From Pseudoalteromonas translucida KMM 520 (GTDB lineage: Bacteria; Pseudomonadota; Gammaproteobacteria; Enterobacterales; Alteromonadaceae): 32,000 nt of DNA. The stretch lies in assembly GCF_001465295.1 (NCBI RefSeq), contig NZ_CP011034.1, positions 2,790,001 to 2,822,000 on the forward strand. The letters run 5' to 3'. The notes beneath the pieces are model-generated. The model ran no database searches. It worked only from the letters and a program-made list of their open reading frames with translations, and was not told the DNA's origin. How positions within the stretch are numbered: the stretch's first letter is position 1; every line of letters begins with the position of its first letter. Positions 1-32,000 of this stretch are shown here, piece after piece. A program made the position numbers and the translations under genes.

Positions 1-1
1 T

Positions 2-778
2 AATGGCGGTAAAACGCAATTAGTGTCGATTATAGCCGCCACTATTATTGCTATAATTGCTATTTTTTTAACTGCCCCGCTAGAGTTTATACCTAGTGCA
101 GCACTCGGTGTGGTACTTATTATTGCCTCTGTGCATTTGTTAGATTTAAAAGCGGTATGGCAACTAAAGTTTAAAGATAAACAGGCCTTTTACCTTGCCT
201 TAGCCACCTTGTTTGCAGTGCTGTTTATAGGTGTTATTCCGGGGATTACACTTGCTGTATTACTGGGTTTGTTTCAATTTATTCGCACCGTAATGCGCCC
301 TACCGACAATATATTAGGCGTAGATATAAAAGGCGTGGTAAGAAGCTTAGACGCCACCGATAAGGCAAAAGCCGTGCAAGGGGTATTTATTTACCGCTTT
401 AATTCGCCATTAACTTACTTTAATGCCAGTTACTTTAAACGCAGATTACTTGAGCAATACGCAAAACAAAAAGACGATACCCAATGCGTTATTATTGATG
501 CCGTACCTTGCTTTACCCATTTAGATTTAAGCGTTATGGCCATGCTTGCCGATTTAAACGTTATATTTAAAAAGCGCGGCATTAGCCTTGAGCTAGCCGG
601 CAGAAAACGCCAGCTCTTATCCTGGTTTGAAATTGCCGGAATGGTATCGGGTAAAAATGGTATTTATGTTCACTCCGATCTCTATGTTGCGCTACAAAAA
701 AATAGCGTAAGCCAGCCTACCGACGAAGTCGCCTTATTTGAAGCTCATACCAATGAGGCAAAACCCGAGCCGCTATAA
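2..778 (+). CDS. SulP-family anion permease, C-terminal part with STAS domain (5' end lies outside the window)
   Basis: The frame is open back to base 2 (NGGKTQLVSII...). Hydrophobic TM segments are followed by a soluble tail (VFIYRFNSPLTYFNASYFKRRLL...) typical of SulP/STAS. TAA stop at 776-778 is followed by a hairpin terminator. Confidence 0.75.
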   Translation, partial: NGGKTQLVSIIAATIIAIIAIFLTAPLEFIPSAALGVVLIIASVHLLDLKAVWQLKFKDKQAFYLALATLFAVLFIGVIPGITLAVLLGLFQFIRTVMRPTDNILGVDIKGVVRSLDATDKAKAVQGVFIYRFNSPLTYFNASYFKRRLLEQYAKQKDDTQCVIIDAVPCFTHLDLSVMAMLADLNVIFKKRGISLELAGRKRQLLSWFEIAGMVSGKNGIYVHSDLYVALQKNSVSQPTDEVALFEAHTNEAKPEPL

Positions 779-782
779 ACAC

Positions 783-817
783 AAAAAGGCTTACAACACA
801 TAGTTGTAAGCCTTTTT
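783..817. terminator. Bidirectional rho-independent terminator between convergent genes
   Basis: aaaaaggcttacaac / gttgtaagccttttt is a perfect 15-nt inverted repeat around a 5-nt loop. It has an A-run on one side and a T-run on the other. Confidence 0.65.
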
Positions 818-841
818 ATACTAAAAACTTAGTAACTTAAA

Positions 842-1552
842 TTACTGTGAATGAACCATTTGTTCAAACTTCATGCCGGTTAATTTAGTAATTACTTTAA
901 TCACATAAAAGAAAATACCAATCATTGCCAACATAGACGGAATAGCAATTATAGGGTAACTGAGCAAGGTCATTTCGCCAAGTTGCTCGTTAAACTCAAC
1001 CGTACCCGCAGGGCTGGTCACTATCCACTTAGCAAGTACGTAATTCATGGTTGATGAAAAAGCAAAAGTAAGCGCTAAAATATAATTAGCCTTGGTAATT
1101 TGCTGTTTAAAACGCTGGGTATTACCGCGCGCATCTAACGTATCGTAAATTACATCTAACTTAAATAAAATCGAGTTTAACAGCACTTTTGCCAGCAATG
1201 GCTTACCAAAAAAGCCCGACATTAAAACAGTAAGGCCAATAATACCCGGTATAGCCGCTTCTTTTATTGCCAACCACTCCACATTAAGCTCAAACAGCGC
1301 TATGCCACCCGTTAATAAAGTACTTAAAAAACCTAATAATGAAATAAAATTTAACGAGCGTGCTTTAATAAAATCATAAATACCGTAACCCACAGGAAAT
1401 ATAAGCGCGACAATTAACCCTACAACAGTTCCTAAATACTCAGGCCCCGAAAACTTCATTAAAATAATTGAAGGCACTATAATATTAAAAACGACCTCAA
1501 ATAATGGATTGTTTTTTTTACCTTTACTGTTATTTTGACCACTGGTTGTCAT
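842..1552 (-). CDS. Multi-pass inner-membrane protein of unknown function
   Basis: 236-aa ORF with about 6 hydrophobic helices. It is convergent with the permease gene. I do not recognise the family with confidence. Confidence 0.65.
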   Translation of the reverse strand: MTTSGQNNSKGKKNNPLFEVVFNIIVPSIILMKFSGPEYLGTVVGLIVALIFPVGYGIYDFIKARSLNFISLLGFLSTLLTGGIALFELNVEWLAIKEAAIPGIIGLTVLMSGFFGKPLLAKVLLNSILFKLDVIYDTLDARGNTQRFKQQITKANYILALTFAFSSTMNYVLAKWIVTSPAGTVEFNEQLGEMTLLSYPIIAIPSMLAMIGIFFYVIKVITKLTGMKFEQMVHSQ

Positions 1553-1726
1553 TCGTTACTTCCATTAATATATTATTGCTAAGACGAAAAGAGCACCTCT
1601 TCGCTACTGCCAAAGGCTATAATACTCGCAATACCTTCGCCATTCTAGCTTGTCGTTTTTGTATTGATTAAAAAGCTGAAAGAGAGCTATTATTTTTTGT
1701 GTATAAGTACACAAACAGCCCATTTA

Positions 1727-2632
1727 TTAGGCCGGCAAACTCATATCAATACCAGGTAAAGCCACCATCTGATCGCTAATAAGGCGGCGAATGTCACGAA
1801 TTATTGGCTGCTCGTTTTCAACTACTTGCTGCGATATAGCCACATAACCATGCCACGAAACATTATAGCCATGAGCAATGCGCGCCACTTCTTGTGGTTG
1901 AAACCCTTTTAATAACGGCTCTGGCACATAACCCCAACCTAGCTTGTCGCGTATTGCATCTCTAATTAACTCAAAGCTACTTAACGCAATATCGTAACGC
2001 TCAGATACATTAGTTTGAATGTCACTTTGGCTTAAATCTAAATAAGCAATTTGCGGCACACTGGCTAAGTCTTCATTACTTACATAACGCATTTGCGTTA
2101 ACGGATGATCTTTGGCAATAACCATATGCAATGCCACCCAGCCCAAAACCTGTAAAGGTAGCTGAGTATTTGCATACAAGCTCTGATCTAAACAGCAAGC
2201 TAAGTCCATAAAGCCCTCTTCAACCATTTGTTGCAACGCATTTGCACTGGCATAGTGCATTTCTAACGATATACCAGGGTAGCGCTTGCGAATACTGCGA
2301 ATTATTTCGCGCCAAAAGGCTTCGGGTAAAGCGTCATCACGGCCAATAACCAAGCGGTGTGGCAGTTGCTCGTCATCGTGCAAGCAGCGGTGCTTAATGC
2401 TCTCAGCAAGGTTAATTAAGCGAATGCTATCGTCTATAATTTTTTCACCCGCGGGGGCCAATTGCATACTATTGCCAGTACGAATAAATAGCGCAGTACC
2501 CAACTGATCCTCTAGTGTCGATAGCGCCATACTCATAGTGCTACGATTAACCGACAAGCGCGCTGCTGCCTTAGCAATAGAGCCAGTTTGTGCAATCATC
2601 ACAAAGTACTGTAGCGACTCTAACTTCATCAA
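1727..2632 (-). CDS. LysR-family transcriptional regulator
   Basis: N-terminal wHTH (LQYFVMIAQTGSIAKAAARLSVNRSTMSMALSTLEDQLGTALFIRTG) plus a ~200-aa substrate-binding domain. It is divergent from the SMR pair, the classic LysR arrangement. Confidence 0.9.
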   Translation of the reverse strand: MMKLESLQYFVMIAQTGSIAKAAARLSVNRSTMSMALSTLEDQLGTALFIRTGNSMQLAPAGEKIIDDSIRLINLAESIKHRCLHDDEQLPHRLVIGRDDALPEAFWREIIRSIRKRYPGISLEMHYASANALQQMVEEGFMDLACCLDQSLYANTQLPLQVLGWVALHMVIAKDHPLTQMRYVSNEDLASVPQIAYLDLSQSDIQTNVSERYDIALSSFELIRDAIRDKLGWGYVPEPLLKGFQPQEVARIAHGYNVSWHGYVAISQQVVENEQPIIRDIRRLISDQMVALPGIDMSLPA

Positions 2633-2730
2633 GCCCCCTTAGTGTCAATTTTTTTGACTCTGAGTAATTATAGTATAAAAATAATAAGCAGTATTATACG
2701 CACAATGTTTTAGTATTAAGAGCAGGAAAA

Positions 2731-3075
2731 ATGCATTGGATATATTTAATAATAGCTGTAACTCTTGAAGTTATAGGTACAACAGTAATGAAGTGGCTGG
2801 TAAACGAAGACCAGTTACTATTAGGTAGCTTATTTGTAACTTTAATGGTTGGCTTAGCTTACCTTGCTCTTAGCCAGGCCACCAGCAAAATTCCTATCGC
2901 ACTTGCTAACGCCTTCTGGGAAGGTTTGGGCATGATATTAATTGCATCTGTGTCATTTGTATTTTTAGGCGAAGCTATTTCTATTGGGCAAATGTTTGCA
3001 CTTTTATTAGCTATTATCGGCATTGTTATAATTAACAGCGGCCACGCTATGCAAAATCAAGAGCAAAAACAATGA
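2731..3075 (+). CDS. Small multidrug resistance (SMR) family transporter subunit, paired type (MdtJ/MdtI-like)
   Basis: 114 aa with 4 TM helices and a conserved membrane-embedded Glu in TM1 (AVTLEVIGTT). ATGA overlap with the next SMR gene. Confidence 0.85.
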   Translation: MHWIYLIIAVTLEVIGTTVMKWLVNEDQLLLGSLFVTLMVGLAYLALSQATSKIPIALANAFWEGLGMILIASVSFVFLGEAISIGQMFALLLAIIGIVIINSGHAMQNQEQKQ

Positions 3076-3398
3076 CAGTGTATTGGCTTTATATTCTTGG
3101 ATCAGTAATTTTTGACATTGCCGCCAACGTATTTTTAGAAATGTCGCACGGGTTTAAGCACAAACGTTTTGGCATACTTGCCATTGTTTTTATTATGGCC
3201 GCGTTTGCCTTGCTTACCCTTGCTGTGCAAGGCATCCCACTGTTTATTGCCTACGCCACCTGGGGAGCCCTTTCAATTAGCGGCACTGCGCTGGCAACTT
3301 GGTTGTTGTTTGGTCATAAATTAAACTGGGTTGTTTGTTTTGGTTTAGCCGTACTTATTTTATCTATTGTGACAATGCAATTAGTTGGCCCCGCGTAA
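3072..3398 (+). CDS. SMR family transporter subunit (second member of a heterodimeric pair)
   Basis: 108 aa with 4 TM helices. The start overlaps the upstream stop (ATGA at 3072-3075), which suggests translational coupling. Confidence 0.85.
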   Translation: MTVYWLYILGSVIFDIAANVFLEMSHGFKHKRFGILAIVFIMAAFALLTLAVQGIPLFIAYATWGALSISGTALATWLLFGHKLNWVVCFGLAVLILSIVTMQLVGPA

Positions 3399-3519
3399 AT
3401 ACACCTTATTAAAAACTAGCTAAAGTGCTCTGCAGTTCAAGCTAGTTCTTCCTGCAGTTTTGTTTTGCCTCAGTTAACTTTACTTTAGGCTAAACTTCTA
3501 ACTTAGTTGACTATTTTAT

Positions 3520-3564
3520 AGCGCAACGCTATAACTTGTAACACGTTGCGCTGTGCCAACCTAC
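3520..3564 (-). repeat. REP-like palindromic element (GTAGGTTGG head on the minus strand)
   Basis: agcgcaacg (3520-3528) pairs with cgttgcgct (3544-3552) and is followed by gtgccaacctac. The reverse complement begins GTAGGTTGG, the same head as the elements at 7102-7139 and 7871-7903. Confidence 0.4.
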
Positions 3565-3657
3565 AAAGTAGTAAATAAAAACTTAAAAGCGCACCGCTTG
3601 CTTAAGCTATCACTAGTTTAGGTTTGGCATTATTATACTTATTACCTTGAGGCATTT

Positions 3658-4662
3658 ATGTTCAAGCAACTACAAGAAAAACATCAGCTTTCTATACTGC
3701 TTATACTCAGTATTGTGTCTGTATTTGGTATTACGCCATTTATTATTATTCGTTTTATAGAAAATAACATAGTCGCAGCGCTAATTGACTTAGCCATTGT
3801 AAGCGGTATTTTAACCTTGGTCGGTTATGCCCATTACACTAAAAAGCCGCGTGTTATTAGCGCCGTTATTGCATTGCTTGTTAATATTAGCGTTATCGCT
3901 ATTATAATTACCAACGGCATTAACAGCATGCTATGGATTTATCCGGTAGTAGCCGTTACGTTTTTTTTAGTAAAGCCAATAGAAGCACTCATACTCACCC
4001 TAAGCAATGTGGCAATTATTGCGAGCATACCTAATTTATTCGATGTTATACCGCTAAACTCTTACTTTACAACCAACTTAATGCTAGCTGCCTGTGCTTT
4101 TGTATATGCCTCTTTTGGCAACAAGCAGCTTGCTTTACTTGCAGAACTAAACAGTACAGATCCTTTAACTGGGGCATTAAATCGCCGTGCGCTTAACGAC
4201 GATACACTAGCCGCCATTTCGCGAGCAGAGCGTTATAACAGCACTTATTTATTAGCGTTTTTAGACTTAGACTTTTTCAAAAAGGTAAACGACGATTTCG
4301 GCCACGCCGAAGGAGACAGAGTACTAAAGCAGTTAGTGTCAATTACCAATTCACATATAAGAGAATCAGATAAGCTATACCGCTTTGGTGGCGAAGAGTT
4401 TGTGTTAATAATTCCCGAAATCCCGCCCAAAGAGCAAGTTAGCTTTATAAACAAGCTACGCGAAACAATAAAAAACGAGTTAAAAACACCTGCAGGTAAC
4501 TCAGTTACTGTATCTTTTGGTGTTGCAGCTTGGGTACCGGGCACCACAGTTGCTAGCTGGTTTAAACGCGCAGACGATGCTATGTATCAAGCAAAAGAAC
4601 AAGGCCGCGACTGCGCCGTATTTAGTAAAGATTCAAACTTTGAAATAAGTAAGCCAAACTAA
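3658..4662 (+). CDS. Membrane-anchored diguanylate cyclase (GGDEF domain)
   Basis: About 160 aa of N-terminal TM helices, then DPLTGALNRRAL...DLDFFKKVNDDFGH...RFGGEEF. An RxxD I-site (RESD) lies 5 residues upstream of GGEEF. Confidence 0.9.
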   Translation: MFKQLQEKHQLSILLILSIVSVFGITPFIIIRFIENNIVAALIDLAIVSGILTLVGYAHYTKKPRVISAVIALLVNISVIAIIITNGINSMLWIYPVVAVTFFLVKPIEALILTLSNVAIIASIPNLFDVIPLNSYFTTNLMLAACAFVYASFGNKQLALLAELNSTDPLTGALNRRALNDDTLAAISRAERYNSTYLLAFLDLDFFKKVNDDFGHAEGDRVLKQLVSITNSHIRESDKLYRFGGEEFVLIIPEIPPKEQVSFINKLRETIKNELKTPAGNSVTVSFGVAAWVPGTTVASWFKRADDAMYQAKEQGRDCAVFSKDSNFEISKPN

Positions 4663-4689
4663 CCACTTGGCTAAGTGCGGCTTTACCCA

Positions 4690-5028
4690 TTATTTATCTT
4701 TGTTTAGCAGCGCCTTTAAATCGGCAAACGGATTATGTGTAGCCGCCACCACTTTTTGCTCTGTAGTACCGCCGTACAACACATATTCGTGATATTTATT
4801 ATGCTCATTATCATGGCAATAAATACACAATAACTCCCAGTTACTACCATCATCAGGGTTATTATTATGGTCATGATCAATATGATGCACCGTTAACTCT
4901 CGTAAATTAGAATACTCAAACTCACGAGCACAGCGCCCACATACCCAAGGGTACAATCTTAACGCTTTAATTCGATAACCTTCTTCTTGCCGCTGATAAG
5001 CCTGCATACCACTCGTGGTTTTACTCAT
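4690..5028 (-). CDS. yajD: HNH nuclease family protein YajD
   Basis: Near-collinear with E. coli YajD as I remember it (YPWVCGRC..REF.YSNLRELTVHHIDHDH.NNP.DGSNWELLC.YCHD.EH, C-terminal NPFADLKA). Confidence 0.9.
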   Translation of the reverse strand: MSKTTSGMQAYQRQEEGYRIKALRLYPWVCGRCAREFEYSNLRELTVHHIDHDHNNNPDDGSNWELLCIYCHDNEHNKYHEYVLYGGTTEQKVVAATHNPFADLKALLNKDK

Positions 5029-5187
5029 TAACTTATTACTACCGTCTTTTTACAATAAGCCCAGATTAGCCTTTAAAAATCACTTTGAATAGCGCCTTTT
5101 ATTTTAACCCTGTTGTTGCTCACCTAAAAGCTTGGGTATAATGAGCACTTATGGCTGTATTTGTTAGCCTACAACTTGGATAAAACA

Positions 5188-5496
5188 ATGAAAAAACTCT
5201 CTGCAGTGCAAATAAAACAGCAAGCGCTTGTCCTTAATATTGCCGATACACTCGAAAAACAAGGCCTAGCAGAGCTCCCTGGTATGCTGCAATGCTGGTT
5301 TGACGTTCAATATCACTTATTCCCTGGCTCCTTACTACTGTGCTTTCAATTTGACAGCGAGCAAGCCTTAGCTGCAGCAAAACCAGAGTTACTAAAATGG
5401 CAAAAACGCTTAAGCGCAGCCATGCTTAAAAAAGGCGTTATTTTAAAAGATATGCGTAAACATTTAGTATTTACATTAGAAGCACCCGATAGCTAA
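5188..5496 (+). CDS. Hypothetical protein
   Basis: The ORF track starts at a TTG (5161). The ATG at 5188 (MKKLSAVQIK...) is the more plausible start. No recognisable domain. Confidence 0.5.
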   Translation: MKKLSAVQIKQQALVLNIADTLEKQGLAELPGMLQCWFDVQYHLFPGSLLLCFQFDSEQALAAAKPELLKWQKRLSAAMLKKGVILKDMRKHLVFTLEAPDS

Positions 5497-5554
5497 ATCA
5501 GGTTTATTACCGAGGATAAAAATAAAAAGTAGATTCGGGGATTAAATCCCCCGG

Positions 5555-6169
5555 CTATAAAGTATAAAGCCCACGGGTGTTTTTAGCGTTTTCAAGATTA
5601 AACTGATTTACATGCTCAATCAGCTCTGGAAAAAATGCTAAAAACACAGCATTTAATTCATCATAATGCTTTGCTATATCATCAACAGCGCCAGTAAAGG
5701 TGTTAGTAAAGCGAATGCGTTTGGCTATATTATCAAGTGCTAGGCCCACCCCATCAAGGGTTTCGTACTCTTTAAACCAATCGTTATCGGTCATGTGTTT
5801 TACAACATGCTGCATTCGCGGCGGCATTACAGGCATACGCTTATCTAAAAGCGCAAAGCTAGTTTGTTTAAAGTCGTTTAATGGCTGTAGATTATATTTT
5901 TGCCAATGCATAATTAAAAAGTGATCAAACACCACATCAATAGCCACCCCTGCAAAACGCCTACGCTTAGGTGAAAAATACTGTTTAGCCTCTTTAACTA
6001 TAGGGTGAGAGTCAGTAAATTTATCTACCAAATAGTGATTATCGAGCGCATTTTTTACCGTTATAGGTACCTGGTTTAAATGCCGCTGACCACCAAAGTC
6101 GCCCAGCAAATTACCAAAGTGCGAATCGGCCGTAGGCTGTGCTAAATAAAGATGAGCTAAATAATTCAA
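5555..6169 (-). CDS. acpH: Acyl carrier protein phosphodiesterase
   Basis: The N-terminus MNYLAHLYLA...GNLLGDF... and DVVFDHFL match the AcpH family signature (E. coli MNFLAHLHLA...GNLLADF...DVMWDHFL). Length of 204 aa fits. Confidence 0.85.
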   Translation of the reverse strand: MNYLAHLYLAQPTADSHFGNLLGDFGGQRHLNQVPITVKNALDNHYLVDKFTDSHPIVKEAKQYFSPKRRRFAGVAIDVVFDHFLIMHWQKYNLQPLNDFKQTSFALLDKRMPVMPPRMQHVVKHMTDNDWFKEYETLDGVGLALDNIAKRIRFTNTFTGAVDDIAKHYDELNAVFLAFFPELIEHVNQFNLENAKNTRGLYTL

Positions 6170-6695
6170 CGTGTTCTCAGATTTGGTTAATACCGTTTAG
6201 ATAATAACGCAGTTGTAGATGAAATTCATACAAAGGAAAAGTGAAAGGCTTTAAGCTTCAAGGAAGTAATATTTTAGTTCGTGATTTTTTCAGCAATAAA
6301 ACACAGGCTCCTGCGCTCCCCATAAAAAAGACAACTACAAACCTGCTCCCCCTATCCAATTACAATTGTGTTTGATTAATTCAGTAAAGAGTCAGCCTTA
6401 TTTTGCTATCAATGTTGCTGTATTTTTCGGTACTGCATGAGTCATAAAACGCCTTGCTTAACCTTAACTATTAAACCTGAACTCTGGTTAAGAGATTCAC
6501 TTACGTATTGAATCATATTTATATTTAATTTTATTTTCTCTAGCCAGAGGTTTTCAGTGAAAACAAGGCTAATTTACGCGTCAATAGCTGGCCTATTGCA
6601 AGAAAACTCAACGCAGTTAGCGCTGAAAATAGCTGCTTGAGATAAGTTTATTATCCGAAGCTCAGGTTATTAAGCTCACAGAGGCACAACACGTT

Positions 6696-7067
6696 ATGAC
6701 AACTACTTTTTTAAGCCAATTACAGCAAGTCGCACTGCAACAAGCCCTTATCAGCACCAAGCTTCTAAACAGTTATACATTAAAGAGTAATAACGCACCA
6801 TCGCCCAAGCAACAAGCCTATAGCTTAATTGCTGTCGCGCTATACCGCTTTAATCTACAAAAAATAAAATGGTCATCTTTTTTAAAAACAGCCATAAATA
6901 CAGCAAACAACACATGCCAATGGTTAGCCACCGAACTTGTAAGGTGCCAACAAGACTATAAAGCCCAATCTCATGACACTGTAATTAGCGAACAAAGTGC
7001 ATTCATTAATGGTATTTTTAGCGAAGAACTCGTTTATATTGATGGTTTACTGGGGGTTGAAGCGTAA
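6696..7067 (+). CDS. Hypothetical protein
   Basis: 123-aa ORF after a 526-bp intergenic region. No recognisable motif, so coding status is uncertain. Confidence 0.4.
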   Translation: MTTTFLSQLQQVALQQALISTKLLNSYTLKSNNAPSPKQQAYSLIAVALYRFNLQKIKWSSFLKTAINTANNTCQWLATELVRCQQDYKAQSHDTVISEQSAFINGIFSEELVYIDGLLGVEA

Positions 7068-7101
7068 GCTAACTTAAGCTTATTAAAGCAATTATGTGAA
7101 C

Positions 7102-7139
7102 TGTCGGATGGCGCGACTGCGCCGCTTATCCGACCTACG
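7102..7139 (-). repeat. REP-like palindromic element (GTAGGTCGG head)
   Basis: The minus strand reads cGTAGGTCGGATaagcGGCGCagtcGCGCCATCCGAca, a nested palindrome closely resembling enterobacterial REP units. Its GTAG contains the antitoxin stop codon (7135-7137). Confidence 0.55.
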
Positions 7140-7419
7140 CTATTTGCGTTGTAAGGCGAAAGTTAAGTGCTTTCATCACTTTAAAAATAGTTTCCCAACG
7201 TGGTTTGGTTTTACCATTAACTGCTTTATATAAGCTTTCACGGTTTAACCCTGTTGCTTTAGCAATATCACTCACGCCATGCTTTTTAACTAATAAGCCA
7301 AGTGCTTCAATAAAGGTATTTGGATCATCATCAGCTAAACACTCTTCTAAAAATGTATTAATTTCTTGCTGTGTTTCCATATAATCAAACGGATTAAAAT
7401 CTGATGTTTGTAGCGCCAT
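7135..7419 (-). CDS. Addiction-module antidote protein (HigA-like HTH antitoxin)
   Basis: 94 aa with ...DDDPNTFIEALGLLVKKHGVSDIAKATGLNRESLYKAVNGKTKPRWETIFKVMKALNFRL, typical of the TIGR02684-type antidote family. It lies 5 bp downstream of the toxin gene. Confidence 0.85.
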   Translation of the reverse strand: MALQTSDFNPFDYMETQQEINTFLEECLADDDPNTFIEALGLLVKKHGVSDIAKATGLNRESLYKAVNGKTKPRWETIFKVMKALNFRLTTQIA

Positions 7420-7424
7420 AATAA

Positions 7425-7721
7425 TTACTCCAATTCACTTAAAAGGGCTTTTGCTTTGGTAATGTCTTTGCCTTGTGTGCCTTTGTGTCCACCATTGAGT
7501 AGTAAAATAACTTCACCGCCTCTAATTATGTAATAAACACGATAGCCTTTCCCTACGAAAATTCGCATTTCAAATATGCCACCACCAACAGATTCACTAT
7601 CGCCAAAGTTACCATTTATAGCACGTGTAATACGTTTAGCTATTGCCATAAAAGCTTGACGATCTTTGAGCTTTTTAAGCCATTTATCGAACTCGTCGGT
7701 TTTCTTAATACGATATTTCAT
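7425..7721 (-). CDS. Addiction-module killer protein (RelE/ParE superfamily, HigB-like; toxin gene first)
   Basis: FDKWLKKLKD...ITRAINGNFGDSESVGGGIFEMRIFVGKGYRVYYIIRGGEVILLLNGGHKGTQGKDITKAKALL matches the TIGR02683-type killer family. The ATG at 7721 is preferred over the TTG at 7739. Confidence 0.85.
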   Translation of the reverse strand: MKYRIKKTDEFDKWLKKLKDRQAFMAIAKRITRAINGNFGDSESVGGGIFEMRIFVGKGYRVYYIIRGGEVILLLNGGHKGTQGKDITKAKALLSELE

Positions 7722-7870
7722 AAAACAATTGTAGCCCAAAGGCTACATGCGTGCAATTTTATTTAAGGGATACCGAATTTTGATTTAACAATCAACGCGG
7801 CAGCAAGCTAAACGCCTACAATAAATAATACATACTCTTGGCTTTTAAGCGAGTAAGTATATTTGGGATT

Positions 7871-7903
7871 TGTTGGGTTTCGTTTCACTCAACCCAACCT
7901 ACG
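7871..7903 (-). repeat. REP-like palindromic element (GTAGGTTGG head)
   Basis: The minus strand reads cGTAGGTTGGGTTgagtgaaacgAAACCCAAca, a 7-8 bp stem directly after a GTAGG head. Confidence 0.45.
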
Positions 7904-7934
7904 TAAGCATTAAAATTACGAAAAACATACACAC

Positions 7935-7967
7935 AAAAAAGCCGTTGCAGCAATGCAACGGCTTTTT
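7935..7967. terminator. Bidirectional rho-independent terminator; probably the native gcvP terminator displaced by the island
   Basis: aaaaaa-gccgttgca-gcaa-tgcaacggc-ttttt. With the island removed in silico it would lie about 70 nt downstream of the gcvP stop. Confidence 0.65.
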
Positions 7968-8033
7968 AAATTTTTATAAATTCCCAAACTATAACGGGAC
8001 TTACTTACCATCAAAGATTAAAAATTATTAATC

Positions 8034-8038
8034 TCTGC
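8034..8038. repeat. Target-site duplication, left copy (TCTGC)
   Basis: TCTGC lies immediately outside the TGTCA terminus at 8039. An identical pentamer lies immediately outside the other terminus (18261-18265). Confidence 0.75.
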
Positions 8039-8174
8039 TGTCATGCTCTAATTAAGTTTGTGAATCGGCCTTTAAAAACAAAGAGCTACAACAAAACAAT
8101 ATTTCAATTAAGTTTGTGACTAGAAAGTAAACTCCACTCAATTTGTTCTTCTTAATTTTAATTAAGTTTGTGAC
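8039..8174 (+). repeat. Tn7L-like end: terminal TGTCA plus three spaced putative transposase-binding repeats
   Basis: AATTAAGTTTGTGA occurs at 8050-8063, 8106-8119 and 8160-8173, with 56 and 54 bp spacing. This resembles the three dispersed TnsB sites of Tn7L. Confidence 0.7.
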
Positions 8175-8287
8175 TAATTCACCGTATTAAAATTCAAGTT
8201 ATATTTTCTAATTGCTTGAATGTTAGCCTAAATACTTTATGATTAAATTTCATACAAATGTATAAGCTCAATAAAAGGATTTAAGTA

Positions 8288-8650
8288 ATGATTTCATTTT
8301 TAAGTTTATTTTTAGGTTTTGCATTAATAGGTCTAGTTTGTACTTTGTTTGGTGTAATTTTAAGCCTATTTATGGGGTTACTTGGATTAACTACAAAAAA
8401 ACTGAGTTTTTCTGACTCAGTAGAAGCATCAATGAGTTCACTTCAACCCGCTTTTATAACCGCAGCAATTCTAGTTATTCCTAGTTGTTTAACACTACTT
8501 AGGCCAGCAAGCGACATACCCGATTTTCTGTACTACGAAGATAGATTTGGTAAGAATAATGACACTACCAGCGGATTTTTCTTATTTATGTACATCTTTT
8601 CCGCTGTATTTATCATTTTATATATTTCAAAAATAAAGAGTTATTTTTAA
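8288..8650 (+). CDS. Small membrane protein (about 3 predicted TM helices), unknown function
   Basis: 120 aa with an AAGGA Shine-Dalgarno about 9 nt upstream of the ATG. Hydrophobic stretches lie at about residues 1-34, 54-70 and 96-113. It is 87 bp upstream of, and co-oriented with, the CARF-nuclease gene. Confidence 0.55.
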   Translation: MISFLSLFLGFALIGLVCTLFGVILSLFMGLLGLTTKKLSFSDSVEASMSSLQPAFITAAILVIPSCLTLLRPASDIPDFLYYEDRFGKNNDTTSGFFLFMYIFSAVFIILYISKIKSYF

Positions 8651-8737
8651 ATGTTGAGTTATTATTGATTACCTCACCATATCTTAAAAATATCATATTA
8701 AAATTCATAGTAATAATTCAAAAATATAGCGAATAAA

Positions 8738-9892
8738 ATGAAAACTAATACAAAGCAAGTGACACACATTTGTTTAATTGGAGAAGATCCAACAGCTAAT
8801 CTCACGCCCATTATTGATAAAGATATCCCTAGTGATAGAGTCATCATTGCTCATGAGAAGCATCAACAAGAGCAAGTTGAACAACTTAAAAAAGTGATTC
8901 AAACCAGAGGTTATAAAGTTGATAAATGGTTATTACCAACAACATTTAATACTGAAGAAATTAAATTAAATTTCATGCAACTATTTGAACAAGAGAACAC
9001 TCACCCAAGTGATACTTGGCTAAATGCGAGCAATGGTTCTCGCTATCAAATACTGGCCGCATATGAGGTCGCAAGAGCGTATGATTCCAAAATTTATATT
9101 GTTGAACCAAAATACGATGCACTATGTTGGCTCTCACCTGAAAATAGAGAAATGACACCCGTTGCTGATAAAATTAAATTACATGAATTCCTTTCTGTTA
9201 ATGGCTTTACTTTAACATCACAACAAAATAAGAATGGAGTATCTCTCGACCTAAGAGCAATAGGCGAAAACTGGCTAAAGCAAGCAGATAAACTACAAAC
9301 AGGACTAGCTAAACTTAATTACCTTGCACAATTTACCCATGGCGATACTTTTATAGGCAAGGAGCAAGATATTGCAATGCTAAATGATGAATCATTACAG
9401 TGGTTACTTAATGATTTAGAAATTTTAGATCTAATTAAAGTTGATGGTAAATCTGTACACTTTCAAAATGAAAAAACGCGTTTTTTTGCTAACGGTGGTT
9501 GGCTTGAAGAAATCACATTTAGCTATATCCGTAGTTTAAGTAGTGAAATACCTGAGCTACAAGATAATGGCCATAGTGTTGAAATTGAACGTTCAATCAA
9601 TGGAAAAACAATTAAAAATGAATTAGATGTTGTTGCGCTAGTAAACAACAAGCTTCATGTTATTGAATGTAAAACTAAAAAATTTAAAAATGGAGAAGGC
9701 TCCAACATGCTATATAAAATAGACTCGCTAGCTGAACGTTTAGGGGGATTAAAATGCAAGGCAGCCCTTGTCACTTTTTTTCCATTAAACAAAAGTGAAC
9801 TAGCAAGGGCAAACGAGCTTAATATCGAAATTTTTGTCGGAACAAGCTTGAAGCTTTTAAAGAACAACATCAAAAACTGGCTACAAAAATAA
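8738..9892 (+). CDS. CARF-domain plus PD-(D/E)xK nuclease, Card1/Can2-like (DUF1887-type) putative cyclic-oligonucleotide-activated effector
   Basis: The N-terminal Rossmann-like region begins VTHICLIGEDP and carries the CARF signature (D/N)x(S/T)xxx(R/K) as N96-A-S-N-G-S-R102. The C-terminal region has GGWLEE (253-258) then ELD297...VIE310-C-K312, which is a PD-(D/E)xK motif. Confidence 0.65.
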   Translation: MKTNTKQVTHICLIGEDPTANLTPIIDKDIPSDRVIIAHEKHQQEQVEQLKKVIQTRGYKVDKWLLPTTFNTEEIKLNFMQLFEQENTHPSDTWLNASNGSRYQILAAYEVARAYDSKIYIVEPKYDALCWLSPENREMTPVADKIKLHEFLSVNGFTLTSQQNKNGVSLDLRAIGENWLKQADKLQTGLAKLNYLAQFTHGDTFIGKEQDIAMLNDESLQWLLNDLEILDLIKVDGKSVHFQNEKTRFFANGGWLEEITFSYIRSLSSEIPELQDNGHSVEIERSINGKTIKNELDVVALVNNKLHVIECKTKKFKNGEGSNMLYKIDSLAERLGGLKCKAALVTFFPLNKSELARANELNIEIFVGTSLKLLKNNIKNWLQK

Positions 9893-9944
9893 AGCTAGAT
9901 AGTCCCCCTAAAAATAGGTTTATTTATATAAGGACTGTAGTAAC

Positions 9945-12900
9945 TTAGACTTTTTCCTCAGTTCCATATATAGAGGCTGGTAAATCAAATATTTTATTAA
10001 ACATAGATAAAAATGTTCTATTTTTCCTTGGGTCACTATCAAATAATTTTGAATTACAAAAGATTACCTCATCATTCTCACCAAAAAATATATCTAAGTC
10101 TGAGTATGCATCGTTTGTAAATTGAATTATCTCTCGTTGTTCAAAATATCTAATATCTATATCTTCTACAATCTTTGACTTTTCAAATATTGTTATTCGT
10201 CTCAAGTAAACATTATTCTGCAATTCCTTAACTAATGTCCCATTATTTGATAATAATAAAGACTTATTTATTGCTGAAGAGCGCATCACGGCCCAACTAT
10301 TTGAAGCTCCTAACCATAAATCACCATCCCATTCAATCTTCTGGTCTTCATGCACAGTATCGATACGTGATGAGCGAGGATTGGTATCTTTCCAATTTTT
10401 AGACGTTGGAAAAAACAAATGCATACAGTCCCCAATATAATGTGCACCTCTAGCTGTAGCTTTTCTTATTTTTGGGGATTGATTGCGATCATATAAGATG
10501 CTGACTAATAAGAACCTACCTTTCCAGTAGTCTCTAAAATTAGGGCTGCCATCTTCAGAGGTAACTGCATTATACAATTGTATTGGTAACAAATTATTAG
10601 CAATTTTCACTTCTAAATTTGAATTTGGAATAAATAATTTCACACCTGAACTATCAACTTCAGTTACTTGAACTACAACAAAGTCTCCTGTAACGCATGA
10701 GCTATTATCTAAATTGAATAAAGATAGCACTTGCAGTATTTCTTGAAAAATTTCATCATCTCCTTCAAAAACATTAAGACTAAATTTCTCAACCGCGTTA
10801 CGGATTAAATCATTTTGAGAATCTAACACTTCCCTTTTATTTTGGTTTGATAATATTTTATTATTTAAGTTTTCAATTACTTCAAGAATATACTTTCTTT
10901 TAATTTTATTTGATATTTCGGTACAAAGGTGGGATTTAGGTACACTTTTACAAAATGCTAGACCACTAAACAGAACTCGAATTTTTCGATGGGATTTTAA
11001 TTTATCATTTATATTTTGAGTATCAATATATGAAATTATAGACAATAAGTAATTTGAAAATAGTAAGTAAACTTCATCACTAATGCTTGTATTAGCCAAC
11101 TCCTTAACATACTTAGCCATATTAGTAAGAGTTATGAGACAAGTTGGCCATTTAAGTTCAGCTAAAGGCATTTCTTTAATTATTATGACAATATTATTGA
11201 CCTCACTAGGGTCTATTTCTTGAATCACATCCAGTGTAGAAATCACTTTATTAAACTCTCCATCTCCAAGATAGTTTATGAATCTTCCTGTAAGTTTAAG
11301 AGAACTCCTCCACTCCTCAATTAAATTGCTATCACTTAAATTAAAGTGATTAGACCTTATATTTAAAATCCAATAGGTAAGAGTTCTTGCTTTATACCAA
11401 GCTATAACTCCATTAAATTCATTATCATCTGCTATATTTTTTTTTGACAATAAATCAAGGAAAGGCTGAAGAATCTCGCCCTCACACTTTTGAATGGTTA
11501 TTGTATTTGGCGCGACTTGAAAATTCTTGGACGCAAGTGAGCTAGATAGCTTTCTTAGCACCTTTGCAACTTGAATATACTCTTTAGTATCAGAGAATTG
11601 ATACGAATTGAGAGTTTGTAATAAACTGTGCCATTTAATGTTTAACTCTTCTAAATCAATAAGGTTCCTATTTGAATATAGTCTAGATAATTCATGAAAT
11701 ACGATGGAGTGTAGCTCTATTTTTTCATTTTTATCTATAGTGACAATACGATTAGATTGAGTATTGTCACTTATAACATTCCACTTTTGTAATCTATCGT
11801 TTAAAGAGGTAACACTATTAAAGACTTCAACTATTAGGCTTAAGTTTAAAGGCACATTTTTGTTATGCGGTATATCTGAAAACAGTCCTAATTCATCATT
11901 GTAAGAATATGCATATCGGTATTTATTTATTTCTGTCTTTAATCGTGAACGAATATCAGATAAAGCGGCTCTAACTTTTAAATCAATATACCTAATGTTA
12001 CCAAAAACAGAAAAGTATTCGACTATATTGGCAAGCCCACGTATCAATTCATTTAAATTATCAGCTCCAACCATATCTCTTATATAAGTAGGTTTCTCAT
12101 TTGTCTGCCTTATAAAAAACAGTAAAAAAATTTCAAAGGACTTCTTGTTAATACTATCGAATTCCAAGCATTCATTTTTATCTAAAAGCTTTGTTTTATT
12201 AATCCAATTTAATAATCCAGTAATTTCACTAACTGACCAATATCCAACATCAAATTCTCTAAGATAAGCTGCACTTTTAAAACAATCTAAAGCTAGTGAA
12301 ATATTTCTCATAAATAAATGACTATTGCTTTCATTATTCTCACATGTCGACAATATCGGTTTTACATGCCTATATATTACTTCTAGATCATTCCGTATAA
12401 TTTTGTATAAATCATCTGATTCAGATACTAAAGATTTAACATGATCTTTTAATACTAAATAACGCTCCTGGTGTTCATCTGTTATGACATAAAGCATCGT
12501 CCCTCGTTTCGCTAGTTTTTCAAAAGGCTCTACCCTCTCTTCATCAAGGTAATACCACTCAGATTCAGATATCTTATCAAAACAAGCTAATATATATATT
12601 GATTGTTTAACCTTCCGTTCATCCCCCATGCCTATAAATAATCGTTCACAGGCTCCATTGTATTTTTTTATTTTTTCTGTAACATATTTTTCTATCAGCT
12701 CTTTTTGATTACTTGCATTAGTGTTTATAACTTCAGGAATACTTAATAACTCTTCAAACGATCTATTCTTAAATAAATTTAAAAGAAACCAACATCTCTC
12801 TCTAGTAGAGTTTGGCAACCTCATTATTTTTCCATTTGGTCCGTTACATAAGAAACTGGCTATTTTCTTTATTTGGACCTGTTTAAATGAATCTCTATTA

Positions 12901-13087
12901 GTAATTTTAAAGTCTACAACTTTAGACTTCAGAAATTTTTTTATTTCTAATAATGCGCTATCTGAATTAAGTGAATTATTTTGTTCCCACTCATGAATTA
13001 CATTAGCCACAAACCCTATTGATTCTAACTCTTCCAAACTCCCTATTTCAAATGGTCGTTTCAAACCTGCGAGAATATATTCGGGTT
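9945..13087 (-). CDS. Large ORFan protein (over 1000 aa), 5' end abutting or disrupted by the IS; unknown function
   Basis: A 3.1-kb uninterrupted ORF in AT-rich DNA, which is unlikely by chance. The first 8 codons of the tracked ORF (GTG at 13112, MAKITVPL) are encoded by the IS left inverted repeat, so the native start is unknown. No Walker A, DDE or other motif was seen by eye. Confidence 0.6.
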
Positions 13088-13163
13088 GTAGTGGTACAGT
13101 GATTTTGGCCACCCATTAAGAAAGAAATGTTATGCTAATAAGCATACAAATTTGGGTGAAAAA

Positions 13164-14344
<1,181 letters not shown>

Positions 14345-14347
14345 CCA

Positions 14348-15154
14348 CTACAAAAGGAATAGTTTTTGAGACAAATCGAGTTTTAATATGCGGTGTAAAG
14401 CAACATGCTTGAATATGGTTTGACTACGTTTAAAGTCTAATGACATTACTTTGCCAGTATTTAAGATGTGCTTTTTCAATGATGCGAAAGGATTTCCTAC
14501 CCAGAAATCTTCAAATATTTCAACAAACTCAAGTTTTTCACTATCTGAAACAATGGCAGTAGCCTCAGTAGTAAACCAATCTATATTCCAAGCAAGTTCT
14601 TTGGTGGCATCTTGCTCAGTAATTACAGAATAATCGCCAACATGCTCTTCACTGTAAACTTGTTCTATATGAAATTTTTGCCAAACTCGATAGTGTTTTT
14701 CCTGTTGGCTGCCATCTTCATCGACTACCCATATTTGATCCGAATACTTAAATGAATAAGTTGATTTCGTAACTTCTCCAGTACTAAAATCAACTGTATG
14801 AGCAACCAAGTCGCTCGACATAACATGAGCAGTATTAGTCTCCCAATTTCGAGGGTGGATGTAGCCAAGCTCTTCCGCTATTGCTAGATTTTCGTTAAGG
14901 TCTAATGGTACTTGCTCATCAATTTGAATAGTTTCAGGACGCCACATCAATATTTTATACGCTCGCCTTTCACCATCACTGAGCAAATGAACTTTTCGTT
15001 TTTGTTTAGGACATTTATGTAAGTGACGTCTACCTACCTTGTTAACCTGTTTAACAGTGACCCAAGGAATATGAATATCCTCGCTAGCAGCAAGTGCTTC
15101 GTTCCACTTTTCAATTTTTGCTATAACTTCTTCGGTAATTACTGGCTGTTTCAT
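14348..15154 (-). CDS. tnsA: Tn7-type transposition protein TnsA (endonuclease); the 3' end runs into the IS
   Basis: Collinear with Tn7 TnsA as I remember it: IHIPWVTVKQV..GRRH......KVHLLSDGERRAY...IDEQVPL...IAEELGYIHP...VMSSDLV...YSFKYS, versus DYIPWLTVQEV..GRSH...RVHHLLSDLELAVF..IREQFPL..IAIDSGIKHP..VMSTDFLV..IQVKP. The catalytic E/D/K equivalents are present (E66, D119, K140 in ORF-track numbering). The final Leu codon and the TAG stop are supplied by the IS right end. Confidence 0.8.
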   Translation of the reverse strand: MKQPVITEEVIAKIEKWNEALAASEDIHIPWVTVKQVNKVGRRHLHKCPKQKRKVHLLSDGERRAYKILMWRPETIQIDEQVPLDLNENLAIAEELGYIHPRNWETNTAHVMSSDLVAHTVDFSTGEVTKSTYSFKYSDQIWVVDEDGSQQEKHYRVWQKFHIEQVYSEEHVGDYSVITEQDATKELAWNIDWFTTEATAIVSDSEKLEFVEIFEDFWVGNPFASLKKHILNTGKVMSLDFKRSQTIFKHVALHRILKLDLSQKLFLL

Positions 15155-15155
15155 C

Positions 15156-15515
15156 TTAATCACCAATGATTGAGCGTAATAAAGTGAGTGGAAGTCGGGA
15201 AGCTTGTTTCGGTGTGAGTTTAGGATCGAAACGAGCTTGTATAGATAAATGGTGCAACAATGATAGGATTTTTATTAGTGCGGGATACTTTGTAGCGCTT
15301 GCTGGGATGACTATATACCCCACATTGTTGATGTGAACTAATGTCTCAAGCTTATTAGCTAATACTGATATTCCCCCTCTGCTAGCCAATTTCGGTATTG
15401 ATATGTACTTTACAACTAAGCAGTGAGAGTTTAATGCGTCAATGCAAAACCCTTTGATGGTTGAAAACGACTCAGCTTTCAGTTTTAAATTTATCTTACG
15501 TTGATTTGATTTCAT
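15156..15515 (-). CDS. Hypothetical 119-aa protein, translationally coupled to tnsA
   Basis: Its TAA stop (15156-15158) is separated by 1 nt from the tnsA ATG (15152-15154). No recognisable motif. Confidence 0.5.
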   Translation of the reverse strand: MKSNQRKINLKLKAESFSTIKGFCIDALNSHCLVVKYISIPKLASRGGISVLANKLETLVHINNVGYIVIPASATKYPALIKILSLLHHLSIQARFDPKLTPKQASRLPLTLLRSIIGD

Positions 15516-15914
15516 TTTAACCTAGCTAATTTAGAGTTCATTAAAAAATTATTAGCTATAAAAATTAAAAAATCAAGAACGCTCTAGAGGCAAACCACTG
15601 ATTTAAAAGGAATTAATGCACATTAAAATATATAGATATTATAATATTTATTAATTTTTAGAATTGGAACTCATTGATATTTAGGGCAGTTTTATTCAAA
15701 TATTTTTGGAGATATTTTAAGGTAAATTATTGTTACTATGCTGGAGTGGTCTTTTTGAGCTTTGAAAATAAATTTAATTATTTTTGTTTTTTAGGAAGAA
15801 AACATAAGAAACGGCTAAATTCTCCTATTTTCGTGATGATAAATCTGATTTTTAGAGTTAGTTCGTAGTTGAGTACTTTTCTACCATTAAGTACGAACTA
15901 CTATACAATCTGAT

Positions 15915-16838
15915 TTATTTCCTTTTACTTAGATAGTTAGATAAATCAAACTTCTTTCTAGGGTCAATAGTATATATGTTGGTATCTGGCCAAAGTTCTT
16001 TTGCTGCATTTATATTGGGAAAGGGATCAATTAAAAAAATACGAGTTATGTTCTTACCTTTTATTTTTAAGAATTCAAGCAAGGCTTTATCATATTGATT
16101 AAAAGCAAACCCAAATAAAATTAAACTTTTGCTATCTAACAGTATTTCCCCACCAAGAGACCAGACGTCTTCAAGTTCAGTTGGTGGTGTTTTTTCTGGA
16201 ACTGGTGGAATAATTAAAGATTTACCAGCTCGACCAGGCTTTCCGCTTGTATATTTAATGTCTCTTTCCCAAGAAAGAGACCCGTGCAATTTAGCTAATG
16301 GAATTTTACCTGTTACGTGAACATGTGCGTTTTGCCATGGAAATTGGGGGTTTAACCCTCTTCCATACAGTTGCTCGCCAACGACCCCATAATTAAAGCC
16401 TGAAGTACCTAAAGCACACTCCACTAATGTATCGTAATTACAAGTAATAATCCCTTTTAAGCCGTATTGGTTTAATGACAATAAAAACTGATTTAGTTTA
16501 ATTATTTTATCGTTTTCTCTTACCGCTCTCTCATCAAACATAGCGGAAGTATATGAGCCACTAATTCTTGTCATGAATGGCTCTGTAAGCCTTCTATTAA
16601 CATACCAAATAACTCTGCTTCGCCTATGGGAAGATTTATTCATACACCAATAAATAAAACGTTCAGGGGAGTTGTCTAAGTTATCTTTTAGCCAATTAAC
16701 CCAATCAGACTTCAGTAGCTCTAGCTTCCTTTGCTCAGAGTTATTTATAGTGTTGATATTAAAATCGAAAAGCTGATTTACCAATGGTAGTTCAAATGCC
16801 CATTTAGAAAATCCAGCTCCTAGAAATAAAGCTGTCAT
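15915..16838 (-). CDS. SIR2-like (SIR2_2-type) predicted NAD+-binding or NAD+-hydrolysing protein
   Basis: The N-terminal LFLGAGFS glycine motif, IITCN134YDTLVE and LAKLH185GSLSW match the defence-type SIR2 signature (Asn/His catalytic pair as in ThsA/DSR). 307 aa, with no fused sensor domain. Confidence 0.7.
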   Translation of the reverse strand: MTALFLGAGFSKWAFELPLVNQLFDFNINTINNSEQRKLELLKSDWVNWLKDNLDNSPERFIYWCMNKSSHRRSRVIWYVNRRLTEPFMTRISGSYTSAMFDERAVRENDKIIKLNQFLLSLNQYGLKGIITCNYDTLVECALGTSGFNYGVVGEQLYGRGLNPQFPWQNAHVHVTGKIPLAKLHGSLSWERDIKYTSGKPGRAGKSLIIPPVPEKTPPTELEDVWSLGGEILLDSKSLILFGFAFNQYDKALLEFLKIKGKNITRIFLIDPFPNINAAKELWPDTNIYTIDPRKKFDLSNYLSKRK

Positions 16839-18031
16839 TTATTTTTCTTCATGTTATTAGGTAACGCTTTTTGTAACCAATTTGGCTGCTTTAACCTTTC
16901 AATAAACCATTCAATGAAAGCAACTGAATATCTTGGTCTATCAGTTAAATCAAAATATTCTGCTTTATTCTTTATTTTGTGTTTTTTAACAACAGCTCTA
17001 AAAGAATAATTATTAATAATGCAGTCTGCTTGTCTCTCGTTGATTTCTTTTATTGCAGTAGTTTCATAAAAAGGATGCGTAATCTTTAAGTTCTTCGGAC
17101 GATCAACAAAAACAGTATGTTTACCATCAGGACCAGTGCCAAAAGTCAAATCTTCAGATCCTGGTTTTTTAGTAAGTGCCAACTTATACTCAATATGAAT
17201 AGCAAAACGATTAGAGTTATGTTTTTGTTCAAGTTTTTTGAATTTTTTTAAAAATTCATTTACTTGGCTGGCTGTTTTCTTTCCGTACTCTTCTTTAACC
17301 AATGCAATGTCTGGTTCTGGGCCATCAATAACCAAACTCAACATCCCTACGTTTTGATCTGCCAATGGAGCATAACCTTCTTGATGAGCAAACTCTTCTT
17401 GATAAAGCAAAACAGTGGTTTGAAATAGCCTAGATAACTGGGGCTGAATCTCAGGTAATAGAAGATGAATAGCATCATTTCTTAAAGATATTAGCTGATT
17501 TAAATTATCTTTATCTGCACTATCATTTGGATATTTAAAATTAACAGCTTCGCTTAAAGGTATGCTTTTGCCATCTTGGTCTATTAATGAGTCAAACCCC
17601 TTAGCTTTCAAAATTTGTGATTTTAATAAAAGCTCCCAAGCATTAGTCATCATAATGGCGAATGCTTCGACCCTATTTTCCAAACTTGGTCTGTTGTATA
17701 CCTCTAAAGCAACAGTAAATGCATTCAAACTTCTCTTGATAAGTTTGTAATACAGTTTTTCGTCATCTGTTAATATTTTAGCTTGTGTACTTTGCGAGGT
17801 AATCCTAATAAAATCATTATCACTAATAGCCAATAGACCTTTGCAATACCAATTTGGTCTTTTGTCTTGAAAAATATATTTACCTTTTAAGCTCTCACTT
17901 ACCAATTTTTGAATGTAATTGACTTTATTGCCAGTTGCTAGCGCTGCTTCAGCATATGTAAAAGAAAGTTTTTTTCTTTCTTTATCCCGAAAGAAGCTTA
18001 AAACTATAATTCGCTTATCTTGCTTTACCAT
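16835..18031 (-). CDS. DUF3644-like protein (N-terminal helical domain) with an uncharacterised C-terminal half
   Basis: The motif FTVALEVYNRPSLENRVEAFAIMMTNAWELLLKS is what I associate with DUF3644 (from memory). AAGGA Shine-Dalgarno about 9 nt upstream. The stop overlaps the SIR2 start (ATGA at 16835-16838). Confidence 0.6.
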   Translation of the reverse strand: MVKQDKRIIVLSFFRDKERKKLSFTYAEAALATGNKVNYIQKLVSESLKGKYIFQDKRPNWYCKGLLAISDNDFIRITSQSTQAKILTDDEKLYYKLIKRSLNAFTVALEVYNRPSLENRVEAFAIMMTNAWELLLKSQILKAKGFDSLIDQDGKSIPLSEAVNFKYPNDSADKDNLNQLISLRNDAIHLLLPEIQPQLSRLFQTTVLLYQEEFAHQEGYAPLADQNVGMLSLVIDGPEPDIALVKEEYGKKTASQVNEFLKKFKKLEQKHNSNRFAIHIEYKLALTKKPGSEDLTFGTGPDGKHTVFVDRPKNLKITHPFYETTAIKEINERQADCIINNYSFRAVVKKHKIKNKAEYFDLTDRPRYSVAFIEWFIERLKQPNWLQKALPNNMKKNK

Positions 18032-18095
18032 GAGTCTCTATCCTTGAGCATAAATGCTGGTATATGAGGAACTTCAAATTTGAGTAATACTTAAG

Positions 18096-18125
18096 ATTAT
18101 AAAGTTAAAACAATCTTACAAACAA
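18096..18125 (-). promoter_or_regulatory. Candidate sigma70 promoter for the DUF3644-SIR2 operon
   Basis: On the minus strand: TTGTTT (18125-18120), an 18-nt spacer, then a perfect TATAAT (18101-18096), about 65 nt upstream of the ATG at 18031. Confidence 0.3.
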
Positions 18126-18153
18126 CGTTAAAGAAAAAACTTTATATCAGATA

Positions 18154-18184
18154 CAAAAAAGGTGAGCATTTAGCTCACCTTTTA
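18154..18184 (-). terminator. Rho-independent terminator just inside the Tn7R-like end
   Basis: The minus strand reads aaaaggtgagc-taaat-gctcacctttt followed by tttg. It is placed to stop read-through from gcvP into the element. Confidence 0.55.
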
Positions 18185-18195
18185 GTCAATTCTGA

Positions 18196-18260
18196 GTCAC
18201 AAACTTAATTCAATTCACAAGCTCTATTGCAAGAGTCACAAACTTAATTGAAAGTTGACA
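18196..18260 (-). repeat. Tn7R-like end: terminal TGTCA plus three closely packed putative transposase-binding repeats
   Basis: gTCACAAACTTAATT occurs at 18196-18210 and 18235-18249. A degenerate copy, tTCACAAGCTCTATT, lies at 18214-18228. All are inverted relative to the left-end repeats, and the terminus ...GTTGACA ends at 18260. Confidence 0.7.
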
Positions 18261-18265
18261 TCTGC
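18261..18265. repeat. Target-site duplication, right copy (TCTGC)
   Basis: It directly abuts the element terminus. The gcvP stop codon (18268-18270) is 2 bp further on. Confidence 0.75.
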
Positions 18266-18267
18266 TC

Positions 18268-21159
18268 TTAATCGCGGTATGTCTCAACCGGTGGGCAAGC
18301 ACACACTAAGTTGCGGTCGCCGTATACGTCGTCAATACGTGTTACGGTTGGCCAAAACTTGTTTTTAGCCACTGCAGGCACTGGGAATGCAGCGTAAAAA
18401 CGGTCGTATGCACGATCCCATTCGTTACCTAACACGTCGCCTTGGGTGTGCGGTGCAAACACTAACGGGTTGTTTTCGATTGACCATTCGCCAGAGATTA
18501 CTTTGTCGATTTCGCTCTTAATTGACACCATTGCTTCAATGAAGCGGTCGATCTCAACCTTAGACTCAGACTCGGTAGGCTCTATCATTAACGTGCCCGC
18601 TACTGGGAACGACATAGTAGGTGAATGGAAGCCGTAGTCTTGTAGGCGTTTAGCTACGTCCATTTCAGTAATGCCCGACAACTCTTTAAGCGGACGCAAG
18701 TCAACAATACATTCGTGCGCAACGCGGTTGTTACGGCCACGGTATAAAATTGGGAAGTGCTTGCTTAGCTCATGCGTTAAGTAGTTAGCATTTACAATTG
18801 CCATTTCAGTGGCTTGTTTTAAGCCCTCTGAGCCCATCATGGTAATGTAAGCCCACGAAATAGGTAAAATAGACGCTGAACCATATGGCGCTGCCGATAC
18901 CGCTCCGTTACCTTCGTTAGTACCTGGTACGTTAATAATGCTGTGGTTAGGCATAAATGGCGCAAGGTGCGATTTAACACCAATTGGGCCAACACCTGGG
19001 CCACCGCCACCGTGTGGAATACAAAAGGTTTTATGCAAGTTTAAGTGCGATACGTCTGAGCCAATAAAGCCTGGGCTAGTTACGCCAACTTGCGCGTTCA
19101 TGTTTGCGCCGTCCATGTAAACTTGGCCGCCGTGCTGATGAATAATGTCGCAAATTTCACGAATTGTTTCTTCGTATACGCCGTGTGTAGATGGGTAAGT
19201 GATCATAATACACGATAAGTTTTCGGCTACTGCTTCTGCTTTCGCTTTAAGATCGGCCATGTCTACGTTACCGTTTTTATCACAATCAACAACCACAATT
19301 TTCATGCTGGCCATTTGTGCCGACGCTGGGTTAGTACCATGCGCTGAACTTGGAATTAAACATACGTTACGGTGTGCATCCCCGCGTGACTCGTGGTATT
19401 TACGAATGGCGATTAAGCCTGCGTATTCACCTTGAGCACCTGAGTTAGGTTGCAATGAAACCGCATCGTAACCGGTAATATTTACCAACCAATCATGCAG
19501 TTCGCCCATCATAATTTGATAGCCCTGTGCTTGATCTAGCGGACAAAATGGGTGCAAGTTTGAAAATTCAGGCCAAGTAATTGGGATCATCTCAGCGGTC
19601 GCGTTTAGTTTCATGGTACATGAACCTAACGAGATCATTGAGTGGTTAAGCGCTAAATCTTTGTTTTCTAGGCGCTTAATATAACGCAGCATTTCAGTTT
19701 CGCTGTGGTACGAATTAAAGTTAGGGTGCGTTAATACTTCATCATCACGCTCTAAGCTTGCTGGAATTGACGTGCTGCCATTGTTTTCAATATCGGCTGC
19801 AATTGCATCAACACTTAGGCCATGGCCTTCGCCTAATACAATATCAAATAACTGCGCTACGTCTGCACGTGTGGTGGTTTCTGATACGGCAATTGAGTAT
19901 TCGCCATCGCGGTTAGTGGCAAAGTTAACACCGCTTGCCAGTGCACGCGCAATAACGTCGGCTTTGCTATCGCTTACTACCGTTAGGGTATCAAACCAAG
20001 TGTTGTGTTTAAGGCTCACGCCTTTAGCTTGTAAGCCTGCTGCTAAAATATCGGCAAAGCGATGAATGCGCTGAGCAATGGTTTTTAAGCCTTGTGGGCC
20101 ATGGTACACAGCGTAAAACGCTGCCATGTTGGCCAGTAATACTTGCGCGGTACAAATGTTTGAGTTGGCTTTGTCGCGGCGAATGTGTTGCTCACGCGTT
20201 TGCATTGCCATACGCAGTGCGTCGTTACCTAAACGGTCTTTAGATACACCAATAATACGACCTGGTAATGAACGTTTGTACGCGTCACGTGTTGCAAAAA
20301 ATGCAGCATGTGGGCCACCGTAACCCATAGGTACACCAAAACGCTGCGCCGAACCTAATACTACGTCTGCGCCTAATTTACCCGGTGCTTTTAATAGTAA
20401 TAAACTCATAATGTCGGCAGCAACACAAGCAATTGCCTTTTTGCTTTGTACGCCAGCAATTAGGTCGGTAATGTCTACCACTTCACCAGTTGTTGATGGG
20501 TATTGAAATAACGCGCCAAAAATCTCATGGTTAACAGCGTCGGCAGCTTTGCCTACAATTATTTCAAAACCAAACTGCTCGGCGCGAGTGCTTACTACGT
20601 CAATTGTTTGTGTGTGTACGTCGTCGGCAATAAAAAATGCATTGGCTTTTTTCGCTTTAGACACACGCTTTGCAAGACCCATAGCCTCTGCAGCAGCGGT
20701 TGATTCGTCAAGTAACGATGCACTTGCTAAATCTAGGCCGGTTAAATCTAGGGTCATAGTTTGAAAGTTAAGTAACGACTCTAAACGCCCTTGCGCTATC
20801 TCTGGCTGATATGGAGTGTACGCAGTATACCAACCTGGGTTTTCTAGTACATTACGTAAAATTACGTGCGGTACATGTGTTGGGTGGTAGCCTTGGCCAA
20901 TATACGATTTGAAAACTTTATTTTTGCTTGCTACTGATTTTAAGTAGCTTAGTGTTTCAACTTCGGTGCGGCTTTCGCCCACGGTTAAAGGCTGCTCAAG
21001 GCGAATACCTGCAGGTACAGTTTGACCGATCAGCTCTTCAACACTCGATACTTCAAGCGCGCTAAGCATATCGCTTACTTGCGCTGGGCTTGGCCCAATA
21101 TGGCGGCGAATAAAATCTTGCGTTTGCTCTAACTGCTCAAGAGATTTGGCGTTTGACAT
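18268..21159 (-). CDS. gcvP: Glycine dehydrogenase (decarboxylating), glycine cleavage system P protein
   Basis: 963 aa, the single-chain P-protein length. Hallmark segments include [19 protein letters not shown], and the PLP-lysine context [18 protein letters not shown]. Confidence 0.95.
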
Positions 21160-21277
21160 GTGTCCAGATTCCTATGATCCAAAAAATGTGATTATTACTA
21201 ATGGGTAACCAGCAATAACTTAAAATTAATATGATTTAATAACTTACAGTGTATGGAAAGGTAAGCAGCAAAATCAT

Positions 21278-21310
21278 AAAAGCCCCAATGTTTTAAATAA
21301 TGGGGCTTTT
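21278..21310 (-). terminator. Intercistronic hairpin (possible attenuator or RNA-stabilising stem) between gcvH and gcvP
   Basis: aaaagcccca / tggggctttt form a perfect 10-bp stem with a 13-nt loop. It lies inside the 164-bp gcvH-gcvP spacer. Confidence 0.4.
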
Positions 21311-21323
21311 TACTCACTAAAGA

Positions 21324-21713
21324 TTAATCTTCGTCAATAGTGTTTGCGTAGTCTTCTGCATTTAGTAGGTTTTCAAGCTCAGACTCGTCTGATGCTTTAA
21401 TGCGAAATAACCAGCCGTCACCAAACGCGTCAGTGTTAACTGTTTCTGGTGCGTCTTCTAGCTCTTCGTTAATTGCAACAATTTCGCCACCAATTGGTGC
21501 GTAAATGTCTGATGCTGCTTTTACCGATTCTGCTACTGCACACTCTTCGCCTGCATCTACTTCGTCGCCTACTTCTGGAAGTTCTACGAATACCATGTCG
21601 CCAAGTAACTCTTGTGCATGTTCAGTAATACCAACAGTAAACGTACCGTCACCTTCGTTGCGAACCCACTCGTGTGAAGAGGCATACTTTAACTCGCTAG
21701 GGATATTGCTCAT
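21324..21713 (-). CDS. gcvH: Glycine cleavage system H protein (lipoyl carrier)
   Basis: 129 aa. Contains YASSHEWV... and the lipoyl-lysine context [13 protein letters not shown]. Confidence 0.95.
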
Positions 21714-21772
21714 TTTGTTTTGTCCTTTGGTTTATATTGGGTGATAGCACCAAAATTAAATTTATTTATACT

Positions 21773-22855
21773 TTAAAGTATTGATTTACCGTTACGTACG
21801 AAGCCAGGCTTTACTACTTTTACGGTAACTAATTTTTTACGCATTTCTACCTGAGCGGTGTCGCCCGTTGAACGTGGTACACGTGCAAGCGCTACACTGT
21901 AACCCAGTGTTGGTGAAAAAGTGCCAGAAGTAATAACACCTTCGCCACCATCAACAATTACTTTAGAGCCACTGCGCAAGATACCTTTTTCTTCTAACAC
22001 TAGGCCTACTTGTTTATCAGTGCTTTGGTCGGCGCGTTGTTGTACTAGTACATCACGACCAATAAAGTCACGGCTTTGTGGTTCCCATGCAATAGTCCAA
22101 GCCATGTTAGCCGCTAGTGGCGAAACACTTTCGTCCATATCTAGGCCATAAAGGTTCATGCCTGCTTCTAAACGTAGCGTGTCGCGTGCGCCTAAACCTG
22201 CTGGTGCAACTCCTGCGTCTAACAGTTGTTGCCATAAATCGGCAGCCTGCTCTTTTGGCACTACAATTTCGTAACCGTCTTCGCCAGTATAACCCGTTGT
22301 GGCAATAAATAAATCACCTGTTTGCACACCAAAAAACGGTTTCATACCCTCTATTGCTGCATTTTGCTCAGCAGTTAATAATGTGGCAGTTTTAGCTTTA
22401 GCGTTAGGGCCTTGCACTGCAATCATGCCAAATTCGTTACGCTCTGTAACGGTAACAGCAAAATCGGCTGATATTTTAGCAAGGTGAGCTAAGTCTTTTT
22501 CGCGAGTTGCTGAATTAACAACTAGGCGGTAAGAGGTGTCACTGAAAAAATAAATTATTAAGTCGTCAATTACGCCGCCTTGCTCATTTAGCATTGGGGT
22601 ATATAACGCTTTACCAGGTACGGTAAGTTTAGCAACATCGTTTGCTACTAGTTTTTGTAAAAATGCTTGTGCTTGCTCGCCTTGTATATCAACAATGGTC
22701 ATGTGCGACACGTCAAACATACCGGCATCATTGCGTACTGCATTGTGCTCTTCTATTTGCGAGCCATAGTTAATAGGCATTTCCCAGCCATGAAAATCAA
22801 CCATTTTAGCGCCCGCTTCAAGGTGCTTAGCATAAAGTACTGTTTTAGAAGTCAT
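21773..22855 (-). CDS. gcvT: Aminomethyltransferase, glycine cleavage system T protein
   Basis: 360 aa. Contains [46 protein letters not shown]. First gene of a gcvT-H-P arrangement. Confidence 0.95.
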
Positions 22856-23012
22856 GATATTCCTTCACTTTTAAATTAACCCAGTTATTTGGGCGTGGCC
22901 TCAATTTAATGAGGGGGAATAATATGGCTTGCGTTTAACGCCTGCCAAATTGTAATTAAACACAGCCAAATATTAATACTAAGCTGTGAGCACCCAAGTT
23001 AGGGTGAATATT

Positions 23013-23612
23013 TTACGCTGCGGCGCCTTGAATAAGGGCAAAGCCTTGGGCTTGCATATACTCTTGCCACTTTTGCAGCTCAGGGGTTTTAGCCACCAGC
23101 ACAAATTGTTGCTGGTCGTTTTTATTTATGGCTGTGATAAATACGTCACCGCTTTGCGTACCGTAACATAATTGCGCATCTGAAAGACGTAAACCCGGCG
23201 TTAATTTAAAGGCTTCTACAATTGAGTCAAAGGCATTACTGCCGCTTAAAATAAAGCTTGCTAGGTCGGTACGCATAACATAATCAATGTCATAACGCAG
23301 TTGTTGCTCGTTTATAAGTGCTTGTAATTGCTGGCTGGCGCAGTGCGGTAATATAAATCTAAAGGCGGTTTCGCTAAAGCAGTAAACGGCATAACTATAA
23401 TCAGAGTTAAAGTCGCCATCAAGGGTGCCAATTAAGCCCAAGCCACTGGCCGTTAATTTAGTTAAATCGTGGCCTAGTATATTACTTAAAAATACCGATG
23501 CTTCGGTGCCGCTAAAGTCTATTACAACGTGGTTGTTGCTGGCCTGCAAAGAATTAATAACCGCGCTGTTAGCTTTGCTATGGCGGGCAAACATAATGGG
23601 GCTAAAAGTCAT
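23013..23612 (-). CDS. Hypothetical protein
   Basis: About 200-aa ORF upstream of gcvT and divergent from a LysR gene. The ATG at 23612 is preferred over the GTG at 23621. I cannot assign a family. Confidence 0.5.
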   Translation of the reverse strand: MTFSPIMFARHSKANSAVINSLQASNNHVVIDFSGTEASVFLSNILGHDLTKLTASGLGLIGTLDGDFNSDYSYAVYCFSETAFRFILPHCASQQLQALINEQQLRYDIDYVMRTDLASFILSGSNAFDSIVEAFKLTPGLRLSDAQLCYGTQSGDVFITAINKNDQQQFVLVAKTPELQKWQEYMQAQGFALIQGAAA

Positions 23613-23739
23613 AACAAACACCTATCAAACTTATAATATCAAAAGTATATTGCTCCCGCTGTACAACAACAAATTGTAATTATTAATCAATTGATAAATA
23701 ATGCTTATATATATGGCGATATTAATTGTGATTTTAAAT

Positions 23740-24585
23740 ATGAAAAACATTTCAACAGATAGTTTACGCACTTTTGTAATGGTAGTAGAGGCCAGCGGTT
23801 TTGCTAAAGCCGGCGATTTACTTGGCTTATCGCAACCTGCGGTTAGCCTTCAAATAAAGCGCTTAGAAGATTTGCTTGGTTATAAATTATTTAAAAAACA
23901 AGGCCAACGCCAAGTGCTTAATCAATATGGCGAACTATTATTGCCAATGGCTAAACAAATGATGCAACACAACGATGCCATTTTGCAGCTATTTACCTCA
24001 GAAAGTATTACCGGCCGAGTTCGTTTGGGTATTCCAAGCGAATTTGCAGCGCGTATTCTGCCCTCTATTATTGGCGACTTTGTAGCTTTATATCCTGAGG
24101 TATCGCTGGAAGTTAAATCGCGTTTAAGTAAGCATTTATTATCGCAAGAACGCCAAGATCAGTTTGATTTAGTACTGGCACTCAACGAGCAGCTCGACTC
24201 GGAGCAATTTCCTATTTTTAAGCAAGATCAGCTGGTATGGGTGGGCGACTTGTCGCTAGCACAAAACGACACTGTTACTTTGGTCACCGCTCCCGAGGGG
24301 TGTATTTACAGACGCCGAGCTATTGAGGCGCTAGAAAGGTCGGGAATAAAGTATCGTATTGTGTATAGCAACGCCGATTTAACCGGGCTTATTGCTGCGC
24401 TAAAAGAAGGCTTAGGCATTACAGTGCTAGCTAAAAGCACTGTACCTAACGAGCTAAATTATCAACTTAAAACCAAATTTTTACCATCCTTGGGTGATAT
24501 TGGCATTAGCTTAGTAAAAACGGCCAGTGAGCCAGAAAACGCCGTTTTTAAATTGGCCGAATTTATTAAGCTTCGCTTAGGCTAA
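23740..24585 (+). CDS. LysR-family transcriptional regulator
   Basis: LRTFVMVVEASGFAKAGDLLGLSQPAVSLQIKRLEDLLGYKLF is a wHTH. The ATG at 23740 is preferred over the tracked 23701 start, which would add a hydrophobic leader. Confidence 0.85.
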   Translation: MKNISTDSLRTFVMVVEASGFAKAGDLLGLSQPAVSLQIKRLEDLLGYKLFKKQGQRQVLNQYGELLLPMAKQMMQHNDAILQLFTSESITGRVRLGIPSEFAARILPSIIGDFVALYPEVSLEVKSRLSKHLLSQERQDQFDLVLALNEQLDSEQFPIFKQDQLVWVGDLSLAQNDTVTLVTAPEGCIYRRRAIEALERSGIKYRIVYSNADLTGLIAALKEGLGITVLAKSTVPNELNYQLKTKFLPSLGDIGISLVKTASEPENAVFKLAEFIKLRLG

Positions 24586-24758
24586 CCTGCTTTATATACA
24601 TACTAGCTAACAAACCTTCATATATTAAAAGTTATATATATAAAGATTTTTAGTTATAAAAACTTACATACGCAAACTCTGAATAACATTGATTCTCATT
24701 CGTTAACGTGTTTAAATTGCGCCAATTTAGTTAATTGACCCAATTTAGGATAGTCTCA

Positions 24759-26915
24759 ATGGCACATAAGTTTTTAGTATCTACCCTTGCAACTGCGGTT
24801 GCCTTGTCTATTAGTGCAACTGCAATGGCAAAAGATATGGGTAAGGTAGAGCGTAACTTTGAACAAATTACAGTTATAGGCTCACAACAAGCTATTAACG
24901 ATATTCCGGGCTCTGCAGCGTTTATTTCGGATGCTGAGCTGCAAAAGTTTGAATTTACCGACATTTCTCGTGTTTTAGCCTCTGTACCGGGTGTTTACGT
25001 ACAAGAAGAAGATGGCTACGGCCTGCGCCCTAATATAGGTATGCGCGGAACTGGCACTGGTCGTAACGACAAAATATCAGTAATGGAAGATGGTGTACTT
25101 GTAGCACCTGCGCCTTACTCGGCTCCTTCGGCTTATTACTTCCCTACTATGGGGCGTATGGAGTCTATTGAAGTATTAAAAGGTGCTGCATCGGTTAAAT
25201 ATGGCCCACGTACCACAGGTGGTGTTTTAAACTTACTATCGCGCAGCTTACCAACCGAGCCTAATAGCTCAACAGGCATGCTTGATGCTGCCCTAGGTAG
25301 CGATGGCTACTATAAAGGCCATGCTTATTTTGCCAAAGAAAAAAACAATACCGCGGGTTTAATTGAAGTATTTACCTACGGCGCAGATGGATTTAAAGAC
25401 CTGCCAGTTGGCGATGACAACACTGGCTTTGAAAAAACTGACTTACTATTAAAGTTAGGCCATACATTTGGTAAAAATGACGCGCATAACCTTGAGCTAA
25501 AAATTAAGTATTCAGACGAAACATCAGACGAAACTTACATGGGCTTAACCGATGCCGATTACCAAGCAACGCCATACCGTCGTTATGCGGCATCGCAAAA
25601 TGATGAAATGAATACCCGTCACAATGCTTATCAACTTAACTATGCATATCGCTTTGGTGCCGGTTACGAACTACTTGCTACGGCATATTTAAACGACTTT
25701 CATCGTAACTGGTATAAAGCCAGTAAAGTAAGCGAAAGCTACCTTGAGCAATACAGTGAATTTGAAGCCAACCCTACTGCACAAGGTATTGAAGGCATTG
25801 CTATAAAAGCAAATAACCGCGACTACCAAGCTAAAGGGATTCAGTCTGAGCTACATATTCCTGCTGGCAATCACTATATAACTTTAGGTATGCGTTACCA
25901 TGAAGACGAAATGGATCGCTTTCAGTGGCAAGACAAGTACACGCTTAATCAAGATTTAAGCATGACACTAACAGAGCGCGGAGTTCCGGGTTCAGACAGT
26001 AACCGCGTAGATAGTGCCACTGCACGTACTTTATTTATTCAAGACGAATGGACGCTAGATGCATTAGTGATCAGTGCTGGCCTGCGCTTCGAAGACATTA
26101 CGATTACCCGTGAAGAGTGGGCAAAGTCGGATCCTACACGTAGCAATGGTTTAACTAAAAGTGTGTCGAACGACACCGAAATTTTAGTGCCATCACTCGG
26201 TGCAACTTACACAGTAAACGACAACATCACTCTACTTGCTGGTATTCAACAAGGTTATGCACCAGCCGCGCCGGGTAATGCCGACCAAGAAGAAGAAAAA
26301 AGTGTAAATATTGAGTTTGGTTCACGCTATAACGTAAGCGGTATTAATGGTGAAATTATTGCGTTTTATTCTGATTACGACAACATGCACGGTAATTGTA
26401 CTGCCGCTGTAGGGTGTAGCGATGAGAACATTGGCGATCAATATAACTATGGTGAAGTAGCTGTTTCTGGCGTTGAATTTAGTGCAGGCCATACTTTTAA
26501 CGCAGATACTGTGATGTTCCCGGTTAAGCTAACTTACACCTACACAGATTCTGAATTTAAAAACACTTTTGATTCAGAAATTTGGGGCACAGTAGAAAAA
26601 GGTGACGCTATGCCTTACGTACCAAAAAACCAAGTAGCACTCTCTATGGGTGCAGAATTATCAGCGTTTGTTGTACACAGCCAACTGCGCTATGTATCTG
26701 ACTCACATGCTGATTTAACTGACTCTGGCTTAAATGCGATTAATAGCCGTGTAGTATGGGATTTAGCCGCTAAATACCGCATCGACGACAATCAAAAAGT
26801 ATACTTAAGCGTTGATAACCTGTTTGATAAAACCTACATTGCTAATCGTGCTAATGGCGGTATTCAACCAGGTAAGCCTCGTACCCTACAGTTGGGCTAC
26901 AGCTACTCATTCTAG
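24759..26915 (+). CDS. TonB-dependent outer-membrane receptor
   Basis: Signal peptide MAHKFLVSTLATAVALSISATAMA. Plug-domain motifs IEVLKGAASVKYGPRTTGGVLNL. A long beta-barrel ending in the aromatic C-terminal ...GYSYSF. AGGA Shine-Dalgarno 8 nt before the ATG at 24759. Confidence 0.9.
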   Translation: MAHKFLVSTLATAVALSISATAMAKDMGKVERNFEQITVIGSQQAINDIPGSAAFISDAELQKFEFTDISRVLASVPGVYVQEEDGYGLRPNIGMRGTGTGRNDKISVMEDGVLVAPAPYSAPSAYYFPTMGRMESIEVLKGAASVKYGPRTTGGVLNLLSRSLPTEPNSSTGMLDAALGSDGYYKGHAYFAKEKNNTAGLIEVFTYGADGFKDLPVGDDNTGFEKTDLLLKLGHTFGKNDAHNLELKIKYSDETSDETYMGLTDADYQATPYRRYAASQNDEMNTRHNAYQLNYAYRFGAGYELLATAYLNDFHRNWYKASKVSESYLEQYSEFEANPTAQGIEGIAIKANNRDYQAKGIQSELHIPAGNHYITLGMRYHEDEMDRFQWQDKYTLNQDLSMTLTERGVPGSDSNRVDSATARTLFIQDEWTLDALVISAGLRFEDITITREEWAKSDPTRSNGLTKSVSNDTEILVPSLGATYTVNDNITLLAGIQQGYAPAAPGNADQEEEKSVNIEFGSRYNVSGINGEIIAFYSDYDNMHGNCTAAVGCSDENIGDQYNYGEVAVSGVEFSAGHTFNADTVMFPVKLTYTYTDSEFKNTFDSEIWGTVEKGDAMPYVPKNQVALSMGAELSAFVVHSQLRYVSDSHADLTDSGLNAINSRVVWDLAAKYRIDDNQKVYLSVDNLFDKTYIANRANGGIQPGKPRTLQLGYSYSF

Positions 26916-26929
26916 GTTGAAAGCTGGTT

Positions 26930-27010
26930 AAACGGCTCACTAACAGCGTTAATAATTTTTATGTAGAAAGTACTACATATCTAAATTATTGCCTTGTTAT
27001 TGAACCGTTT
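26930..27010. repeat. About 80-bp nested imperfect palindrome
   Basis: The arm aaacggctcactaacagcgttaataattt (26930-26958) pairs with the reverse complement of aaattattgccttgttattgaaccgttt (26983-27010), with about 6 mismatches. The centre contains atgtag...ctacat. Confidence 0.5.
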
Positions 27011-27037
27011 ATAACAATTGCACTAAATTATGAACAC

Positions 27038-27075
27038 AAAAAAACCGAGGTTGAATTTTCAATCTCGGTTTTTTT
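27038..27075. terminator. Bidirectional rho-independent terminator between the receptor gene and rlmB
   Basis: aaaaaaa-ccgaggttga-attt-tcaatctcgg-ttttttt. Confidence 0.7.
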
Positions 27076-27101
27076 ATTGCTTAAACGAGCCTGTTAATAA
27101 C

Positions 27102-27845
27102 TTAGTTATTAACGCTACGTTGGCGTAATACTTCAAACAAACAAATACCAGTGGCTACCGATACGTTTAAGCTTGAAACCGTTCCCGCCATAGGTATTTT
27201 AACTAATAAGTCGCAATGCTCGCGGGTTAAACGGCGCATGCCCTCGCCTTCGGCACCCATAACAATAGCCATTGGCCCTGTTAAGCTGGCATCAAATACG
27301 TGGTTATCTGTTTCGCCTGCAGTGCCTACAACCCAAACGCCAGCGTCTTTAATTTCGCGCAATGTACGTGCAAGGTTAGTAACCTGAATAAGCGGTACTG
27401 TTTCGGCTGCGCCACAGGCAACTTTACGCGCTGTGCCGTTAAGCTTAGCTGAGCGATCTTTAGGTACTATTACAGCATGTACGCCAGCGGCGTCGGCACT
27501 ACGTAAACATGCACCTAAATTATGCGGATCAGTTATGCCATCAAGCACTAACAAAAATGGGGTATCTTCACGCGCAATAATCGCATCAAGATCTTTTTCG
27601 TTAAACGTTGGTGCTGCTTTTACGTTGGCAATAATACCTTGATGCTGCTCGCCTTTTGATTTGCTATCAAGGGCTTTGCGTTGCATGTACTGTACTGAAA
27701 TACCAAATTTAAGTGCTTCATCAATAATCGGGGTTGAGCGTTTATCGTCACGCCCTTTAAGCGCGTAAATTTCTACAAAACGCTCTGGTTCGCTTGCTAA
27801 AATCGCTTCAACAGAATGAAAACCAAAAATTAATTCATTACTCAC
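27102..27845 (-). CDS. rlmB: 23S rRNA (guanosine-2'-O)-methyltransferase RlmB (SpoU/TrmH family)
   Basis: 247 aa. Contains [11 protein letters not shown]... and the SpoU motifs [43 protein letters not shown]. It lies immediately downstream of rnr, with a GTGA overlap. Confidence 0.9.
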
Positions 27846-30334
27846 GTATTTTCTGCTCCTGGGGTATTACGTTTGCGGGCATTTTTGCCTACTCTTTTAG
27901 GCTTTTTAACGGCCTTTTTTTTCGGTTTTTTATTTGCTGTGGCATCTACTGCTTTTTTGTCAGCTGGTTTAGTTGCCGACTTATTTGCAGGTTTGCCTTT
28001 ATCTTTACTTGCTGGCCTTTTTTTACCTTTAGGTTTTTCATCGCCATGCGATTTTTTACCCGGTACTTTGCCTGCTTTTAACTGTGAGCGCACGCTCGCA
28101 GGTGCATGCTCAGATTTATCAGCGCCTTTTGGCCCACGGCGGCGCGCGTATCGATCTTGCGCTTTATCGCCTTTAAGGGTTAAGTTTATACGTCTGTCTT
28201 CTAAGCTAACCGATGCAACACTTACCGTTACTTTATCGCCAAGGCGATATACTTTGTGCGTTTGCTCGCCTATTAAACAATGCTTTGCGGCGTCATGGGC
28301 AAAATACTCGTTGCCTAAGTTGGCAACATGAATAAGGCCATCAATTTGCAAATCATCTAAACGAATAAATAAACCAAAATTGGTTACCGATGAAATAACA
28401 CCGTCAAACTCAGTGCCAACGTGATCTTGCATAAACTCACATTTTAACCAATCGGCTACTTCGCGAGTAGCATCGTCGGCGCGGCGCTCTGTGGTAGAAC
28501 ACTGCTCACCTAACTTATCTACTTCGTCATCTGTGTATGCGTATTCGCCTGAAGTATGTTGGCCTTGTGCTTTAAGTACCGCTTTAATTGCACGATGCAC
28601 TACTAAGTCGGGATAACGACGAATTGGTGAAGTAAAGTGCGCATAAGCAGATAAGGCTAAGCCAAAGTGGCCTATGTTATCTGGTTGATACACAGCTTGC
28701 TTCATTGAGCGCAGCAGCATGGTTTGAATAAGCTCTGCTTCTGGGCGATCGCCTAAACGAGCTAGCACTTGAGTAATTTCTTTGGGTGTTGGCTCGTCGC
28801 TTAGCGTGCTTTCAATGCCAAGTTCGCCTAAAAACTTAGTAAAGTTACCTAGTTTTTCGCTATCTGGCTCGTCATGCACACGAAATAGCGCGCTGGCTTC
28901 GTGTTTTTCAAGTAATTTAGCCGCCGATACGTTGGCTAAAATCATACATTCTTCAATAAGTTTGTGCGCATCGTTACGAATAACCGGCACTATCGATTCT
29001 ATTTTACGCTGTGCGTTAAATACAAAACGGGTTTCGAGTGTTTCAAACTCAATTGCACCACGCTCTTGGCGAGCCGATTTAAGCGCTAAATACATTTGCT
29101 GTAAATCAGTTAAATGTGGCACTACATGCGCATATTCTTTACGTAGTTTTTCATCGTTTTGTAAAATGGCATTTACTTTGGTGTAAGTTAAACGTGCATG
29201 CGAATTCATTATCGCTTCGTAAAACTTATAACCCGAAAGCTTGCCCGAATCTGACACTGTCATTTCGGCAACCATACATAAGCGATCTACTTCAGGGTTA
29301 AGCGAACATAAGCCGTTAGACAATACTTTAGGCAGCATAGGAATTACTTGCTCAGGAAAATACACTGAGTTACCGCGCTCTATCGCTTCTTTGTTTAGCG
29401 GGGTGTTCATACCTACGTAATGCGACACATCGGCAATGGCAACCCATAAACGCCAACCACCTGACTTTTTAGGCTCACAATAAACGGCATCATCAAAGTC
29501 GCGTGCGTCTTCGCCATCTATGGTTACTAATGGTAGGTCGCGTAAATCTACGCGGTTTTGCTTGTCAGCCTCGTCAACAAATTCGCCAAGGTGGGCTACT
29601 TGCGCTTCAACTTCTTCAGGCCAAACGTGCGGAATATCGTGGTTACGCAAGGCAACTTCTATTTCCATACCTGGGGCTAAATGCTCGCCAAGTACGTCAA
29701 TTACTTTACCTACCGCGTTCATATTTCGGGTGGGGTTTTGCGTTATTTTAACTTGCACCATTTGGTTATGACGCGCGCCGTTTTCGCTTCCCGGTAAAAT
29801 CATTATGTCTTGGGTAATACGCGGATCTTCGGCAACTACAACAGCAATACCATGTTCAACAAAATAGCGGCCAACAATGGGCGCGCGCTCGTTAGTAAGC
29901 ACCTTTATAATACGTGCATCGCATTTTGAGCCAGAGCCACGTTTAGTGCCTTTAGCAAGTACAATGTCGCCGTGTAACACCATGTTCATTTGGTGTTTAG
30001 CAATAAACCAATCTTTATTCTCGCCTTCAACTTCTAAAAAGCCAAAACCGTCTCTGTGGCCTACTACTTTGCCTTTAGTTAAACCGGCTTCGTCAATTAG
30101 GGCGTAACATTTATGCTTATTAAAATACAGCTGGCCGTCACGTTCCATAGCACGAAGGCGGCGTTTAAATGCAATTTGCCGTTCTTCATCGTTTACCGCT
30201 AGTTCTTCACATAACTGTGCATAGTTAGCAGGTTTTGAACGCTCTTGAAGGTGAGTAAGTATAAACTCACGGCTAGGGACTGGGTTTTCGTACTTTTCTT
30301 GTTCTCGACTGAGATTTGGATCTTGGTTTGACAT
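27842..30334 (-). CDS. rnr: Ribonuclease R
   Basis: 830 aa. RNB-domain motifs are present ([29 protein letters not shown]), plus an S1 domain and a Lys-rich basic C-terminal tail. Confidence 0.95.
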
Positions 30335-30565
30335 TCACTATCTTGTTAGTTTGGTTATGTAGGTATTTTAACCCATATAGCTAAAATGAGACAGGTAAAA
30401 GCTATTAAACTTTTAAGAAAGCACTTTCACCTTACTTTTTGTGTTTTAAAACTTAGCCTAATAGGGCTTAACCCGCCCTTAATTTTGTGGCGGGTTTAGT
30501 CTACTATAAGTTAAAATTAGTAGCTCAAACAAACTCATCAAAGCCTATTCAGCACTAAGTTAGTA

Positions 30566-31300
30566 TTATTTTTGCTGTAAATTTTTCCATAGCAATTTAC
30601 TGATATTATCGATAAAGATCGGATCTTCTGCTTCCATGGTTAACACTATTTGTTTATTCATTTGGGTTTTATTTTGAGCGTAAATCCAACGGTTTTTATT
30701 AAATTGTTGTGCAAAGCCCAGGGCACCTGCTTGTAATTGAGCTTCATCAGCAAAAATAGCTTCTACTACTTTGTTATCTAATAACTCTTGTGCCCCCACT
30801 CGCATACCCGACATAGCTAAACGGTTAAAAAAGCTTTGTGGAATAGCTTTATTAATAATAGGAAACATTGATGGAAAAAATGGCACCATCACATCGACTT
30901 CAGGAAAACAAAAAAATCCCTTATCAGATTTCATTAGCCTAAAATCACAAGCGCAGGCTAATACCGCACCATTACCATAAGTGTGACCATTTAACGCGGC
31001 AATAATGGGCATAGGAAACGTAACAATACGTTTTAATAACGCGGTTACATCACTCATAAAGCTCGCAATTATTTCTGGGGTATTACTCGTATTAGCCATC
31101 CACTCTAGGTCAATTCCCAACGACCAATTTTTTTCACTGTTGGATGTAAGCACCACCGACTTAATATTTTTATCGGCTTCTATTTGATCTAGATGCTGAT
31201 TAAGCTCGGCCAAAAAACCTGGATTATGGCGATTTTCGGTGGTGTTCATGGTTAAAACGGCCGTGTGTTCTTCGGTTTTTATTGCTATAAAACGTGTCAT
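30566..31300 (-). CDS. Enoyl-CoA hydratase/isomerase (crotonase) family protein
   Basis: 244 aa with a crotonase-fold pattern: AVLTMN...NP...VVLTS....WSLGIDL...PIIAALNGHTYGNGAVLACACDFRLM. Confidence 0.75.
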   Translation of the reverse strand: MTRFIAIKTEEHTAVLTMNTTENRHNPGFLAELNQHLDQIEADKNIKSVVLTSNSEKNWSLGIDLEWMANTSNTPEIIASFMSDVTALLKRIVTFPMPIIAALNGHTYGNGAVLACACDFRLMKSDKGFFCFPEVDVMVPFFPSMFPIINKAIPQSFFNRLAMSGMRVGAQELLDNKVVEAIFADEAQLQAGALGFAQQFNKNRWIYAQNKTQMNKQIVLTMEAEDPIFIDNISKLLWKNLQQK

Positions 31301-31469
31301 TTATTCCCTCACTGAGTGTTTTAGATGCTTTTTTAGCGATTTTCATTACTTTTATGATTATCAGTAGCATACTAATACCTTGTATAAAATTTATAAACCC
31401 ACTATTACGTTTTCACTGTTTTAAACATCGCTGCAGCTAAGTCACTTTGCTTTAAACTCGGGCTTTGGC

Positions 31470-32000
31470 TTATAACCACCCCTTTTGCTTAGCTATGCGT
31501 GCCGCATCAATGCGATTTGTGGCATTTAATTTTGCTATCGCATCACAGAGGTAATTCCGCGTGGTCCCTTCGCTTATAAATAACTGTTTGGCTATTTCAC
31601 TGGTTTTAAGCCCGTCGCTTGCAAGCTTTAACGCCTTACGTTCTTTATCGGTCAGTGGATCTGAGTCATTTAGTGCATTAATAGCAAGCTCTGCATCAAT
31701 TACCTTTTGCCCCAGCATTACTTTTTTAAGGGCTGTTATTAATTCATCACTCGGCGCTTCTTTTAAAATAAAACCCTTTACGCCAGCACTTAAAGAACGC
31801 CTAATGTAACCGGCACGTGAGAAAGTGGTCATAATAACCATTTTTATAGCTGGGTATTTTACAGCTATTTGCTCACTCAGCTCGATGCCGTTCATGTGCG
31901 GCATTTCGATATCAGTTAAAATAATATCGGGCAGGGCATTACTTTCAAGCATGCTTACCGCTGCTAGTGCATCTTGGCCGTTACTTGCTTGACCAATAAC
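31470..32000 (-). CDS. NarL/FixJ-family response regulator (receiver plus LuxR-type HTH), N-terminus outside the window
   Basis: The frame stays open to base 32000 (VIGQASNGQDALAAVS precedes the tracked Met). It has a receiver segment PDIILTDIEMPHMNGIEL...VIMTTF and a C-terminal LTDKERKALKLASDGLKTSEIAKQLFISEGTTRNYLCDAIAKLN. Confidence 0.85.
   Translation of the reverse strand, partial: VIGQASNGQDALAAVSMLESNALPDIILTDIEMPHMNGIELSEQIAVKYPAIKMVIMTTFSRAGYIRRSLSAGVKGFILKEAPSDELITALKKVMLGQKVIDAELAINALNDSDPLTDKERKALKLASDGLKTSEIAKQLFISEGTTRNYLCDAIAKLNATNRIDAARIAKQKGWL

Follow-up and report, generated by a model that had tools for sequence, protein, structure and literature searches.

The 10.2-kb island that adjoins gcvP in this genome is very probably what is left of a cut-and-paste transposon of the Tn7 family, whose clade homes to the 3' end of gcvP and whose core an insertion sequence (IS) later deleted. 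The features of the island and its surroundings are listed in Table 1 for the window, by which we mean the whole 32-kb stretch of DNA that was analysed.

Table 1. Features of the gcvP-adjoining island, in window coordinates.
Feature	Position	Strand	Remarks
Target-site duplication, left copy (TCTGC)	8034..8038	.	Pentamer present once at the uninterrupted site of relatives
Tn7-like element	8039-18260		10,222 bp
L end	8039..8173	+	Terminus TGTCA; three spaced TnsB-type AATTAAGTTTGTGA sites
Predicted membrane protein, 120 aa (cargo)	8288..8650	+	First gene of the Card1 operon; no family match
Card1/Can2-type CARF and PD-(D/E)xK nuclease (cargo)	8738..9892	+	Pfam Card1_endonuc, 1e-34
5'-truncated cargo gene	9945..13086	-	Equivalent to residues 345-1382 of the 1,382-aa family protein
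IS3-family IS	13087..14352	+	1,266 bp; ends TGTAGTGG...CCACTACA, imperfect TG...CA inverted repeats
IS3-family orfA	13152-13475		HTH_Tnp_1 (Pfam)
IS3-family orfB	13514-14344		rve (Pfam); frame differs from that of orfA
tnsA without its last 8 codons	14353..15154	-	ORF continues into the IS, stop at 14348; 272-aa product
119-aa ORF (p119)	15156..15515	-	Stop overlaps tnsA start; no family match
Non-coding leader of the core module	15516..15901	-	Conserved; homology to L003 and L007 begins at 15901
SIR2-like protein (cargo, slot between R end and tnsA)	15915..16838	-	Pfam SIR2_2, 2.7e-7, above cut-off
DUF3644 protein (cargo)	16835..18031	-	PADLOC candidate defence gene PDC-S19
Hairpin and T-run terminator	18157..18183	-	Directly inside the R end, in gcvP orientation
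R end	18197..18260	-	Terminus TGTCA; three packed sites at +11, +32 and +50
Target-site duplication, right copy (TCTGC)	18261..18265	.	Single copy at the uninterrupted site of relatives
Attachment region, gcvP 3' end	18266..18330	-	Conserved GDRNLxCxCP codons; presumed TnsD-binding site
gcvP	18268-21159

Both ends of the island are organized like those of Tn7-family elements. An earlier note, made from the sequence alone, had placed TCTGC immediately outside the two termini, and the pentamer is indeed found there as the 5-bp duplication of a precise insertion. The note further described TGTCA termini within 28-bp imperfect inverted repeats, and a recount of the left (L) terminus, TGTCATGCTCTAATTAAGTTTGTGAATC, against the reverse complement of the right (R) terminus, TGTCAACTTTCAATTAAGTTTGTGACTC, gave the same 22 of 28 equal positions. 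The 14-mer AATTAAGTTTGTGA has five exact copies in the window, every one within the two ends, and 100 dinucleotide shuffles contained no match, so that none is expected by chance. Three exact copies lie in the L end (8050-8063, 8106-8119 and 8160-8173, or +11, +67 and +121 from the terminus) at spacings of 56 and 54 nt. The note had counted three copies at each end, which holds for the L end, but the R end has two exact copies (18236-18249 and 18197-18210) and a degenerate one (18215-18228, AATAGAGCTTGTGA) that matches the 14-mer at 11 of 14 positions, with spacings of 21 and 18 nt. The island thus has TGT...ACA termini with multiple TnsB-type sites, spaced at L and packed at R, which is the asymmetric Tn7-type architecture that the note had recognized. 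The L end is 71% identical to that of the relative L004 (positions 12840-13473), and a computed profile bears out the AT-richness formerly judged by eye, with a GC content of 0.29-0.35 in the island interior minus the IS versus 0.43-0.46 in gcvP.

The uninterrupted form of the site is present in three Pseudoalteromonas-type relatives (L010, L012 and L013), which were reached through the 94-aa antitoxin that adjoins the L end. There the flanks that the island separates are contiguous, as the earlier note had expected of an empty site, and read gcvP-TAA-GA-GCAGA-GAC-TAATTTTT, with the pentamer (GCAGA) present once. The flanks of these relatives share 87-94% nucleotide identity with those of the window, and in L010 and L012 the subject positions matched by one window flank and by the other have 6 nt in common (9384-9389). 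Exact-sequence look-ups of the window gcvP, the DUF3644 protein and P0001 found no record.

Insertion beside gcvP recurs well beyond this genome. The packed end faces the gcvP 3' end, as had been noted, and a co-oriented gcvP lies no more than 10 kb upstream in 12 of the 28 genomic loci with a TnsA relative, representing at least nine genera. The distance from the R terminus to the first GDRNL base is 61-66 nt in 11 of the 12 sequences scanned (the window and 11 relatives), and among these 11 the distance from the gcvP stop to the R terminus varies from 4 to 13 nt; the remaining sequence, L032, was scored at 85 nt, its first site having been missed by the scan. The complete +11/+32/+50 layout was found in seven of the 11 relatives (L001, L002, L020, L023, L025, L027 and L036), and the scan caught only some R-end sites in L016, L017, L024 and L032. 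Eleven other genomes with full tnsABC-tniQ-tnsD sets have a similar end architecture adjoining gcvP. This transposon clade homes to the gcvP 3' end, with site- and orientation-specific insertion beside a conserved gene at 12 gcvP loci and across genera, and by analogy with Tn7 the 3' end is presumably bound by TnsD. Roughly nine loci for which several kb of flanking DNA are available upstream have no gcvP within reach, and some members of the wider family may have different target sites or longer R-side cargo. Hairpins like the one inside the R end follow the R-end sites in most relatives, and the native gcvP terminator (7936-7967) now lies 10 kb from its gene. Searches that combined Tn7-like elements with gcvP or glycine dehydrogenase found no paper that names gcvP as an attachment site, nor is it mentioned in Faure et al. 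2023 (PMC10293859) or in the other Tn7 surveys consulted.

The gene order of an intact relative, L003/L004, is p119, tnsA (275 aa), tnsB (745), tnsC (494), tniQ (321), tnsD (481), p64, p1382, Card1, the membrane protein gene and the L end, with Card1 on the strand opposite to the preceding genes. L003 is the closest intact relative, and its recovered sequence stops short of the R end and flank. The relative's 745-aa product matches Tn7 TnsB (7PIK, E 6.5e-34), its tnsC product matches AAA_22 (1.8e-13), its tniQ product has a TniQ match, and its 481-aa tnsD product contains TniQ and TnsD domains (TnsD, 2e-24). Between the R end and tnsA, members of the clade have a variable slot of 0.7-8 kb that holds defence-type genes differing by host.

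The closest known system is Tn7 at attTn7 beside glmS, with its TnsABC+D pathway. The two share the 5-bp duplication, TGT termini and three spaced L and three packed R sites; in both, a conserved housekeeping gene lies next to the R end and tnsA and runs in the same direction as they do, and insertion falls just past the stop, at a fixed distance from conserved codons. The relatives also share with Tn7 a TnsA with invariant E, D and K, a TnsB, an AAA+ TnsC and a TnsD-type selector. They differ in targeting gcvP rather than glmS, in carrying a small TniQ in addition to TnsD and no TnsE detectable by Pfam in a general scan, in the cargo slot that separates tnsA from the R end and, for the closest subclade, in the 119-aa ORF that precedes tnsA; the window copy differs further in the loss of tnsB, tnsC, tniQ and tnsD. 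Tn7-like elements with dual TniQ-TnsD target selectors have been described (Faure et al. 2023, PMC10293859), and the relatives match these in combining one selector of more than 400 aa (481 aa; TniQ, TnsD, HTH) with a smaller TniQ (321 aa).

What remains of this core in the window begins with tnsA. The earlier note had called this gene a tnsA co-oriented with gcvP, and its 272-aa product is, on the evidence of its sequence, a true TnsA, predicted to be a restriction-enzyme-like endonuclease. The family-invariant residues E66, D119 and K140 are all kept in the window copy, where their counterparts in Tn7 TnsA are the LLSDxE and xTDF blocks, and the family profile matches the sequence of the Tn7 TnsA crystal structure (1F1Z) across both domains at E 6e-25. 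The HMM check proposed in the note did return a match to the window protein (Pfam Tn7_TnsA-like_N, E 8.6e-4), but at 20.2 bits this falls under the curated cut-off of 26.5 bits. The window TnsA shares 93% identity with the L003 protein over residues 1-268 of the latter, and the p119 product, conserved in the closest subclade, has 98% identity with its L003 and L007 counterparts and 29-37% with those of L001, L016 and L017. At the nucleotide level, window positions 15901-14353 correspond to L003 positions 1859-3407 with 92.6% identity (blastn), and the match ends at 14353.

That endpoint is one of the two IS junctions, both of which are points where homology to L003 ends. In place of the IS, the intact relative has about 7.6 kb of core and cargo, comprising the last 8 codons of tnsA, the whole of tnsB, tnsC, tniQ and tnsD, an ORF of 64 codons, and codons 1-344 of the cargo gene for the 1,382-aa protein. 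A tblastn search for tnsB, tnsC, tniQ, tnsD and p64 found no match anywhere in the 32-kb window. The copy studied here consequently lacks a TnsB DDE transposase, a TnsC AAA+ regulator and a TniQ/TnsD target selector, and is not an intact transposon, a point that the earlier note missed; the loss of TnsB is attributable to the IS-associated deletion. In its size, which lies within the range of about 1.2-1.5 kb, its TG...CA repeats and its orfA/orfB arrangement in two frames, the IS is an ordinary IS3-family member, and multiple full-length copies annotated as IS3 family transposase occur with 91% identity on Pseudoalteromonas replicons of 0.8-0.9 Mb. The short target-site duplication typical of the family is absent (the flanks are GGT and AAA), as would be expected if the IS caused or mediated an adjacent deletion. 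This absence and the loss of adjoining DNA fit IS-associated deletions that arise either next to an IS or by recombination between two IS copies. In one event, the IS took away the whole transposition machinery and spared the ends and most of the cargo.

An alternative history is that the element was already deleted when it arrived, as a non-autonomous mini-element mobilised in trans by the TnsABC and TnsD of a related intact element in the same cell. In its favour, both ends keep all their sites, the duplication is perfect, and tnsA and p119 share 93-98% identity with their counterparts in intact relatives, with a lack of further decay that points to a recent deletion, which nothing orders relative to the insertion. 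Because both ends are intact, the element might on this account still be mobilisable today. We nevertheless regard this history as unlikely, since the window contains no helper genes, gcvP, the one target site observed for the clade, is occupied, and none of the material examined documents Tn7-like derivatives being mobilised in trans in nature. In the simplest history the element inserted by means of its own genes and was damaged by the IS afterwards, which we take as the probable order of events.

The other side of the deletion cuts into a giant cargo gene. The ORF at 9945-13112 (1,055 aa) is not a whole gene, which the earlier note had missed: its apparent start codon at 13112 sits inside the IS, and its homology to P0002 (residues 345-1382 of the latter) starts at ORF residue 10 (window position 13085), exactly at the IS boundary. 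The 1,055-aa product, like those of 120 and 119 aa, has no match in Pfam, NCBIfam, PHROGs or PADLOC, and its ORF follows tnsA in the same orientation, a setting in which it could be imagined as an unrecognised transposase that works with TnsA in a still autonomous island, the IS being an irrelevant passenger. This is very improbable. The product corresponds to the C-terminal three-quarters, left by truncation, of a protein of 1,382 aa that, in the intact relative, sits after tnsD and separate from the genuine TnsB, and a homologue with 29% identity is found on its own next to an integrase fragment, without tns genes. The 1,055-aa product was rejected as a novel transposase on these grounds. 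We also rejected the idea that the 272- and 1,055-aa ORFs are halves of one IS-split gene, as P0002 has no similarity to TnsA and its extra N-terminus is the P-loop region. The least credible reading of all, that the island is an integrase- or phage-type element unrelated to Tn7 or a region bracketed by chance by a genome-wide motif, can draw on the sub-threshold Pfam TnsA score and on nothing else that we found, and it is contradicted by the confinement of the five exact 14-mers to the two ends, by the like ends beside gcvP in genomes with full tns sets, and by the window itself, in which no integrase or tRNA was found (Rfam and tRNA scans were empty).

The defence-type cargo that the earlier note had anticipated is present at both sides of the tnsA remnant of this Tn7-family element, with a Card1-type CARF nuclease on the left and SIR2 and DUF3644 genes on the right. 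The nuclease gene product has the N-terminal CARF and C-terminal PD-(D/E)xK domains expected from its sequence for a Card1/Can2 protein, and matches PADLOC CARF4--CARF_PDDEXK (7e-112), VC1899 (1XMX, 5e-69) and Can2 (7BDV, 1e-32). Like Card1 and Can2, which are ancillary effectors of type III CRISPR systems, it has a D...ExK motif (ELDVVAL...VIECKTK), and its matches to Can2 and to V. cholerae VC1899 take in the whole protein. In contrast to those effectors, it is found without cas10 or a CRISPR array in the window (no cas genes were present among the ORFs examined), and the elements of relatives likewise lack CRISPR. Its gene is preceded by that of the small membrane protein, which is 76% identical to a 121-aa product in the same position in L004, where a VirD4/TraG-like ATPase gene is additionally found. 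On the right, the DUF3644 gene overlaps the start of the SIR2 gene by 4 nt. The SIR2-like product matches PADLOC SIR2 models (best 8e-9), and the DUF3644 protein matches Pfam DUF3644 (5.8e-36) and PADLOC PDC-S19 (6.9e-60); a literature search for DUF3644 together with SIR2 found nothing relevant. The cargo genes may act in defence, and the biochemical roles given here for the proteins are likewise presumed ones.

The giant family has only 34 representatives among 1.84 billion proteins. Its members, of about 1,400 aa, have a P-loop at the N-terminus, with hydrophobic insertions behind the Walker A motif, an arrangement that may recall KAP NTPases, and it is this Walker A-bearing N-terminus that the window copy has lost. 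A C-terminal domain of about 175 aa has a predicted AlphaFold structure with a pLDDT of 86, for which a Foldseek search of the PDB returned weak matches to eS7 and NusA-KH (best TM 0.44-0.50); a model of the 1,055-aa fragment from a two-sequence alignment had a mean pLDDT of 38 and was unusable. One speculative suggestion, which we hold as a possibility rather than an expectation, is that the left-arm cargo, composed of the giant family and a CRISPR-independent Card1 operon (membrane protein, sometimes a VirD4-like ATPase, and CARF nuclease), represents undescribed defence biology of this transposon clade. If so, the operon would need a source of cyclic nucleotide signal other than Cas10. The giant gene being dead in the window, only the Card1 operon could still act there.

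Taken together with what is established for Tn7, these observations suggest the following course of events. In the intact form, TnsB would bind the three sites at each end, and TnsA and TnsB would excise the element. A TnsD-type TniQ protein would bind the conserved last codons of gcvP and, via the TnsC ATPase, direct insertion to a point just past the stop codon, so that the packed R end comes to face gcvP and 5 bp of the target are duplicated. The element would bring its own terminator behind gcvP. An IS3-family element removed about 7.6 kb, whether it deleted adjoining DNA or recombined with a second IS copy, and the loss of tnsB, tnsC, tniQ and tnsD would have left the element no longer self-mobile and fixed at gcvP. 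What remains would be a defence-type island in which the operon of the Card1-type CARF nuclease and the SIR2 and DUF3644 pair are still present and one cargo gene is dead.

The island is in itself fairly ordinary, though well documented, and leaves the present picture of Tn7-like elements standing. With it, gcvP joins the housekeeping genes that such elements use as safe-harbour attachment sites, and in marine Gammaproteobacteria an entire clade has settled on this one. An intact relative such as L003, L001, L016 or L017 would offer a TnsD with a new and well-defined DNA target for site-specific integration tools, and the window copy provides a base-by-base record of a mobile defence island becoming fixed in a chromosome.

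Both termini of the 10,222-bp element downstream of gcvP start with TGTCA and are identical at 22 of their first 28 positions, and TCTGC stands directly outside each of them in the window sequence, all as an earlier note on this DNA had read. A 14-mer, AATTAAGTTTGTGA, occurs five times exactly in the 32-kb window, with every copy inside the L end (spaced sites) or the R end (packed sites, facing gcvP), and is absent from 100 dinucleotide-preserving shuffles. The earlier count of three copies per end holds for the L end, whereas the R end has two exact copies and a degenerate one. The AT-richness previously judged by eye is borne out by a GC content of 0.29-0.35 in the interior outside the IS3-family element, against 0.43-0.46 in gcvP. 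A hairpin at the R end would end gcvP transcription, since the native terminator (7936-7967) now lies 10 kb off.

Coordinates of features of the island (window positions)
Feature	Position	Strand	Remarks
Element	8039-18260
TCTGC	8034-8038, 18261-18265
L-end 14-mer copies	starts 8050, 8106, 8160		spacing 56 and 54 nt
IS3-family element, complete	13087-14352		1,266 bp; ends TGTAGTGG...CCACTACA; orfA and orfB
119-aa ORF (p119)	15156-15515	-	stop overlaps tnsA start codon; without known domain
SIR2-like gene	15915-16838	-	overlaps DUF3644 gene
DUF3644 protein, PADLOC candidate PDC-S19	16835-18031	-
Hairpin and T-run	18183-18157		just inside R end; similar in most relatives
R-end exact 14-mer copies	18236-18249, 18197-18210		inverted
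R-end degenerate copy, AATAGAGCTTGTGA	18215-18228		between exact copies; 11/14 match

The window GcvP protein has no identical entry on record, and relatives' sites were reached through the recorded 94-aa antitoxin that adjoins the L end (7135-7419), which led to six related contigs. Five lack the island and carry the same toxin-antitoxin pair ~290 bp after gcvP; in the sixth (L009) a group II intron occupies that place. Against three of the contigs (L010, L012 and L013), the joined window flanks form an uninterrupted site, ...CGCGA(T/C)TAA-GA-GCAGA-GAC-TAATTTTT..., with GCAGA present once, and in blastn searches the flanks overlap by 6 nt in L010 and L012 (positions 9384-9389). Nucleotide identity of the flanks to the empty-site loci is 87-94%, so these genomes are congeneric. 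The single GCAGA and the contiguous flanks in relatives thus establish the 5-bp duplication and precise insertion.

The 272-aa product of 14348-15154 on the minus strand, which the earlier note had proposed as TnsA, scores 20.2 bits against Tn7_TnsA-like_N, below the Pfam cut-off of 26.5. Nearly all of its 40 homologues (270-295 aa) nevertheless contain Tn7_TnsA-like_N, and a profile built from 22 of these matches the sequence of the Tn7 TnsA crystal structure (1F1Z/1T0F) over both domains (E 6e-25). E66, D119 and K140 are invariant in the family and align to the Tn7 TnsA blocks LLSDxE and xTDF. On these sequence matches, the ORF is a genuine tnsA. The adjoining p119 is 98% identical in L003 (the closest intact relative) and L007 and 29-37% identical in elements of Thalassotalea, Alteromonas oceani and P. 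xiamenensis, and the wider family lacks it; it could serve the tns operon as an accessory or regulatory part specific to the clade.

No tnsB, tnsC or tniQ/tnsD is present in the window, where the sole rve-domain protein is orfB of the IS3-family element. For the large cargo ORF at 9945-13112, the word-indexed protein collection yielded just two relatives: P0001, which is 100% identical and annotated as Pseudoalteromonas translucida, and P0002, a 1,382-aa protein with 56% identity, in which the match begins at residue 345 (residue 10 of the window ORF). The P0002-encoding contigs (L003-L006) carry an intact element in the order p119, tnsA (275 aa), a 745-aa protein, a 494-aa AAA_22 ATPase, a 321-aa TniQ, a 481-aa TniQ+TnsD protein, a 64-aa ORF (p64), P0002 and, on the opposite strand, Card1. 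Pfam finds no rve domain in the 745-aa protein; its residues 271-708 match Tn7 TnsB (7PIK, E 6.5e-34) and TnsB of several CRISPR-associated transposons.

In blastn comparisons, window 15901-14353 corresponds to L003 1859-3407 at 92.6% identity, the match ending 26 nt short of the tnsA end, and cargo homology picks up again at window 13085. The IS3-family element between these points has full-length 91%-identical copies in Pseudoalteromonas replicons and is flanked by GGT and AAA, with no target duplication. L003 has 7,625 bp that the island lacks. They hold the last 8 tnsA codons, tnsB, tnsC, tniQ, tnsD and p64 in full, and codons 1-344 of the P0002-type gene, among them those of the Walker A motif (GGVGGSGKS). 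None of the lost genes gave a tblastn match in the window, and the large cargo ORF, read as 1,055 aa, has its apparent GTG start inside the IS. By its junctions and missing DNA, the island is thus a deletion derivative of a ~16.6 kb element, and it would be unable to transpose by itself. The Tn7-like reading of the earlier note is supported, except that the island is not intact and represents an IS-crippled remnant.

The defence-type genes anticipated between the ends are present. In addition to PDC-S19 and the SIR2-like gene near the R end, the left arm has genes for a 120-aa membrane protein and a Card1/Can2-type CARF nuclease (Card1_endonuc, 1e-34; VC1899, 1XMX, 5e-69; Can2, 7BDV, 1e-32), and the window contains no cas gene. 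These two left-arm genes are 88 bp apart (8650-8738); in L004 a VirD4/TraG-like ATPase lies between them (507 aa; T4SS-DNA_transf, 1.6e-55; L004 11259-12782), an association with a CARF nuclease that is, to our knowledge, unusual.

The truncated giant gene belongs to a very small family, with 34 representatives among 1.84 billion proteins, and no model in Pfam, NCBIfam, PHROGs or PADLOC recognises its product. One homologue, at 29% identity, occurs by itself next to an integrase fragment, so the gene is probably independent of Card1. The C-terminal ~175 aa have a confident predicted fold (pLDDT 86, from a 24-sequence alignment) with only weak PDB matches, to eS7 and NusA KH domains (TM <=0.50). 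P0002 residues 1-344, which match no Pfam family, contain the Walker A motif at ~47-55, two long hydrophobic segments at ~165-215 and an hhhhD-type FVFVFDID at ~282-289, a layout suggestive of KAP-family P-loop NTPases, whose NTPase domain carries inserted membrane helices. Compared with L003 the island is a mosaic (tnsA/p119 module, 92.6% nucleotide identity; Card1, 89% amino acid identity; giant protein, 56%), and the giant protein either evolves fast or has been exchanged by recombination.

A broader set of elements shares this location. Loci L001 (Thalassotalea) and L002 have gcvT-gcvH-gcvP, then cargo, then tnsA-tnsB-tnsC-tniQ-tnsD. A TnsA-alignment scan of one genome per species yielded 28 loci, 26 of them in marine Gammaproteobacteria (Pseudoalteromonas, Alteromonas, Colwellia, Shewanella, Aliagarivorans, Litorilituus, Brumicola, Vibrio, Photobacterium and others); the exceptions are weak matches in Sphingomicrobium and Burkholderia. 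A co-oriented gcvP lies within 10 kb upstream of tnsA at 12 of the 28, and at 11 of these 12 the R end begins 4-13 nt past the gcvP stop. Packed AATxAAGTTTGTGA-type sites at +11, +32 and +50 were all detected in 7/11 and in part in 4/11.

In 11 of 12 sequences scanned, 61-66 nt separate the R terminus from the start of the conserved GDRNL codons near the gcvP 3' end, and the distance of the terminus from the stop codon varies more. Such a fixed offset is the signature of a TnsD-type selector, which would read conserved gcvP coding sequence, by TnsD binding as we infer, and set the element at a fixed distance. At glmS, the TnsD selector of Tn7 reads conserved coding sequence and places the element in this manner; the likeness drawn earlier, with the packed end facing the conserved gene and tnsA co-oriented, recurs at gcvP in the relatives. 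The gcvP-tnsA distance of 0.7-8 kb indicates a variable cargo slot between R end and tnsA, which holds an OLD-type ATPase and UvrD helicase in L001 and a metallo-beta-lactamase-fold protein in L007.

The region downstream of gcvP is one that attracts several kinds of mobile DNA. In L009 the place right behind the gcvP terminator is taken by the group II intron (7334-9392; RVT_1 and GIIM reverse transcriptase) and not by a Tn7-like element. In the metagenomic relative L004 (13474-13545), CTGGT follows the L end (...TGACA), and immediately after it come TGATCACAAC and then three packed ACTTA(G/A)AGTTGGAAAC repeats; this segment resembles the R end of another Tn7-like element and suggests tandem accretion of two such elements at one site. 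Beyond the RelE/ParE-type toxin-antitoxin pair (7135-7739), what looks like a second variable hotspot beside the attachment site (window 5500-7130; 10300-14000 in L008-L013) differs in each relative and includes defence-type genes (GmrSD_N and AAA_15 ATPase in L010 and L012; PGAP1-like/CTD8 and AAA_23 in L013). On the other side, L008-L013 have a divergent LysR-type regulator gene upstream of gcvT, where the window has ORF 23701-24585; the window gave no Rfam match, to a glycine riboswitch or otherwise, 23013-24585 and the stretch upstream of gcvT-gcvH-gcvP included.

The island resembles Tn7 in its remaining features (duplication, end architecture, TnsA, orientation and site-specific homing). 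Unlike Tn7, the window copy is without the membership features TnsB, TnsC and TnsD, and is better termed a defective derivative than a transposon. The full TnsABC and dual TniQ/TnsD set of its relatives is that described for many Tn7-like loci (PMC10293859). Attachment sites named in surveys, that study among them, include glmS, yifB/comM, IMPDH, yciA, SRP-RNA and tRNA, and catalogues already list Tn7-like elements in the thousands, diverse in their selectors and defence cargo (PMC8649781). We found no paper linking Tn7-like elements with gcvP, and the gcvP-homing clade thus appears undescribed, though it belongs to a well-known kind of element and is no new kind. The island is of value for an attachment site and a TnsD specificity that are both new, for the clear example it gives of a mobile defence island becoming fixed, and for a few cargo genes not yet characterised.

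Follow-up and report, generated by a model that had tools for sequence, protein, structure and literature searches.

An intact orphan VC1899-type CARF nuclease in a decayed Tn7-like element at gcvP of Pseudoalteromonas translucida KMM 520

The open reading frame at 8738-9892 encodes an intact member of the VC1899-type DUF1887 (Can2/Card1) nucleases. It is found in the window, the whole stretch of 32,000 nt analysed here, and its product matches PTRA_a2969 of P. translucida KMM 520 with 100% identity. The best explanation, given a probability of about 0.6, is that of an intact and ligand-gated orphan nuclease of the VC1899 type, carried as cargo of a decayed Tn7-like element and with its ATPase partner lost.

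What orphan CARF nucleases of the VC1899 type do has been a question ever since the structure 1XMX (2004) and, in 2021, the finding that VC1899 is not regulated by cA4. The loci described here provide three handles on it. One is a recurrent genetic partner, consisting of a small membrane protein and a soluble VirD4/TraG-like ATPase; another is a mobile form, in every case confined to one end of a Tn7-like transposon that targets gcvP; the third is the occurrence of VC1899-type genes with the same pocket type immediately next to type III CRISPR loci. Together they make the question of ligand and partner experimentally approachable.

The nuclease and its CARF pocket

8738-9892, + strand: VC1899-type nuclease of the Can2/Card1 family, 384 aa, from family and structure matches
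8759-9187: CARF domain of the nuclease, approximately aa 8-150
9470-9883: PD-(D/E)xK domain of the nuclease, aa 245-382

The 384-aa reading frame on the forward strand, its CARF signature and its nuclease active site were all located where the original prediction had placed them (NASNGSR at aa 96-102, GGWLEE at 253-258, ELD at 295-297 and E310-C-K312). The Card1/Can2 architecture proposed there agrees with Pfam, where PF09002 (Card1_endonuc) matches aa 245-382 (E 1.1e-34), with the PADLOC model CARF4--CARF_PDDEXK, which covers the full length (E 6.7e-112), and with full-length sequence matches in the PDB to VC1899 (1XMX, E 5.3e-69) and Can2 (7BDV, E 1.2e-32). The structure comparison recovered the fold as well: the AlphaFold model (pLDDT 90.8) gave TM scores of 0.90 against 1XMX, 0.76-0.85 against SthCan2 and 0.69 against Card1. 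The family assignment is far beyond chance.

The residues N96, S98, G100, R102, E257, E295, D297, E310 and K312 are kept in 90 of 90 relatives. The dN/dS ratio is 0.07-0.11, and 0.08-0.11 in pairs involving the window copy; the nuclease is therefore under purifying selection.

The position in the VC1899 branch is given by 1XMX as the best full-length match and by an acidic and hydrophobic pocket in place of the Can2 contacts. The residues H10, D17, D27, E123, P124, D127 and W131 are common to the window nuclease and the Vibrionaceae orthologues. The cA4 contacts S19, T42, K99 and Y118 of SthCan2 correspond to G15, E40, R102 and I121, so that three of the four are replaced and only the basic residue is retained. 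Zhu et al. 2021 (PMC7969007) describe VC1899 itself as an orphan among the CARF proteins, without association with type III CRISPR and with a weak RNase activity that is not under the control of cA4. The window nuclease is accordingly a known kind of orphan, from a branch already described.

Relatives were found in 465 species-representative genomes, mostly as a solitary chromosomal gene, and no homologues were found in plasmid and phage collections. Most of the 80 loci surveyed have a solitary nuclease gene within housekeeping synteny. Solitary orthologues are stably retained across Vibrionaceae and in many genera.

The Tn7-like element, its decay and its cargo

8034-8038 (left) and 18261-18265 (right): 5-bp target-site duplication TCTGC, read directly
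8039-8176: left end, with terminus TGTCA and three copies of a motif of about 20 nt (8050, 8102, 8156)
9945-13086, - strand: remnant (1055-aa ORF) of a cargo gene of about 1380 aa, corresponding to residues 345-1382 of the protein of locus L085
13087-14352, + strand: IS3-family insertion sequence with ends TGTAGTGG...CCACTACA, from Pfam HTH_Tnp_1 and rve and from inverted repeats
14353-15166, - strand: tnsA homologue (orf272), matching Tn7 TnsA in the PDB (1T0F/1F1Z, E 7e-9, aa 29-203)
15915-18031, - strand: separate cargo, a SIR2-like gene (15915-16838) and a DUF3644 gene (16835-18031), from Pfam SIR2_2 and DUF3644
18194-18260: right end, with two inverted copies of the left-end motif and terminus TGACA
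18268-21159, - strand: gcvP, with the attachment site at its 3' end (Pfam GDC-P, E 4.8e-191)

The ends, the 5-bp duplication and the TnsA homologue bear out the Tn7-like context that had been proposed for the nuclease. The element extends from 8039 to 18260, with TGT...ACA ends and repeated end motifs, and the limit of homology to eight related loci is at 8037-8039. The GC content is 0.29-0.34 inside the element and 0.39-0.45 outside. The right copy of TCTGC is located 2 nt from the stop codon of gcvP (18268-18270), and gcvP is also the neighbour of the related elements in the Thalassotalea loci L001 and L002. These elements form a family of Tn7-like transposons that insert 2 nt downstream of gcvP.

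Only part of the transposition machinery is left. The last codons of tnsA run into the end of the IS3 copy, and its Pfam match (Tn7_TnsA-like_N) is weak. Searches of the window by tblastn with the L085 and L086 proteins gave no tnsB, tnsC, tniQ or tnsD, and the only rve-domain protein in the window belongs to the IS3 copy, the flanks of which have no target duplication. TnsB, TnsC and two TniQ/TnsD genes are present in the relatives L081, L085 and L086. The IS3 copy has replaced tnsB, tnsC, tniQ and tnsD together with the 5' quarter of the adjoining cargo gene, and the transposon is immobilised. The elements in two cultured Thalassotalea genomes are likewise decayed.

The 1055-aa reading frame, taken for an ORFan in the original prediction, is a gene truncated by IS3. 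The first approximately 344 codons are gone, and with them the N-terminal P-loop NTPase part present in its relatives, which are 1270-1530 aa long. The remaining part gave no match in Pfam, PADLOC, NCBIfam or the PDB. For the 1382-aa relative a word-index homologue search found only the protein itself, while an exhaustive HMMER search gave 34 representatives; the family accompanies the nuclease in a single related lineage (L085/L086). The reading frame is a truncated P-loop NTPase and not a synthase candidate. A reading of orf272 and orf1055 as one gene split by the insertion sequence was rejected; orf272 is TnsA and is unlike the missing N-terminus.

The SIR2/DUF3644 pair matches the PADLOC model PDC-S19 (E 6.9e-60), with weak matches for SIR2. 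Both genes are absent from all related loci and never co-occur with the nuclease in the relatives. No Pfam or PADLOC match was obtained for orf123 and orf119, and no NCBIfam match for any of the island proteins.

The absence of cas genes and CRISPR arrays from the 32-kb window, as predicted, was confirmed, and none are visible in the related transposon loci. The further claim that the window has no signal synthase needs correction, as a GGDEF nucleotide cyclase is encoded at 3658-4662, though outside the element. No Rfam match was found in 5000-19000 and no tRNA by the tRNA scan, and the promoter scan was no better than shuffles. P. translucida KMM 520 has a type I-F3 CAST (PtrCAST paper, which is silent on type III).

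The conserved module and the missing ATPase

8288-8650, + strand: orf120, small membrane protein of 120 aa, first gene of the module, from hydropathy and as a conserved neighbour
8651-8737: 87-bp spacer where the relatives carry the ATPase gene, from the homology break

The complete module in the relatives consists of the 120-aa membrane protein, followed by a soluble VirD4/TraG-like P-loop ATPase and then by the nuclease. In the close relatives it is located directly inside the left end of the same transposon family. Every close relative with a long enough contig has orf120 ahead of the nuclease gene, with 69-91% identity and a dN/dS of 0.07-0.17. Hydropathy indicates three to four hydrophobic helices (segments at aa 1-37, 52-74 and 92-117), and searches of Pfam, PADLOC and NCBIfam gave neither a family match nor an enzyme domain. 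Of the two neighbours that the original prediction proposed for a survey, orf120 is thus conserved and the 1055-aa family is confined to L085/L086; the recurrent partner is instead the ATPase, which is not encoded in the window.

The ATPase of the relatives is 507-515 aa long and of the T4SS-DNA_transf/TrwB type in L001, L002, L081, L085 and L087 (Pfam E 3.7e-57). Walker A and Walker B are invariant, and there is no hydrophobic or transmembrane segment and no N-terminal membrane anchor. Of the genes examined at the related loci, none was recognised as belonging to conjugation or type IV secretion. Elsewhere the ATPase family pairs with Card1-type nucleases and with NYN, patatin, Csx16-TM-CARF and Cas_NE0113 proteins. 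A literature search for links between DUF1887 or CARF and Tn7, VirD4 or TraG found nothing relevant. In L003, L006 and L068 the genes of about 430 aa that precede the nuclease were considered as divergent ATPase partners and rejected; they encode an amidohydrolase, a DUF2130 protein and a dehydrogenase-like protein.

In the window the homology to L002 and L001 ends at 8657 and restarts at 8719/8757, and tblastn gave no trace of the ATPase within the window. A second lineage without the ATPase (L082-84) has the same protein in at least three metagenome samples. Its spacer, which is unlike that of the window, retains about 90 nt of the 3' end of the ATPase gene; the window has only about 20 nt of similarity before the start codon. 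The phylogeny suggests that the ATPase gene was deleted in the window and lost independently in L082-84; this rests mainly on the tree, because 20 nt of similarity is thin direct evidence. The nuclease evidently can persist without the ATPase, since there are solitary orthologues in Vibrionaceae and a second lineage lacking it. The window copy is a reduced and possibly impaired example.

Ligand, partner and relation to known systems

By analogy with the solved Can2 and Card1 structures the nuclease would act as a homodimer, with a small ligand, probably derived from a nucleotide, bound in the strictly conserved CARF pocket. Both PD-(D/E)xK domains would thereby be positioned for metal-dependent cutting of DNA and/or RNA, which would arrest the cell or an element invading it. 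This ligand is probably something other than cA4, and probably nothing encoded on the element makes it. It may nevertheless be a Cas10 product, judging from the relatives with the same pocket that adjoin type III loci.

These relatives bear on the idea of a displaced type III accessory nuclease, activated by a cyclic oligoadenylate or another Cas10 product from elsewhere in the genome. VC1899-type nucleases with 41-44% identity and the same pocket type adjoin type III genes in Alteromonas gilva, where a DUF1874 AcrIII-1-like ring nuclease belongs to the operon as well, and partial type III loci in Neiella and Paraglaciecola. The ATPase family, apart from its pairing with Csx16-TM-CARF, is also found beside a nuclease with a Can2-like quartet that adjoins an RT-Cas1 fusion, and the N-x-S-x-G-x-R/K motif of the CARF domain does not vary. 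That VC1899-type relatives adjoin type III loci makes it somewhat more plausible that the nuclease eavesdrops on a system of this kind. It remains an unlikely explanation, against which stand the lack of cas genes and arrays in the window and visibly in the related transposon loci, the replaced cA4 contacts, the insensitivity of VC1899 to cA4 (PMC7969007) and the solitary genes at most of the surveyed loci. The nuclease could also be a non-functional leftover, idle in a dead transposon and not yet decayed. The missing ATPase and transposition genes, the truncated neighbour and the decayed Thalassotalea elements are in its favour, but the reading frame is full length with all catalytic and pocket residues intact, the dN/dS of pairs with the window copy is low, an independent lineage without the ATPase occurs with the same protein in at least three metagenome samples, and many genera stably retain solitary orthologues; this outcome appears doubtful.

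A messenger made within the island, by the 1055-aa protein, by the three-TM protein (orf120) or as a NAD-derived product of SIR2, was among the readings of the original prediction. Only physical proximity on one element and the constancy of orf120 as a neighbour speak for it, and the co-occurrence data largely refute it. The 1055-aa remnant belongs to a rare family, orf120 has no enzyme-like domain, and SIR2/DUF3644 is missing from every related locus and matches a separate candidate system. The NAD-derived ligand finds no support, and the reading as a whole is highly improbable. A bolder proposal is that membrane protein, soluble VirD4/TraG-like ATPase and VC1899-type nuclease together form an undescribed, self-contained conflict operon, and that its two-gene remnant in the window is still active. 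The CARF domain would then respond to the ATPase, or to some ligand that is not cA4, and not to Cas10, and conjugative or phage DNA entering the cell could be the target; in a wider version the ATPase family would be a general, unrecognised partner of CARF effectors. This proposal is regarded as rather unlikely. The preferred reading is still the intact orphan nuclease, cargo of the decayed element, that has lost its ATPase.

The closest studied relative of the window nuclease is VC1899 (1XMX), the founding member of DUF1887, with the same two-domain architecture and the same type of CARF pocket. Both have no cas genes nearby and lack the Ser/Thr/Tyr contacts of Can2 with cA4. The identity is only about 35-39%, and whereas VC1899 and its Vibrionaceae orthologues are solitary in conserved chromosomal synteny, the window copy is carried as mobile cargo at the end of a transposon, behind the gene of a small membrane protein, most close relatives having the ATPase as well. 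Can2 (SthCan2 7BDV, TsuCan2) and Card1 (6WXW/6XL1) share the PF09002 and CARF family, the fold (TM 0.69-0.85), the catalytic E/D...ExK residues and the NxSxGx(R/K) motif. They are cA4-activated ancillary nucleases of type III CRISPR, in contrast to the window nuclease, which differs at three of the four cA4-contact residues and has neither Cas10 nor a CRISPR array within 32 kb.

In A. gilva (L173) the operon of VirD4-like ATPase, VC1899-type nuclease and DUF1874 (AcrIII-1/Crn2-like) ring nuclease is chromosomal and directly adjoins a CRISPR array, cas2, RT-cas1, RAMP genes and Cas10/Cmr2. Its nuclease shows 42% identity, its ATPase shows 56% identity to the one in the Thalassotalea module, and the order of ATPase and nuclease is the same. 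The A. gilva locus has the ring nuclease and no recognised orf120-like gene, whereas the window has no ATPase, CRISPR or ring nuclease.

With defence-carrying Tn7-like transposons the element shares TGT/ACA ends, internal repeats, a 5-bp duplication, TnsA and site-specific insertion. It differs in the attachment site, here the 3' end of gcvP, in the lack of tnsB, tnsC and tniQ, and in the roughly 3 kb of cargo that separate tnsA from the right end.

HerA-SIR2 and HerA-DUF4297 are defence pairs of a hexameric FtsK/HerA-type ATPase and an effector. The module would resemble these pairs in combining a swappable effector with a P-loop ATPase that belongs, broadly, to their superfamily. Unlike HerA, the ATPase of the relatives is of the VirD4/TraG/TrwB coupling-protein type, without the usual anchor, and follows a separate small membrane protein.

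Nuclease identity and ligand pocket

The predicted reading frame and all the motifs listed for it are present in the window.

8738-9892, + strand: nuclease ORF, 384 aa, gene PTRA_a2969 (100% match), with NASNGSR at residues 96-102, GGWLEE at 253-258, ELD at 295-297 and E310-C-K312

The product belongs unambiguously to the CARF plus PD-(D/E)xK nucleases of the Can2/Card1 type. Matches to Pfam (Card1_endonuc, E 1.1e-34), PADLOC (CARF4--CARF_PDDEXK, E 6.7e-112, full length) and PDB sequences (VC1899 1XMX, E 5.3e-69; Can2 7BDV, E 1.2e-32) agree with the superposition of the AlphaFold model (pLDDT 90.8, pTM 0.86) on 1XMX (TM 0.90), SthCan2 (0.76-0.85), Cdn1 (0.82), Card1 (about 0.69) and also Can1. 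The Card1/Can2-like architecture of the original prediction, including the DUF1887-type nuclease fold, is thereby confirmed.

The closest full-length match in the PDB is the Vibrio cholerae protein VC1899. Zhu et al. 2021 (PMC7969007) report that it is an orphan CARF protein without a type III CRISPR association, that its RNase activity is weak and independent of cA4, that it did not nick DNA and that it lacks the residues S19, T42, K99 and Y118 that hold cA4 in Can2. The equivalents in the aligned window protein are G15, E40, R102 and I121, so that the basic residue alone is retained. Invariant or nearly so in 90 family members are H10, P24, D27, N96, S98, G100, R/K102, E123, P124, D127, W131 and D144 of the CARF domain and E257, E295, D297, E310 and K312 of the nuclease domain, leaving the active site intact. 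Pairwise dN/dS among the close relatives, window copy included, is 0.07-0.11. Residue conservation and dN/dS together show that the nuclease retains a conserved pocket, of a type unlike that of the characterised cA4 binders.

The transposon and its left-end module

The Tn7-like cargo context proposed for the nuclease is supported by the element ends, the target duplication and a TnsA homologue.

8039-18260: Tn7-like element, 10,222 bp, termini 5'-TGTCA...TGACA-3'
8034-8038 and 18261-18265: target duplication TCTGC, 5-bp direct
13087-14352: IS3-family element without flanking target duplication, filling the tnsB/tnsC/tniQ/tnsD position
14353-15166: tnsA homologue, matching Tn7 TnsA 1T0F (E 7e-9)

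An end motif of about 20 nt (TTTCAATTAAGTTTGTGACT) occurs in three copies at the left end and two inverted copies at the right end, which lies 2 nt from the gcvP stop codon. The element has a GC content of 0.29-0.34, against 0.39-0.45 outside it. Related elements adjoin gcvP in two Thalassotalea genomes, and metagenomic relatives encode TnsB, a TnsC-like AAA_22 ATPase, TniQ and TniQ/TnsD. No match to tnsB, tnsC, tniQ or tnsD was found anywhere in the window; with the IS3 element in their place, the transposon is immobile unless aided in trans.

At one Thalassotalea locus (L002:7546-7634) a 92-bp right-end-like stretch lies about 100 bp left of the element's left end, a sign that the gcvP site may hold tandem elements or remnants. 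Just beyond the left end of the window's transposon is a toxin-antitoxin-like pair (7135-7739; Gp49/HigB-like and HI1420/HigA-like HTH), and 6696-7067 holds a 123-aa ORF without annotation.

In this decayed, gcvP-targeting element the nuclease gene closes a module situated at the left end. Its close relatives (83-89% identity) are found in Thalassotalea (L001, L002), a Shewanella contig (L087), metagenome contigs L081-L085 and L086. In every one whose contig extends that far, the nuclease gene lies close within the same left end and has a homologue of orf120 (8288-8650, + strand) upstream; the L086 contig begins inside the ATPase gene, with the orf120 position and left end off the contig. Pfam and PADLOC recognise no domain in the orf120 product, which has 3-4 hydrophobic helices.

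In L001, L002, L081, L085 and L087 a gene for a 507-515-aa ATPase separates orf120 from the nuclease; L086 has the 3' part of this gene. The ATPase has matches among coupling-protein families (T4SS-DNA_transf at E 3.7e-57, TrwB_AAD_bind and TraG-D_C), invariant Walker A and B motifs and no membrane segment. The spacer in the window is 87 bp, and tblastn found no trace of the ATPase gene in the window. The L082-84 lineage (three samples) also lacks the gene, its 152-bp spacer retaining about 90 nt of the ATPase 3' end. A neighbour-joining tree, built from distances and lacking support values, puts the window beside L001 and L082-84 beside L085/86, a placement suggesting that the ATPase was lost twice. 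The module is a mosaic: for orf120 and the left end, identity is 90% with L002 and 72% with L001; for the nuclease gene it is 86% with L001 and 82% with L002. The nearest relatives thus differ (L002 for orf120, L001/L085 for the nuclease), which points to recombination within the module.

In L082 (10472-18854) the nuclease is followed by a 1172-aa AAA_11/AAA_12 helicase (PADLOC MkoA-like, E 2e-40) and a 1599-aa protein whose C-terminus resembles that of the 1382-aa family treated below.

Partners of the ATPase and other cargo

The ATPase family comprises at least 1967 proteins (E <= 1e-10). In Alteromonas gilva (L173:10001-21566, the same place as L088) an ATPase 56% identical to that of Thalassotalea is followed by a VC1899-type nuclease (42% identity to the window protein; 1XMX match E 1.8e-68) and a DUF1874 AcrIII-1-like ring nuclease gene, beyond which lie an 11-repeat CRISPR array, cas2, an RT-cas1 fusion, a RAMP gene and Cas10/Cmr2. 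VC1899-type genes also adjoin Cas6 and RAMP genes in Neiella litorisoli and lie near a RAMP gene in Paraglaciecola sp. 20A4, where the Cas10-palm match is weak and sub-threshold. The VC1899-type pocket is found in all three nucleases and so is not at odds with a type III setting; the A. gilva locus, a bona fide type III context, runs against a purely orphan view of the VC1899 branch.

Directly downstream of the closest metagenomic ATPase (58% identity) is a gene for a Csx16-TM-CARF protein, and another homologue lies near an RT-Cas1 fusion and a nuclease retaining a Can2-like S/S/K/Y quartet. Further partners in metagenome loci (L089-L172; L090-L092) are NYN with a 2013-aa NACHT protein, patatin and Cas_NE0113, and upstream there is often a gene of about 250 aa without annotation. 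Given these varied neighbours, the ATPase is a modular partner shared by several effectors, among them several CARF proteins. The family of soluble VirD4/TraG-like ATPases of about 500 aa with its varied effectors has the look of a modular conflict system so far undescribed; no paper on the association was found in the literature library searched. The VirD4-like ATPase and membrane-protein partners, with their ties to type III loci, are a new testable lead, its basis being the related loci rather than the window.

The gene at 9945-13086 (- strand), taken originally for a 1055-aa ORFan, aligns with residues 345-1382 of the 1382-aa L085/L086 protein (55% identity). An exhaustive HMMER search of 1.84 billion proteins gave just 34 representatives of the family, which had no match in Pfam, PADLOC or PDB. 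Its long members have 1250-1530 aa, most with a Walker A motif at residues 29-89 that the window copy lacks; the "ORFan" is accordingly a decapitated P-loop NTPase gene. A C-terminal domain of about 120-200 aa is conserved in the family and is found in other architectures too.

Tn7-like elements normally have no cargo between the right end and tnsA. Here orf119, a SIR2-like gene and a DUF3644 gene occupy about 3 kb (15156-18031). The original statement that no recognisable nucleotide cyclase lies nearby needs correction: 3658-4662, outside the element, is a gene for a GGDEF diguanylate cyclase, with no link to the nuclease.

Source of the ligand and the orphan branch

By analogy with Can2/Card1 the nuclease would work as a dimer gated by a ligand. 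This ligand is probably something other than cA4 and would come from outside the element, no gene of which is expected to make it. A signal encoded in the island is very improbable: of the two neighbours put forward as partners, orf120 is indeed a constant neighbour but shows nothing enzyme-like, the truncated 1055-aa gene accompanies the nuclease only in L085/L086, and the recurrent partner, the ATPase, is not in the window. An NAD-derived ligand made through SIR2 fares no better, since none of the related loci has the SIR2-like or the DUF3644 gene, and the latter matches PDC-S19, a separate candidate system in PADLOC (E 6.9e-60). The readings that promised undescribed biology are unsupported.

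That a type III system encoded elsewhere in the genome activates the nuclease is unlikely, though the least so of the alternatives; the type III neighbourhoods of three VC1899-type nucleases would allow it, and P. translucida KMM 520 has a type I-F3 CAST, with no mention of type III found (PMC8464060). Somewhat less probable still is a functionless remnant. The transposon is decayed and the ATPase gene gone, but the CARF domain, judged from its sequence, is free of decay, and solitary orthologues and the second ATPase-less lineage suggest that the nuclease can persist without the ATPase.

Relatives of the nuclease are present in 465 species-representative genomes. Among the best 80 of these, the copies in Photobacterium, Aliivibrio and Vibrio have conserved synteny with housekeeping-looking neighbours, and those in Kangiellaceae, Alteromonas and a Beggiatoa MAG are single genes flanked by metabolic genes (e.g. 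an EPSP-synthase-family gene, gltX, an amidohydrolase). For the VC1899 branch, an orphan CARF-nuclease is therefore the norm in these lineages and no novelty, and the window protein is an orphan VC1899-type nuclease of the Can2 family, an already known kind.

Follow-up and report, generated by a model that had tools for sequence, protein, structure and literature searches.

An overlapping gene pair for a DUF3644 HEPN protein and a minimal SIR2 protein: a candidate clade-restricted defence cassette in Pseudoalteromonas translucida KMM 520

Gene pair and carrier element

In Pseudoalteromonas translucida KMM 520, a mobile element carries two overlapping minus-strand genes as cargo, at its end nearest gcvP. 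The window is the whole stretch of DNA that was analysed, 32,000 nucleotides. The upstream gene, pA (PTRA_a2975, WP_058374093.1), encodes 398 aa, and its product is an exact match to the P. translucida KMM 520 protein. The downstream gene, pB (PTRA_a2974, WP_058374092.1), encodes 307 aa. The features are listed below in window coordinates.

8027..8176: distal element end, with a terminal inverted repeat of 40 nt (8027-8066) and the 20-bp subterminal motif AGTCACAAACTTAATTGAAA in three inverted copies (repeat search)
14348..15166, minus: TnsA homologue, 272 aa
15915..16838, minus: pB, 307 aa, ATG start (ORF call)
16278..16292, minus: pB K183-L-H185-G-S187, SIR2 catalytic His motif; K183, H185, G186 and S187 invariant in 39 homologues
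16431..16439, minus: pB N134-Y-D136, SIR2 catalytic Asn motif, invariant in 39 homologues
16806..16820, minus: pB G7-A-G-F-S11, Rossmann NAD-binding loop, invariant in 39 homologues
16835..16838, minus: 4-nt ATGA overlap of the pA stop and the pB start (plus strand TCAT)
16835..18031, minus: pA, 398 aa, ATG start (ORF call)
16838..17233, minus: pA residues 267-398, predicted alpha/beta C-terminal domain of the EC042_2821_CTD (REase-like) type (Pfam, homologues and family description)
17234..17746, minus: pA residues 96-266, DUF3644/HEPN domain (Pfam and Foldseek)
17465..17482, minus: pA R184-N-D-A-I-H189, HEPN catalytic motif Rx4H (alignment, coordinates verified)
17621-17641, minus: pA AWELLLK, residues 131-137 (sequence)
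17687-17710, minus: pA ALEVYNRP, residues 108-115 (sequence)
17798..18031, minus: pA residues 1-78, predicted winged helix-turn-helix (wHTH; AF2 model and weak FadR-type matches)
18041..18045, minus: AAGGA ribosome-binding site before pA (sequence reading)
18096..18125, minus: candidate promoter TTGTTT-N18-TATAAT, with a weak -35 (18125-18120) and a perfect -10 (18101-18096) (sequence reading)
18157..18183, minus: intrinsic terminator after gcvP, inside the element end; 11-bp stem, 5 G-C pairs, T tract
18194..18272: gcvP-proximal element end, with a terminal inverted repeat of 40 nt (18233-18272) and AGTCACAAACTTAATTGAAA in two copies (repeat search)

The ATGA overlap, reported in a preliminary description of this DNA, was verified from the ORFs and the minus-strand sequence. 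It is a candidate site of translational coupling, and pA and pB are probably co-transcribed. The same description had placed the pair behind its own candidate promoter. The strong gcvP terminator (18183-18157) stands between gcvP and the pair, so that pA and pB are transcriptionally isolated from gcvP. Together with the TTGTTT-N18-TATAAT sequence in the 125-bp gap 5' of pA, it makes such a promoter plausible. However, this sequence was not picked up by the consensus promoter scan, and the promoter-like sites upstream of pA are not in excess (9, versus 12 +/- 3.4 in shuffles).

The carrier had been described as a Tn7-like element. The G+C content falls inside 8-18 kb of the window. Like Tn7-like transposons, the element has terminal inverted repeats and multiple 20-bp subterminal repeats at both ends, a site-specific insertion just past the conserved gcvP gene, a TnsA homologue and variable defence-type cargo. 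The motif AGTCACAAACTTAATTGAAA also adjoins gcvP in loci L069, L071, L072 and L078. The TnsA homologue was identified by phmmer against the Tn7 TnsA structures 1t0f/1f1z (E=7e-9, residues 29-203); its Pfam Tn7_TnsA-like_N match is below threshold (E=8.6e-4), and an orthologue at 58% identity is present in L069/L070. The element differs from Tn7-like transposons in that no TnsB (DDE/rve), TnsC (AAA+) or TnsD/TniQ was detected by Pfam and NCBIfam, and the one rve protein it encodes is that of an inserted IS3. Since TnsB and TnsC were undetected, the term Tn7-like is valid for the end architecture and TnsA only. The carrier is probably degenerate or non-canonical. A 1055-aa ORF of the element had no match in Pfam, NCBIfam, PADLOC, PHROGs or PDB, and is unlike the large ORF after tnsA in L069.

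Domain architecture of the two proteins

By sequence and structure model, pA is a standard EC042_2821-family protein with a predicted wHTH, a HEPN (DUF3644) domain and a putative C-terminal REase-like domain. Pfam confirmed the DUF3644 assignment made earlier, with a match to PF12358 over residues 96-266 (E=5.8e-36; 124 bits, cutoff 27.6); this match and the SIR2_2 match of pB given below both lie far outside what chance would produce. PDC-S19, a single-gene candidate in PADLOC, matches residues 92-395 (E=6.9e-60), its profile alignment running up to residue 395, and phrog_9605 matches at E=1.2e-53. Residues 1-78 are modelled as H-H-H-E-E, three helices and then a beta hairpin, with pLDDT mostly at about 86-93 (AF2). 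Foldseek gave no significant match for the whole protein; the HEPN core alone was matched, to the HEPN toxins SO_3166/HepT (probability 0.97, target TM-score about 0.6). The PDB sequence search with pA returned spurious matches only. R184 and H189 of the HEPN motif are invariant across 40 aligned homologues.

The C-terminal half of pA had been left unassigned and probably corresponds to the REase-like domain of the EC042_2821 type. The PF18740 match in pA itself is weak and below threshold (E=0.093, residues 326-383), and a PF18740 match is on record for 10 homologues at 43-51% identity. Residues 280-312 are poorly modelled, with low AF2 confidence. The protein contains 2 Cys. The earlier view of pA as the obvious candidate for a sensor or regulator is too narrow: the protein has the predicted wHTH-HEPN-REase-like architecture with an invariant Rx4H motif, it matches PDC-S19, and related HEPN proteins are monogenic.

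For pB, the SIR2 signature with Asn134 and His185 is supported by the SIR2_2 match (PF13289, E=2.7e-7, 31.2 bits against a gathering cutoff of 24.5) and by the invariant motifs listed above. The AF2 model has pLDDT 92 and pTM 0.90. Foldseek assigned it a probability of 1.00 to SIR2-HerA, ThsA, Avs5 and sirtuins. The best structural matches are SIR2-HerA, ThsA and Avs5, and classical sirtuins rank lower, in agreement with the defence-type SIR2 proposed before. Similarly, the PDB profile search with pB led to the SIR2 of SIR2-HerA. NCBIfam SIR2_antiphage, which has a cutoff of 500 bits, gives pB a score of 12 bits.

The protein is a SIR2 domain throughout its 307 aa, and an N-terminal extension is absent (Pfam, AF2 and alignment). 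Its family comprises 109 clusters at E<=1e-30; among the best 150 profile matches, the full-length members are mostly 300-350 aa and the longest is 484 aa. The description of pB as bare, with no fused sensor, thus stands. pB is a minimal defence-type SIR2 and a predicted NADase that most likely hydrolyses NAD+ upon a trigger and, judged by homology, would deplete it. How a sensor-less 307-aa SIR2 is held in its off-state and switched on is not accounted for by the explanation favoured below.

Distribution and interpretation of the pairing

The pair is adjacent in at least 10 distinct loci, as the preliminary description would have it for a genuine gene pair. A SIR2 gene lies downstream of nearly all pA relatives at >=72% identity. 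At <=52% identity, about 30 relatives of pA were compared and none had a SIR2 in the available sequence (up to 4 kb per side), and no conserved partner of these relatives was found. A stop/start overlap (ATGA, TAGTG or TAATG) is retained at 9 of the 10 paired loci despite differing junction sequences. On this comparison the overlap is, as far as the sequences tell, upheld by selection across divergent junctions. The pairwise identities of pA and pB correlate with r=0.92, a co-divergence over about 25-30% protein divergence. The coupling and the tight co-divergence would likewise be expected of an obligate two-component system, and count to that extent against autonomy of the two genes. The pair occurs in two mobile-element contexts, gcvP-targeting elements and an integrase-associated island. 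Partial loci were also found. Colwellia demingiae has pA at 83% identity with the SIR2 absent, an IS21 splits the SIR2 of Alteromonas stellipolaris next to an intact pA, and pA is truncated in L078.

On the SIR2 side, 64 species-level loci of the pB family were surveyed across many bacterial and archaeal phyla. A DUF3644 neighbour is present at two of them and absent from 62. When all ORFs within +/-3.5 kb at the 64 loci were clustered, no conserved neighbour family was found. The only large 'neighbour' clusters are antisense shadow ORFs within the SIR2 gene itself, and the genes beside pB relatives include housekeeping ones, for example glmS and a carboxyltransferase. The paired SIR2s are monophyletic, forming one clade nested among unpaired SIR2s. 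In the survey no SIR2 of this clade turned up without pA, an observation that runs counter to autonomy.

Klebsiella grimontii (L004) carries a second, independent SIR2-DUF3644 adjacency, in reversed order and with a 76-bp gap. Its DUF3644 gene is too divergent for tblastn with pA, which missed it, and was found by a Pfam scan of neighbours and HMM. This adjacency exceeds the random-placement expectation and hints at a functional affinity, which is a further point against simple independence. The SIR2 directly follows a DUF4365/DREN-like nuclease at three loci (L004, L007 with a 1-nt gap, and L046). Overall, the operon of pA and pB looks limited to one small marine bacterial group, and looks like a lineage-specific arrangement and not a widespread new two-gene system.

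The explanation that we favour, at about even confidence, is that the locus is a co-expressed cassette, restricted to one clade, of two defence-type effectors that are autonomous as a rule. The enzymatic activities, the defence role and the autonomy of each gene are putative. Most likely, pA would be a self-contained sensor and nuclease, like its relatives HEC-08 and Ishtar, and pB a minimal SIR2 that hydrolyses NAD+ when triggered. The two genes may have been juxtaposed once, in an ancestor within the marine Alteromonadales-type Gammaproteobacteria, and then moved as a unit on mobile elements, with one promoter and translational coupling. The cassette would provide a layered response of RNA cleavage and NAD+ depletion, and neither protein would be strictly dependent on the other. 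The autonomy of pA is supported by the Colwellia demingiae gene without SIR2 and by the split SIR2 of Alteromonas stellipolaris. That pA relatives act alone is supported by the single-gene PDC-S19, by the monogenic HEC-08 and Ishtar, and by the lack of SIR2 at <=52% identity. A mostly solitary pB family is indicated by its bare members, the lack of a conserved neighbour and the sole-Sir2 precedent. The monophyly of the paired SIR2s, the co-divergence, the retained overlap and the two element contexts support a single origin and cohesion.

The two-gene NAD+-depletion system with pA as sensor, as proposed earlier, is possible but not best supported, the pairing being no property of either family. 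In its full form, an integrated two-component system, pA would sense an invader via the wHTH or C-terminal domain, bind or remodel pB and activate the SIR2 NADase, both genes being needed for full function; the HEPN domain may serve as a second effector. This is an explanation to be taken seriously, though we consider it somewhat unlikely. The overlap kept despite junction change, the co-divergence, the inheritance as a unit in two mobile-element types and the independent adjacency in L004 all agree with it, and an external activator is plausible because pB has no sensor domain. To our knowledge, every characterised defence SIR2 is governed by a fused or partner module (ThsA, DSR2, SIR2-HerA, SPARSA), which also counts in its favour. 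However, the 62 of 64 SIR2 loci with neither a DUF3644 neighbour nor another common partner indicate that this SIR2 type must be able to work without pA. Similarly, the wider pA family lacks SIR2, other DUF3644 HEPN proteins are monogenic defences, and Colwellia and Alteromonas stellipolaris retain pA although their SIR2 is missing or broken. A related and more doubtful proposal is that the bare SIR2 of about 300 aa is a plug-in NADase module recruited by nuclease-type defence proteins. It would have been captured twice, independently, by DUF3644 HEPN proteins, in the Alteromonadales clade and in Klebsiella grimontii, and it also follows the DUF4365/DREN-like nucleases at the three loci named above; the pA sensor would physically activate pB, making a new HEPN-SIR2 two-component system with a dual output of RNA cleavage and NAD+ depletion.

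MntA AMPylates the HEPN toxin HepT. By analogy, the SIR2 could modify the HEPN protein, for example by an ADP-ribosylation that silences the RNase, or an NAD-derived product of pB could regulate pA. The superposition of the pA HEPN core on the HepT/SO_3166 toxins, which are controlled by a cognate modifying enzyme, and the tight translational coupling typical of toxin-antitoxin pairs are in line with this arrangement, as is the existence of ADP-ribosyltransferases among SIR2-family enzymes (PMC9503650). Yet the pA family is overwhelmingly without SIR2, and pA is intact where the SIR2 is missing or IS-disrupted; had pB been an essential antitoxin, this would kill the cell. The nearest structural relatives of pB are NADase-type defence SIR2s, and a putative toxin gene in first place is an atypical order. 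We regard such a toxin-antitoxin-like pair as very improbable. An accidental adjacency from cargo shuffling, with no functional link and no defence role and with one or both genes decaying or serving the element in plasmid or element competition, is also improbable, if less extremely so. Both genes do occupy a cargo position that varies, in a degenerate element without TnsB and TnsC and with an IS3 insertion. Decay appears frequent, given the SIR2 lost or disrupted in two genomes and the truncated pA of L078, and Ishtar-type HEPN proteins counter plasmids, not phages. Against it, both frames are intact, the catalytic residues are conserved across the paired clade, the overlap is apparently under selection across divergent junctions, and the pair is kept in at least 10 distinct loci.

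If pA and pB cooperate, they would form the first HEPN-SIR2 system and give an entry to the control of a sensor-less SIR2 NADase. Even if they are independent, the locus would be a natural example of two single-gene defence candidates joined in a translationally coupled operon and spread by mobile elements. The minimal SIR2 family is phylogenetically broad, in bacteria and archaea, and uncharacterised. The cassette of 2.1 kb is genetically easy to test; its practical value is modest.

Comparison with known systems

The preliminary description could not match the pair to a named system. pA does match the PADLOC single-gene candidate PDC-S19, and no description of a SIR2-HEPN pair was found in the literature searched, where PDC-S19 and SIR2 with DUF4365 outside pAgo systems were also sought. 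Members of the EC042_2821 family combine an Rx4-6H HEPN domain with a REase-fold domain of about 180 aa at the C-terminus, and some of them begin with a wHTH (PMC3710099). It is known from R-M operons and as a single gene, and a SIR2 partner is not reported (PMC3710099, Anantharaman et al. 2013). pA shows the described HEPN domain, with a predicted wHTH and a putative C-terminal REase-like domain, but has a SIR2 partner; the PDC-S19 profile covers about 330 positions and does not include the 90-aa wHTH extension.

HEC-08 is a single DUF3644-type HEPN protein with anti-phage activity that requires the HEPN His (Payne et al. 2024, bioRxiv 10.1101/2024.01.29.577857). Ishtar Ist1/Ist2 is a monogenic HEPN defence that clears plasmid RP4; Ishtar-type HEPN proteins target plasmids, not phages, and consist of an N-terminal HEPN (DUF3644 or DUF4145) and a C-terminal domain of 5-7 strands and 3 helices (bioRxiv 10.64898/2026.07.06.735840). 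SO_3166-type HEPN toxins match both systems structurally, as with pA, and no SIR2 partner is described for either. HEC-08 ends in zinc-ribbon-like domains, but the C-terminal domain of pA is alpha/beta and the whole protein contains only 2 Cys; with the zinc ribbons absent, an identification of pA as HEC-08 was rejected. The Ishtar architecture, judged by the description of MGQ1310977.1 and XZW63086.1, is broadly similar to that of pA. By the same kind of comparison, the Ishtar HEPN is N-terminal with no wHTH reported, whereas the wHTH comes first in pA. HEPN-MNT (HepT/MntA) does not describe the locus, the gene downstream of pA being a SIR2 and not a minimal nucleotidyltransferase.

In its defence-type SIR2 fold and its catalytic Asn/His, pB is like SIR2-HerA (Nezha), ThsA (Thoeris), Avs5 and DSR1/DSR2. 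Its top matches in Foldseek are 8wld, 8uae and 8w9l (SIR2-HerA), 6lhx (ThsA) and 9jap (Avs5), with E=1e-6 to 2e-4, but the TM-scores are only about 0.5 and the sequence identity is 13-19%. Unlike SIR2-HerA, ThsA, Avs5 and DSR, pB has no fused or nearby HerA, SLOG, STAND, APAZ/Argonaute or large C-terminal sensor. Thoeris was rejected: a SLOG/Macro fusion and a TIR ThsB are expected, pB is all SIR2, and no TIR or SLOG match was present among the island genes. SIR2-HerA was rejected with HerA absent from the island in the window and not recurrent beside pB-family members. DSR1/DSR2, Avs5 and SPARSA were rejected on the 307-aa length of pB with no fused sensor, the 484-aa maximum among the best 150 family matches and the lack of an Argonaute nearby.

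The sole-Sir2 system is a single SIR2 of about 440 aa for which conversion of NAD+ to ADPR is shown; a close homologue protects against T2 and T4 (CRISIS study, bioRxiv 10.1101/2024.12.27.630466). Its extra N-terminal region, which precedes a C-terminal SIR2, is a proposed sensor (bioRxiv 10.1101/2024.12.27.630466). Compared by description, pB differs in its length of 307 aa and in beginning directly at the Rossmann GAGFS loop. As a SIR2 that can provide defence with no partner gene, sole-Sir2 is a precedent for pB.

Structure and expression of the gene pair

The pA and pB genes lie on the minus strand and overlap at a shared stop/start. Both ORFs and the ATGA overlap anticipated by the preliminary description are present in the sequence, and every motif quoted for the two proteins was found at its residue number. 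pA, pB, GcvH and the 1055-aa ORF of the window were the four proteins found in the collection, as exact matches to P. translucida KMM 520. The NCBI product names are already "DUF3644 domain-containing protein" for pA and "SIR2 family protein" for pB.

Features of the pair, from sequence
16835-18031, minus strand: pA (PTRA_a2975), ORF of 398 aa
15915-16838, minus strand: pB (PTRA_a2974), ORF of 307 aa
16835-16838, minus strand: ATGA overlap of pA and pB
18183-18157, minus strand: strong intrinsic terminator after gcvP

The terminator after gcvP indicates that the pair should need a promoter of its own. TTGTTT-N18-TATAAT and an AAGGA ribosome-binding site lie within the 125-bp gap upstream of pA. 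The consensus promoter scan did not flag this site, and promoter-like sites in the region were no commoner than in shuffles; the promoter is therefore plausible only. An imperfect inverted repeat, AGTTCGTA...TACGAACT, is located at 15858-15900, just 3' of the pB stop codon. Its form is not that of a canonical intrinsic terminator.

The DUF3644 assignment of pA in the preliminary description was verified by Pfam (E=5.8e-36, residues 96-266). pA also matched phrog_9605 (E=1.2e-53) and, at residues 92-395, the PADLOC single-gene candidate PDC-S19 (E=6.9e-60). PDC systems, PDC-S19 included, are candidates from "guilt by embedding". DUF3644 corresponds to the HEPN domain of EC042_2821-family proteins. 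These are described as carrying, C-terminal to HEPN, a domain of ~180 aa with a REase fold (EC042_2821_CTD); some members also have a wHTH at the N-terminus (Anantharaman et al. 2013, PMC3710099). pA belongs to this known family, EC042_2821 / DUF3644 / PDC-S19. The HEPN motif R184-x4-H189 is invariant in 40 aligned homologues, as are E110, N113 and R114. The AlphaFold model (mean pLDDT 80, with residues 280-312 modelled poorly) contains a winged helix (residues 1-78), a helical HEPN core (residues 89-218) and a C-terminal alpha/beta region. PF18740 on this C-terminus was sub-threshold (E=0.093) and is recorded for 10 homologues. Foldseek gave no significant match with whole pA; the core superimposed on the HEPN toxins SO_3166/HepT (probability 0.97, target TM-score ~0.6), the same structural match reported for HEC-08 (bioRxiv 10.1101/2024.01.29.577857). 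On this evidence, pA is predicted to be a nuclease effector in its own right.

pB belongs to the defence-type SIR2 superfamily, in agreement with the preliminary description. It exceeds the Pfam SIR2_2 gathering threshold, and GAGFS(7-11), N134-Y-D136 and K183-x-H185-G-S are invariant in 39 homologues. The predicted structure is confident (pLDDT 92, pTM 0.90), and its best structural matches are the defence SIR2s SIR2-HerA, ThsA and Avs5 (TM-scores only ~0.5), which rank above classical sirtuins; profile searches of PDB sequences agree. A full-library profile search returned 109 clusters at E<=1e-30 and 407 at E<=1e-10. Among the best 150 matches the longest was 484 aa, and full-length members were mostly 300-350 aa. 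These short lengths indicate a subfamily of bare SIR2 domains lacking a fused sensor, and pB was rightly described as having no known sensor module.

The carrier element and its other cargo

The pair is carried by a low-G+C island of ~10.2 kb that is inserted precisely at the 3' terminus of gcvP, its right end abutting the gcvP stop codon. A 20-bp subterminal motif occurs in three copies at one end and in two inverted copies at the other.

Features of the carrier element and its border
8027-18272: carrier element
8027-8066 and 18233-18272: 40-nt imperfect terminal inverted repeats
7425-7739, minus strand: RelE/ParE-family toxin just outside the left end (TIGR02683 upstrm_HI1419, E=5e-36; Pfam Gp49)
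8738-9889, plus strand: orphan Card1/Can2-like CARF + PD-(D/E)xK nuclease
9945-13112, minus strand: 1055-aa ORF (PTRA_a2970)
13080-14360: IS3-family insertion sequence, directly 3' of tnsA
13152-13475 and 13514-14344: IS3 ORFs (HTH_Tnp_1 and rve)
13078-13122 and 14317-14361: IS3 45-nt inverted repeats
14348-15166: TnsA homologue (E=7e-9 to Tn7 TnsA structures)

The pair had been regarded as cargo of a Tn7-like element. The end architecture, the target-site behaviour and TnsA bear this out, but TnsB, TnsC and TniQ were not detectable in the element; "Tn7-like" is therefore limited to those three features, and the element is non-canonical or degenerate. The IS3 copy may have disrupted or replaced its transposition genes. 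The end motif also adjoins gcvP at loci L069, L071, L072 and L078, indicating that elements of this family target gcvP and differ in their cargo. In L069 (Pseudoalteromonas sp. P80D2), the DUF3644-SIR2 pair is separated from the element end by a reverse transcriptase (RVT_1, 545 aa) and a 247-aa ORF, together at 2498-4887. These two genes likely form a defence cassette of the retron or DRT type, and this extra cargo marks the pair-side end as a cargo hotspot.

The CARF nuclease was identified by Pfam Card1_endonuc (E=1e-34) and PADLOC CARF4--CARF_PDDEXK (E=7e-112). No CRISPR-Cas components were matched among the island ORFs scanned, and the protein could be a stand-alone cyclic-oligoadenylate-responsive effector. 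PTRA_a2970 had no match in Pfam, NCBIfam, PADLOC, PHROGs or PDB sequences, and no similarity to the large ORF after tnsA in L069.

Distribution and history of the pairing

pA homologues fall into two sets, a clade at 72-93% identity versus a large ~400-aa family at <=52% in Vibrio, Aeromonas, Shewanella, Enterobacterales and others. Within the close clade, SIR2 accompanies pA wherever pA is intact and sufficient sequence follows it (L008, L068, L069, L070, L071, L072, L074, L075, L122/L123 and L125), barring Colwellia demingiae, which has pA and no SIR2, and L112, where a partial pA fragment is followed by 980 bp with no SIR2 match. A further pair, in a Shewanella genome, has the neighbouring locus tags BCU84_00260 and BCU84_00265. 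IS21 splits the SIR2 of Alteromonas stellipolaris, and in L078 pA itself is truncated. No SIR2 was found next to any of the ~30 distant relatives whose downstream sequence reached 900 bp or more; some are followed by a tightly coupled Cthe_2314-type HEPN gene, which occupies the slot that SIR2 has in the window clade, and others by unrelated genes.

Two observations concern this slot. In the HEPN-HEPN pairs, pA relatives of ~44% identity are followed after 1-7 nt by Cthe_2314-type proteins of 274-279 aa (L096, 1995-2819; L098, 5222-6061; L117, 600-1439). In C. demingiae (L065, 6194-7119), the would-be SIR2 slot of ~900 bp holds no ORF of at least 80 aa; the peptides encoded by several short ORFs resemble one another, pointing to repeated sequence and perhaps a deletion scar.

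From the SIR2 side, one genome per species was scanned, giving 64 loci across Gammaproteobacteria, Bifidobacterium, Chloroflexota, Acidobacteriota, Planctomycetota and several archaeal lineages. A pA-like gene was upstream of SIR2 in L008 (Thalassotalea) only; the HMM and Pfam scan added one DUF3644 neighbour, in L004 (Klebsiella grimontii), in reversed order with a 76-bp gap. No neighbour family was common to the 64 loci. Immediate neighbours included defence types (DUF4365/DREN-like x3, DUF2971 x2, HepT-like x2, methyltransferases, PDC-S31 and GmrSD) and housekeeping genes (glmS, glutamine synthetase, chaperonin and carboxyltransferase). The expectation that the pair is kept as neighbours elsewhere thus holds within the 72-93% clade, but not among distant pA relatives or across the SIR2 family.

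The bare SIR2 is also found directly 3' of DUF4365 (a DREN-like, pAgo-associated-type REase) in three loci: L004 (5018-8311, order DUF4365-SIR2-DUF3644), L007 (Lonsdalea quercina, 4887-6924, 1-nt gap) and L046 (Pelotomaculum, 4878-6930). These DUF4365 proteins are only ~30% identical to one another, and the adjacency may be a second recurrent SIR2-nuclease pairing.

By neighbour joining, the paired SIR2s fell into one clade, sister to L001 and nested in a gammaproteobacterial group of unpaired SIR2s, which implies that the two genes were brought together once. Pairwise identities of pA and pB correlate in this clade (r=0.92), and the stop/start overlap is kept in 9 of 10 loci despite differing junctions (ATGA, TAGTG or TAATG). 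The module occurs in two mobile contexts: elements next to gcvP, in several genera, and, in Alteromonas-type genomes, an island associated with an integrase.

Proposed function of the pair and comparison with known systems

The reading we favour, at about even odds, is that the pair forms a co-expressed cassette, restricted to one clade, of two defence-type effectors that are normally autonomous. pA would use its wHTH and/or C-terminal domain for sensing and its HEPN domain for RNA cleavage, and pB would hydrolyse NAD+; these activities, the triggers and the defence role are predicted from homology. Two further DUF3644 HEPN proteins are known to act as single genes: HEC-08 defends against phage and is abolished by mutation of the HEPN His (bioRxiv 10.1101/2024.01.29.577857), and Ishtar clears plasmid RP4 (bioRxiv 10.64898/2026.07.06.735840).

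The main rival, a refinement of the two-gene system first proposed, in which pA as sensor would activate the sensor-less SIR2, is favoured by the conserved coupling, the co-divergence of the two proteins and the second, independent SIR2-DUF3644 adjacency in Klebsiella. However, both families are solitary in their distribution and pA survives without an intact SIR2, and we consider such integration rather doubtful. Both this and the autonomous-effector cassette are ranked above the two other readings: a non-functional accident of adjacency is improbable, and a toxin-antitoxin-like relationship of pA and pB very improbable.

The preliminary description could not match the pairing to a named system. 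pB lacks what defines Thoeris, SIR2-HerA, DSR, Avs5 and SPARSA, and no published description of a DUF3644-SIR2 operon was found in the literature search. The evidence falls short of showing a new widespread two-gene system, and the function of the pair is a predicted one. The cassette is tidy and cheap to test, and this minimal, so far uncharacterised SIR2 family deserves attention. Closest in concept is sole-Sir2, a SIR2 protein of ~440 aa that forms a defence system as a single gene (bioRxiv 10.1101/2024.12.27.630466), from which pB is set apart, by description, in being without the N-terminal region of sole-Sir2.
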